Assembly (NCBI GenBank): GCA_964016885.1
Contig: OZ024741.1
Coordinates: forward strand, 82,894,001 to 82,958,000
DNA: 64,000 nucleotides
Direction: 5' to 3'
From: Eledone cirrhosa
Lineage: Eukaryota
A program made the position numbers and the translations under genes. A model generated the notes under the pieces. The model did not search any database and was not told the origin of the DNA. It saw only the letters and a list, made by a program, of their open reading frames with translations. Of this stretch, positions 1-64,000 are shown one piece after another; positions within the stretch are counted from its first letter, which is position 1; the number at the start of each line of letters is the position of its first letter.

Positions 1-2
1 TC

Positions 3-279
3 CACTCTTTCAAAAAACACAGTCTAGCCAACTCCACTTCTCTATCTAGCTACATACACTATCTAAAAACTAAAAATAAACCATATACACTTAAATGGGA
101 AGTGATAGGTAACGCGTCATCGTACAAACCACCTAATAAATTGTGTAACCTCTGTCTAATTAGAGACCCATACTATCATCTTCTCAAACCATAACCTCCT
201 TAATAAAAAATCAGAAGTGTTCGCGTCATGCCAACACCGCTTCCGACACTCCTTCCAAAACTTTAAACCCAGTATATAA
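3..279 (+). pseudogene. Penelope-like element, C-terminal GIY-YIG endonuclease remnant (cut by window edge)
   Basis: Manual translation HSFKKHSLANSTSLSSYIHYLKTKNKPYTLKWEVI..CNLCL, frameshift, ETHTII..LLNKKSEVFASCQHR. This matches the PLE ends at 15344-15697 and 13250-13420. Confidence 0.75.
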
Positions 280-1199
280 CAATGTCAGACTTGAACCAGT
301 CACCACCTCTAGCAGTAATCGTCAGGACATACCTTACACCTCATCTCCACACCCATTAATCCTCTTTAGCCCAAATAGTGACATCCTCCTAGTACCTTTT
401 ACCTTGGAGATATCCCCATGTACTTCTACTTTTGGTATATTGGCCTTCAACTGCTTAGACTACATTACACCAATGTACACTTTAAGCAAGGAATTGGTTG
501 TGCTAACATTGTCCTGTGTATGTAGTGCCATCATTGGATAAATGGAAGATTAAGTAATTAATTTATTAACATAAAAGAGCTATACAATCTATATGCTGAG
601 TGCAATGAATTATGTACAGGTGATGTACGAGTTATAAATACATGTATGACTTGATGGTCAGATCAGTGTCTTTGTGAGTGAGAAGTGATCTCAGGACTAC
701 CCTAGTGATATTTAACTTTGCCATGCAATCAGACATGCAGTGACCCAGAACTTACCAGGAGTCATATATTGAAGTGATTCTAATAAGACCCTGCCAGGTC
801 CTGCGGGTAGACTACACTTACAAAGATCACTGATTTGGAGATCTGATTCTTCATGTGGAATGTTCGGTGGGGGCACTCTATGATAAAAGGTATTCATCCT
901 AATATGAACACCTTTAGTACTTCTCGATAGAATACACTGTAATTTATAGATAAGATACTTAAATTTAGAAATTGTTTATAACCTTATATGATGAGAACTC
1001 ATTTGAGACACAATTAATGCACTTTAGGATAATAAATTTAACTATAGAAATCAGCTAGTTACCTCCCCTTACGCATTACCTCCCCTTAATCACACACACA
1101 CTTCCGGAATATAATACGATGTCATCTCTCACAACAAAAACAACCTGATCTATGAATCGAATTAAGGAACGACAAACTGTGATGTTCCACCATGGTTCA

Positions 1200-1620
1200 C
1201 CAGGCACTCAATGTTGTATCATCGTGGATTGTGTGATGGGCATGTAGTCTATAAATTGCGTTTCCTGGATTGTGAGAGTGGTGTTGTGTACGAGGACAGT
1301 GGTGCTGCTTTGCTTCTCATTTGTAATATTTTTAATATTTTTGGTGTTTCTGCACACACGGGCTTCTATATCGTACAGGTGTGTGTAAATAATGTTTAAC
1401 CAGTTCACCCCCATGATGCTCTTGCCTGCTTTGACTGCTTGTTTTACTTGTAACAATCTGCCGCACTATAATCTTGTATAAATAGGACACGCGTGCATGC
1501 CACAGGTGTGACTATTGCATACACTGACTACTCCAAACTTTCCTTTTGCTTTATGTTATTTGACTGCCTATGTTTTATTTTAATTTTAATGTTGTCCTTT
1601 AATATGACTGTAATCTATGT
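1200..1620 (-). pseudogene. Possible highly decayed PLE linker/GIY-YIG remnant
   Basis: Minus-strand fragments KIKHRQSNNIK and CNSHTCGMHACP plus a GE(T)G-like stretch; many disruptions. Confidence 0.25.
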
Positions 1621-1992
1621 ATGTAAATTACCATGCTACATGATTATAATGGATGTCAACCCACTGTGGGTCAATATATACATATGTTTCTATATGTCTC
1701 TTGTGTTGAAAAGGAGGTCAAGTATGTTAAAAATCACTGAATAATTGCTCCAAAGACTCCAAACCTCGGTTTGGAAGAAACAATTGTAAGCAGATAAATG
1801 AGTTAAACAGAACTTTGTTTCATGTATTCTCTATACAATTGCTCTGTAAAACAACTGATGTTGTTACATTGAGCTATTTATCTTACTTGTAATAAGATAG
1901 TAATAAATTACTGTCTTTCACTATTTAGGGTATAATATATATATAAATATAAAAGGTATTAGTATATACATAACCGTAAATAGTATCCTTAA

Positions 1993-2063
<71 letters not shown>

Positions 2064-2064
<1 letters not shown>

Positions 2065-2200
2065 GAGAGTTATTATAACGGCGCCATCACAGGTAGGTAC
2101 GTATTGATAGTCAAGAGAAGCACATTTTCAAACTTATTTAGAATGTTTATGTATAAGTATACGTATGTGTATATACATGTATGTATGTTATATATGTATG
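2064..2200 (-). repeat. Left arm of an inverted repeat pair; partners at 3318-3393 and 3437-3513
   Basis: taacggcgccatcacaggtaggtacgtattgatagtcaagagaagcacattttcaaacttattta is the near-exact reverse complement of 3318-3385. Both outer ends abut (TA)n. Confidence 0.85.
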
Positions 2201-2700
2201 TGTAGCGACGCTGGTTATTCAGTCTAGTCACTACTTCTGATCAGATCCGAGAATAGCCCTTAGAAGGACTCTTATCGCATACGGTCTGACCAGATATGAA
2301 GATAGCCCTTAAAAGGACTGTTGTCGATGGACAGACGAAAGCACAAGTTGAAAGGACGAAGCAAGGCGAGATGTGAATTCGATCAGCTATTTATTTTCAC
2401 ATGAAGCGACGATACGGGGTACAAGCCGTGTGAGTGACAAAGCGTGACAGAGTAAAGGAACGATGCGCTAGCTGACTCTGCCAAAAGTCGACTAGCGAAA
2501 GTGTTTGGAACCACTCTATTTATACAGGAACAATACTTTGTTGTTTAGTCGATGTGTAGGCGTTTATTCTGGTAGGTTCTTATTCTGGTAGGTTCTAATT
2601 CTGGTAGGTTCTAAGGGTTCTTTTGTTTCACGTTAAAGTAGCTAGCTAACAGGTAGATGGCGCTGTATATTTCACAGCTGTTATGTCCAGTGGCTGTACA
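2201..2700 (-). mobile_element. Solo LTR (~500 bp) of an LTR retrotransposon
   Basis: TG...CA ends with short inverted termini (TGTAGCGAC / GTGGCTGTACA). TATAAATAG followed by AATAAA on the minus strand. Flanked by tatg/tatg. Homologous copy at 55106-55553. Confidence 0.7.
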
Positions 2701-2794
2701 TATGTATGTATGTTCTTCTGGTTTTACCAATAGAGAGAGAGTCGGTTTCTAACATAGACACAAGACTCTCTCATTGGAATGTACACAACATCAA

Positions 2795-3160
2795 CTAGGT
2801 AGATATGGATATTATTGTATGTGTGGGTGTGGATGTTTTGAGTTGTATGTGTATATGCTTTGTATCTGTACATATGTATATGCAGTTATTAGATGCACAC
2901 ATTTTGGAATGTTTTACATAGTTTACTGTTCCACTAATGGATTGTACTTGTAGTGTCCTAACTAGTTGTGTTCTTTCTGTTCCTGTGAAGCATATCTTCT
3001 CGAGATTTGTATTGAAGCAGTTACTAACATATCGCAGTGCCCCAATAATCACAGGCATAAATCTGAAGGTGTAATCAGGGTGGAGTATCTGCAGAATTCT
3101 CATCAGTTCTGCATAACTATTCTCCTTTTCACTAATCTTTGATATTATATTGGCATCCGC
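2795..3160 (-). pseudogene. 3' fragment of a non-LTR retrotransposon with restriction-like endonuclease (RLE; NeSL/R4/CRE-type)
   Basis: [19 protein letters not shown]...FMPVIIGAL...LQVQSISGT matches the D-N-I-x-x-K-x-x-E-K-x-x-x-Y / P-V-I-I-G-A-L RLE C-terminus pattern. Confidence 0.7.
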
Positions 3161-3218
3161 TGTATGTATGTATGTATATATGTATGTATGTATGTATGTA
3201 TGTTTGTATGTATGTATG

Positions 3219-3292
<74 letters not shown>

Positions 3293-3317
3293 TTACATAC
3301 ATACATGTATATACACT

Positions 3318-3572
3318 TAAATAAGTTTGAAAATGTGCTTCTCTTGACTAACAATACGTACGTACCTGTGATGGCGCCGTTTAAATAACTGTCATTTATA
3401 TATATATATATATATATTTATTTATATATACATACATACATACATATATAACATACATACATACATGTATATGCATTTACGTATACTTATACATAAACAT
3501 TCTAAATAAGTTTCATAATACATTTAAACCTGAGATGGACTCGAAATGTTAGGTTTACAGGATTTATGAAAT
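3318..3572 (+). repeat. Right arm of the 2064-2200 inverted repeat, followed by a hairpin resembling a decayed hammerhead
   Basis: Reverse-complement match to 2064-2200. At 3511-3572, tttcataa..taaacc / ggttta..ttatgaaa enclose tgagatggactcGAAAtgtta. Confidence 0.6.
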
Positions 3573-4021
3573 GATTACATTATTTCCTGAACTTTGCCTT
3601 TTGTTTCGCATGCTACTGTTTTCTTGGTTCATACCAGATTGATTTGTAAGAAATAAAAAGGATTGTTTCATTCCTGAAGACATACTGCACGGGTCAAAAT
3701 GTTCATTGATATATTTTAAATTTGCTTCTGGCATCTATTTATATTTCCTTGCTAAACTTGACAGAAATGAGACAAATAATGTATTTTTCTATAAGAAACG
3801 TCAGAGTTTCCTGAGCCAGAGTTCTCAAGAGGCCAGAACTGTACTTTGTTTTCTATAGTAAGATAATAAAGCGACTCCAGTCTAGATTTTTTTTTAAATT
3901 GGAGAATTGATATATCATAGATTATCTATGTGTTCATTTCACGCTATGTATAAATTTTCATTTCTCCCAATTTCTGTCCCTCTTCCTATATATAATTTAT
4001 TATTATTACAATGTTTATTAT

Positions 4022-4155
<134 letters not shown>

Positions 4156-4393
4156 ATATATATATATATATATATATATACATGGAATATAAAAACAAAT
4201 TTGTTTCTCCATATTCTTCTTCTTCTTATATGCAATGTAATTGCATTATACAATCCGCCGTTGAAAAAGCGTATAAGCTGAAACCGGTACAATTAAATGC
4301 GGAAATCCCTATTTTGTAAATAGATGTTTTGATGTTATTCTTAGAGAAAAACCCCTTTAGCATTTTCTACTTTTTTTCCTTTTTAATATCTTA

Positions 4394-4456
<63 letters not shown>

Positions 4457-4458
<2 letters not shown>

Positions 4459-4632
4459 TATCGCCGTATTTTGAATAAAGTAATTAAACAAATTATTTAG
4501 ACTGATAGCGAGGTTAAGATCCCTCGGAGAAATGGAAAAAGATGAGTATTGACGTCACTACTCATCTTTTTCCATTTCTCCGAGGGTTCTTAACCCCACT
4601 ATCAATTTCTTTAGTCAAAATACGGCGATAGC
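4457..4632. repeat. Foldback/MITE-like hairpin
   Basis: Terminal gctatcgccgtattttga / tcaaaatacggcgatagc. Inner ccctcggagaaatggaaaaagatgagta / tactcatctttttccatttctccgaggg centred on gacgtc. Abuts (TA)n. Confidence 0.85.
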
Positions 4633-4687
4633 TTACATTTCTAATAATTTCAAACCAACCCACTGTTTCGAAAATATTCTTACACAC

Positions 4688-4726
<39 letters not shown>

Positions 4727-5664
4727 AATGTATATATAGTGTATTTTGCATTACACTGTATGCTTATAATATCTCGGGCCTAGGATATTCATATAGATGT
4801 ATATATTAATGTAACTGCCACCTAATTAATGACTGTTCTCTGTCACAAAATATTTCCAGAACATTATTGATTACTTTCCTAGATTTAATTGCAAAATAAC
4901 CGTCAATGATTATATCATTACTTTAGACCTATAAATCAATGTATGAGAAAGAAACCCTGATCGTTATTATTTTAGCTTTTAGGAGGTGCAGTTAAATTAT
5001 TGCAGAGTTAAAGATCTGTTAACGTGTGACGAGTATATTACTGTGTTTATACAGTAACGTATGTTAATGGATACTCCGCCGGTTTCAACGATGATCATTC
5101 AATTATTCGACTATCCAGACATATGAATTGACGTGTAATGCGTTGAAAATTCAACAGACAAGTTTATCCGTAACTTTAATCACAAGCCGAATCTGCATTA
5201 CACTATATGTGATAAGGACTGTTATTTGAATTACTGGTTCTATCTATGCTGGATTATGGTGTAAGTCATCCAATATTCTACAAATACGTGTAAACCTAAT
5301 GTAATTCCCAAGCCGATTATGTGTGACACATTATACGATAAAGCTGGACCTTTAAATTACAGGTACCAACAACCGATGGTCTTCTAAATTTCTTGTTCCA
5401 TCATAGGATATAGTTAATGAAACTTGCCCAGGCAGTGGGATAGAAGGCGGGATCTTATGATTGCAAAGGGAAATTATTAACCGGAATTGCTGCACCTCCG
5501 ATCTTCAGTTATATTGTACTCCAGACTACACTGCACTAATGATTTTTTAAATCAGATTAGCCTATTATTTGAGCAAGCCTCGTAGCCCATAGCTTCCTTC
5601 ATAGCTATATTCAGTATGCTGGCAGTATTGTACAGGATTCATTTCATTATATATAATTCTAAGG

Positions 5665-5912
5665 GTGATGAGTTGGCAGAATATTTCGGGGATGCATTGC
5701 CAGTCCCGTTAGAGTGCTAGGCAAAATGTTTTGTGGCATTACACATCTGACTCTTTACGTTCTGATTTGAAATGCTATCAAATTCAATTGGACCTGTCAT
5801 CCTTCCGGTATCGGTCAAAATAAAGTACCAGACATGTAATGGGGTTGATTTAAATGACAACGCCTACCGACCTCCACCCACCACAAAATAATAGCTGGTC
5901 TTATGCCTAAAT
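5665..5912 (+). mobile_element. Degenerate tRNA-derived SINE (cephalopod-type)
   Basis: gagttggcagaa A-box-like head, ctttacgttctga, aaaataaagtaccag and tggtcttatgcctaaa. Same family as 62500-62690 and 63190-63400. Confidence 0.6.
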
Positions 5913-6468
5913 GAGCGGGGTAGGTATGATGCATCAAATTCAGAAAATTAATGTAACCTCCAAATACTTTCTGGATAGGTAATAATCATTCTTATTTCAT
6001 CCCATAGGATTTATTAAATGATATTTCATTTCAATAACAAATGTTAAGAAAGTTCTCTCCTATCCATTGAAGCTAGATAATTTAGATACACTTATAGCTG
6101 TTGGCTAAATAAATATCAATGATTCACATTATCGACAAGATCTGTTAATAACAGAGAACAGATTCTCTGCAAACTTTTAAGTAATATTATGCCATGGCTA
6201 CGAAATATTTTGCTTTTCAACAGTACATGTTAAGTAGATGTTATTATATAGTGCAATGCTTATCAAATAAATGGTTACGGCAAAGATAAGATGAAAGGAA
6301 ATGTTTAAATAAATATACATTACAGATTAGAATTTTCTAGAACATACTTATAGAAGCCGATAGTTTGAAGTAAATGCAGTTGGATTATTTCTCTGTGAAA
6401 GCTTACTTCTATGTTATTATGATTAATATGACGAATAACATATTATTATCTACTCATTCTTTGAATTC

Positions 6469-6608
<140 letters not shown>

Positions 6609-6884
6609 AAACAATACAAGTAGTTGCAGTAGCATTCAATCTTGCTTTGCACATGATTGGAATATATCTATAAATATACAAATCCGTAAAGGAGGAAAAT
6701 TATCCCAGAATAAGCCATTTGTTTTTTAAATAAGACTTATCGATCCTTCATTAGCTTATTTAAATAAAACTAAACGACTTCCTTTTAGGCAAAAACTGTT
6801 TACAAACTTTGCTAGAGAATGCGAAATCTGAAACAGAACAATAACAATTGTTATATAAAATTCAGTTTATGAGGGATAGGAAAT

Positions 6885-7025
6885 TTTCTGTGGTAAAGAA
6901 TTTCGCTCCGCAAACAAATGATACCGAGTTCAGTCCTGCAGCCGGCACCTCAGCAAACATTTTCTACTATAGCCTGGTATTAAATGGAATTTCATTGTCA
7001 GAAATTTCAGAAGCCCACCAAACAC
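6885..7025 (+). mobile_element. Degenerate tRNA-derived SINE (second family)
   Basis: tgtggtaaagaa..gagttcagtcc..ggcacctcagcaaacattttctactatagcc. Related copy on the minus strand at 60970-61128. Confidence 0.5.
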
Positions 7026-7078
7026 ACAGATACATACAGACACACATATGCATACATACATGCGTACGTGTGTCTCTG

Positions 7079-7160
<82 letters not shown>

Positions 7161-7182
7161 TCACATACACACATACACACGC

Positions 7183-7313
<131 letters not shown>

Positions 7314-7731
7314 CTGTGTGTGTATTAAGAAGTGGTGTGATAAATTTATATATGTATGTATACAGATATAGTTTTATCGTAGACTTCATTAACTACTAAC
7401 ACAAAACCTAATTATATGGAAACTACTACGTCCATTTTAGAAGAATACTAAGAAGGAATAGATATATTACCTCATCAAGTATATGTTTCCTTGCGTTTCG
7501 TTGGATTATATCACACCGAACAATAGCTCAACTATCTCTGAAAAGATGTTTATTCTCTTATCAATTTCGATGAATTTACGTAATTCCTGGCAGTGTCTCA
7601 TGCGCATATATAAATATCGATATATACATATTGGCATAGTTACCCACTCTATATATCTACATATCTAACTTTATATATTGTAAATTAAGTTTAAATTCAT
7701 ATAATCCCTATATCCTGAAGGCGGATCTTAA

Positions 7732-7930
7732 GGATTAGGGTGTTCGGCTCTGGAATGTAACTTAATGAGTTCGATTCTCGGCGTTGCTGTCTGTACTGGA
7801 GCAAGACATTATTTTACATGGCTACAGTTATACATATAATTTGAAAGACTGGCCTTGCACATCAGTTTCACAAGTCGGCTGTTGGTTGTAATAACTAGAA
7901 CACTCATCATCGTAACCGACGGAGGGTCTG
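7732..7930 (+). mobile_element. Degenerate tRNA-derived SINE (third family)
   Basis: gattagggtgttcggctc..gagttcgattctc (B-box)..gagcaagacattatttta. Similar to 56480-56595. Confidence 0.5.
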
Positions 7931-7975
7931 TTTATTAACTATACCTTATATCTGTCACTACACTCATATGCGTAA

Positions 7976-8015
<40 letters not shown>

Positions 8016-9089
8016 TTATATATATACATGCGAGTGGGTGTGTAGTTTTTCATTTGCCTGAACCGTCAATTGCATAAACACCTATTACAATATATTGAAA
8101 GTATACCCGCAGCATAATTCGATTTTAAATTTTCAGAAGAACTACATCGTTGTGAATAAGGCGGAAATCCATATAAATTATTCAGCGCATGAAATATCAT
8201 AACGAAATTTGACCCTAGCCACTTCGAGCCCCCTCTACCTTACCCTTAGTAGTATTTGAACTCAGAACCTATAGAAATAAAATTAATTATTGCCATAGTG
8301 CATATACGCCTTACTATACTGTACTATGTCCCCTGCCTTCATATTTTTTATCGATATTCCAGAAAAGACTTATTGACAATTTCTTCCATAGTTAAAAATG
8401 ACTCCGTACGGAATTGTAGCTTCCATTATATATATTCAGAAATTGTCATAGGACATGGCAATGAATATTCAGTTCTATTATCACCAGAAACTTTCAAGTG
8501 ATCTATCTCAAACTATCTTCCTTTATTATCCTTCATTCTGTGTTATATATTTATTTTTACGCTTTTAATTTGTTGTTTTACATTATCTTTCTTTCCTTTG
8601 AATAAGAATGGAAATAATTTTTATTCAGAATAAAACCTTGCCACATCAATTTTTCTGAATTGTTATTTACAATGTTAAAGATCTTTTAACGTAAATAGTT
8701 ACCCTTGTGACCTCACCCCCAACCGAACACCGCACCGTCCTTTCTGTTTCAGACAATGCCAGAAATAAAAAAAAAAAAAACGAAAAGGAAAAAATATGGA
8801 ATGAAATAAAATAATTTATTTTTCAAATGAATTATAGAAGTGCTGCATGTCCAGATAAAGATGGTTCTACGTACGTTATGTTTATGCGCGTGTTTTTGTT
8901 GTTTTTTTTTTGTTGATTTTGCATATTGCGATTTCCTTATTATATTTATTATATGTTTTATGCATATAAATATGATGAAAACGATTCTACAACTGTAGCA
9001 TATAACATATTTGCACATCAGAACCCCCCATCCCCCTTCCAGCACTCCTGCACACACGTGTGTATCCATATGAATGTTTGTAAGTATCT

Positions 9090-9132
<43 letters not shown>

Positions 9133-9216
9133 AAGTTATATTTAAAATTGTTGGGTTACAACTAGTAAATATTTATAACTGATATAAAAGCACTCGACAA
9201 ATACTTGGAGTATATT

Positions 9217-9577
9217 TACAATATTAAATAAATGGAAAACTATATTTATAAAACCATATTTATTTCATTATATATATTTCGGGGATATCATATTAACAAT
9301 ATGCTATGCCTTCATCAGACAAAATACAATATAAACAGTTTTATAGATAAATATATTCGACATACCGTAATAAACATCAACTTCATTTGAAGAGTGAACC
9401 TCTTCAAATGAAGTTGATGTTTATTACGGTATGTCGAATATATTTATCTATAAAACTGTTTATATTGTATTTTGTCTGATGAAGGCATAGCATATTGTTA
9501 ATATGATTTCCCCGAAATATATATAATGAAATAAATATGGTTTTATAAATATAGTTTTCCATTTATTTAATATTGTA
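9217..9577. repeat. Near-perfect ~360-bp palindrome with CTGATGA...GAAA motif in each arm (probable PLE pLTR inverted pair)
   Basis: ~178-bp arms, one mismatch, 5-nt loop tgaac at 9395-9399. ctgatgaaggc..cccgaaa at 9476-9517, mirrored at 9277-9318. Confidence 0.9.
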
Positions 9578-9628
9578 TATATATATATATATATATGTTT
9601 ACAGATATACATGTATATTTATATATAT

Positions 9629-9777
<149 letters not shown>

Positions 9778-10154
9778 TTTATATATATATATATATAAAT
9801 ATATATATATGTAAATATACATATGTAAATATACATATATATATATATTTATATATATATAAAAACAGATAACGAAACGAAATTAAATTTCGTTTCGTTT
9901 GTAACTCACTTTTGTATGACTGACGCTTAAACAATTAAGTTAAAAATGTACATCCACATATGTGTACTGAAATACTAGTATGCATATGAATACACACACG
10001 TATACATATGTAGATGTACCAAGTCTTTCACTGGTTACTTTACTGTGAGTACCCAGCTATTCTGTATGTAAACACGCAGACAAACCGGTTTTTTGGAGTC
10101 ATACTGGTTTTTGAGGAAACACCTTTCCTCTATTCTCAAGAAAGCCAGACAAGG

Positions 10155-10199
10155 AATATTGAACTAGTTTCGTTGTTGTTACAACTCATCAGCAATATT
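10155..10199 (-). ncRNA. Minimal type I hammerhead ribozyme (family 1)
   Basis: Reverse complement reads aatattg CTGATGA gttgt aaca acaac GAAA ctag TT caatatt. Confidence 0.85.
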
Positions 10200-10250
10200 T
10201 ACCTATCTACCGGCCTTTCTGGAGAATCGTAAAAGGCCGGTAGATAGGTA

Positions 10251-10295
10251 AATATTGCTGATGAGTTGTAACAACAACGAAACTAGTTCAATATT
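10251..10295 (+). ncRNA. Minimal type I hammerhead ribozyme (family 1); another copy at 10717-10761
   Basis: aatattg CTGATGA gttgt-aaca-acaac GAAA c-ta-g TT caatatt: 7-bp stem I, 5-bp stem II, palindromic ACTAGT stem III, GUU site. Confidence 0.85.
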
Positions 10296-10979
10296 CCTTG
10301 TCTGGCTTTCTGGAGAATAGAGGAAAGGTGTTTCCTCAAAAACCAGTATGACTCTAAAAACCGGTTTGTCTGTGTGTTTACATACAGAATAGATGGGTAC
10401 TCACAGTAAAGTAACCAGTGAAAGACTTGGTACATCTACATATGTATACGTGTGTGTATTCATATGCATACTAGTATTTCAGTATACATATGTGGATGTA
10501 CATTTTTAACTTAATTGTTTAAGCGTCAGTCATACAAAAGTGAGTTACAAACGAAACGAAATTTAATTTCGATTCGTTATTTGTTTTTATCGTCTCCGTT
10601 GAACCGGTACGTACTCACACTCTATGCAAATTAGTCTGCCCACTACTAATTTTCATAGAAAAAGCATATAACGATATGTGCTTTTACTATTCTCCAGAAA
10701 GGCCGGTAGATAGGTAAATATTGCTGATGAGTTGTAACAACAACGAAACTAGTTCAATATTCCTTGTCTGGCTTTCTGGAGAATAGAGGAAAGGTGTTTC
10801 CTAAAAAACCAGTATGACTCTAAAAACCGGTTTGTCTACGTGTTTACATACAGAATAGCTGGGTACTCACAGTAAAGAAACCAGTGAAAGACTTGGTACA
10901 TCTACATATGTATACGTGTGTGTATTCATATGCATACTAGTATTTCAGTATACATATGTGGATGTACATTTTTAACTTA

Positions 10980-11025
<46 letters not shown>

Positions 11026-11385
11026 TGTATATATGTATTTATATGTACGTACACACAAAAGTCAATTATTGTTGCTGCCGTATAATGCCGAAAACTGTAT
11101 GGAGAAAAAGAAGAAAGAGATTGAATGGTATTCATGCCTAATCAAGAACATTAGCTATTTAAGTGAAATGAATTGGCTTCAGACACAGGAATCAAAGAAA
11201 AACTTGTATATAAAGAACCTAGGGAATGCTCACTTGTTGCATTAACCACGTATTAGGGACTGAAATATTTAATATTGATTTTTAATACAGCTACTAGTCT
11301 ATTATTGTTTATATTGCACCGTCGTCCAGTTCAAAGCAACAAATGTAAAATAGTCACATATCACTTTCACTTCCTCGTTGTCACG

Positions 11386-11485
<100 letters not shown>

Positions 11486-12201
11486 GTATTAATCCGTCTC
11501 TCTATGTATACATCTATCCCCCTTTCCCTCCCCACCCCCTCTCTATTTCTCTCTCTCCCTTTATATATATATATTTCTCTTTGCCATATTTTATAAGATT
11601 GTGTAATAAATGTTTACCAAAACAGTGAAGTGCGTACGCATTGCCCTTTCTAGCTAAGTTATAAACATACAACACTGTGATGCCTTAAAATCAGTAAATT
11701 TACAAAATATTGTGGGATTTTCCGTTCTACTTGCAATTTTGTTTGCAGATGCAAGGAGTCTAGAACAAAGATAGGTATGTCCCTGTTTGATGTTCAAACA
11801 ATCTACTCAATCTAGGCACTGAGCATATTGAAATTTACGCAGTAAGGCAGCTTCAACTGGAACCAACGTGTAAACACCTATGGTAATTTTTCGATGTTCA
11901 ACCCTGTGGAACCCAGCATTATCATTAAACTTTTGGACCAAAATATGGCATTTCTATAGGTTTCAGATATATAAATATTGATGATAGTTGTCAAAATTGA
12001 ACATATCGAAGTGTCTAAACACAAGTTGAAGTGACCACACCTGGATCAGTGGGTCAACGTAGGGTGTTGAATGAACCTTTTGACATACGTATATATATGA
12101 ATATATATATATATAGTAATAATAATAAATTTGAAGACTAAAATCCAAAGAGGACTCGATAAGGGTGAATATATATCAAATAAATGAGAACCGTAGAGCA
12201 A

Positions 12202-14400
12202 ATATTTATTAAAATAACAGATTAAAGTTTAAGCAAAGAATCGCTGCTTTCACACTTAACGGAATCTTCTGAAACTAACAAAGTCAATCTGTAAACGCAG
12301 AAGTGGATATTTCAAAAAACGTTGCAACCAGAGGAAGACAGGAAAACGATACTTTGGTTCGTGGAAACGTTCGCTGGCAAAGAACGGGAAAAAACGAATA
12401 TAATACGTCATTAATAGGAGCGGTGAAAAACAATTACGCGCAAAGACAGAACCACGTTTATGGTATAAAAGAGGTCGTAGACTAATGTTCTCTTAGGTGG
12501 TTCATAGAGACGTTCTCTGGCAATGAACGAAAAAAACGAAGACAATACGTCATATGTGGAACGTGGAGAACAATAGCACGCAAAGACAAAACCACGTAAA
12601 AGGTATAGCAGAAGTCGTAGACTAAATTCTAACTAGGAGACCGAATGAATCTCCGCTACAGAGTTAAGAACAAAGTAAATAAATACAATACAGAAGTAAT
12701 AGAAATAAATAAATACATACACGCAAACAAATATGTACATACACAAGCATACGCATACACTTACCATAGGTATACAAAACCACGCACATATAAATATGTG
12801 TGTGTGTGTATGCGTGTATACAAATAAATAAATAATTATATAAACGTATATAAATAAATAAATACGTATATAACAAGGGCACACACATACCTACATGTAA
12901 AACACGAATGTTCGGAGACGTAAGTCAACCAAAACATGAAGTACACATATACACACACTCTACATACGTACGAACCAGCATACTCACACAGACGCAAAAC
13001 TCACGTATACACAAAGTCAAACCATATGTACCAGAATATATAAAAAAAATACGCCATAACATAAACAATCAAATATACGTACGAGAAGGTATACGTACCT
13101 TCACAAAACATACGGGTAATATATACTTACCTATGCAAATAAGTAATGGTTTAAACATAACTTATACTTAGCTCCCACATCAAGACGTAAACTATCCACG
13201 TATATATCGTACTATCCGTTAGGGTATAACGTGGGGCTGTAATACAGGAAAGTTTTGTGCAATTTATATTTACAAGCCAAAATTGCCTCAGATTTTTTGT
13301 TTAAGATGTGGTCTGTGGCGTAGAGTATTTCCAGGGCCTCAGCGGCGCAGAGGTCACATGGTCTTTTATTTCCGTTATACGATCTAGCCCCAGCTAGGAT
13401 CTCCCAGTGTAACTTATATTGGGTGTGGTTGTCTTTTAGACAACCACGTCATATTCTTTCTTAGAGGGTAACGAAAAGAATGGGTATGCATGTAAAGACG
13501 CTGCTTGAATATATTGGCGGTTAACCCTATGTAGGCCCTACGGGACGTGGGTGTTACAACCTTAAATTTGTAGACAATGTTACTAGAGAGGCATTTCCCG
13601 GATAGTGGGCAATCAACCCGATTCCTACAATTACAGTTAGTACTAACTACAGGGTTGCACGTGTTCCTACGGCTAGGTAGTTTAGCTAAATTTGAAGCTG
13701 TGATGTTATGTGCAAGGTTAGGAGTCGTAGAGTAAGACATTTCAATTGTATTTCTATTAAACATTTTACTATATTTATGTGTAGGGGGAAAATGCTTCGT
13801 AATAAGGGAAAGAAAGATCTTAGCTAATGGTGTGGCCACCTCCATATTATAAGGTGGGTTATACATACAAATGCGACGGGATCTATTTCTTCTAGGTCTA
13901 TTTTCGTATTCTGTATATGCTACTTATCGACAAATCCACTTCGAGCAAGAGCTTCATTGTAATAAGTGGAATGGTCGTAGAAAATACGCTCGTTGGTGGA
14001 AAGAAGGGAAAGCCTCAACGAAACGTTTCTTACCAGGTTGTTGGTTATGCTGGCAGGATGGTTGGAATGCTTACTTATGTAATTAAGCGTATCATTCGGC
14101 TTTCTATACGGGTAATACAACCCATTCAAGAAATTGAGGGTAACGTCGAGGTAATTAACGAACGAGAGATTGGCCTCAACCTGTGTAGAGAGGTTGAAGC
14201 CTTTAAAGAAGGCTGTGAGTTCTTTTCTGAACCTGTCGCAAGCACGAGGTCCGCACTTAGTCATGGTCAAAAGACCATCGTCAGGGTACAAACCACCGCC
14301 CGCATTGGGGAATTGATCCTTGATAGAGAAAATAAGGAAAAGGCCGATAAGATCAGTAACCTCCACAGAATCACTGGCGCCCATACTCACGTCGAATGGG
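12202..14400 (-). mobile_element. 5'-truncated Penelope-like retroelement (RT C-terminus, GIY-YIG, long 3' region)
   Basis: ORF 13920-14390 has MGASDSVEVTDLIGLF..GGLYPDDGL..YLDVTLN..PYRKPN..SNHP. ORF 13414-13866 has CNCRNRVDCPLSGKCL..IVY..YIGLT..FKQR. Second copy at 57100-58952. Confidence 0.9.
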
Positions 14401-14458
14401 GTACTATATATATATATATAAAAGAAGAAATTAAAAGATGGTTAAAGAAGTTCCATAT

Positions 14459-14526
14459 ATTTTATTATGCGCATTTCGAAAACAACATCATCCTGGGACA
14501 AAAATTGTGTTCTCATCAGATAAAAT
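14459..14526 (-). ncRNA. Hammerhead ribozyme in Penelope pLTR
   Basis: Reverse complement: attttat CTGATGA gaacacaat...gttgttttc GAAA tgcgca TA ataaaat. 7-bp stem I, palindromic ATGCGCAT stem III, AUA site. Confidence 0.8.
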
Positions 14527-17187
14527 AAGGTAACATGATATGATGTCTAAAAACACTTGTCAACAAGAAAGTGTTCAGTCTACATATGACAGAAATATAA
14601 GAGTAAGAAAAAGATAGGAAAATAGAAAAAAAGGAAAGAAAAAGGAGTAAAAGGAAAAAGAAATAGAAGAGAGGAAAAAAAGAAAAAAAGAAAGAAGGAA
14701 GAGGGAGAAAGAGAAAGAGAGAGAGAGACGTTTGATCAGGACCGCTTTCAAAATGAAAACAGCTGTAAGTAACGGCTAAAAAGTAAATTTATGAGGTGTA
14801 TGTGCGAGAATTATAGATTGTATTCAAATATTAGAGGTCTAAAATATAGAAACTGGGTATATTATTTTATATTGGGTTTATATACTAAAAATTGGATTAA
14901 GAAGTGTATTAATGTATTAATAAAGTAAAATTAAATTAAATTAAAATAAGTATAAAAAAAGGTTTTTAAAATAAAATAAAATACAATAAAAACATAAAAA
15001 TAAAAATAGTCTATCTATGTCAAAATTAAAAACTTCTGTTAAAAATCTATATATGTGGGGTATACTATTTAATTATTTAATATCAACAAGTAAGTAAAGG
15101 AAATTGCTAGAATGATTTATAAACATAAAAAACATATGGCGTCATAGTTTGTTTACAAAATCTACGATGGTTTGAACGAAAATTTAAGGCTATCTAAAAA
15201 AGTCAAAGTTTTAAAATATGCTGAGAAAACTGAATTAATACATTGTAGAATATAATGAAATATGTGTAAAAAATATATGTGTAAAAAAAAATATATATGT
15301 GTAAAAGAAATTAACCGTTATTCGGGGAATATGTTATAGGACATTAGCTATATACTTTGTGAAAGATTTTGAAGGATTTATGATTACAAAGACCAAATAA
15401 ATCTGTTCTTCTCTTTATTATAGAGTTGAAATTCGAGATAATGGTACATTTTTCAACTAGACATAAATTACAAACATTACATATGGAAGCATTGGAGTAT
15501 GGAGATGCATTGTAGATTTTACGCCAAGAAATTTCGTAATTAATGTGTTTGTCTTTTAATGGCCAAATAAGCTCTGAGAGTGCGGTGATGGTCCTTTTAA
15601 GTGGATATTTAAATGAAGAAGAATGATTATAGAATCTTGTTTTAAAAGAGGTAGATATAGAGCCAATGTAGTTATAGGTATTGGTACTAGTTACCACTTT
15701 ACATTCATATACTAGGTTTTTATCGAGACAGAAATGACTAAGAGGACAATCAGTTCTAATAGGGCAGTTGCATTTACGATTAAGATTATTTACAGTGTTA
15801 CTGGCATGTGGCCCAGGATGAATTATATTAGGAACTGGAGTGGTGGAATTAATTAAGGAGTTGCTAAAGTTTCTAGATTTACATTACTATTTGATGTATT
15901 CCTCAAAGTTACGTTTGACGTCGTATTTATATTTGTGTTATTTTGCCTAGAGTTTACATTGACGTCAGGCCTTATAGTGTTATTGTTATGGCTGTCATTG
16001 TTGGATGCATATGAGTTATTCTTTAATATTTTAAAATTATGTCTTGAGATAATTTTAGAAATGCTGGAAGTAGTGGAATATGAGAATTTAATAGTATGCT
16101 TATTGAATATATTGCTATATATATTAAACTGTTATATGAAACTGTTATAAAAATAATTTAGGGATATTATTAATAACGGAAAGAAAGATGGGAGCGTTGT
16201 ACCAAAGGATATTTTTATATCTAGGTCTACTCCTTCTGTTATTGGTATGATTATTACCAACTACATTACTAGAGTTACTATAGGCTCTGCCAAGATTAGT
16301 TTCCTTAGTATACCTAATTTTGTCTAGATATCCAGCCCTAGATAGCGCCTTATTATAATAATTGCCGTTAGCTTCGAAGATATCTTTGTTAGAGGATACA
16401 TTAGAAATTCTGTTTTCTACACTTCTGACTATAGCAGTTTCAACATTATTATGGTGGTTAGATTTAAAGTTAACGTAATTTAAGTTCTCATTATCCTTAT
16501 GATATGGGCAATAGGCCGGTATCAAGATTAAGGGTTATATCAAGGAAATTTGCTAATTTATCATTATTCTCGAATTCAATTTTTAAGTTAACATGCTTAA
16601 ATAGATCAAGTATATTTTTTTAATAATATTAAAGTTTACTTTGTAACAATTAGATGCAGTAAAAAGTGCATCATCACGATAAATTCCACTGCGAAGTTGA
16701 GGAATTTTCCGATTTAAAGAGTTCAAGATGAACATTCCAACAAAGTCGGTCAGTTGAGCTGAATCCGACGAACCCATGGTGATGTCGAAACTATCCGCTC
16801 TTGTCCAATATTCATTGTTAAATTCCAAGATGGTTTTCCTTGGGGTGAGAATGATGTTAATTTTTTCACTAGTGATGTCCGTGTATTTTAACGCATATGA
16901 GAGCCTTGTTTAGGAGTGAAGGAGAAAGAGAAGAATAATAGTTACCAATGTCTAACTGAATACATTTTAGTTTACTGTTTTTATTAATTAGGCCATTGAA
17001 CCAGTATATTACATCGGATGTAAACAACCATAAATTTAGTTGAGATTTAAACCTAACACCTGGGATAATTCTATCCAAGATAGATTTACTAACAGCCCCT
17101 AGGTCAGATTTAGAAGGGGGAATTAGTCTTACAGGCAAGTCACTTTCGTTTTGACAAGTGTTTTTAGGCCTCATATCATGTTACCTT

Positions 17188-17255
17188 ATTTTATCTGATG
17201 AGAACACAATTTTTGTCCCAGGATGATATTGTTTTCGAAATACGCATAATAAAAT
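17188..17255 (+). ncRNA. Hammerhead ribozyme in inverted Penelope pLTR
   Basis: attttat CTGATGA gaacacaat..attgttttc GAAA tacgca TA ataaaat. Confidence 0.75.
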
Positions 17256-17379
17256 ATATGTAACTTCTTTAACCGTCTTTAAATTTTTTCTTTAATATAT
17301 ACTCCAGTTCTACCAACTATTGAGTGCTACTTATCTGATATATGCATAGTTTTATTGTTCTACAATATTACTCACCTTC

Positions 17380-17435
<56 letters not shown>

Positions 17436-17519
17436 GTGTGTGTGTGTGTATGTGTGGGTGTGGGTGTAATATATATATATATATTAGCTGAAAATGAACA
17501 AATAAAAAACCTGTACATG

Positions 17520-17720
17520 AGAAGACAATGGCATCTCTACTTCGTCAGACAGCGTGCAGCTGTACGCATTAACCTGGTATTGCACTTGTAATGCCAGTTT
17601 GCCCAACAGTTTGAAGACTGCTATAGTTAGTGTTCATGATTATTCAATCAGAATGTCCAACTAGCTATCCACAAAACATATGCCTCCCCTCAAGTTTGTG
17701 GGAGATGGAAAGTTGTATCG
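17520..17720 (+). pseudogene. Possible decayed hAT (Buster/Charlie-like) transposase fragment
   Basis: Broken frames give C-x-H...ALV..SLPNSLKTAIVSV, similar to the CxxH-following helix of these transposases. Confidence 0.25.
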
Positions 17721-18280
17721 CTACAAACTTGTACTTCAAATCTTTAATATTTGTATCATTTTACAAGGGGAATTATCTATGTCATTTTGCACTTTATTGA
17801 TGCTTTCGTTTCAAACACGACCAAATATGACATTTTATTATTTAAATAACATTAAGAGTAGAGGATTACCATAATCGTTTCAGCATCCTTGTTTTGTGTT
17901 CAAATTTGAAATAACTTGGAGCATTTTCCGTCCGGGATCAATAAATTATTACTAGGAATATTAGCTAATTTATCACTTTTCCTTTCATATAGAGATGATC
18001 GTCTTATGACAAAATAAGTAAACATCAGTCATGGAACATAGATAAACGAGTTTTGCTTAGATTTTAACAATCTATTTCACAAAAGAGTTACAATACACAC
18101 CTTCAAGTATTTTGATGATATTTACTAAATTTCCAAAGAATCCAGCCAATTTCTTTTTTAAATTTATATATTCATTTATTTTTTATTGGAGTCTGAAAAG
18201 TATCTGTAACAAATTTATCGCTGTAACTTCAGAAAAACATGGAATTCCTTAACAAACAAAACTTGTCGCATACGTTGTAC

Positions 18281-18345
<65 letters not shown>

Positions 18346-19630
18346 GCTCTCTCTATCACACTCTCTCTCTCTTTATCTCACTTTTGTATCTGTCTTTCCC
18401 AAACTTTCTTGTCGGCTCTTTCTCGATCTCTCTCCATACATCACACAGTATTTCTATCTCTTCTTTAAATTGGGTCAGATGATTCACGTTTCTTATTACG
18501 TTTTTTGCTGTTTCAGATATGTTTTGTTTCAGATTTATTTACAATTCTTGAACTAATTAAAGAAATTAGATTCTGATAAATTGGCAGAACTCTTCTCTAT
18601 AGTAAAAAAGTAATATTTTCCTTCAGAATTTCAAACTTTCGCTTATTTAATTATTCTTATGCTCTGAGGAAAATAGCTTCCAAGGAACTATTTCCCTTCT
18701 GATTTTTCATTCAAGAAAATTATGTCCCCGAAGAATTTGGAATTTTTTCTATTTAGAGTTTTAATTAGCAACTCCTTTAAAATGAACATCTGCTTTTTAT
18801 TCTCTTTTAAATTTGCTCTGTATTTCATCGTGCTTCATTCGTTTTGTTTGTTTGTTCATTTTCTTTCTTAGTTTTAACTTCTAAAATGAATATATATATT
18901 TTTTTTACTAATCACTTTTGTTAAAATCTCTTCACAAGTAACAGGCGCTACATTTATTCTGAGTTTAATGTATTTTATTATTATTAAAAAAGTATTTTGG
19001 AAACTCAAATTCCTTCTGGACTTCACAAAGAATAAAAATATGCATTTAGAAACAGAATACTAATTGTGTTTTAAAATCTATAGAATTCCTGACGGTAGCT
19101 GTTTTGAACATATTGGATAGAGATTTAAATGTACGGGTGAATTTGCAAAATAAGTTAAAATGTTCATCCATACAGAAGCAATACCAATGTTTCGAATCCA
19201 AGTTATAAATATTTGACATTAGTGTCGCACTATTTATAAGTATCTTTAGATATTGTTGCTGAGTTAATCATGACAGAGAGGATCAAGATAATTCTAGACA
19301 AGATCACATTTATTTTTACCTCTATATCTGGATTCTAATCGGTTCAAGATGATAAGATGTGTATTTGATATATATATATATATATATATATATATTCTCC
19401 AGTAGGTATTATGTACGAAAGGGTATATAAGTTATAGCTCATTTTAATCATAGTACCAGATTTAGTAAATGTTACGATGATGTATTAAAAACACCTGCAT
19501 TCCCAATGCCTCGCGTTCCAGCACAGTTACTGGAAATAGCTCAAATGATCATGGCTTAATTACTTCAACATTAAAACTCTATGTTCATTAGATATGGTAT
19601 ATGACTTCATATACACACACTTTATTCATA

Positions 19631-19631
<1 letters not shown>

Positions 19632-19661
<30 letters not shown>

Positions 19662-21800
19662 CTTCTTCTTCTTCTTCTTCTTCTTCTTCTTCTTCTTCTT
19701 GGGAGAGTCCTCAAACAAACTTTCCAGGGCACACCTTTCAGAAGCAACCGTTTCGTGTTGATCCGCCTGGATCCCCAAACGAGATCAACCGAGCTCAAAG
19801 GTGGTATTCAACCATCTTGCACGGATCCACCGCTGGGTCTCCTGCCAGCTAGTTTTGAACGTAAAACCTGTACAGTGATTCTTCCTGAGACCTTCTAACC
19901 AGATGCCCGTAGTATCGGAGCTGTCATCTCTCACGTGGAGAAGTAGCGAAACATGCTGGAGTGATGCACTGATCTCCGAGCCACGCCATCTAGCGTGTAA
20001 TGTTACTTCAAAACCCTTCGGAGAAACCTTAATCCGGCCGGTTGTAATTGCGATCTTATTCTTTCCGCCATTACCCAAAGTCTGAGAGTCATAGGTAAAG
20101 GTCGGCACGAAAACTGAATTCACGATAGGGATTTAGGTTTTTTACACCGAATTCCATTCTGCTAATTGCCATATTCTGAAGCTGGCGAATTATTGCACGA
20201 GCTCCTGCAATCCTTGCACTTGTTCCAGCCTTGGACATTTTATCACTCGTGAACACGTCCCCAAGATACTTGAACTTCTCTCCCTGCTTCAGTCGATCTC
20301 CACGGCCTAGCCTGAGAGGACAACATTCTCAATTTCCGCAGCACTGGCCTTTCTTTCTGCCGTGCACCACTCGGCATCAAACTTATATATTGCATGTCGG
20401 AAATCACTTTTGATTTTACACCCGCTAGTCGTGATACAACTTTCAGACAGTCTGCACGTATCGATCATGTTCATGAAGATTATGGATAGGAGAGGTGACA
20501 GTAAACCCCATTGGGGAATCCGACTCCCAGATTGAATGGCTTCAATTAAGAATCATTTACCCTGTTGTAAATAGTAGGGCATTCGTATAGAGACATCAGG
20601 GCAAGAAGAAGTTGTCCTCAAATCCCCCACTCCTGCAGAACCTTCCACAGAAGTTCTCTTGAAATGTAGTGGTATGCATTTCCAAGGATTACATAGCAAA
20701 TATACACATCTTGGTAGTATTCCTACGATTTGTCAATGACCTGCCGCAGTGTGAATATTTGGTCGGTTGTGCTGCATTCGGCGCGAAAACTACACTGTTC
20801 ATCAGCTAGATTAGACTCGACAATCCCCTCACACCTTTTTACCAAACACTTAATATAGACTCTAACATGGAGAATTAATGAAGAGATCCCTCTCTAAACG
20901 GAGCAATTTCTCTTGTCTCCATTTTTGATAATCGGAATTATCTCCTCTTATTACCATTACTTAGTTATTTTTCCAGAGATCTCGTTCATACATTATTCAG
21001 CCAAATAACAACTTCTCTATTTAAAGCTTACAACATCTCGTGACTAATTTCATATCTCACCGGTTGCCTTGTCATATCTGAGCGCAGAAATACTTTGTGA
21101 TCTGAGTTGCCAATAAATGTGGAGGATGACTTCCTATTACGAATTCAGCGTATGGTATACCAGAACACTTTATCTGCTGATCTGAAGACGGATTACAGCT
21201 TAATTTGCATTCCTCTCATGTCTTAAATGTGGACGTCTCTACTTTCTCTGCTGTGACATTTCACAGATAGTGATCTGTTGACAATTCAGCCGCTTAACAC
21301 GTGTATCCACCACAGAGTCGAAAAGAACAAATTCAATTATTGGTCTCTGTCCCTGATTCCACTTATACCAAGTATATCTATGGATATCTCCTGCAGGAAG
21401 AAAGTGTTCATAATACAGAGCCCATTACTAGAATAAACGTCTAATAAAGCCTCTCCATTCGTATTTATATCGCGACCGTTTTTCTTTCCATGTTAGTTGG
21501 TCAATTCCAACATGTGCAATGAAGTCTCCTATTAGAATAGATGACTCATTTATAACTACATCTAATGCTCTAGTGACTTCATCAAGGAAGGTTATGTATT
21601 GAGGCTCTTGTTTAGTGCATGAACTTGTACCACCCAGCCACAAATGATTCCTCCTTCTTGGGATCAGTATATATGACACTTTTACAACCAGGAGCCTGTC
21701 ACATCCTCACTTCCACCGGTGCACTCATTTCTCGTACCACACTTGGATAGTGGAGTTTCCACCCTCCAAATGTACAGTGCCAGAACCATGGAACTAAATC
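19632..21800 (-). mobile_element. Decayed, internally deleted RTE-clade LINE with (GAA)n tail
   Basis: APE-like FLDEVTRAL..ILIGDFIAHVG (21428-21679), FKYLG.VFTSD (~20245-20280), SVFVPTFTYDSQT (20080-20120). (TTC)n at 19632-19700 is the 3' tail. Confidence 0.8.
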
Positions 21801-22146
21801 TAGCCGCTATATGTATATACATTTATACTCAATATGACAAAAGACCAATGTTAACAACTTAAATTCATTCATTAATTACTACGTCCATTTCAATGCGGTA
21901 TATGCATATGTAAACCTCTGAAAATAATTAATTATCGATTATTAACACCATACATATTTCCTATAGCTGCATATAATAGGAAAAGGAGAAAGTAGGTTTA
22001 GGTAAAAAAAAAGATTACTTATCTATTATTAACAATGGTATTCATTTTCATTACGTAGATAAAATTTGTTGTTAGATGTGCTGGAGTGAAGGATAATTAA
22101 CAAGCAATATCAAGCAATCAGCATAAACTATGATTATATATATATA

Positions 22147-25100
22147 TAAAAACAAATAACGAAACGAAATTAAATTTCGTTTCGTTTGTAACTCACTTTT
22201 GTATGACTGACGCTTAAACAATTAAGTTAAAAATGTACATCCACATATGTATACTGAAATACTAGTATGCATATGAATACACACACGTATACATATGTAG
22301 ATGTACCGAGTTTTTCACTGGTCACTTTACTGTGAGTGTCCAGCTATTCTGTATGTAAACACACAGACAAACCGGTTTTTAGAGTCATACTGGTTTTTGA
22401 GGAAACACCTTTCCTATATTCTCCTGAAAGCCAGGCAAGGAATATTGAACTAGTTTCGATGTTGTTACATCTCATCAGCAATATTTACCTATCTTCCGGC
22501 CTCTCTAGAGAATCGTAAAAGCACATATCGTTATATGCTTTTTCTATGAAAATAAGTAGTGGGCAGACTAATTTGCATAGAGCGTGAGTACGTACCGGTT
22601 CAACGGAGACGATAAAAACAAATAACGAAACGAAATTAAATTTCGTTTCGTTTGTAACTCACTTTTGTATGACTGACGCTTAAACAATTAAGTTAAAAAT
22701 GTACATCCACATATGTATACTGAAATACTAGTATGCATATGAATACACACACGTATACATATGTAGATGTACCGAGTTTTTCACTGGTCACTTTACTGTG
22801 AGTGTCCAGCTATTCTGTATGTAAACACACAGACAAACCGGTTTTTAGAATCATACTGGTTTTTGAGGAAACACCTTTCCTATATTCTCCTGAAAGCCAG
22901 GCAAGGAATATTGAACTAGTTTCGATGTTGTTACATCTCATCAGCAATATTTACCTATCTTCCGGCCTCTCTAGAGAATCGTAAAAGCACATATCGTTAT
23001 ATGCTTTTTCTATGAAAATAAGTAGTGGGCAGACTAATTTGCATAGAGCGTGAGTACGTACCGGTTCAACGGAGACGATAAAAACAAATAACGAAACGAA
23101 ATTAAATTTCGTTTCGTTTGTAACTCACTTTTGTATGACTGACGCTTAAACAATTAAGTTAAAAATGTACATCCACATATGTATACTGAAATACTAGTAT
23201 GCATATGAATACACACACGTATACATATGTAGATGTACCGAGTTTTTCACTGGTCACTTTACTGTGAGTGTCCAGCTATTCTGTATGTAAACACACAGAC
23301 AAACCGGTTTTTAGAGTCATACTGGTTTTTGAGGAAACACCTTTCCTATATTCTCCTGAAAGCCAGGCAAGGAATATTGAACTAGTTTCGATGTTGTTAC
23401 ATCTCATCAGCAATATTTACCTATCTTCCGGCCTCTCTAGAGAATCGTAAAAGCACATATCGTTATATGCTTTTTCTATGAAAATAAGTAGTGGGCAGAC
23501 TAATTTGCATAGAGCGTGAGTACGTACCGGTTCAACGGAGACGATAAAAACAAATAACGAAACGAAATTAAATTTCGTTTCGTTTGTAACTCACTTTTGT
23601 ATGACTGACGCTTAAACAATTAAGTTAAAAATGTACATCCACATATGTATACTGAAATACTAGTATGCATATGAATACACACACGTATACATATGTAGAT
23701 GTACCGAGTTTTTCACTGGTCACTTTACTGTGAGTGTCCAGCTATTCTGTATGTAAACACACAGACAAACCGGTTTTTAGAGTCATACTGGTTTTTGAGG
23801 AAACACCTTTCCTATATTCTCCTGAAAGCCAGGCAAGGAATATTGAACTAGTTTCGATGTTGTTACATCTCATCAGCAATATTTACCTATCTTCCGGCCT
23901 CTCTAGAGAATCGTAAAAGCACATATCGTTATATGCTTTTTCTATGAAAATAAGTAGTGGGCAGACTAATTTGCATAGAGCGTGAGTACGTACCGGTTCA
24001 ACGGAGACGATAAAAACAAATAACGAAACGAAATTAAATTTCGTTTCGTTTGTAACTCACTTTTGTATGACTGACGCTTAAACAATTAAGTTAAAAATGT
24101 ACATCCACATATGTATACTGAAATACTAGTATGCATATGAATACACACACGTATACATATGTAGATGTACCGAGTTTTTCACTGGTCACTTTACTGTGAG
24201 TGTCCAGCTATTCTGTATGTAAACACACAGACAAACCGGTTTTTAGAGTCATACTGGTTTTTGAGGAAACACCTTTCCTATATTCTCCTGAAAGCCAGGC
24301 AAGGAATATTGAACTAGTTTCGATGTTGTTACATCTCATCAGCAATATTTACCTATCTTCCGGCCTCTCTAGAGAATCGTAAAAGCACATATCGTTATAT
24401 GCTTTTTCTATGAAAATAAGTAGTGCGCAGACTAATTTGCATAGAGCGTGAGTACGTACCGGTTCAACGGAGACGATAAAAACAAATAACGAAACGAAAT
24501 TAAATTTCGTTTCGTTTGTAACTCACTTTTGTATGACTGACGCTTAAACAATTAAGTTAAAAATGTACATCCACATATGTATACTGAAATACTAGTATGC
24601 ATATGAATACACACACGTATACATATGTAGATGTACCGAGTTTTTCACTGGTCACTTTACTGTGAGTGTCCAGCTATTCTGTATGTAAACACACAGACAA
24701 ACCGGTTTTTAGAGTCATACTGGTTTTTGAGGAAACACCTTTCCTATATTCTCCTGAAAGCCAGGCAAGGAATATTGAACTAGTTTCGATGTTGTTACAT
24801 CTCATCAGCAATATTTACCTATCTTCCGGCCTCTCTAGAGAATCGTAAAAGCACATATCGTTATATGCTTTTTCTATGAAAATAAGTAGTGGGCAGACTA
24901 ATTTGCATAGAGCGTGAGTACGTACCGGTTCAACGGAGACGATAAAAACAAATAACGAAACGAAATTAAATTTCGTTTCGTTTGTAACTCACTTTTGTAT
25001 GACTGACGCTTAAACAATTAAGTTAAAAATGTACATCCACATATGTATACTGAAATACTAGTATGCATATGAATACACACACGTATACATATGTAGATGT

Positions 25101-26411
25101 ACCGAGTTTTTCACTGGTCACTTTACTGTGAGTGTCCAGCTATTCTGTATGTAAACACACAGACAAACCGGTTTTTAGAGTCATACTGGTTTTTGAGGAA
25201 ACACCTTTCCTATATTCTCCTGAAAGCCAGGCAAGGAATATTGAACTAGTTTCGATGTTGTTACATCTCATCAGCAATATTTACCTATCTTCCGGCCTCT
25301 CTAGAGAATCGTAAAAGCACATATCGTTATATGCTTTTTCTATGAAAATAAGTAGTGGGCAGACTAATTTGCATAGAGCGTGAGTACGTACCGGTTCAAC
25401 GGAGACGATAAAAACAAATAACGAAACGAAATTAAATTTCGTTTCGTTTGTAACTCACTTTTGTATGACTGACGCTTATACAATTAAGTTAAAAATGTAC
25501 ATCCACATATGTATACTGAAATACTAGTATGCATATGAATACACACACGTATACATATGTAGATGTACCGAGTTTTTCACTGGTCACTTTACTGTGAGTG
25601 TCCAGCTATTCTGTATGTAAACACACAGACAAACCGGTTTTTAGAGTCATACTGGTTTTTGAGGAAACACCTTTCCTATATTCTCCTGAAAGCCAGGCAA
25701 GGAATATTGAACTAGTTTCGATGTTGTTACATCTCATCAGCAATATTTACCTATCTTCCGGCCTCTCTAGAGAATCGTAAAAGCACATATCGTTATATGC
25801 TTTTTCTATGAAAATAAGTAGTGGGCAGACTAATTTGCATAGAGCGTGAGTACGTACCGGTTCAACGGAGACGATAAAAACAAATAACGAAAGGAAATTA
25901 AATTTCGTTTCGTTTGTAACTCACTTTTGTATGACTGACGCTTAAACAATTAAGTTAAAAATGTACATCCACATATGTATACTGAAATACTAGTATGCAT
26001 ATGAATACACACACGTATACATATGTAGATGTACCGAGTTTTTCACTGGTCACTTTACTGTGAGTGTCCAGCTATTCTGTATGTAAACACACAGACAAAC
26101 CGGTTTTTAGAGTCATACTGGTTTTTGAGGAAACACCTTTCCTATATTCTCCTGAAAGCCAGGCAAGGAATATTGAACTAGTTTCGATGTTGTTACATCT
26201 CATCAGCAATATTTACCTATCTTCCGGCCTCTCTAGAGAATCGTAAAAGCACATATCGTTATATGCTTTTTCTATGAAAATAAGTAGTGGGCAGACTAAT
26301 TTGCATAGAGCGTGAGTACGTACCGGTTCAACGGAGACGATAAAAACAAATAACGAAACGAAATTAAATTTCGTTTCGTTTGTAACTCACTTTTGTATGA
26401 CTGACGCTTAA
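22147..26411 (-). repeat. Left arm of 466-bp tandem array: 9.15 units, 9 hammerheads on the minus strand
   Basis: Exact 466-bp period (ORF track 22336, 22802 ... 26064). First HHR at 22441-22485. Starts in (TA)n. Confidence 0.97.
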
Positions 26412-26441
26412 CGATTCTCTAGAGAGGCCGGAAGATAGGTA

Positions 26442-26486
26442 AATATTGCTGATGAGATGTAACAACATCGAAACTAGTTCAATATT
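26442..26486 (+). ncRNA. Minimal type I hammerhead ribozyme (representative of the 26 array copies)
   Basis: aatattg CTGATGA gatgt-aaca-acatc GAAA c-ta-g TT caatatt. All core nucleotides are canonical, stem III is palindromic, and stem I extends via gccgg/ctggc and ttctc/gagaa. Confidence 0.88.
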
Positions 26487-26814
26487 CCTTGCCTGGCTTT
26501 CAGGAGAATATAGGAAAGGTGTTTCCTCAAAAACCAGTATGACTCTAAAAACCGGTTTGTCTGTGTGTTTACATACAGAATAGCTGGACACTCACAGTAA
26601 AGTGACCAGTGAAAAACTCGGTACATCTACATATGTATACGTGTGTGTATTCATATGCATACTAGTATTTCAGTATACATATGTGGATGTACATTTTTAA
26701 CTTAATTGTTTAAGCGTCAGTCATACAAAAGTGAGTTACAAACGAAACGAAATTTAATTTCGTTTCGTTATTTGTTTTTATCGTCTCCGTTGAACCGGTA
26801 CGTACTCACGCTCT

Positions 26815-26862
26815 ATGCAAATTAGTCTGCCCACTACTTATTTTCATAGAAAAAGCATATAA
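26815..26862 (+). promoter_or_regulatory. Putative internal snRNA-type promoter: octamer ATGCAAAT + TATA-like CATATAA (in every unit)
   Basis: Octamer at 26815, catata at 26856. Same pair with 42-43 bp spacing at 48814/48856 and 42852/42895. Confidence 0.5.
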
Positions 26863-29800
26863 CGATATGTGCTTTTACGATTCTCTAGAGAGGCCGGAAG
26901 ATAGGTAAATATTGCTGATGAGATGTAACAACATCGAAACTAGTTCAATATTCCTTGCCTGGCTTTCAGGAGAATATAGGAAAGGTGTTTCCTCAAAAAC
27001 CAGTATGACTCTAAAAACCGGTTTGTCTGTGTGTTTACATACAGAATAGCTGGACACTCACAGTAAAGTGACCAGTGAAAAACTCGGTACATCTACATAT
27101 GTATACGTGTGTGTATTCATATGCATACTAGTATTTCAGTATACATATGTGGATGTACATTTTTAACTTAATTGTTTAAGCGTCAGTCATACAAAAGTGA
27201 GTTACAAACGAAACGAAATTTAATTTCGTTTCGTTATTTGTTTTTATCGTCTCCGTTGAACCGGTACGTACTCACGCTCTATGCAAATTAGTCTGCCCAC
27301 TACTTATTTTCATAGAAAAAGCATATAACGATATGTGCTTTTACGATTCTCTAGAGAGGCCGGAAGATAGGTAAATATTGCTGATGAGATGTAACAACAT
27401 CGAAACTAGTTCAATATTCCTTGCCTGGCTTTCAGGAGAATATAGGAAAGGTGTTTCCTCAAAAACCAGTATGACTCTAAAAACCGGTTTGTCTGTGTGT
27501 TTACATACAGAATAGCTGGACACTCACAGTAAAGTGACCAGTGAAAAACTCGGTACATCTACATATGTATACGTGTGTGTATTCATATGCATACTAGTAT
27601 TTCAGTATACATATGTGGATGTACATTTTTAACTTAATTGTTTAAGCGTCAGTCATACAAAAGTGAGTTACAAACGAAACGAAATTTAATTTCGTTTCGT
27701 TATTTGTTTTTATCGTCTCCGTTGAACCGGTACGTACTCACGCTCTATGCAAATTAGTCTGCCCACTACTTATTTTCATAGAAAAAGCATATAACGATAT
27801 GTGCTTTTACGATTCTCTAGAGAGGCCGGAAGATAGGTAAATATTGCTGATGAGATGTAACAACATCGAAACTAGTTCAATATTCCTTGCCTGGCTTTCA
27901 GGAGAATATAGGAAAGGTGTTTCCTCAAAAACCAGTATGACTCTAAAAACCGGTTTGTCTGTGTGTTTACATACAGAATAGCTGGACACTCACAGTAAAG
28001 TGACCAGTGAAAAACTCGGTACATCTACATATGTATACGTGTGTGTATTCATATGCATACTAGTATTTCAGTATACATATGTGGATGTACATTTTTAACT
28101 TAATTGTTTAAGCGTCAGTCATACAAAAGTGAGTTACAAACGAAACGAAATTTAATTTCGTTTCGTTATTTGTTTTTATCGTCTCCGTTGAACCGGTACG
28201 TACTCACGCTCTATGCAAATTAGTCTGCCCACTACTTATTTTCATAGAAAAAGCATATAACGATATGTGCTTTTACGATTCTCTAGAGAGGCCGGAAGAT
28301 AGGTAAATATTGCTGATGAGATGTAACAACATCGAAACTAGTTCAATATTCCTTGCCTGGCTTTCAGGAGAATATAGGAAAGGTGTTTCCTCAAAAACCA
28401 GTATGACTCTAAAAACCGGTTTGTCTGTGTGTTTACATACAGAATAGCTGGACACTCACAGTAAAGTGACCAGTGAAAAACTCGGTACATCTACATATGT
28501 ATACGTGTGTGTATTCATATGCATACTAGTATTTCAGTATACATATGTGGATGTACATTTTTAACTTAATTGTTTAAGCGTCAGTCATACAAAAGTGAGT
28601 TACAAACGAAACGAAATTTAATTTCGTTTCGTTATTTGTTTTTATCGTCTCCGTTGAACCGGTACGTACTCACGCTCTATGCAAATTAGTCTGCCCACTA
28701 CTTATTTTCATAGAAAAAGCATATAACGATATGTGCTTTTACGATTCTCTAGAGAGGCCGGAAGATAGGTAAATATTGCTGATGAGATGTAACAACATCG
28801 AAACTAGTTCAATATTCCTTGCCTGGCTTTCAGGAGAATATAGGAAAGGTGTTTCCTCAAAAACCAGTATGACTCTAAAAACCGGTTTGTCTGTATGTTT
28901 ACATACAGAATAGCTGGACACTCACAGTAAAGTGACCAGTGAAAAACTCGGTACATCTACATATGTATACGTGTGTGTATTCATATGCATACTAGTATTT
29001 CAGTATACATATGTGGATGTACATTTTTAACTTAATTGTTTAAGCGTCAGTCATACAAAAGTGAGTTACAAACGAAACGAAATTTAATTTCGTTTCGTTA
29101 TTTGTTTTTATCGTCTCCGTTGAACCGGTACGTACTCACGCTCTATGCAAATTAGTCTGCCCACTACTTATTTTCATAGAAAAAGCATATAACGATATGT
29201 GCTTTTACGATTCTCTAGAGAGGCCGGAAGATAGGTAAATATTGCTGATGAGATGTAACAACATCGAAACTAGTTCAATATTCCTTGCCTGGCTTTCAGG
29301 AGAATATAGGAAAGGTGTTTCCTCAAAAACCAGTATGACTCTAAAAACCGGTTTGTCTGTGTGTTTACATACAGAATAGCTGGACACTCACAGTAAAGTG
29401 ACCAGTGAAAAACTCGGTACATCTACATATGTATACGTGTGTGTATTCATATGCATACTAGTATTTCAGTATACATATGTGGATGTACATTTTTAACTTA
29501 ATTGTTTAAGCGTCAGTCATACAAAAGTGAGTTACAAACGAAACGAAATTTAATTTCGTTTCGTTATTTGTTTTTATCGTCTCCGTTGAACCGGTACGTA
29601 CTCACGCTCTATGCAAATTAGTCTGCCCACTACTTATTTTCATAAAAAAGCATATAACGAGATGTGCTTTTACGATTCTCTAGAGAGGCCGGAAGATAGG
29701 TAAATATTGCTGATGAGATGTAACAACATCGAAACTAGTTCAATATTCCTTGCCTGGCTTTCAGGAGAATATAGGAAAGGTGTTTCCTCAAAAACCAGTA

Positions 29801-32800
29801 TGACTCTAAAAACCGGTTTGTCTGTGTGTTTACATACAGAATAGCTGGACACTCACAGTAAAGTGACCAGTGAAAAACTCGGTACATCTACATATGTATA
29901 CGTGTGTGTATTCATATGCATACTAGTATTTCAGTATACATATGTGGATGTACATTTTTAACTTAATTGTTTAAGCGTCAGTCATACAAAAGTGAGTTAC
30001 AAACGAAACGAAATTTAATTTCGTTTCGTTATTTGTTTTTATCGTCTCCGTTGAACCGGTACGTACTCACGCTCTATGCAAATTAGTCTGCCCACTACTT
30101 ATTTTCATAGAAAAAGCATATAACGATATGTGCTTTTACGATTCTCTAGAGAGGCCGGAAGATAGGTAAATATTGCTGATGAGATGTAACAACATCGAAA
30201 CTAGTTCAATATTCCTTGCCTGGCTTTCAGGAGAATATAGGAAAGGTGTTTCCTCAAAAACCAGTATGACTCTAAAAACCGGTTTGTCTGTATGTTTACA
30301 TACAGAATAGCTGGACACTCACAGTAAAGTGACCAGTGAAAAACTCGGTACATCTACATATGTATACGTGTGTGTATTCATATGCATACTAGTATTTCAG
30401 TATACATATGTGGATGTACATTTTTAACTTAATTGTTTAAGCGTCAGTCATACAAAAGTGAGTTACAAACGAAACGAAATTTAATTTCGTTTCGTTATTT
30501 GTTTTTATCGTCTCCGTTGAACCGGTACGTACTCACGCTCTATGCAAATTAGTCTGCCCACTACTTATTTTCATAGAAAAAGCATATAACGATATGTGCT
30601 TTTACGATTCTCTAGAGAGGCCGGAAGATAGGTAAATATTGCTGATGAGATGTAACAACATCGAAACTAGTTCAATATTCCTTGCCTGGCTTTCAGGAGA
30701 ATATAGAAAAGGTGTTTCCTCAAAAACCAGTATGATTCTAAAAACCGGTTTGTCTGTGTGTTTACATACAGAATAGCTGGACACTCACAGTAAAGTGACC
30801 AGTGAAAAACTCGGTACATCTACATATGTATACGTGTGTGTATTCATATGCATACTAGTATTTCAGTATACATATGTGGATGTACATTTTTAACTTAATT
30901 GTTTAAGCGTCAGTCATACAAAAGTGAGTTACAAACGAAACGAAATTTAATTTCGTTTCGTTATTTGTTTTTATCGTCTCCGTTGAACCGGTACGTACTC
31001 ACGCTCTATGCAAATTAGTCTGCCCACTACTTATTTTCATAGAAAAAGCATATAACGATATGTGCTTTTACGATTCTCTAGAGAGGCCGGAAGATAGGTA
31101 AATATTGCTGATGAGATGTAACAACATCGAAACTAGTTCAATATTCCTTGCCTGGCTTTCAGGAGAATATAGGAAAGGTGTTTCCTCAAAAACCAGTATG
31201 ACTCTAAAAACCGGTTTGTCTGTGTGTTTACATACAGAATAGCTGGACACTCACAGTAAAGTGACCAGTGAAAAACTCGGTACATCTACATATGTATACG
31301 TGTGTGTATTCATATGCATACTAGTATTTCAGTATACATATGTGGATGTACATTTTTAACTTAATTGTTTAAGCGTCAGTCATACAAAAGTGAGTTACAA
31401 ACGAAACGAAATTTAATTTCCTTTCGTTATTTGTTTTTATCGTCTCCGTTGAACCGGTACGTACTCACGCTCTATGCAAATTAGTCTGCCCACTACTTAT
31501 TTTCATAGAAAAAAGCATATAACGATATGTGCTTTTACGATTCTCTAGAGAGGCCGGAAGATAGGTAAATATTGCTGATGAGATGTAACAACATCGAAAC
31601 TAGTTCAATATTCCTTGCCTGGCTTTCAGGAGAATATAGGAAAGGTGTTTCCTCAAAAACCAGTATGACTCTAAAAACCGGTTTGTCTGTGTGTTTACAT
31701 ACAGAATAGCTGGACACTCACAGTAAAGTGACCAGTGAAAAACTCGGTACATCTACATATGTATACGTGTGTGTATTCATATGCATACTAGTATTTCAGT
31801 ATACATATGTGGATGTACATTTTTAACTTAATTGTTTAAGCGTCAGTCATACAAAAGTGAGTTACAAACGAAACGAAATTTAATTTCGTTTCGTTATTTG
31901 TTTTTATCGTCTCCGTTGAACCGGTACGTACTCACGCTCTATGCAAATTAGTCTGCCCACTACTTATTTTCATAAAAAAGCATATAACGATATGTGCTTT
32001 TACGATTCTCTAGAGAGGCCGGAAGATAGGTAAATATTGCTGATGAGATGTAACAACATCGAAACTAGTTCAATATTCCTTGCCTGGCTTTCAGGAGAAT
32101 ATAGGAAAGGTGTTTCCTCAAAAACCAGTATGACTCTAAAAACCGGTTTGTCTGTGTGTTTACATACAGAATAGCTGGACACTCACAGTAAAGTGACCAG
32201 TGAAAAACTCGGTACATCTACATATGTATACGTGTGTGTATTCATATGCATACTAGTATTTCAGTATACATATGTGGATGTACATTTTTAACTTAATTGT
32301 TTAAGCGTCAGTCATACAAAAGTGAGTTACAAACGAAACGAAATTTAATTTCGTTTCGTTATTTGTTTTTATCGTCTCCGTTGAACCGGTACGTACTCAC
32401 GCTCTATGCAAATTAGTCTGCCCACTACTTATTTTCATAGAAAAAGCATATAACGATATGTGCTTTTACGATTCTCTAGAGAGGCCGGAAGATAGGTAAA
32501 TATTGCTGATGAGATGTAACAACATCGAAACTAGTTCAATATTCCTTGCCTGGCTTTCAGGAGAATATAGGAAAGGTGTTTCCTCAAAAACCAGTATGAC
32601 TCTAAAAACCGGTTTGTCTGTATGTTTACATACAGAATAGCTGGACACTCACAGTAAAGTGACCAGTGAAAAACTCGGTACATCTACATATGTATACGTG
32701 TGTGTATTCATATGCATACTAGTATTTCAGTATACATATGTGGATGTACATTTTTAACTTAATTGTTTAAGCGTCAGTCATACAAAAGTGAGTTACAAAC

Positions 32801-34157
32801 GAAACGAAATTTAATTTCGTTTCGTTATTTGTTTTTATCGTCTCCGTTGAACCGGTACGTACTCACGCTCTATGCAAATTAGTCTGCCCACTACTTATTT
32901 TCATAGAAAAAGCATATAACGATATGTGCTTTTACGATTCTCTAGAGAGGCCGGAAGATAGGTAAATATTGCTGATGAGATGTAACAACATCGAAACTAG
33001 TTCAATATTCCTTGCCTGGCTTTCAGGAGAATATAGGAAAGGTGTTTCCTCAAAAACCAGTATGATTCTAAAAACCGGTTTGTCTGTGTGTTTACATACA
33101 GAATAGCTGGACACTCACAGTAAAGTGACCAGTGAAAAACTCGGTACATCTACATATGTATACGTGTGTGTATTCATATGCATACTAGTATTTCAGTATA
33201 CATATGTGGATGTACATTTTTAACTTAATTGTTTAAGCGTCAGTCATACAAAAGTGAGTTACAAACGAAACGAAATTTAATTTCGTTTCGTTATTTGTTT
33301 TTATCGTCTCCGTTGAACCGGTACGTACTCACGCTCTATGCAAATTAGTCTGCCCACTACTTATTTTCATAGAAAAAGCATATAACGATATGTGCTTTTA
33401 CGATTCTCTAGAGAGGCCGGAAGATAGGTAAATATTGCTGATGAGATGTAACAACATCGAAACTAGTTCAATATTCCTTGCCTGGCTTTCAGGAGAATAT
33501 AGGAAAGGTGTTTCCTCAAAAACCAGTATGACTCTAAAAACCGGTTTGTCTGTGTGTTTACATACAGAATAGCTGGACACTCACAGTAAAGTGACCAGTG
33601 AAAAACTCGGTACATCTACATATGTATACGTGTGTGTATTCATATGCATACTAGTATTTCAGTATACATATGTGGATGTACATTTTTAACTTAATTGTTT
33701 AAGCGTCAGTCATACAAAAGTGAGTTACAAACGAAACGAAATTTAATTTCGTTTCGTTATTTGTTTTTATCGTCTCCGTTGAACCGGTACGTACTCACGC
33801 TCTATGCAAATTAGTCTGGCCACTACTTATTTTCATAGAAAAAAGCATATAACGATATGTGCTTTTACGATTCTCTAGAGAGGCCGGAAGATAGGTAAAT
33901 ATTGCTGATGAGATGTAACAACATCGAAACTAGTTCAATATTCCTTGCCTGGCTTTCAGGAGAATATAGGAAAGGTGTTTCCTCAAAAACCAGTATGACT
34001 CTAAAAACCGGTTTGTCTGTGTGTTTACATACAGAATAGCTGGACACTCACAGTAAAGTGACCAGTGAAAAACTCGGTACATCTACATATGTATACGTGT
34101 GTGTATTCATATGCATACTATTATTTCAGTATACATATGTGGATGTACATTTTTAAC

Positions 34158-34222
<65 letters not shown>

Positions 34223-34674
34223 TATATACATACGAAGCATTACCACTATATTAATATGGTTCTCGTATACAGTTTGTGTATACAACTAAATTCGCTTCAT
34301 TCATCTTACTCTGTTTATAAGTCGCATTTTAAAGGAAATAAGATATTTGACTTCACACGGTAAATATAATTTTAGTAAAGTAGTGTTTTTGTAGTCTCGC
34401 CGTATTGATTCAATTAATATCACTTGTTAAATAATTGTCCTGGTGCATAGTATGCCAAATCATTCCTAGTTTTATCTAGAGAATTAATGACCAGGTTCGA
34501 ATTGCTTGTTAAGGAGGTTGTTCATCGACATAGCATGTTAATAATAGATTTTAATAATTTTTAATAATTATTCCTATTTTTACTATGAAATACCATAAGG
34601 GTAATTAATGCTATGAATGAACGTACCCATGTTTGCTCATATAAACAGACACACTCGCGCATATAAACACACTC

Positions 34675-34796
<122 letters not shown>

Positions 34797-34863
34797 AATT
34801 AAGAACTCAGGGTAGTCCCTTACAATTAAATAGCTCTAAGAAAAAAGCTTTTCCGAGCCGTAC

Positions 34864-35655
34864 AATATAATTGAATAAACAAGAGAGATGAACACTAATA
34901 TAAACATACATGTGTTCGAATCGTAAGGACCAAAATTTGCTAGGGTGAACAAATACTAACTACAGCAATATAGTTTGTTATCCTTAACTTTAAATATTAA
35001 ATTAAGAAAAATAAAGAAAAATAACAGACCGATATTGGGCAAAAGTGCCTGCTAACAACTAGACAGTGTTGGAGACTGTTCGCAACGACTTATTAAGTGA
35101 AGTTCTCACGTTTCTCTGCTCTTCAGTAGTTGTTGAGAAATTAATGATCCTTTCACTTCTAAAACTATTAGAGAATGGATTGTGTACGATATGAAATTAT
35201 CGCACGTGTCATTCGGAACCCAGCTTGTCTCAAAATTCCCTGCCGCTAAAATAGCAGCCTGGCAGACAGGACAATAACAATTAGCTCTACATGATGGAGC
35301 CGACAATACACAGGCGACAATTTCATATCGTACAGAATTCATTTTCTAATATTTTTAGAAGTGAAAGCATCACTAATTTCTCAACAACTACTGAGGAGCA
35401 GAGAAACGTGAGAACTTCACTTAATAAGTCGTTGCGAAACAGTCTCCAACGCTGTCTAGTTGTTACCAGGCATTTTTGCCCAATATAGGTCTGTTATTTT
35501 TCTAAATTTTTCTTAATTTAATATTTAAAGTTAAGGATAACAGACTATATTGTTGTAGTTAGTATTTTTTCACCCTAGCAAATGTTGGTCCTTACGATTC
35601 AGACACATGTATGTTTATATTAGTGTTCATCTCTCTTGTTTATTCAATTATATTA
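34864..35655. mobile_element. Foldback element (~350-bp arms, ~75-bp spacer) with an HHR in each arm
   Basis: aatataattgaataaacaagagagatgaacac at the left end mirrors gtgttcatctctcttgtttattcaattatatt at the right end. Pairing continues inward to tgtacgatatgaaat / atttcatatcgtaca. Confidence 0.88.
35383..35464 (+). ncRNA. Type I hammerhead ribozyme with complete stem III (mirror copy 35054-35134, minus strand, lacks one A of GAAA)
   Basis: aacaacta CTGAGGA gca[32 nt]tgc GAAA cag[tctccaacg]ctg TC tagttgtt: 8-bp stem I, GUC site. Confidence 0.75.
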
Positions 35656-35679
35656 TATATATATACACATGTATATATA

Positions 35680-36222
35680 TATTACTGTGCGTCTGTATAC
35701 ATATATGTATGCACGTATTCATACTTATATTTAAGTAACAGCCATACTAAGAGTGAGAAATGAAATTTCGTTTCATTTTTTCCATTTATCGTTTTCGGTG
35801 CGCCCGGCCGATTAACTCACTCGATATGCAAATTAGGCTGCTCAGCCGTTAATATGCATAAGGAAAATATACACTTTCAGACGTTCAATCATCTGGCAGG
35901 AAGGTATACGGTGCTGAAGATAGCTAATAAGCTTGAAACTAGTACATCGTTCCTTTGTCAGTGTTGAACAAAAGGGCAACGGAGGGTTGCTAAACACTGT
36001 ACGGCTTAATCCGGGATGTTTGTTTACAAGCAAACCGAGCATTATAATAAATGTTCGGTAAATCCATACGTACATATATATATGAGTGCATGTATGTATA
36101 TATATACATACTAATGTACGTCTGTATACATATATGTATGTACGTATACATACTTATATATAAGTAACAGCCGCACTAGGTGTAAGAAATGAAATTTCGT
36201 TTCATTTTTTCCATTTATCGTT
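35680..36222 (+). mobile_element. Diverged ~1.25-unit copy of HHR repeat family 2 (~430-bp period); HHR at 35908-35950
   Basis: acggtg CTGAAGA tagct aata agctt GAAA ctag TA catcgt, with atgcaaattaggctgctcagcc upstream. Homologous to 48786-50187. Confidence 0.85.
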
Positions 36223-37056
36223 ATACATACTTATATTCAATCTTAAAACATTACATACATAAATAATTACAATAAAGACTAAATATATTTTTTAAAAGAC
36301 TTAAATTATGTATAAAATATATATAATATATAGGGAAACATATAAAAAGAAACATTTGCATCTTAACATATAGCATAATTGATTAAATCTAGTGGAGTTA
36401 CATTAAGTTTAGTTATAGATAAGTTAATTTATTATTATCTGGTTAAAGTTTCGTATCATTATTTTATTAAGGGGTTGATAAAATCAGGTACCAATAATGT
36501 ACCGGGATAATTGATGACCTTGTGTTACAAACAGAAACACTTATTTTATTATTTACACTAATTGATAATATTTATGTGGGCAAGGGGAAAGAATCTCAGG
36601 TTTTCTGTTAAATATTACTAGTTTGGAGTCTCTTAAGTCGTTGAGATTTTTGCAGTTTCGACCTGAAACCAATAATACAATAATACATTAGTAAATAATA
36701 CATTAGTAAATATTTCTTAGACTAAATGTAGCCGAATCTATACATCAGAGATAGCGGCTATAGGCTCTGACCATTCTGGTAGATACGGAGTTCGATTCTT
36801 CGTAGAGATCGCTAACAATTCTTTCCGCCTCTAGGGGTCTTTAATCGATTTTTATAAGCTAGTAACTGTGATTGCAGCTATTTTATGCGCCTGACCTCCT
36901 TACATCTTATGAATTTATATTCTGGGGTTTTCGTATATCCGAGCTGCACAAACGAGTGTCGTTTATGTAAATATATATATATATAAGTGTATCCCTGGTC
37001 CAATGTGTGTGTGTGTGGAGGGGGGGGGGTAATCACAGTATGTATGTTACTTAATA

Positions 37057-37108
37057 CTTAGCAGAGTATAAATATAACCCTTTCATTCGGAGGAATTCAT
37101 CAGCTGAG
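37057..37108 (-). ncRNA. Degenerate hammerhead relic
   Basis: Reverse complement: ctcag CTGATGA attc-ctcc-gaat GAAA gggt..actc TG ctaag. The cleavage triplet is non-canonical. Confidence 0.4.
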
Positions 37109-37389
37109 CCCTGATATATATATATATTTATTTTATTTTTATTTTTCCTTTCCTTCTTCCTTCTCCAGCCTCACTTTCATATAGCTTGCTTTTTTTGTTT
37201 TTAAGATCCAAATTCAATAAACAAACCAGGATTTTTTCATTCTGAGGATTGAAAGCAAAACCTTTTGCTTTTAAGAAACCACTGGTAAATGGAATAATTG
37301 CCTTATGTTGTTTATTACATAATAATAATATATATATATTTATATATATATATATATATACGTATATATATGTATATATATATATAACA

Positions 37390-37555
37390 AAGAGGGAGTG
37401 GTAAGATACCAGGTGGACCATAACGCACCAGTGCGATACTTGGGGTAGTAGATTGGGTAATATGAAAAGATTCAGTCAGGACCCCGACGGCTGAGCTCCG
37501 GCCGTTAGACAGCTAGATTAAGCTGTCGAGACGGCGAGGGTCCTTAATCTTTTCA
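37390..37555 (+). repeat. Dispersed hairpin-forming short repeat between (TA)n tracts; second copy at 54838-55043
   Basis: Both copies share ataccaggtgga(c/t)cataa, gggtagtaga(t/g)tgggta and gacggctgagctccgg..cagctagat. Confidence 0.75.
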
Positions 37556-37589
37556 TATATATATATACGCTCTCTCCCCCTCTCTCTCC

Positions 37590-37671
<82 letters not shown>

Positions 37672-39747
37672 TACAAACATACACATATAAATGCATTATG
37701 TTGTAAAACAGTAAATTTCATAAAATTACAATTACGTATTGTTTTGTAATGTCTGGTTTGTTGTTATTTTTTGTCAGATATATCTGTCAAATAATGGCAG
37801 ACAAGTTTCTTCATTGATTTATCGTACAAAATATACAATGTCCTAACATTGTTATGTATATTTAATTTTTTATTTCAATATTCTGATATTTATTATTATT
37901 GTTATTGCTGTTATTTTCTCGTTTTGTTTTGCCATCATCTCCCATCACTTTGTCTATGATTCTAACTTAAAAAAACACATATTTTTTAGATTTCATTCTT
38001 AAACTCATCTTTTTTCGACCGTTTTCTTCTGTTGTTATTATTCGCATTCTATTATTTTTCTCTTTCTTTTGGTTTTCCTGCTTTATTCTTTTTCGTCTCC
38101 CCTTTTAATTTCTTTTGTTTCATATTATATCCCTAGTGTTTTAAATCCAACCGAGACAATTTCCTTACCTTTGTTATAGTTTCCAACTACTATTGTTCCA
38201 GTTGTTTTTTTAAAGGTCTCGCTATGTTATGTCTTATGAATATACTTGTAATTTGGTGTTATTCATTTGCATTTTTTTTTTCATGTAAAGCCTTAGAATG
38301 GTTTTGAAAATCTACCGGAAATAGATCGTATATAACTATGTCTAATTCATAGACCTACCTTGAGAATGAACTGACAATCGTTACCGCATCGGATAGAATA
38401 GTTTGCACTATTCACCCAACACCTCTGCTTTCTGAATCGGAATCTTGTCCATTCAGGCCAGCTTCGCCTTACATTATTTCAGAGTGGAGAAATAGTATGG
38501 TTCCAGTATTGAGGCCGATTACCCACTCGACTACTTTTTCTTTTTCTTTCTCTCTCTTCCTCTTTCACTCCTCTCTCTCTCCTTCCCTCACTCTCTCTCA
38601 CTAGAAGAAGAAGAAGAAGAAGAAGAAGAAGAAGAAGAAGAAGAAGAAGAAGAAGAAGAAGAAGAAGAAGAAGAAATCAACTAGTCATTTAAAGCACTGT
38701 AACATTCTTGTGTGTGTGTGAATGTATATATTTACAATTATGTCAGTGTCTCTAAAGATAAGTACAAGACATGCACATGAGTTCTGGTGGCGATATGACC
38801 GACTACATTACGTTAGGGCTCCAGGATAACCACAGTTTTATGACAGAAAATAGTAAAAGAATAAAAGAATAAATTCGTATGTATAAAATACTATTGAAGA
38901 GTTCTGAGTGTCTGCTCTATCTGCTGTTGTACCTCCTAAAAATGAAAATATATTGCCATGTACCGATGTGTTTCGCTTACAAATCTATAGAGGGCATAAA
39001 GTATGTTTCCTTCTTTTGACTTCAACATTCACACACTCTTTAATGGTCTAATATTTTCTTGGAAGTATTTTATTCTTTCTATGAGTGATATTCTTAAGTG
39101 TGTGTGTGTTTTCTATGGGATTCCAGTTTTATTTTTTTTCCTGACAGTTATTTTTCCCATTTAAGTAATTTGTAATATTTGTTCTTCATTTCATGTGAAT
39201 GTTTCCCTTCTTCTTGCGAACTTGGCCTTCCTTTCTGACATCTAATGCATATAACTTGCATTGTTGATATAAACTGCTTCGTTTGCATCTGCTTGCTTTA
39301 ATATAGAATGTTCTGTCAGTTTACTCTTCATGAAACATCCATCATTCCATTCTCGTTTCAGGTATATACGCTACAAGTGTTTGTCGCTTAAAGGCACACA
39401 CTAAATATCTGACGCACGAAAGGGCAATGGAAATGAACCAATATTTATTCCAAATATCTTCAAAAAATAGATATTTTCCCCTCAATTATTCTCGCTGGAT
39501 GATCTTAATATAATTATAAATATATTTAATTATAATATAGCCCAGGCTGAGAAAAATAGATCCATGTTTAAGGACGTACCGGATGAAAATAAGTATTTCA
39601 GTGAGATATTGTCTATCCACTGGAGCTCAAGATGGACAAGATCTAAATTTATATATACAGATAACTAAATTAGCTAAAATGCAAAGACGCCATATACAAG
39701 GATATATGCAAAATAAGGTAATACATTTAATGTTTCACACACAGTCA

Positions 39748-39844
<97 letters not shown>

Positions 39845-39845
39845 A

Positions 39846-39961
<116 letters not shown>

Positions 39962-40923
39962 CAGGAGTACACCAACTTTTGTTTTTAATAGTGAGATCAT
40001 TATTCATCAGAGTACTCCATAATTGAGAAATAGGGTGCAAATATAGTAGAGAGTGAAAACACGAGAGCTGAGTTCTATCCGTTTCGATAGTAAGTTCAAT
40101 ACTGGAGATTTATCTCTCTGTTGTCAATGAACCGCCTCACTTGAACATCATATTACTAAAAAAAAAATAAAAACAGCAGCCACAATACACAGCTCCAGCC
40201 CCACATCCACACCTACACACACAAGTGCATATATGCAAAGACTGAAAATATAGGCCAACAAAAGTGTACAAGGCACAAATATAAAATGTTCCATCAAAAC
40301 ACACACACACACACACCATACATGCACAACAGATGCACACTCGCACAGACACGAACACCCACAGATACAATGCCACATACACATATAGGTACTGACGACA
40401 TTTCGATACACATGCATGTCAACACTTGCCTTGCCCGCCTATTGAAGTAAACCTAAACAACACTGCAATCATTACCAAAACAACACTCACTGATACACTA
40501 GTACACTGATATGCACATTCAATTTTATACATGACATTTACTTATTATTTTGAATAATTTACACATACGCAACACAGCAAAACATAGCAATAATAAAAGC
40601 ATACATTTACAGGCAAGCATACACAGATCTACACGAAATGGCGGACTGGCCAGATTGTCAGCTTGCCTGATGGCAAGCGGTCCCCTCGGGCGTCAACGGT
40701 AGTACTCCAGGGGCCAATACAAAAAGATTGCTTTAAAAGAAAATATCAGATGTCCTATAGAAAAAATGAAAAATTAAGAAAAAAACAACAAAAACCAATA
40801 CAACAATTAAGCATACGGGTGTCGACTTTTACATGTGATCGGGTGTACGAGGCCGAATTTTTGGTTTTTGAACCGATGAGAATATCTGTAAATATCTAAG
40901 TATAAAGAAACTGCTTCAGCGCA

Positions 40924-41132
40924 GAAATGCTGTAAAGATAGTTTATAAAATAGGGTGAACAACCTTAAATGATGGAAAAAGAATTTGCCAACGACCGCAT
41001 ATCTTTCCAGTTAGCGGTTAGAAGATATCTGGAAGGTATGGGGCTCAATTCATCGTAGCGGTCGTTTGAAAGTTCTTTTTCCTCATTTTAATTGTCTTTA
41101 CCCTATTTTATAACCAATCTTCATAGCATTTC
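40924..41132. repeat. Imperfect inverted repeat (DNA-transposon/MITE remnant); separate 38-bp hairpin at 41174-41211
   Basis: gaaatgctgtaaagatagtttataaaatagggt..aacgaccgc versus gcggtcgtt..accctattttataaccaatcttcatagcatttc. The small hairpin is actagcagaaaa/ttttctgctagt. Confidence 0.65.
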
Positions 41133-41606
41133 TACGATTGTACACTTTTTTCGTACTCATATAATTATATATACTAGCAGAAAAACCACCCGAATGGTGG
41201 TTTTCTGCTAGTGTGTGTAGTGCGTATATTGATATTATACGCAGGTATATATATACACCAAATAAAATCGTAATTAACAATATATAATACATAGAAATTG
41301 AACAAAGACTGCGTTACACAGTCTTATCTAATCAGTAACGTAATCCATGATACATTAGAAAAGAGGATATTATATATAAACTGTATTAGGATAAAATTAG
41401 TGACAGAAAATTAGTATGTTTATTTAAGCGATGGCCAAACGAAAGTGTTGACATTTGAGAAATGTTAAACAAGTGAATCTTTAAATAAACAAAATATAAT
41501 TAATCAAGAGCCACAAAATTGAGTAGATAAATTTAAAAATGTAACTAATGGGATAAACAAATTATACACCGTACGCAGTCCCGCGCTCCTTAATTTATTA
41601 TAGTTA

Positions 41607-41650
<44 letters not shown>

Positions 41651-41879
41651 ACTAGAAATTGATTTATATATATATATATATATCTAAAATAAACATGAAA
41701 CAATCACAGGGAATAATTTGTAAAAATGTGTAAGCACACGTAGCTATGTAGGTAACTAATTAAATTTTAACTAGAACTTTAAAAATAGATACCTTATAAA
41801 TGGATTAATCTTCCTTGTATAGATTTCATTAAATAAATATATTTCACCATCAATCTTTCGGTAAACCACAGTAGCCGAA

Positions 41880-42340
41880 TCCCGTATTTCGTACTTTTTG
41901 GTACTTATCAAAGCTCACTACTCCTCCTGTTTGTTGAAAATTTAAATAAGTGACATTGTCACTATTTTAAAAGAAAAGCGTATGGTCTTCAAAATGCTTT
42001 TCATTAAGCATACAGTGTATTGCAAAATACAGTATATATACATTCATATATATATCGCTATTTCAGAGCACCAATTCTAATTTTCATTTTCTGCTGGGCC
42101 CGGGACCAATTTATATAACCAGTTTCTGATTATTACTGGAATTCTATAAGAATCCAACACACATAATTTTCAGAAAACAGGGGGAGTAGAGAGCTTTGAT
42201 ACGTACCAAAAAGTACGAAACAGAGCTCTGTCAGTTTATCTCCCGTGTTTGCTGAAAATTTAAATAATTGACATTGTCAGTATTTTAAAACAATAGCGTA
42301 TGTTCTTCAAAATGCTTTTAATTAAGCATGCAGTGTATAC
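41880..42340. mobile_element. Decayed HHR-type repeat: short inverted arm + ~318-bp-period direct repeat
   Basis: 41934-42020 repeats at 42252-42340. gagct TTGATAc gtac-caaaaa-gtac GAAA cagagctctg TC agtt at 42191-42236, with an inverted copy at 41887-41916. Confidence 0.55.
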
Positions 42341-42397
42341 ATATATACATATATACATATATATTTGTATGTATGTATGTGTGTGTGTGTGTGTGTA

Positions 42398-43235
42398 TAA
42401 ATATTTCGTATCTCCAAAGAAATACGGTTTTAGGAAGCCGTAGCTATGCAAACAGCGGGGTGCTAACGATATCTGGTGATCTCCAGCAGAAGCAAGGGGG
42501 ACGGTTCGTCTATGCATTTCAGGCTTAACTGGCCTTCGTCAGGACGGTCCCTCCCACCGCTTGCGACTGCTGGACTAGAAGACAGGCGAGAATATATACG
42601 TTTTTCGTCTGTGTAAATGAGGTGATTAATCTCAATTGCATATGAAGCTATTTAGCCTGAAATGCATGGACGGTTGTCCCCCTTGCTTCTGCTGGACATC
42701 ACTAGACAGCTTTAACCCCCCGGTTTTTTGCATAGCTAAAAACTGTATTTCTTTGGAGATACAAAATATTTATACGTATGTATAAAGCTATGCTTGAAGA
42801 AAAATCCTATTTCTTTTTTATTATAATTTGAACCAGCTTACGATGCTTCATATGCAAATGACATTAATCACCTCATTAACACAGACGAGAAAAGTATATA
42901 TTCTCGCCTGTCTTCTAGTACTACAGTCGCTAGCGGTGGGAGGGACCGTCTTGACGAAGGCCAGTTAAGCCTGAAATCCATAGACGGTTGTCCCCTTTGC
43001 TTCTGCTGGACATCACCAGACGGCGTTAGCCCTCCGGTGTTTGCATAACTACAGCTTCCTAAAACCGTATTTCTTTGGAGATACGAAATATTTATACATA
43101 TTGTATGAAGCTATGCTTGAAGCCAAATCCTATTTCTTTCTTATTATAAGTTGAGCCAGCTTATGCAGCTTCATATGCAAATGAGATTAATCACCTCGTT
43201 TACACAGACGAGAAACGTATATATTTCTCCTGTCT
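42398..43235. mobile_element. HHR repeat family 3: inverted arm (42398-42650) + ~1.8 direct units of ~315-320 bp
   Basis: Left arm is the reverse complement of 42845-43095. Direct repeats gcctgaaat.cat.gacggttgtcccc at ~42655 and ~42969. Confidence 0.85.
42507..42546 (-). ncRNA. Minimal type I hammerhead ribozyme (family 3); mutated plus-strand copy at 42945-42988
   Basis: Reverse complement: cgtc CTGACGA aggc-cagttaa-gcct GAAA tgca TA gacg, with palindromic ATGCAT stem III. Confidence 0.8.
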
Positions 43236-43344
43236 CGTGTTGTTATTTCTGTTTACATATTACAGACACACAGACACCTATATATATATATGTATATATA
43301 TACACACACAAACACACACATATATATATATAATGGTAGACTTA

Positions 43345-43373
43345 AACCCGGGCAACGCCTAGTATGGCTGCTA

Positions 43374-43375
<2 letters not shown>
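43345..43375 (+). mobile_element. Helitron-type 3' terminus (GC-rich hairpin remnant + CTAG|T)
   Basis: cccgggcaacgcctagtatggctgCTAGt followed by (TA)n. Confidence 0.45.
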
Positions 43376-44598
<1,223 letters not shown>

Positions 44599-44749
44599 TG
44601 TATATATATATATACAAATATATATATATATACATATATACATATATAAATATATATGCATATATCTATATGTATATATATATGCATATATATATATATG
44701 TATATATATGCATATATCTATATGTATATATATACATATATATATATAT

Positions 44750-44856
<107 letters not shown>

Positions 44857-44914
44857 CATATATATATACACGCGCACACAGACACACACATACATATATA
44901 TGTATATATCTATC

Positions 44915-45445
44915 AGGGTTTCTCTTACTTGCCACTCTGGAACATCCAACGTATAGCTGACCGTGCGAAAAGCATGGCTCTTCTAGGTTTATTCCTGCGA
45001 AGGACTATATTTGGTCCTGAGACTTATTTAACGTCATAGCGAGACTACAACGAACTGGAAACTGGAGCTTCCTAAATGAAAAGGGGATCTCTGATGTTGA
45101 CGGACAAAGGAGAATCCTTGGGACAAAAACATTTTCCCCCTTTCCACACCCCGAGAAAATCGTCGCTTGGATCACGTTTTGCATTAGTTTATTTTCTGTA
45201 AGGAGGTACCGTTGCAGAGTTTTGGTGGGTGTAGATTCCTCAAAAGCATAATTGGGCATCCTTGCTTAAGTTCTAATCGATGAGATGGCAACCCGGAGGG
45301 TTTCAATGAGTTAAGAAACTAAATTGGGTAGTTAATGGGGTCTGTGACTGTATCGATGAACTTGTATGTGCACGAAGCTGTAGGAAGAGACATAAGCAGT
45401 TGTCCGTTAATTTTGTCGACAGTCTCAGTTTTCGGAGCCAGTATA
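44915..45445 (-). pseudogene. Helitron RepHel PIF1-helicase C-terminal fragment
   Basis: [57 protein letters not shown] and [11 protein letters not shown]. Confidence 0.88.
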
Positions 45446-45519
45446 TTAGAGTCGGACACCATGCTTTGAAGCATAGAGTTACTAGCGATTTCCTGAAATA
45501 ACTCAGTTTTGGTAGCTAT

Positions 45520-47490
45520 ACACCATTATATTCCCGCATTCTGCTGCGAATCATAAGGCACCCCAACTTTATAAAACACCGATACAGAGAATCATACAAT
45601 CCTAATAACACATGCATAAACACATTCAGATACATAGATATGTTTCTTTTATTTGCCACCAGGGCATCAAAAGTGGAAAAAGTACGATGGGGGGAGTTTA
45701 CAAAACAAGGCGTCCTCAATAAGGAGGAGGCAATAACAATATATAAAAATAAAATAAAATATAACAAAACATAAAATTTATAACACAGTCTTCAATAGAG
45801 AGGAGGCGCCTTGGGGGGTCGCACACACCCCGAAAAAAAGTGTGCAACCCTTCACCTCAGGAGCACAGAGAAGGGGTGCTCCCTTGGTCTTTCATCTTCC
45901 TCACTTATAGTCAGATGTAGAGTGAAGGCCCATTCACACGGGCCATTCTCGCCACTTTCACCCATCTTTCATAAAAACGGCTGGGGTGCAGCACCTCTCT
46001 CTCCATCCTGATCCTTCTTCCGAAATGATATCGGAAGAAACGGACCAGTTGTTGGCCAGAGAGAAAGGTGTCTGACCTCAGTCCTTTCAGACGTGTCCAC
46101 CATGCAACCTCTTTCGCCATGGCTATTACGCACAGAAACACCGCCTCTCCTTCGTTTTTGAAGAGGGGAGGCGGCTTGATCGTTACAATAGACCCGGTGG
46201 TCAACCGGATCGGTCCCACCCTTGATAGCAGTTGTTCGACATAGCCCCACAGATCGGCAATGCCCGAGCAGTGTACCAATGCGTGTGCAACGGTTTCCGC
46301 GTCGCACACGCATCTGGGACAGATCTTTTTCGAGGGGTCCCTACCCGGGCGCCCGTGTCTGTAGAGCCTTTCTCGAACGGGCAGAGCCCTTCTATAGCAT
46401 TGCCAGGCCAGGGACCTCTAGAAGTTATCCATGGGTCCCGGGCTGAATGTCCTATCGAACAGGTTGGCCAGTTCGTCTTCCTCCATGCCTAGGGCTTCTC
46501 CGAGGGCGTCGTCGCAATTTATAACCACCAGCCCTCTATAGAATAACGAGGTGGATTCTCCACTGACAGCCGGGTCCGCCTGCCAGAGAGCCGTGAGCGC
46601 CAGGGCACACTCGGTGTGCCAGGCGCCCAGTTTTCTCGGTCTTTGCTTGACCCAGGATTGCAGCTAGGTGAGTGAGACGAGTCTGGGAAAGGCTCGCCTC
46701 ACAAACGGGGCCCACACCCGTTGATCGGAGAGGAATACCTGAAGGTGCCGTAGCCTTAATGCGTGTTTACGTATCATTAGCCACGGCATCCCCAGCCCTC
46801 CTTTCGAAGGGTGTTGACAGCAGATGGATCTCTTCACCATAGGAGCCCGCTTCTTCCAAAGGAATTGGAAGAGTGCGCGCTCCATTTTGGCGAGCGTTTC
46901 CCTTGGGCAAGGCACAACGGTCAGGCGGTAGTAGATGACGGACGCTATATAAGTGTTCGCCACCTCCGCCCGACCTTTCAGGGACAGTTTGCACTCGGCC
47001 GACTTCTGGGTCAGTGCAAACACCCTGTTCGTTACCTCACCCCAGTTCTTCTCCACCTGGAGGTCTGGTCCGAACCAGACCCCGAGCAACTTCACCGGGC
47101 CCTCCGTCCAGCGCCCGACGACGCCATCGGAAGGCATCGATCTGCCCCTCGACGTGCCGAGTTGCAGACCGATCGACTTGTCCCGGTTCAGCTTAACCCT
47201 GTAAACCTTTCGTACTCCTCCAGTAAGGTGCCGATCGCCCCGATTTCCTAGGCCGTCGACACCATTACTGTTACGTCATCGGCGTAGGCTGACACTGCTT
47301 TCCGCAATCCCGGTTCCAACGGGATGCCCTGCAACAACTCCAACTTCTGCAGCAGTGGCTCTAGAGTCATTACATACAGAAGGGAGGAGAGAGGGCACCC
47401 CTGTCGGATGGACCGCGCGATTTCGAACGGCTCCGAGAGGTAGCCGTTCACCTTGACCCTAGAGCAGATGCGGCTGCTGTGCATGGCATT
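45520..47490 (-). mobile_element. 5'-truncated Tx1/L1-clade LINE (RT core to C-terminal zinc knuckle, 3' UTR)
   Basis: SIRQGCPLSSLLY..LEPLL..YADD, VKLLGVWF, LSLKGRAEVAN, KGGLGMP, C..ETVAHALVHC. A few stops/frameshifts; GC-rich. The 3' boundary is approximate. Confidence 0.9.
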
Positions 47491-47665
47491 GATCCAGTCA
47501 GATACATAGATAATAACCTCAAAATATCACCCAAACGCACGAACCTGTACAAATATGAGCACATACATAATGAATTCACAGGCACACACAGAAGATATGA
47601 TATTAAACCCAATAGACACACTAATAACCGCATAATCTAACCCAAACACACGAATGTGTACACAT

Positions 47666-48090
47666 ATGTACACATGGAAACTAATAAAGAATTCAAAGTA
47701 CACACATGTGTATACACATGTACACATAAAATGCATAAACATTCAGATACACACTCGTACTGAACACACACACACACGCACATACACACACACATATATA
47801 AACATACACACACACTCGAGTGGACTCATATACAGACCATAGCTACACGAAAAATTCCCAGATACAGGCATATGTACACATGGAAACTAATAAAGAATTC
47901 AAAGTACTCAAATGTGTATACACATGTACACATAAAATGCATAAAAATTCAGATACACACTCATACATAAATACACACACACACACACACACGCACAGAC
48001 ACACATACACACATACACACCTATATAAACATACACACACACTCAAGTGGACTCATATACATAGCTACACGAAAAATTCCCAGATACACG
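47666..48090 (+). repeat. Tandem duplication, ~205-bp period, CA-rich
   Basis: tatgtacacatggaaactaataaagaattcaaagtac and catagctacacgaaaa(a)ttcccagatac each occur twice. Confidence 0.85.
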
Positions 48091-48554
48091 CAGATGCACA
48101 CGCAGGTACACTTCCATAAATCATATACAATTCATATACACTCGCGCGCACAGAAAAGCTGTAATCAACATCTACGAAATGCATTCTATCTGTACACACA
48201 TAAAACCATCCATGACCCAACTGGACTCTCCACTTCGACACTCAACTCTGCGCTCCTGTCTACCCTCTTCAGCCATCTTAAAACGACTATTACAACCTTC
48301 TTCCCCTCTGTCTCCGAACATTGCTATTTCCAGAAGAAGGACTTATACCTGATACATTGGGACCTTCATTTACATCTATAATGGCTTTTAATCTAGACAC
48401 AAGAAATTAGACGGGTTTTGAGAATCGATATCCTCGACATAAGTACTTGCTACGTGTTATTGACTCATAGGAAGAAATCAATATTGACATCGGTGAGATT
48501 CGATCTTTGAAATTGAAAAGCCGAACAAAATATTATGAAGCACTTCCTCCGAAT

Positions 48555-48654
<100 letters not shown>

Positions 48655-48679
48655 ATGTATATATATATATATATATATA

Positions 48680-48737
48680 TAAGTATGTATGTATACGTAC
48701 ATACATATATGTACACAGACATACAGCAGCATGCATA

Positions 48738-48775
<38 letters not shown>

Positions 48776-50033
48776 CACACATATATATGCCTGACCGATT
48801 TAACTCACTCAATATGCAAATTAGGCTGCTCAGCCGTTAATTTTCATAAGAAAAGTATATACTTTCGAACGTTCAACCATCTGGCAGATGGGTATACGGT
48901 GCTGATGATAGCTAACAAGCTTGAAACTAGTACATCGTTCCTGTGTTAGTATTGAACAAAAAGGTGACGTGGTTGCCTTAACACCGTATGGCATAACTTA
49001 AGGCTGTTCAGTTTGTTTACAAACGAACAAAGCGGCGTTATAATAAGCGTCCGCTAAACTGATACGTGCATATATGTATGTGTACCTGTATGTATATATG
49101 TGTATATATATATATATATATATGCATGCTACTGTACGTCTGTATACATGTGTGTATGTACGTATACATACATACTTACATTTAAGTAAGTGCCATACTA
49201 AGAGTGAGAAATGAAATTTCGTTTTCATTTTATTTCAACTTATCGTTTTCGGTATGCCTGACCGATTTAACTCACTCAATATGCAAATTAGGCTGCTCAG
49301 CCGTTAATTTTCATAAGGAAAGTATATACTTTCGAACGTTCAACTATCTGGCAGATGGGTATACGGTGCTGATGATAGCTAACAAGCTTGAAACTAGTAC
49401 ATCGTTCCTGTGTTAGTGTTGAAGAATAAGGTGACGTGGTTGCCTTAACACCGTATGGCATAAATTCAGGCTGCTCTGTTTGTTTACAAACGAACAAAGC
49501 GGCGTTATAATAAGCGTCCGCTAAACTGATACGTGCATATATGTATGTGTACCTGTATGTATATATGTGTATATATATATATATATATATGCATGCTACT
49601 GTACGTCTGTATACATATATGTATGTACGTATACATACATACTTACATTTAAGTAAGTGCCATACTAGGAGTGAGAAATGAAATTTCGTTTTCATTTTAT
49701 TTCAACTTATCGTTTTCGGTATGCCTGACCGATTTAACTCACTCAACATGCAAATTAGGCTGCTCAGCTGTGAATTTTCATAAGGAAAGTATATACTTTC
49801 GAACGTTCAACTATCTGGCAGATGGGTATACGGTGCTGATGATAGCTAACAAGCTTGAAACTAGTACATCGTTCCTGTGTTGTTGAACAAAAAGGTGACG
49901 CGGTTGCCATAACACCGTATGGCATAAATTCAGGCTGCTCTGTTTGTTTACAAACGAACAAAGCGGCGTTATAATAAGCGTCCGCTAAACTGATACGTGC
50001 ATATATGTATGTGTACCTGTATGTATATGTGTG

Positions 50034-50073
<40 letters not shown>

Positions 50074-50186
50074 TGCTACTGTACGTCTGTGTACATATAT
50101 GTATGTACGTATACATACATACTTACATTTAAGTAAGTGCCATACTAAGAGTGAGAAATGAAATTTCGTTTTCATTTTATTTCAAC

Positions 50187-50187
<1 letters not shown>
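48680..50187. mobile_element. HHR repeat family 2: ~105-bp inverted arm + 3 direct units of 467 bp, within (TA)n
   Basis: HHRs at 48896, 49363 and 49830 (467-bp spacing). 48680-48735 is the reverse complement of gcatgctactgtacgtctgtgtacatatatgtatgtacgtatacatacatactta. Confidence 0.9.
48896..48938 (+). ncRNA. Minimal type I hammerhead ribozyme (family 2); also 49363-49405 and 49830-49872
   Basis: acggtg CTGATGA t agct-aaca-agct t GAAA c-ta-g TA catcgt. GUA site, palindromic ACTAGT stem III, U.U at the base of stem II. Confidence 0.8.
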
Positions 50188-50257
<70 letters not shown>

Positions 50258-50564
50258 AGTGGAAGATTAGTAAAATCGAATCTTTGGCTGTGGGCAAGCA
50301 AAGTCGACCCACAATATCAATGAGTTAACATACGTTTAAATAGCTTCACAAATTGAACATTGTAGTAGGCAAAACCTAACACACAATACCAAAGTAACGA
50401 ACAAACTAACAGATTAAAAATATACACTTGAACAAATCAAACGATATACGTTTAAAGTGTTTCTATGAATCTGCAATCAAATATCCGACTTACGTAACAG
50501 GCACGCACGTGGTATTCCATGATCGAACAGAGGATTCATTTCATCAATAGGGATTTCGTTCTTC

Positions 50565-50619
<55 letters not shown>

Positions 50620-50831
50620 ACGCTCAAAATGCGCAAGGTTTATCTCCCTTTCAAAATCTCTCATATCAAATATACATACTAAAACGCATCTCTACAACAT
50701 AACAGACTAAGTATACACCTGCTTCCTGAAGGATTAACGTCAATCGTTAAACCAATACATATCTTCGTTGTATAGTAGCGTTTCTCTGGGTTGTGTGTTC
50801 GTTTACGTTTCGCATACGCACACACACACAC

Positions 50832-50879
<48 letters not shown>

Positions 50880-50881
<2 letters not shown>

Positions 50882-51484
50882 CACATGGTGGCTGCCAACT
50901 CGTTTTCGAGTACGGCCACTACTTTATATCCATATAGGAGAACCCCTACCGATGCGCTGAACGAGTGACTTTTTAGTCCAGCCAGCGACTTGAAAACTCT
51001 GGTACAAACACTACACTTGTGACAAATATTGACACATAGTGCTGGGCCCATGGTACCCTGTGACGACAAGTGCAGAGAGATCTCCAGATATAAAGCAATG
51101 CCTGTGCCGTGAAGCTTTTATAGTGAGCAAAGGCACTGCACAAATCCAGTCCCACTCTCTTAACCAAGATGATATTTACCAAAAAGAAGAACAAGTCAAC
51201 ATCATTGGATACCATCAGAGTTGCAGGTGTTATATCAGAGTTTTCCTTCTCCTAGAATTCTGCCTTGACAAAGGCTAAAGGGTCATCTCTCCCGGTGATT
51301 TTGGATGGCCATTGACTCTTAAGAGCTCCTTTGCCCTTTGACAGGTCTTGTTTTTAGTCCTGCAGGATGTCCAAAGTCACCCTCCTCACCAAGAAACCTT
51401 GGTGGGGTTGCCAGTTTAGTCGCCAACGACCCGACCATGGGTCAGGTTGTACTGGGATACATGTTACCAGTAGCACCAACTGAC
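50880..51484 (-). mobile_element. Internally deleted RTE-derived element (5' UTR-like part + C-terminal zinc finger); related copy at 60350-60775
   Basis: CSVCTRVFKSLAGLKSH C2H2-like end typical of RTE ORF termini. cttggtggggttgcc(a/g)gtttagtcgcc and atgttaccagtag are shared with 60690-60762. Confidence 0.55.
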
Positions 51485-52073
51485 ATGGATGGACCAAAGC
51501 CATACGGACACCCAAAACATCCACATATATATATATATACATACATACATATATGTATATATAAATACATATATATATATATATATATATATACATTCAT
51601 ATATATACATTCATATATATGTGTGTGTGTGTATGTGTGTGTATGTGTCAATACATGTTTGTAAGTATGCCTGTTTATGCAATCATTGAATATCTACATG
51701 TTCTTCGGCAGTCATCTAGTAATCCAGAAAATTAAATACGTCTACTTCCTAATATCAGAAATACACTACTTTCCTTACTTGTTTATATACAAATGAAGGA
51801 AGAGTTTTTGCCACTCACCTACTTAGGTTATTCCTTAGCAAAACATAACATAACCGAACGAAAATATCTAACCTACCGTTCCATTTAATCTCACAGACAT
51901 TCTATTCCCCATTCCTCATTATAACCAGGAATATAGATTAAATATGACTACTTTTCCGTTTTCTTTTCATGTACAAAAACATACTATTATTCCTATATTT
52001 TGGCGTTGTATCATCAGAACAATACTCGATGTACAATATACTAAGGTATATGTACATCTATACCCCACCCCCA

Positions 52074-52121
<48 letters not shown>

Positions 52122-52529
52122 TATGTCGTGCTGATAGTTAAAAAGTTTTCGTTGATAAAACAAGAAAAATATTAGAGGAGACACTACATGAAATAGTTCT
52201 GATGTAGATTTTAATAGGCATACTTGAACATAGATCATGGAAATAAATATATATATATAGATATATATATATACAGAAAGGGAGAGAGAGAGAGTGGGGG
52301 GGGAAGAGAGAGAGGAAGAGACAGAGGGGGAGAGAGGCGTGTGTGTGTATGTGGTTGTAAGTGAATGTACATATTTGTTTTCATCTGAAAATGCAATTAT
52401 TTCTTCATAAAGTAAAGTAGAAACTTTCTGCGCGATAATTCTTGATTTTTATAAAGTAGGAAATTGTGTGTTAAAAATGCACACTCACACACATAAACAC
52501 ACATTTTTATACACAGACGCAAACGTGTT

Positions 52530-54810
52530 TGTATAGTACTGAACCGTTTTTCTGTACGCAAAGACCATAAGACAGCCGACGACCCGACGACAGGACCACC
52601 AACAAGATCTGTATGTGGAGCCAATATTGTTAGCATCTACAGGATCTCCTACTTCCTCTCGATGGTTACACGCCCCATAATTAAGATGTCCCAAATGTAT
52701 ATGATAGTACAGAGGACCCCCTCTGCAAAATCAATGAGTGTAACAAAAACAAAAACTTATCTAACTGCATAATAGACAGCATGAATCTAGTATCACTGTA
52801 TCCATCAATTAACATTGATTTTGCTGTGGAAAAATGTGTGGAAATAATCAATGAGACCGAGGTGGAGTTCTGTGACGTCGACACTGATGAACTGGGCCTC
52901 CTACATAGACATACTTATGACACCGAGTACCTAGATAACCATCACCATAGCTGTTTCTGCCCCAGTAGACCTATAAGTGGTAGACCATCGCTATAACCTC
53001 AATAGTTAAAAAGACTCACATGGGAAGGTGGAATGGATGGACCAAAGCCATACGGACACCCAAAACAATGATCAGGTGAGAAAAATAGTCGCGCATGCAA
53101 TAGGGGCTAGTATTAAAACTGCCCTGAAGGACCATTTGTTTAAATTCGATGAAAAGATCTACATCCAGAAGGAGGGAGCAGCCATTGGCGTCAGCATAGC
53201 TGGTGATGTTGCCAATCTATATATGGCATGGCGGGAAAGGAGACTCAAAGATCTCCTTGAAGAGAGCTCCATATCCTCGTCATGCACTGTCGTTACGTAG
53301 ACGATATTAATATAGTAATAAGAACACCCCCACAACAGAGTACTAATGAACATGATTTAGAATATAGCGCAATGGAAAGCATCCAGCAGATAGCTAACTC
53401 CATACACAAGAGTATATCTGTAACTGTTGACTACCATTCCAAACACCCTAACAATAGATTACCTGTATTAGACACGGAACTCTGGATTAACACTATAGAT
53501 GAGAGGGCCCAAATTCTCCACTCACACTATGCTAAACCCATGGCCTCCAAATACCAGATAATCAAAAACTCAGCAATGTCCAGTAGTGGTAAGTTTAATA
53601 TTCTGATCGCAGACTTGGTACGAGTGATGAAGGAGGTATCTCGCATGTGCGACCCAACTGAAATGGAAAGACACATCCAACACTTCAACAACCGCATGCA
53701 GTTATCTGGCTACAACCAAAGAGACAGTATCAGAGTATGGAAAGGAGACACGGAGAAGTATAAGACCCTCATAGAAATGGACATGAAATGAATTTGTCCA
53801 TTTTACAAGAGCAAAACATGGAATAGTTTAAATAGGACTAAACATAAGATATGGAAAGCCACATCATGGTATGACAACCAGAGATACCAGAGTGTCATAC
53901 CAGAAATGACAGGAACTATTATACAACCCCTGATCAGCAAAACATACCCCTTTAAGAAAACACACTGTACGCATAAGAAATATGTTATATGTAAAATGAA
54001 CTCCCAGATAAACTGTAAAACGACATACATAGGTGAGACAGCCCGAACCATAGGAGAAAGAATAAACCAACTCTGGGGGGAATTAAAAGGACAAAAATAA
54101 AAACGGAACACGCCAGACAAAGACATGGCGGCAATATAGACAACATAGATTAAAATAATATCTAAACATAGAAATGACTCAACAGGTAGGCAAATCAGAG
54201 AAGCAAGTGAAATAGAGCTTAGAAAACCAAAGTTAAACAGAAAAAACGAATGGAATAGCAACAACAACCATACCCAAACAAACAATACTGACTTAAGGGA
54301 AATATAAATAAATAAATAAATACACAAGTACAATAACAACAAAGACATATAAACACACACTAGTAGACAAAGATAGAATACAAAAACCAAAACACATACA
54401 ATCAAACGTGAACACACACACCAAACATTATACACAACTTAAACGCATGCGCAGAGACGGAGACAAAAATAAATAATTAAATAAAAATGACGTAAACATT
54501 ACAATACAATAGGAGGAAACATGATAATAGTACCACTGATGATGTTGCAGATGTGCAACGAAAGAACTCTGTTAGACTATACATATATATTTATATCTAT
54601 ATTTTTAACCGTTGGTCAATCAATAATAAACATTAATTGTCAAATAAATTAACTATGGAGATATAAAAGATACGGAAGCGAAAACCAACCAAAGAGTGAG
54701 TGTGGTCTGTTATTATTTCTGGCAATATTATTACAAAAATATGACCCTCCCCATGTATAACAATATTAGTTTCGACACAAGATTTTATATAAAAAACCTT
54801 GCAAAACAAA
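52530..54810 (+). mobile_element. Decayed Penelope-like retroelement of a different clade (RT + GIY-YIG + pLTR with HHR)
   Basis: RKDHK..GPPTRSVCGA, SMNLVSLYPSI, QKEGAAIGVSIAGDVANLYM, RYVDD, LPVLD, SAM..K..IL, SGY, YIGETARTIGER and RQIREA..LNRKNEW. Confidence 0.88.
54527..54580 (+). ncRNA. Hammerhead-like motif in Penelope pLTR (also 60038-60091 plus, ~59950-59988 minus)
   Basis: atagtacca CTGATGA t gttgca-gatg-tgcaac GAAA g-aa-c TC tgttagactat; stem I is imperfect. Confidence 0.65.
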
Positions 54811-54837
54811 TATGTATATATACATATATATATATAA

Positions 54838-55042
54838 CTAAGGGGCGTCGTAATAATACCAGGTGGATCATAATGCAGCAGAGTACTCAATACTTTGGGT
54901 AGTAGAGTGGGTATTAGGAAAAAAAATCATGACCCTGACGGCTGAGCTCCGGTCGTTTCGGCAGCTAGATCCCAATTCCAGCTAGTTTGGATCTAGCTGT
55001 CAAAACCGCCGGAGCTCGTTCGTCGAGGTCCTGACTCTATTC

Positions 55043-55043
<1 letters not shown>
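54838..55043 (+). repeat. Second copy of the hairpin-forming short repeat (see 37390)
   Basis: gagctccggtcgtttcggcagctagatcc / ggatctagctgtcaaaaccgccggagctc long hairpin; flanked by (TA)n. Confidence 0.75.
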
Positions 55044-55105
<62 letters not shown>

Positions 55106-55107
<2 letters not shown>

Positions 55108-55549
55108 TATAGCCACCGGAAATAACATCTGTGAAATATACAGCGCCATCTACCTGTTAGCTAGCTACCTCACCGTGAAACAAACACCCCTTAAAACTAC
55201 CAGAATAAACGCCTACACAGCGGCTAAACATCAAACGATTAATTCTGTATATATAGAGTGGTTCCAAACACTTCACCAGTCGACATTTGGCAGAGTCAAC
55301 CCGCGTATCGTTGTTCCTCGCCTCTGCCACGCTTTGTCACTCACACACGCCTTGTACCTTGTATCGTCGCTTCATGTGAAAATATATAGCTGATCGAAAT
55401 TACATCTCGCCTTGCTTCGTCCTTTCAACTTGTGCTTTCGTCTGTCCATCCTCAACAGTTCTTTTAAGGGCTATATGCGACACCAGTCCTTTTAAGGGGT
55501 ATTCTCGGATCTGATCGGAAGTAGTGACAAGACTGACTAACCACGTCGC

Positions 55550-55553
<4 letters not shown>
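55106..55553 (+). mobile_element. Solo LTR, same family as 2201-2700
   Basis: Starts tgtatagccac, ends cgtcgctaca. Colinear with the reverse complement of 2201-2700; lies between (TG)n and (TA)n. Confidence 0.7.
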
Positions 55554-55636
<83 letters not shown>

Positions 55637-55640
55637 ATGC

Positions 55641-55700
<60 letters not shown>

Positions 55701-56177
55701 ATTTTTCATCCTGCATCTATCCAAAATCACCGATAGAATGTAGATACACCTCGTCGCAGAAATAATCGGCTGGTGTACGAGGGCTCAGTATGCCCAACAG
55801 GAGTGTGGTACCCTGGCCTTTGTCAAAGCATCCTTCTTGCATAAGGCTCATATAAAGTATCTCATATATAAAAACTTGCTGCTCTACTGATCGGATATTT
55901 TGCATTTTGCATGTCTCTGGGGTTCTTGGAATTGATTGTGACAGTCATTGTATTTTTTAATAAGGTTTTCTTGTCTTAAATCACTTGAACGGACATTGCT
56001 GACATTTAACACTTAACAACTTATGTTCTGGACTAATGCCAATCTCACGTTCGTTGATACAATCAGGTATAAGTTAACATATCAGCAGTGGTCATGCTCC
56101 TGTAACTCGAAGACATCTATCATGTACGTATATATGTGTGTATGTGCGCGTTTCTCTGATATGTTATGTCTCTTTAG

Positions 56178-56234
56178 GTGGGTATAGAATTGAAAGAAGC
56201 AGATGGAACGACAATACAACTCTTCTTGTATGGA
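56178..56234 (+). other. Candidate isolated 57-nt exon
   Basis: Pyrimidine-rich tctctttag acceptor and gtaagt donor. Length is divisible by 3 and two frames are open (VGIELKEADGTTIQLFLYG / GYRIERSRWNDNTTLLVW). Confidence 0.25.
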
Positions 56235-57099
56235 GTAAGTAAATGGTCAAATTAGTTCGAGGCTGTAGGTTAACTAAAGCTTTCACAATTTCCTGCCAGT
56301 TTATAGGAGATCTCTTCGTTTTGCTTCTCTAGACAAGTAAAATACGTATGAAACGTAAATTTCCAGACATAACCTGAATGAAATTACACAAATTTTCAGA
56401 TAAAATTCGAAGGAAATTAGAGGTATATATACACTTGATTTGATGTTATTTCATTAACGCGTCTTTTGAAGGCCCGTCACATAGTAATAAGTGTTTCCGA
56501 TCCATGGCCGTAACGTCCTGATTTTGAATCCAGGCGGCGGGTTATCTAACTAATTAAAACTCTCTTTCACGTTGTTCCAATCCAGTCAGCTGAAACAAAT
56601 ATGTTCTGCCAGGAATTTAATGGACCAACTTCTCTTCAAACACTTTCACACCTAATTTCACAGAGAATTATATTAATCGTGAACATATTTGTAGAATCCT
56701 CAATCATTTGCTTGTTAATTTCATGAACAGGCTGTTCCGCTTATGAGGACACCATCGGATGAGATGGAGCTCCAAACCACAGAGGATTCTTTCCAAAAAG
56801 AAATTTACATAGTTATTTTAGGTACCCGTTGTTTTCTTAATAAACCGCTACCTACGTGTTATAAATGATGACAGAGGTGTAAAAATAATCATACACGCAC
56901 CCAAAAGAACTCACAAACATAGAGAGGTATGTGCGTGTATGTTCTATGAAAAATGAAAATATAACTGTTTAGGAATAGAGAGCGGGGCGGGTATGCCACC
57001 ACCTATTGCTAGTCTCGTTATCCTAGATTTATCTTAACGTCTTCCCCAGTAAAGTGGATCTAGGGTATCAAGACTAGTAATATATATATATATATATAT

Positions 57100-58952
57100 A
57101 TTTATTAAAATAACAGATTAAATTTTAAGCAAAGAATCGCTGCTTTCACCCATAACGGGATCTTCTGAAACTAACAAAGTCAATCTGTGAAGGCAGAAGT
57201 GAATATTTCAAAAAACGTTGCAGCCGGAGGGAGACAGGCAACGATACTTTGGTTCGTGGAAACGTTCCCTGGCAAAGAACGGGAAAAAAACGAATATTAT
57301 ACGTCATTATTTGGAGCAGTAAAAAACAATTACACGCAAAGACTAAACCACATTTATGATATAAAAGAAATCGTAGACTAATATTCTATTAGGTGGTTCA
57401 TAGAGACGTTCTCTGGCAATGAACGAAAAAACCGAAGATAATACGTCATATGTGGAGCGGATAGAACAATTGCACGCAAAGACAAAACCACGTAAATAAC
57501 TGAAGTCGTCGACTAAAATTCTAACTAGGAAACTGAATGATTCTCGGCTTCAGAATTAAGAATAAAGTAAATAAAATATAGAGGTAATTGAAATTAAATA
57601 AATACATACATGCATCCATATACGTACATACACAAGCATACGCGAAAACACTCGCCGTAGGTATACAAAAACACGCACGTACACAAAAAAAACCCGCACA
57701 CACATACAGAGCCCACGCAACGCCTGTAACCGCACGCATACTAATGTTTACACCAAATACACGTAAAAAAAAAATATATATATATATGAGTGTGTGTGTA
57801 AGTGTGTGTGCGTGTATACATATAATTAAATAAACGTATATAAATAAATAGAAACGTATATAATAAGCGCACACATACCTACATGTAAATACACATATGT
57901 TCGGAGACGAACGTCAACCAAAACACAAAGTACACATATACTCGCACGCCACATATGTACAAACCCGCATACTCACACAGACGCAAAACTCACGTATACA
58001 CATAACCAAAAGCATATGTACCAGAATATATAATATATACGCCATAACATATAAAATCAAATATACGTACGAGAAAGTATACTACCTTCACAAAACATAC
58101 AGGTAATATATACTTACCTATACAAATAAGTAATGGTATAAACATAACATATACTTAGCTACCACATCGAGACGTAAAATATTCGCGTATAGTTCGTAAT
58201 ATCCGTTAGGGTATAATGTGGGGCTGTAATACAGGAAAGCTTTGTGCAATTTATGTTTACAAGCCGAAATTGTCTCAGATTTTTTGTTTAAGATGTGGTC
58301 TTTGGCGTTGAGTATTTCCAGTGCCTCAACGGCGCAGAGGTCTCATAGTCTTTTATTTCCATTATACGATCTAGCCCTAGATAGGATCTCCCAGTGTAAC
58401 TTATATTGGGTGTGGTTGTCTTTTAGACTCCATATATGAGCTGAAAGTGACGTCATATTCCTTCTGAAAGGGAAACGAAAGAATTTGTATGCATGTAAAG
58501 ACGCTGCTTGAATCTATTGGCGCTTAAACCTATGAAGGCCCTACGGGACGTGGGTGTTTCATCCTTACATTTGTAGACAATGTTACTAGAGAGGCATTTC
58601 CCGGATAGGGGACAGTCAACCCGATTCCTACAATTACAGTTAGTACTAACTACAGGGTTGCACGTGTTCCTACGGCTAGGTAGTTTAGCTAAATTTGAAG
58701 CTGTGATGTTATGTGCAAGGTTAGGAGTCGTAGAGTAAGAATTTTTAATAATATTTCTATTAAAAATGTTACTATGTTTATGGGTACGGGAAAATGCTTA
58801 ACAATAAGGGAGAGAAGAAATCTTAGCTAATGGTATAGCCACCTCCATATTATATGGTGGGTTATACCATATAATGCGTCGGGATCTATTTCTTCTATGT
58901 CTATTCTCGTACTCTGTATATGCTACCTTATCGACAAATCCACTCCGAGCAA
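57100..58952 (-). mobile_element. Second, shorter copy of the 12202-14400 Penelope family
   Basis: Colinear from tttattaaaataacagattaaa to atcgacaaatccact(c/t)cgagcaa; 3' end in (TA)n. Confidence 0.92.
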
Positions 58953-59701
58953 AATATCTCTCCCTATATATATCTATCTCTATATATATATAAACGCGTC
59001 AGGGTTTGAGAAGGTGTGAGTGTGTGTGTGTGTGTGTGTGTCAACCTAAATACACACACATATATATATATATATATTTTTTTTTTTTCCTCTGCTGCTA
59101 CCCGTCTGTTTCGTTCTTTGTATCTTTACCCTTTCTAGCAGTCTCTCTCTCTGTTAGCCTCTTCCTCACCCTTCACTCACTCATTCTCTGTCACTACCTC
59201 TCCTCCTCCTCTTTCTTCCCGTTTGACCTGTGTGTGATTCTTTTCTCTCGCACGCTGGCCAAGCTGGTATGAATTTTCTTTCTCTCTCTCGTCTACGATT
59301 TCACAGAACTTATGTTTACCGAATTCGCAGACCAGACCCCTTCTTCCCCCCGTTAGACCTGTGCGAAATTCCTTCCTTGCTCACATTTCAACCAGGTTTG
59401 ATGGTCTTTATTCTCTCATTCACGATTTCACCGAATTTAAATTAATAGAAATCTGGGACTTGTCTCTTTCTTCATCACTTTCTGTTGCTTAAACCATTTT
59501 GTTTGTTTACCCTCGCGTCCCATTTATTTACGTGTCCCAACGACTTTTTTTAGCCGTTGCTCGCACCAACCGGAGGTATATAGTCTTTAAAGCGATGAAA
59601 TGCCTATGATGGTTGGAAGATCACTGATGAAGGACAAACTTTTTCATATGTAACCCATTTGCAACGCCGCAGCTCCATTATTATCATATATATATATATA
59701 T

Positions 59702-60255
59702 AATGACGGCGTTGAATTTGTTTTACAAGGATTTTGGTATGAAATCGTGTGTCGAAACAAGTATTGTTATACTTGGGGAGGGCCATATTGTTGTAATAAT
59801 ATTGCCAGAAATATTAACGGAACACACTCACTGTTTGGTTGGTTTTCGCTTCTGTATATTTTATATCTCAATAGTTAATTCTTTTGGGCCATCAATGTTT
59901 ATCACTGACTGACCAACGGTCAAAAATACAGATATAAATATATATATCCTAACAAAGTTCTTTCGTTGCACATCTGCAACATTATCAGATATAAAATAAA
60001 AATGGCGTAGACGTACAATACAACAGGAGGAAACATAATAGTACCACTGATGATGTTGCAGAGATGCAACGAAAGAATTTTGTAAGACTATATATATATG
60101 CATTTATATCTGTATGTTTGACTGTTGGTCAGTCAGGGATAAACATTTATAGCCAAATGAGAAACAGAAGCGAAAACCAACCAAACAGTGAGTGTGTTCC
60201 GTTATTATTTCTGGCAATATTATTACATTATGACCCTCCCAAGTATAAAAATATA
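59702..60255. mobile_element. Non-coding inverted pair of pLTRs of the 52530-54810 Penelope family
   Basis: 59702-59988 is the reverse complement of ~54536-54810; 59990-60255 matches ~54478-54765. Both outer ends lie in (TA)n. Confidence 0.88.
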
Positions 60256-60773
60256 TATATATATAACTGCAAACTCTGCTAAGAGTACTGAAATCCCTTG
60301 TCAGACTATAGAGTTTGGTGCACTTTTAGGCAACGACAAGCACACGAACCTATAACATATCCTGAACAAGCAATGCCTGTGCTTTGAAGGTTTTGTTTTT
60401 ATGTACAGAAAATCCTTGCACTCGACCAATCCTATTCTCTGAGCATCAAAAGCTCTACCCAAAAATGAGAACTGGTCAACATCATCGGATGCTTCCGAAG
60501 CCGCAGGTTTTTTTTCAGAGTGTCCCTCTCCTAGAAAGGTGTTGTGTCAACAACTGGCGGCCTTTTACTCCCAGGCTAAAAAAAAAGTACTATCTGGATG
60601 GCTGTTGACACTGCTGAGTTCCTCCACTCTTTGTCGGCTCTTTTATTTCATCTCACAGGGTGTCCAAATATCAACCTCCTCACCAAGCAGGCTTGGTGGG
60701 GTTGCCGGTTTAGTCGCCGACGACGCGATCCAGTTTGTATTGCGTTATATGTTACCAGTAGAATACGAGAGCG

Positions 60774-60816
<43 letters not shown>

Positions 60817-60820
60817 ACAA

Positions 60821-60887
<67 letters not shown>

Positions 60888-60969
60888 CGTGCGTGTGTGT
60901 GTGTGTGTGTTTGTGTGTATGTGTGATAGATATAGATAGATAAATAGACAGATACATAGATAGATATGA

Positions 60970-61128
60970 CTAGTTTCTGCAGTTTCCGTCTACCCAGTTC
61001 TACCCACAGTACGTTGCTACATGTGAGTGTAGAAAAGAAGCCACCGCCTCTTGTCGTCGAGACGCGGAAGGTAATCCTGGACTAGATAAATTCAAGCGAA
61101 TTCTGTAACCACACAGTTATGCCTGCGC
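60970..61128 (-). mobile_element. Degenerate tRNA-derived SINE
   Basis: cagtttccgtctacc..taaccacacagttatgcctgcg, the reverse orientation of the 6885-7025 family. Confidence 0.5.
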
Positions 61129-61271
61129 TTATTATTCATTTTTTTTAAAGTTAATCTTCGTCCCTTTTAGCGGAAATTTATCGCTCGATAACGTTTGAAG
61201 ATAATCGTACTTACGATGAGAAAGCTGTAAAGAAGATTTACATCCATGAAGTGATAATACGTTAGTTCCTA

Positions 61272-61433
61272 GTCTTATTCTGTAACAGAATCATTTCAAT
61301 TGGCTAATAAATTGACCAACGCATAGATAATGTGATTGCCTTATTTGCATAATGTAAATATATGTGATTTATTATCTCTGAAATTAGTAAATTAAGCTTG
61401 AGAATTCTCTCTGCTATAGCATCACGTTGTCCT
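61272..61433 (+). repeat. ~165-bp duplicated unique-looking segment (second copy 63808-63970)
   Basis: Shared caattggctaataaat, catagataatgtgattgcct, gcataatgtaaata, tgtgatttattatctctgaa and ttagtaaattaagcttgag. Confidence 0.85.
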
Positions 61434-61462
61434 GATATGTTGGACAACGTTTCTGCATTAAA

Positions 61463-61925
61463 TTGCTGGTCATGGTAGTGCTGATGGTGTTGTTGCTATT
61501 GCTGGTGCTGATGGTGGTGGTGTTGCTGCTACTGCTAATGTTGTTGTTAATGTTGGTAGTGCTGCTGGTTGTGATGATGGGGATGGCGTCTTCTGATGAC
61601 GGTGGTGGTGTTTGTAATTATAGGATCGATGTTATTAGAGATAGGGTTGGTGCTGATAGTCGGTGTGGTTGTGGTTGTGGTTGCCGGTGATGGTGTTGAT
61701 CGTGATAGTGGTGCTAGTGTGGATGGTGATGATATTGGTAGGGGTATCCGCAGTGGTGATATAATTGAGGTTGCAGTGGTGTTGTGTGGAGGTGGGTATT
61801 GTTGTGGTGGTGGTTTGTTGATAGCGTTGGTGTACATATCACATTTGTGTTAGTTTGGTGGCTGTTTGGTCCGGTGGTAGATGTATGGCTGGGTTTGTGA
61901 TTGTATTGGTGTTGATATGGTGTTG

Positions 61926-61928
<3 letters not shown>
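61463..61928. repeat. Low-complexity (GGT/GTT/GCT)n tract
   Basis: Direct inspection. Confidence 0.85.
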
Positions 61929-61984
<56 letters not shown>

Positions 61985-62499
61985 TCGTTGGTGGTGACAT
62001 TCACTCATTTCTATTTAACATTTGACGAGTCATAGGGACGTCACAACGGCGTATCTTGGGCATTAAAACTGTTTGTCAAAGCACACCTCTTTCCAGATTT
62101 GAAAGCAACTGAATTAATTGCGTAATAGAGAGAGAAGTAGAAAGAGGTTAGAGAAAATGAGAAAATAATATAGATGTATAATCGACTACAGTCTGGTAAT
62201 TTATTTTATCAAAACCAAAAAGGAAAACGCATATTGACCACGGCGGTTTTTGAATTCATAATTTGGGGTGAGGGAACAAATACTACTTTTCCTACTGTGT
62301 ATTGATATACAAATCTATATTGTTGGATCTTCGCCGTTTCCAATGGCAATTGCTATATTTGAATCAATCAAGGGAACCACTAACTTGTGAAATAATTGTG
62401 TAAGCTTTTGAAGAAATCTGGTCAGAGGCGGCGTGACATAAGTATCTGGCACAAGGACACATTGTGTTTCCGGTCACTGAATTGATCTGATTGTTTACA

Positions 62500-62690
62500 G
62501 TGGATTGACAGTATTGGTAGAGCGTGAGACACAATTCTTTGAGGCATAGAGTTATGGACCTTTACGCTCTGTATTCAAATCCCGCTGAGGTTAGCTTTGC
62601 CTTTCGTCGTTACAGGGTCGATAAAATAAAGTACCAGTAATGCACTGGAATAATTGTTGGCCTTGTGCCAAAAGTAGAAACAATTATTTC
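62500..62690 (+). mobile_element. tRNA-derived SINE (cephalopod-type); further copies at 62175-62265 (-) and 63190-63400 (-)
   Basis: ctttacgctctgtattcaaatcccgctgaggttagctttgcctttc..gggtcgataaaataaagtaccag..ggccttgtgccaaaa. Confidence 0.7.
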
Positions 62691-64000
62691 CAATCCTGAG
62701 CCAAATACCGTAAACATTAAACCTCGCACCTTCACTATAAATCATAGTATATATTAACTTACATGTTATATTTTGGTGAATGCAATGTTTGATTGTATTT
62801 AAAGCTCTCTGGTATTGCTGTTAAGCTCAAGAAAGGGGGGAGATGATTTGGTAGGTACTACAAGTCGACTGTTATTGTGGTGCCAGCTTTCTTGGTGGAT
62901 TAACTAAAGTTAGCATATGAGAGATTCTTCAACCGAAATAGCCAATAAAGCGGAATATATTTATTCCAGTTTCCACCAGCATGAATATGTAGCGCCACTA
63001 CTACTACTACTATTACTACTACTACTACTACTACTACTGATGATGCTGCGGCTGCTGCTGTTGCTGCTGCTACTACTACTACTACTACTGCCACTGATGT
63101 TACTATTACTAATGATAATAATTGTTTCTACTTTAGGCCCAAGGCCAGGAATTATCCCCTTGCATTAATAATGATAATAATGATTTCTGATTTACGCACA
63201 ATGCCACCAATTTTGGGGGAGGGAAAGGGGGAAAATCGATTAAATCGACCCCAAATTATGACTGCTATTTTATTTTATAGACCCCGTGAGGATAAAAGGC
63301 TAACCTCGGCAGTATTTGAACTCAGATCATAAAAGGCCGCAACTCCATGTTGCGAAGCATGGTGTTCGACGTTCAACCGATACTGCCAATCCACCACCGT
63401 AATAAAAATGAGAATAATAGTGATAACAACACCCACACCACCATTTCTGCTGCTGTCATGCTGCATTTAGTGTTAATGAGGACGATGACCGCGTCGGATA
63501 GTGTGTTGTGAATGTTCATGAAGATGATGATGATGAGGACTATGATGATAAGAGTGATGATGATGGAGATGAGGATGGGGACGAGGTGGAAGAATATGAG
63601 GATGAGGAGAAGGATGAGGATACAATGAACATCGGTGCTGCCGCCCGCCGCTAGAGTTGCTGCTGCTACAAAAATAACAAGCACAAGAGTGCATGCAAAT
63701 TATCAATAAATAGGGGACAACAACAATGTCTTAGAATTTAGGGGTTCAACTAATATTTGATGCACGAAAGGAAGAGATCATGTTTGATCTAGAGCAGTGA
63801 GATTTTCAGTCTTATTCAATAACAGAATGCATACAATTGGCTAATAAATCCGCCATCACATAGATAATGTGATTGCCTCATCTGCATAATGTAAATAGAT
63901 GTGATTTATTATCTCTGAATTAGTAAATTAAGCTTGAGCCGTCCCTCAGCTATAGCTTCACTTTGGCCTTAATTTGTGTTGCATAATTATTCGCCAGTAA

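What the first reader, a model, noticed from the sequence alone, without database searches (positions are those of the whole stretch)
9860..10984. Small sibling insertion has the same outer termini as the 12-kb array
Seen: both insertions begin (TA)n-aaaaaca(g/a)ataacgaaacg and end gtacatttttaacttaatt(gt)-(TA)n, yet differ by ~3% and have different inversion points and unit counts (0.8+1.6 versus 9.15+16.6). Inference: two independent integrations used the same two priming sites on the RNA, both next to T5 runs. This argues for a defined mobile unit rather than a satellite, and against the big inversion being an assembly foldback artefact. The alternative is an old local duplication followed by array expansion.
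Basis: partly seen in the sequence, partly recalled or inferred. Interest (0 to 1): 0.75.

Follow-up and report, generated by a model that had tools for sequence, protein, structure and literature searches.

The report
Hammerhead retrozyme with fixed insertion ends
The small insertion and the 12-kb array are two separate copies of a 466-base non-coding jumping repeat that carries a hammerhead ribozyme motif and ends at the same two points of its unit all over this genome; it is likely copied into TA microsatellites from both cut DNA ends by a Penelope-type retrotransposon enzyme, which makes it a new example of a known kind of element.

Summary
Observation confirmed. The insertion at 9859-10984 and the array at 22146-34163 are both head-to-head pairs of arms of one 466-nt unit. 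Their outer ends sit at unit 301/302 (site A) and 228/230 (site B), and their inner junctions and unit counts differ (0.81+1.61 and 9.15+16.64). Divergence is 4.5-5.1%, not about 3%.

3 kb of flank on each side shows no homology. In 26 mapped copies, 23 are two-armed, 19 of these 23 end A+B, and none ends A+A or B+B. Inner junctions are scattered and carry 2-6 nt of microhomology. All 3 copies outside (TA)n have target-site duplications.

Each unit holds a type I hammerhead motif with a palindromic helix III, supported by covariation across three families. The genome holds thousands of candidate Penelope-like elements (RT plus GIY-YIG). One such family shows the same ribozyme design, (TA)n targets and two alternative 3' ends.

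This matches published Penelope behaviour: both strands are nicked and extended, reverse transcription starts at two internal RNA sites, and the 'tail' between them appears at one end. Verdict: a non-autonomous Penelope-type retrozyme, a new member of a known kind. RNA, self-cleavage and the autonomous partner remain untested.

The parts
9576..9861 (.). (TA)n microsatellite, left half of the target of the small insertion
   Evidence: TRF period 2, 143 copies; sequence read
9859..10235 (-). Small insertion, arm A (ribozyme sense on the minus strand): unit 393..466,1..301/302, 0.81 unit. The outer end is site A (...ATTTGTTTTTA).
   Evidence: 94.9% identical to the big array's unit
10234..10984 (+). 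Small insertion, arm B: unit 412..466, one full unit, then 1..230, 1.61 units. The outer end is site B (...AACTTAATTGT). It is joined to arm A through a 2-nt overlap (AG).
   Evidence: (D4, I1-I3, I22); 95.5% identical to the big array's unit
10139..10210 (-). Hammerhead ribozyme motif of arm A; predicted cut between 10162 and 10161 on the minus strand
   Evidence: Rfam Hammerhead_HH9, 38.6 bits, E 5.6e-8, below the gathering score of 52; core and helices by covariation
10240..10311 (+). Hammerhead ribozyme motif, first of arm B: AATATTG-CTGATGA-GTTGT-AACA-ACAAC-GAAA-CTAGT-T|CAATATT; predicted cut after 10288
10706..10777 (+). Hammerhead ribozyme motif, second of arm B; predicted cut after 10754
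10550..10578 (+). 13-bp hairpin (unit 262-290) that lies between site B and site A, inside the 'tail' segment. Its mirror copy is at 9871-9899.
   Evidence: self-complementary hits of unit 262-290; MFE fold
10984..11044 (.). (TA)n microsatellite, right half of the target
22146..26411 (-). Big array, arm A: 9.15 units, outer end at unit 302 (site A), inner end at unit 231
   Evidence: units 99.8% alike
26408..34163 (+). Big array, arm B: 16.64 units, inner end at unit 395-398, outer end at unit 228 (site B), followed by (TA)35 at 34163-34232. The junction with arm A is a 4-nt overlap (TTAA).
   Evidence: five-unit higher-order pattern
48786..50190 (+). Sister family 2: 467-nt unit, 3.0 units, one arm only, lying between (AT)n 48571-48788 and (TA)n 50188-50255. 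Its 3' end, TTTATTTCAAC, is homologous to site A.
   Evidence: (65% identity to family 1 over 204 nt)
35650..36225 (+). Older, diverged family-2-like copy (about 1.2 units) with a hammerhead motif at 35902-35957; coordinates are approximate

Best explanation
Both insertions are independent copies of a 466-nt non-coding repeat that carries a hammerhead ribozyme motif. They were likely put in place in trans by Penelope-like element (PLE) protein, which would nick both strands of a (TA)n target and start reverse transcription at two fixed internal sites of the repeat's RNA: unit 301 on one DNA end and unit 228-233 on the other.

Shown here:
- the two-armed head-to-head anatomy;
- the two fixed outer ends, always one of each kind;
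- scattered inner junctions with microhomology;
- target-site duplications;
- the (TA)n preference;
- the ribozyme motif and its covariation;
- thousands of candidate RT+GIY-YIG elements in the same genome, with intact ORFs among those fetched, one family of which has the same footprint.

Inferred:
- The RNA intermediate.
- Each arm is a cDNA primed from one of the two 3'-OH ends of the cut target and copied towards the RNA's 5' side, over several units of either an uncleaved multimeric transcript or a circular monomer.
- The two cDNA ends are then joined through 2-6 nt of microhomology and filled in, as in L1 'twin priming'.
- The roughly 70-nt segment between sites B and A, which holds a 13-bp hairpin, is the counterpart of the PLE 'tail' and would be where the enzyme sits.
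- The ribozyme would cut unit-length RNA from array transcripts and would act as a dimer, because its helix III is a 6-nt palindrome.
For: Anatomy:
- 26 loci were mapped (24 elsewhere in the genome plus the 2 here); 23 of 26 are two-armed and head-to-head.
- 19 of these 23 have one A end (301/302) and one B end (227-236); 0 of 23 are A+A or B+B. If the two ends chose independently, my calculation gives P about 2e-6 for 19 of 19.
- The inner ends of both arms spread from unit 10 to unit 460.
- Junction overlap is 2 nt or more in 20 of 23, against 21.8% of 5000 simulated random junctions (binomial P 5e-11).
- Both 40-nt flanks are (TA)n-like in 16 of 23.
- The 3 copies outside (TA)n each have a direct duplication: ACATTTAAT(T), AATTAACTAT(T) and (A)TAGCT.

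Independence of the two loci: no flank homology.

Single origin of the arms. In the small copy the three overlapping segments are equally diverged from one another (97.0-97.8%). In the big array, sense-sense, antisense-antisense and sense-antisense unit pairs are all 99.7-99.8% alike.

Ribozyme:
- CUGAUGA and GAAA cores are invariant in 19 distinct variants from three families.
- 91.2% of cells are paired, against 27-47% in the slid controls.
- 9 of 15 pairs change on both sides, and 0 of 500 shuffles reach this.
- The helix III palindrome changes ACTAGT to ACGCGT in family 3.
- The predicted dimer is -19.2 kcal/mol, against -7.9 for one strand.
- The unit RNA folds at -148.2 kcal/mol, z = -8.9.

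Sister families share the anatomy:
- Family 2: 12 of 12 fetched loci are two-armed, with exactly one arm ending at its A site.
- Family 3: a 310-nt unit, two arms, ends offset by about 33 nt.

PLEs in this genome:
- 10,596 first-look GIY-YIG candidates; 150 of 150 scored are over the Pfam cut-off.
- ORFs with RVT_1 followed by GIY-YIG.
- One PLE family (L064, L065, L068) has the same ribozyme design (palindrome AGTACT), (TA)n flanks and two 3' ends 45-46 nt apart.

Literature:
- PMC11167929 (main text read): PLE protein cleaves and extends both strands at AT-rich DNA. Reverse transcription starts at two internal RNA sites that are not homologous to the target, and the tail is the stretch between them.
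- PMC8557442 (passages read): tandem and inverted insertions, a tail at one end, and a (TA)n bias.
Against: - No RNA evidence of any kind was obtained, so transcription, self-cleavage and circles are all unshown.
- The Rfam hammerhead match is below the family's gathering score (38.6 against 52). Helix III has only 2 intramolecular pairs, so a single ribozyme cannot fold.
- No autonomous PLE with sequence similarity to family 1 or family 2 was found among the 18 PLE loci examined. Only family 3 shows a weak match (65% over 235 nt) near a degraded PLE.
- 7 of 26 loci depart from the A+B rule as scored. Four have one odd outer end and three are scored one-armed. By eye, two of these seven are A+B after all.
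- The census took the best-scoring, young copies (98-100% identity) and is not a random sample.
- In vitro, the published PLE showed no difference in start site between the two strands. The strict A/B pairing seen here is therefore not explained by that work.
- A five-unit repeat-of-repeats in the big sense arm shows that some growth after insertion, or a heterogeneous template, is also involved.
- Everything rests on one assembly. Reads spanning the junctions were not obtained.
Confidence: 0.85

Rival explanations
1. Same element and same PLE-type integration, but each event inserted only about one unit or less per arm. The long arrays, including the 9+17 units here, grew afterwards by unequal crossing-over. 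This is the satellite-birth model favoured in the 2026 preprint on animal retrozymes.
For: The big sense arm has a five-unit higher-order pattern: units p7-p11 repeat as p12-p16 at 4 of 5 marked units, as a block duplication would give. The preprint 10.64898/2026.07.22.740005 (discussion passage) proposes local amplification. Internal unequal exchange leaves the outer ends untouched, so fixed ends do not argue against it.
Against: Arm lengths run continuously from 0.14 to 16.6 units, and most small, young copies already exceed one unit per arm. In the older small copy all three overlapping segments are equally diverged (97.0-97.8%), as expected if they were made together. In the big array, the variants 64C>T and 283G>C are shared between opposite arms, which unequal exchange within one arm cannot produce. 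The published in-vitro work infers multimeric RNA as the template (PMC11167929).
Confidence: 0.3
2. A DNA-level mobile element or repair product: a Helitron/Helentron-like rolling-circle transposon, a foldback transposon, or extrachromosomal circular DNA captured at breaks in fragile (TA)n tracts.
For: Insertion between A and T, a hairpin about 10 nt before one end (unit 262-290, with the end at 301) and tandem arrays all recall Helitron-type elements (recalled, not tested against a library). (TA)n tracts are known fragile sites (recalled).
Against: Target-site duplications of variable length at 3 of 3 informative copies; Helitrons make none and DDE transposons make a fixed length. The two outer ends are asymmetric (A and B, about 70 nt apart), not symmetric inverted termini. 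Both arms point outward in ribozyme sense. No Rep/helicase or transposase ORF lies in the unit (466 nt, longest frame 46 codons). The footprint equals that of RT+GIY-YIG elements in the same genome.
Confidence: 0.05
3. The two window loci are an old local duplication followed by array expansion.
For: The loci lie only 11 kb apart, in the same orientation.
Against: There are 0 BLAST hits between 3-kb flanks of the small, big and third loci in any pairing. The inner junctions differ (393/412 against 231/395). At least 24 further loci on other chromosomes have the same ends.
Confidence: 0.01
4. The head-to-head inversions are assembly foldback artefacts.
For: Long tandem arrays next to (TA)n are hard to assemble, and no spanning reads were seen here.
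Against: 23 of 26 loci have the same architecture, each with its own junction and with microhomology far above chance. The two arms always end at different unit positions, which a foldback of one arm would not give. Arms of unequal unit number carry private variants. Published PLE insertions have this form (PMC8557442).
Confidence: 0.03

Closest known systems
Animal non-LTR retrozymes (Cervera & de la Pena 2020, PMC7229834, passages read; Li, Clavereau & Pollet 2026, bioRxiv 10.64898/2026.07.22.740005, results and passages read)
   Same: A non-coding unit of a few hundred nt in tandem. A type I hammerhead motif in each unit. Low GC. Target-site duplications longer than 4 bp. Co-occurrence with PLEs in the genome.
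   Different: In those papers the words 'inverted' and 'microsatellite' do not occur in the 2020 text. In the 2026 text 'inverted' stands only in the reference list, and 'microsatellite' is used only to set such repeats apart. The two-armed form, the two fixed ends and the (TA)n target are not described there. RNA circles were shown for their families and not for this one.
Penelope-like element insertion footprint (Craig et al. 2021, PMC8557442, passages read; Frangieh et al. 2024, PMC11167929, main text read)
   Same: Partial tandems plus an adjacent inverted 5'-truncated copy. A 'tail' present at one end only. AT-rich or (TA)n targets. Both strands nicked and extended. Two internal start sites of reverse transcription without homology to the target. 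A minimal hammerhead.
   Different: This unit encodes no RT or endonuclease. Its tail is about 70 nt rather than 30-40 bp. In vitro no strand difference in start site was seen, whereas here the two arms always use different sites. No sequence link to a particular PLE was found.
L1 twin priming (Ostertag & Kazazian 2001; recalled, not read here)
   Same: Both 3'-OH ends of the cut target prime cDNA on the RNA. The result is an inversion with both 3' sides outward and microhomology at the inner junction.
   Different: In L1 it is an occasional accident, and the second primer anneals at variable internal places. Here it is the rule (23 of 26), and both start points are fixed.
Newt satellite 2 and schistosome SM-alpha hammerhead repeats (recalled, not read here)
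   Same: Dispersed tandem repeats of about 330 nt with hammerheads whose short helix III requires dimers.
   Different: No sequence relation was tested. Insertion ends and targets of those repeats were not compared.

Membership tests
Animal non-LTR retrozyme | Non-coding unit of about 50-970 nt arranged in tandem | tested here: met
   466-nt period, 99% matches. No ORF of 120 aa or more lies within either family-1 insertion; one frame of 134 aa overlaps the family-2 array. The longest frame from the AUG of the CUGAUGA box is 46 codons (read from the unit).
Animal non-LTR retrozyme | Type I hammerhead ribozyme motif in every unit | tested here: met
   The GAAACTAGTT box is present in all 19 sense and 10 antisense units of the window. 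Cores are invariant, and helices I, II and III covary across 19 variants. The Rfam HH9 score is only 38.6, below the gathering score of 52.
Animal non-LTR retrozyme | Self-cleavage and unit-length linear and circular RNA | not testable with these tools
   Needs RNA data or a cleavage assay. Only folds were computed.
Animal non-LTR retrozyme | No LTR, PBS or PPT; target-site duplications longer than 4 bp when visible | tested here: met
   Duplications of 9-10, 10-11 and 5-6 bp at 3 of 3 copies outside (TA)n. PBS and PPT were not searched for.
Non-autonomous derivative of a Penelope-like element | Tandem plus adjacent inverted 5'-truncated copy | tested here: met
   23 of 26 loci are head-to-head two-armed.
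Non-autonomous derivative of a Penelope-like element | 'Tail': two alternative start sites, with the stretch between them present at one end only | tested here: met
   One end at 301/302 and the other at 227-236 in 19 of 23; never the same site twice. The tail here is 68-74 nt, against 30-40 bp in the literature.
Non-autonomous derivative of a Penelope-like element | AT-rich or (TA)n target | tested here: met
   Both flanks are (TA)n-like in 16 of 23, and one flank in 4 more.
Non-autonomous derivative of a Penelope-like element | Sequence similarity to the pLTR or 5' region of an autonomous PLE of the same genome | tested here: inconclusive
   No hit of family 1 or 2 to the 18 PLE loci fetched, out of more than 10,000 candidates. 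Family 3 is 65% identical over 235 nt near a degraded PLE.
Non-autonomous derivative of a Penelope-like element | Autonomous RT + GIY-YIG elements present to act in trans | tested here: met
   ORFs of 551-938 aa with RVT_1 followed by GIY-YIG. One family has the same ribozyme design, (TA)n flanks and two 3' ends.
Helitron / Helentron | No target-site duplication; one orientation with distinct 5' and 3' termini | tested here: not met
   Duplications at 3 of 3 informative copies. Two arms in opposite orientation.
Foldback or other DDE DNA transposon | Symmetric terminal inverted repeats and a fixed duplication length | tested here: not met
   The outer ends are offset by about 70 nt of the unit. 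The duplications vary from 5 to 11 bp.

The most novel reading that the evidence does not exclude
The strict pairing of one A end with one B end (19 of 19 two-armed copies with canonical ends, never A+A or B+B) means the two cDNAs of an insertion are started together by one PLE dimer. The dimer would sit on a single roughly 70-nt RNA module, with one active site at each edge of the 'tail'. This built-in asymmetry was not seen in the published in-vitro system. On this reading, arms of up to 7.7 kb arise in that single event by running round a 466-nt ribozyme-made RNA circle, so kilobase satellite arrays are born whole rather than grown.
Probability: 0.3. Interest if true: 0.6.

Novelty: new member of a known kind. 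Interest (0 to 1): 0.42.

Why it matters
How Penelope-like elements integrate is still called undefined in the literature, and the claim that animal retrozymes ride on them rests on co-occurrence and sequence similarity. This family supplies a different line of evidence. Many young copies can be mapped to the base, and a protein-free hammerhead repeat carries the full Penelope footprint: both strands primed, two fixed internal start sites, a tail at one end, and (TA)n targets.

The one-A-one-B rule and the microhomology at the junctions are concrete constraints that an in-vitro system could test. The family also gives annotators a warning. These arrays look like satellites or assembly foldbacks, but they are insertions.

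Tried and rejected
- Rfam at gathering thresholds over the whole window found nothing. The hammerhead appeared only in E-value mode. The many miRNA 'hits' there are just the long inverted repeat.
- RNA evidence: no RNA holder was listed for the unit. The six runs listed are of unknown kind. Contigs of four of them (one from each of the four coded organisms) were laid, and they only show that the family is present in all four and that 11 contigs run from unit 302 into (TA)n.
- Read-level support for the inversion junction and for an empty site was not obtained (searches gave no result).
- Search for the autonomous partner. A 10-kb gap in a family-2 cluster turned out to be more array. Ten loci with long RT+GIY-YIG frames and eight further GIY-YIG loci showed no similarity to family 1 or 2. 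The family-3-like stretch near a degraded PLE (L072) could not be shown to be that element's own pLTR. The ORFs next to the family-3 array are a LINE, not a PLE.
- A third class of family-2 ends ('1-50' hits) proved to be BLAST fragmentation across the unit's internal TA-rich stretch, and I dropped it.
- Snap-back (hairpin) synthesis as the origin of the second arm is rejected. The inner ends of the two arms differ by anything from 20 to more than 300 unit positions. Only L039, and the family-3 copy in L071, have a palindromic centre.
- Template of ribozyme-cut linear monomers is rejected. Arms exceed one unit, and inner ends are not enriched at unit 1 (10 of 38 in the first 85 nt, against 18% expected).
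- Priming by (TA)n microhomology is rejected. The RNA beyond sites A and B shares at most 1-2 nt with the target.
- Notes of earlier agents gave the same reading for related families. I treat these as leads, not evidence.

Full report
**What is there.** The window is AT-rich animal-like DNA full of microsatellites. At 9859-10984, a 1.1-kb insertion lies between a 286-bp and a 61-bp (TA)n tract. It consists of two arms of one 466-nt unit in opposite orientation (direct repeat with 466-nt spacing, and inverted repeats that are 95-98% complementary). The 12-kb array at 22146-34163 has the same plan.

I numbered the unit from the predicted ribozyme cut, so that window 26480-26945 is unit 1-466. 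In this numbering:
- The small copy runs 302 to 393 (antisense arm, 0.81 unit), then 412 to 230 (sense arm, 1.61 units).
- The big copy runs 302 to 231 (9.15 units), then 395 to 228 (16.64 units).

**Are the shared ends a property of the element?** The window's genome (3.0 Gb) gave at least 195 matches to the unit at 98-100% identity on many contigs (a lower bound). In that table, all 33 partial hits that begin at unit 1 and stop early stop at 301/302 (18) or at 227-234 (15).

I fetched 20 loci and used four more. L016 duplicates L015 and was dropped. The pieces of three long arrays (L001-L013, L017-L020, L022-L027, L029-L030) were not mapped by script. With the two window loci this gives 26:
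- 23 are two-armed, with both arms pointing outward in ribozyme sense.
- 19 of the 23 have one end at site A (301/302, ...ATTTGTTTTTA) and one at site B (227-236, mostly 228 or 233, ...AACTTAATT(GTTTA)).
- None is A+A or B+B.
- Four have one odd end (L015, L028, L039, L050) and three score as one-armed (L014, L044, L049).
- By eye, L050 is a B end with an 8-nt deletion, and L014 has a 15-nt B arm.

The inner ends of both arms are spread from unit 10 to 460. The arms overlap by 2 nt or more in 20 of 23, against 21.8% of 5000 simulated random junctions (P 5e-11).

**Mobile or duplicated?** Flanks of 3 kb on each side of the small, big and third loci share no BLAST hit in any pairing. Both flanks are (TA)n-like in 16 of 23 loci. 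The three copies outside microsatellites each carry a direct duplication of 9-10, 10-11 and 5-6 bp exactly at the A and B ends. This is the signature of staggered target cleavage. Together with the fixed ends, it rules out a satellite or a local duplication.

**One event per locus.** In the small, older copy the three overlapping segments are equally distant from each other (97.0, 97.4 and 97.8%). In the big, young array, sense-sense, antisense-antisense and sense-antisense unit pairs are all 99.7-99.8% alike. The arms of a locus are thus of one age and from one template type.

The big sense arm also shows a five-unit pattern in which units p7-p11 repeat as p12-p16, and two variants are shared across arms. 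So either the template was a heterogeneous multimer, or a block was duplicated after insertion.

**The ribozyme.** Each unit reads AATATTG-CTGATGA-GATGT-AACA-ACATC-GAAA-CTAGT-T|CAATATT. Rfam finds Hammerhead_HH9 at 38.6 bits (E 5.6e-8), below its gathering score of 52.

Nineteen distinct variants from three families (alignment A1) keep the CUGANGA and GAAA cores invariant. They pair in 91.2% of cells, against 27-47% when partners are slid. Nine of 15 pairs change on both sides, and 0 of 500 shuffles reach this.

Helix II reads GAUGU/ACAUC in the big array, GUUGU/ACAAC in the small copy and AGCU/AGCU in family 2. Helix III is a 6-nt palindrome (ACUAGU, and ACGCGU in family 3) with only two intramolecular pairs, so it is predicted to form between two ribozymes (co-fold -19.2 kcal/mol, against -7.9 for one strand). 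The whole unit folds at -148.2 kcal/mol, z = -8.9. Cleavage itself is untested.

**Sister families.**
- Family 2 (467 nt) is in the window at 48786-50190 as three direct units between (AT)n and (TA)n. An older copy lies near 35650-36225. It is 65% identical to family 1 from the A region through the ribozyme, and its 3' end aligns with site A. In 12 of 12 further loci it is two-armed, with exactly one arm ending at that site. In the three loci I could read in the cut output, the other arm ends about 58 nt upstream.
- Family 3 (310 nt, L071:585-2202) is again two-armed in (TA)n, with ends offset by about 33 nt.
- T5 runs are not conserved at these ends, so they are unlikely to be the determinant.

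**The likely driver.** A scan for GIY-YIG gave 10,596 first-look candidates, and all 150 scored were over the Pfam cut-off. Fetched loci hold open frames of 551-938 aa with RVT_1 followed by GIY-YIG, which is the Penelope-like architecture.

One such family (L064, L065, L068; 96.7-98.2% alike over 2.9-3.4 kb) has the following features:
- a hammerhead of the same design (palindrome AGUACU), about 390 nt after its ORF;
- (TA)n at its borders;
- two alternative 3' ends 45-46 nt apart, one copy ending at the first and two at the second.

No PLE similar in sequence to family 1 or 2 was found among the 18 loci looked at.

**Comparison with print.**
- Craig et al. 2021 (PMC8557442, passages) describe PLE insertions as partial tandems with an adjacent inverted 5'-truncated copy, a 30-40-bp tail at one end and a (TA)n bias. 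They call the mechanism undefined.
- Frangieh et al. 2024 (PMC11167929, main text) show that a purified PLE protein cleaves and extends both strands at AT-rich DNA. It starts reverse transcription at two adjacent internal RNA sites with no homology to the target. The tail is the stretch between those sites, and uncut multimeric RNA is the likely template.
- The retrozyme papers (PMC7229834, passages; bioRxiv 10.64898/2026.07.22.740005, results and passages) define the class and argue for a PLE origin. In the parts I read or searched, they do not describe two-armed insertions, fixed ends or (TA)n targets.
- A search for 'retrozyme' together with 'twin priming' or 'head-to-head' found no paper that holds them together.

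**Verdict.** It is a new member of a known kind.

The points that go slightly beyond print are these: the rule of one A end plus one B end; a tail of about 70 nt holding a 13-bp hairpin; and the junction microhomology. The open questions are RNA and cleavage, the partner element, circle versus multimer template, and read-level confirmation of these two loci.

Noticed in passing
window 48786-50190: A second ribozyme-repeat family (467-nt unit, 3.0 direct units, no inverted arm) sits in its own (TA)n tract. Its hammerhead has a U.U where G10.1-C11.1 usually stands, and Rfam lists no hammerhead there at E up to 0.01. The family is older and more abundant than family 1 (1213 first-look candidates, 79-97% identity).
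   Followed up: partly
window 35650-36225 (approximate): A diverged family-2-like copy of about 1.2 units, with a hammerhead motif at 35902-35957, lies 1.4 kb right of the big array. The 64-kb window therefore holds four insertions of this superfamily.
   Followed up: partly
window 29276-33935 (sense arm of the big array): Five-unit higher-order pattern. Unit-specific variants of units p7-p11 recur in p12-p16: the 370 A-run length, 86G>A, 64C>T. The variants 64C>T and 283G>C also occur in the opposite arm.
   Followed up: partly
window 26449-26592 and every unit: A 46-codon open frame starts at the AUG inside the CUGAUGA box of the ribozyme. This recalls the published anole PLE, whose ORF starts within its hammerhead. 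It could be a remnant of a parent element's N-terminus.
   Followed up: no
unit 334-345 (e.g. window 26813-26824) and window 49277-49288: A 12-nt block, TATGCAAATTAG, containing the octamer ATGCAAAT, is conserved between families 1 and 2, which are otherwise about 65% alike. It is a candidate promoter element (the octamer's role is recalled, not tested).
   Followed up: no
L083:2836-2870 (G000 C3, near 189991250): A family-1 arm begins inside the TA-rich internal stretch of a family-2 unit. Family 1 thus also inserts into the microsatellite-like core of its sister family.
   Followed up: no
L064, L065, L068 (G000 C6, C3, C7): A young autonomous RT+GIY-YIG family has a hammerhead about 390 nt after the ORF, (TA)n borders and two alternative 3' ends 45-46 nt apart. 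L066 holds two 551-aa ORFs of another PLE head-to-head and overlapping.
   Followed up: partly
L071:2921-5514 and 6285-8677: Next to the family-3 array lie a LINE (RVT_1 at E 8e-33, a PHD finger, endonuclease-RT domain) and three blocks of a 203-nt tandem repeat of unknown nature.
   Followed up: no
window 45911-47275: A GC-rich stretch (51.5% in 46001-48000, against about 35% around it) holds a weak zf-RVT match (E 1.1e-5, just under the Pfam cut-off) on the minus strand. It is probably a decayed non-LTR retrotransposon.
   Followed up: no
runs X4, X5, X6 (coded organisms B, C, D): Contigs of three further coded organisms carry the family-1 unit at 90-99% likeness, one of them as a tandem (a joint that goes back 465 nt). 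The family is therefore not confined to one organism.
   Followed up: no

Follow-up and report, generated by a model that had tools for sequence, protein, structure and literature searches.

The octamer-bearing hammerhead ribozyme repeats found in a 64,000-nucleotide stretch of Eledone cirrhosa DNA (the whole stretch analysed, here called the window) carry, upstream of the ribozyme, a short module that probably allows every unit of the repeat to be transcribed from its own promoter. An snRNA-type promoter was known before in a hammerhead repeat, newt satellite 2; judged from its sequence, the module described here is not a copy of the U6 promoter and is best read as a variant that mixes two host promoter classes. 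We consider it highly probable that, in the source copies of these repeats, the module functions as a promoter.

The ribozyme repeats are non-LTR retrozymes, made of tandem units of 311 to 467 bp with a type I hammerhead. The units (466, 467, 323, and 311 bp) are noncoding, with a GC content of 0.35 to 0.42, and no long open reading frame was found in the family 1 array, whose two arms lie head to head. Every full unit has a hammerhead core and stems I to III, stem III being short and palindromic. The family 1 hammerhead, with a predicted cut after GUU at 26945, matched Rfam HH9 with an E value of 2.8e-4, which is under the gathering score. The cited copy of family 3 has a hammerhead at 42951(+) with a degenerate core (TTGACGA), and an intact family 3 core lies at 42542 on the minus strand. 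Across the 3.0-Gb assembly (1,796 contigs), the exact family 1 and 2 core pattern occurred 31,174 times (control, 0) and a general hammerhead core pattern 96,001 times (control, 7,850). The 311-bp family is abundant, near-identical, and octamer-less, and it forms head-to-head arrays (L167:8450-10000, L186-L199, and L220).

The octamer, ATGCAAAT, starts at 26815 in family 1, 48814 in family 2, and 42852 in family 3 and is followed by a YATATA word starting at +41, +42, and +43, respectively, all exactly where the first-pass annotation had placed them. That annotation had also put the octamer 88 to 100 bp ahead of the hammerhead core, and we measured +100, +88, and +99 in the three families. The window holds 38 octamers, 6 of them outside the hammerhead repeats and 32 inside (26 in family 1, 4 in family 2/2b, and 2 in family 3). 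Spacing from octamer to TATA in the 26 family 1 copies was 41 bp in 22, 40 bp in 2, and 42 bp in 2. The features are listed in Table 1.

Table 1. Promoter modules, hammerheads, and repeat arrays in the window
Feature	Positions	Strand	Remarks
Family 1 octamer element TATGCAAATTAG	26814..26825	+	Same as host Pol III-class element; profile score 18.5/18.5 (maximum)
Family 1 CCAC	26831..26834	+	Octamer+16, at host Pol II box position; poor match (score -2.7, p 0.38)
Family 1 TATA-like word CATATAA	26856..26862	+	Starts at octamer+41
Family 1 predicted transcription start	26886..26888	+	TATA+30; inferred from host TATA at -30/-31 in 7/7 Pol III promoters
Family 1 type I hammerhead	26908..26952	+	Stem I AATATTG/CAATATT; core 26915; palindromic short stem III
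Family 2 module	48813..48861	+	Octamer element 48813-48824; TCAG 48830-48833; TATATA 48856-48861
Family 2 predicted transcription start	48886	+	Inferred
Family 2 hammerhead	48897..48937	+	Core 48902; predicted cut after GUA at 48932
Family 3 module	42851..42901	+	Octamer element 42851-42862; TCAC 42868-42871; TATATAT 42895-42901
Family 1 array, inverted arm	22146..26411	-	466-bp unit x 9.2
Family 1 array, forward arm	26408..34163	+	466-bp unit x 16.6; (TA)n at end
Second family 1 insertion	9859..10987	.	Head-to-head; octamer at 10624
Family 2 array	48786..50185	+	467-bp unit x 3
Family 2b copy	35657..36204	+	Octamer 35826; hammerhead 35914
Family 3 head-to-head insertion	42394..43235	.	~323-bp unit; second promoter module at 43175
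Octamer-less relative of 311-bp family	42054..42300	+	CCAGT 42119; TATAAG 42145; decayed hammerhead-like core 42196

We compared the module with two classes of host small-RNA promoters, represented by loci L001-L003, L101, L108, L109, and L116 and by loci L031-L070 and L117-L151. The U6, U6atac, tRNA-Sec, and MRP genes make up what we take to be the host Pol III class, and its profile was built from seven distinct top-ranked promoters. In all seven, a TATGCAAAT[TG]AG-like element stands at −76 to −79 (common form TATG[CG][AT]AAT[TG]AG, mostly with CCT at +15) and a TATA, preceded by G, at −30/−31, with 46 to 48 bp between element and TATA. Among 30 host U6 loci the element stood at −76 to −78 in 22, was displaced by an insertion in 6, and was absent from 2. 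It was present in the best U6atac match (1 of 6 loci, the others looking like pseudogenes), in both top matches of the 6 listed for tRNA-Sec, and in the single MRP gene. Variant U6 genes with ATGCTAAT form a tandem cluster with a period of ~1.8 kb (L003-L013 and L016-L030; C19, ~31.78-31.84 Mb), a repeat being inserted between TATA and upstream element in 6 of 26 loci. Both tRNA-Sec genes (L108 and L109) end in a short trailer hairpin with compensatory differences, followed by a T run.

No octamer was found within 110 to 120 nt upstream of any of 75 U1, U2, U4, and U5 loci. Fifteen representative Pol II promoters have AATTAAAT, YCAG ~33 bp further on, and TATA another 23 to 29 bp downstream; this profile excludes a motif-less U4 locus (L150) as well as RNase P, which has the box but no octamer and whose start is uncertain. 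In the Pol II snRNA genes AATTAAAT lies near −90 and TCAGT near −56, a TATA is present, and a 3′ box like AAATCAGACTT follows 11 to 23 nt past the RNA end. The single RNase P RNA gene (L107:1380-1850) has a Pol II-type TCAGT box and no octamer but ends in a T run. Leave-one-out scoring keeps the two host classes apart: Pol III genes scored 23 to 36 on their own model and 4.5 to 14 on the Pol II model, and Pol II genes scored 20 to 33 (19.7-33.4) on their own model and −2 to 10 on the Pol III model. Promoters of either class can serve to express small RNAs or guide RNAs in this group of animals.

Set against the host small-RNA promoters, a comparison that the first-pass annotation had proposed, the module matched the Pol III-class element carried by 7/7 promoters. 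Identity was 12/12 in families 1 and 2, and the TATGCAAAT[TG]AG element scored 18.5, 18.5, and 13.7 of 18.5 bits in families 1, 2, and 3. On the full Pol III profile, with a model spacing of 41 to 44, the three modules reached 28.4, 30.1, and 21.9 bits, that is, 22 to 30 bits compared with 23 to 36 for the host genes. Such scores were matched at only 2 or 3 of 793,600 background positions, a background that itself includes three family 2 copies. The repeats have the element and the TATA box in common with the host type 3 promoters (U6, U6atac, MRP, and tRNA-Sec) but differ from them in having YCAS at +16 rather than CCT at +15 and a spacing of 41 to 43 bp, 4 to 6 bp shorter than that of the host and thus about half a helical turn short. 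At the host distance of 46 to 48 bp, the TATA score was negative in all three families. The original description of the module as U6/H1-like therefore held in part: it does resemble host snRNA-type promoters, but it is not plainly U6- or H1-like, its spacing falling below that of 7/7 host genes.

A YCAS word stands at octamer+16, 24 to 29 bp ahead of TATA, in every octamer-bearing lineage, meaning families 1 to 3 and the decayed hammerhead-like elements L214/L159, L215, and L105/L237. In families 1 to 3 it lies 24 to 27 bp ahead of TATA, as the YCAG-like box does before the TATA word in host U1, U2, U4, and U5 promoters, and is a weak match to that box, scoring −2.7 to 1.6 compared with 6 to 13 in 14/15 host Pol II genes; box scores were negative in 7/7 host Pol III promoters. 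Measured against 5,671 background TATA sites, p values were 0.38, 0.086, and 0.15 for families 1, 2, and 3 and 0.015, 0.15, and 0.002 for L214/L159, L215, and L105/L237, with TATA positions placed by hand, L214 and L215 hand-picked from an octamer+TATA list, and L105 found by a similarity search with L214. The combined p value of 0.004 to 0.014, for hand-chosen sets of three or four lineages, is optimistic because the lineages were selected and are possibly distantly related. An unselected 400 kb, made up of 8 stretches next to the window and 32 spaced ones, contained 31 octamers; 5 had YCAS at +16, and 5/5 lay inside these elements.

On the full Pol II model the best repeat score was 15.6 bits (family 2), compared with 19.7 to 33.4 for host genes. 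Host Pol II genes lack the octamer, have a 3′ box, and carry AATTAAAT 33 bp ahead of the YCAG box. In the repeats, AATTAAAT at that position was a loose match in family 2 (4.3/11.3 bits) and scored negative in families 1, 3, and 4, and a search for a host-type 3′ box in the units gave best sense scores of 1.1 to 6.5 bits, which is chance level. The 311-bp family and its relatives lack the octamer and have a box, AA[CT]CAGT, 26 to 27 bp before TATAAG, with p values of 0.002 to 0.015 in 5/6 sequences and 0.15 in one. Tandem octamer units (up to 4, ~33 bp apart) followed by a box, TATA, and a decayed hammerhead-like core were seen in L237 (minus strand, ~4390-4560) and L105 (minus strand, ~1620-1800), the L105 element adjoining both a Penelope-type hammerhead and a U6atac pseudogene in inverted orientation. 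A hand-picked octamer+GAG+TATA site, L216, was rejected as a further lineage, having no YCAS at +16 and no visible hammerhead. We also set aside a genome count of octamer+TATA sites (51,838; control, 16,616), which was inflated by overlapping microsatellite matches.

The module had been presented as kept in three separate families, and the alignments reduce that number. Families 1 and 2 align colinearly over the whole unit (z 9.9 upstream and z 12.1 downstream) and, being homologous throughout, are not independent cases; they count as one origin, so that, on these alignments, the module rests on two lineages rather than three. Family 3, described earlier as otherwise not alignable, was indeed alignable in the promoter region only (z 4.5 to 5.4 there and z 0.3 to 0.6 downstream). 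Nor is the module kept in all hammerhead families, the octamer being absent from the 311-bp family and from Penelope-type hammerheads.

We looked for constraint in 23 family 2/2b copies chosen without regard to the promoter. The octamer pattern was kept in 19 of them, 4 had no intact octamer, and several had altered TATA words. Octamer and TATA were 42 bp apart in 15/15 copies in which both were matched, and the distance from octamer to ribozyme was 88 or 80 bp, an 8-bp deletion downstream of TATA marking one subfamily. Changes shared by subfamilies affected 7 of 49 module columns compared with 52 of 137 downstream columns (p 0.002, excluding 24 upstream columns, 7 of which had changed) and 0 of 11 ribozyme core columns. 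Reading this as constraint on a promoter is confounded because the module also folds as a predicted RNA hairpin in families 1, 2, and 2b; among the family 2/2b copies, the partner strand of the hairpin varies more than the octamer strand. An apparent surplus of private changes in the family 2 module (0.04 to 0.08 compared with 0.013 to 0.02 per column per copy) was discounted as largely due to the L226 deletion, since a deletion in one of 23 copies adds 0.043 by arithmetic. The family 1 copies (n = 11) are too similar to inform on constraint.

Insertions of these repeats have the anatomy of Penelope-like insertion, with head-to-head arms and (TA)n targets; inverted, 5′-truncated arms and (TA)n targets are traits ascribed to Penelope elements in a passage of PMC8557442. 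Their 3′ ends cluster at internal AT-rich sites, mostly joined to (TA)n, and in family 1 fell at 258-263 or 331-333 in 18/20. The 5′ ends are scattered over the unit, and insertions run across the promoter and often over several units, which suggests that the template was a multimer or circle. This is as expected of multimeric or circular RNA and agrees with the earlier proposal that the promoter may survive retrotransposition through the tandem or circular nature of the repeat. No 5′-end pile-up was found within 5 nt of the predicted start (1/21 in family 1 and 1/20 in family 2, after 4 ends at the query boundary were dropped; 0.5 expected), and none beyond chance was seen at the ribozyme cut site; insertion ends thus give no indication of the start. 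No octamer occurred 75 to 105 nt ahead of any listed long-stem Penelope-type hammerhead, and Penelope pseudo-LTRs were rejected on this ground as donor of the module.

Broken Penelope-like reverse transcriptase and GIY-YIG-like fragments, recognised by eye from motifs, lie in the window at 13414-14528(−), 15344-16534(−), and 53261-53791(+), and long-stem hammerheads at 14519(−), 17195(+), 54536(+), 60047(+), 9318(−), and 9476(+). A Pfam search of the Penelope-like fragments returned no domain, and a search for homologues of the endonuclease-like fragment found none.

Nine sequencing runs were searched as contigs, one of them recorded as RNA with a share of 0.05. The module was unmatched in assembled contigs of RNA or presumed-RNA runs (X1 gave AT-rich sequence only, and X2 and X3 gave nothing). 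In a contig from X7, whose library type is not on record, depth rose about five-fold at 48896 towards the ribozyme; contigs can show neither starts nor levels, and the rise was set aside. X8 and X9, which have other organism codes, contained low-depth pieces of family 2b and were not treated as independent. A metagenome scan for octamer, TATA, and core gave 60 matches, 0/60 of which fold as hammerheads.

The reading we lean towards is a composite snRNA-type promoter, likely served by Pol II. Its transcripts would continue across units as multimers, to be cleaved and circularised by the ribozymes. The module would be bound by SNAPc and a POU factor, both being established for snRNA promoters according to PMC1761439, and transcription would start ~30 nt past the TATA, 16 to 28 nt ahead of the ribozyme core; for family 1 this predicted start lies within the range of ~26877-26890 suggested at first pass, and for family 3 it falls at 42925. 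Read-through of the array is proposed because the units have no host-type 3′ box. Successive hammerheads would then cut out unit-length RNAs, each holding the promoter of the next unit, and these would circularise. A Penelope-like enzyme would reverse transcribe the circles into (TA)n, priming on (TA)n DNA at internal sites rich in AU, which would give head-to-head arrays that retain the upstream promoter; for a Penelope element, initiation of reverse transcription internally at AT-rich targets, not based on homology, was shown in PMC11167929. Multimeric or circular RNA would thus offer a route to inherit an upstream-type promoter that is normally lost on retrotransposition.

As to the polymerase, several points tip the balance slightly towards Pol II: the octamer-TATA spacing, the YCAS box, the relatives without an octamer, the T runs that are not avoided, the read-through that the arrays require, and the precedent of the newt. 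The element-TATA distance sets the polymerase in plants, as stated in PMC9841428, but in flies it is the element sequence, as a passage in PMC1761439 has it, which would speak for Pol III in these repeats. A Pol III type 3 (U6-like) promoter tolerating a shorter spacer, with leaky T4-T6 terminators yielding occasional multimers, would account for the strongest signal being the Pol III-class element, for scores within the host range at spacings of 41 to 43, and for the G before TATA in families 2 and 3. T runs stand near the unit end (T5 twice in family 1 and T6 in family 2b), just upstream of the next promoter, as expected of a Pol III unit, and both family 1 3′-end clusters lie 2 to 14 nt past a T5. 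This alternative is a serious rival but in our judgement the less likely one: the spacing of 7/7 host genes is tight, with no TATA at that distance in the repeats, the host CCT at octamer+15 finds no more than a partial match, family 3 has no T4 run, and arrays require read-through. Comparison with shuffled units showed no depletion of Pol III stop signals.

In an improbable alternative, the module is no promoter at all: it would persist because of its RNA structure or through shared ancestry, and flanking promoters would transcribe the repeats. The homology of families 1 and 2, the position of the octamer within a predicted stem, and the spread of the abundant 311-bp family without an octamer would all fit such an account, but the pairing partner changes (TTTTCATA versus TATGCATA in family 2) and the folds of family 3 and L214 are different ones, yet the octamer stays mostly constant. 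Family 3 has only promoter and ribozyme in common with the others, and descent leaves the 12-bp match to host Pol III promoters unexplained. We give still less credence to the idea that the layout is an intact third host class copied from an unsampled small-RNA gene (U3, U7, U11, U12, U4atac, 7SK, SRP, and telomerase RNA lie outside the sample), a question of origin only that is compatible with use of Pol II. The layout is fixed across six lineages, the host comparison covered eight RNA families, and RNase P, with its TCAGT box and no octamer, departs from both classes; yet octamer plus YCAS at +16 was found in none of those eight families. Returning to the composite promoter, a bolder version, which we put forward only tentatively, is that retrozymes evolved an arrangement that no host gene uses, with Pol III octamer, Pol II spacing and box, and no 3′ box, a 5-bp change in the spacer switching the polymerase. 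If so, read-through of the array would regenerate promoter-bearing circles and, together with newt satellite 2, capture of host snRNA promoters would be a general, convergent explanation for the strong, constitutive expression of animal retrozymes.

The analysis defines a candidate retrozyme promoter against host snRNA genes, with a precise predicted start and a 5-bp spacer difference. Newt satellite 2 reportedly has an octamer as well. It is, like these repeats, a hammerhead tandem repeat with an internal snRNA-type promoter, a precedent that the first-pass annotation had invoked and that is on record as Pol II in the passage of PMC2220036 citing Coats et al. 1994. Compared with that satellite, the present repeats have an invertebrate host, a TATA, and a host Pol III-class element at shortened spacing. 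Schistosome satellite hammerhead repeats are likewise self-promoted, by what the same article (PMC2220036) describes as a Pol III promoter. As described for metazoan non-LTR retrozymes in passages of PMC7229834 and bioRxiv 10.64898/2026.07.22.740005, the repeats are short, low-GC, and tandem, carry in each unit a single type I hammerhead whose stem III is short and palindromic, and occur alongside Penelope-like elements at very high copy number; their units of 466 to 467 bp exceed the ~170 to 400 nt quoted there. Animal retrozymes are intensely transcribed in all tissues tested, according to PMC7229834. The main texts of that article (where "promoter" appears twice, both times as T7) and of bioRxiv 10.64898/2026.07.22.740005 (where the word is absent) describe no host promoter; retrozyme sequences are listed in the supplement of PMC7229834, which may be relevant here. 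The literature searched (main texts, mostly open-access) yielded no account of snRNA-type promoters in invertebrate retrozymes, of the composite architecture, or of cephalopod snRNA promoters, and PMC2837043 and PMC10886601 contributed nothing further.

AT microsatellites are abundant in the window. A repeat of roughly 600 bp is present in two copies with inverted parts at 43440-44460, and a GC-rich LINE-like fragment at 45911-47275(−) matches zf-RVT weakly (E 8e-6, slightly short of the cut-off).
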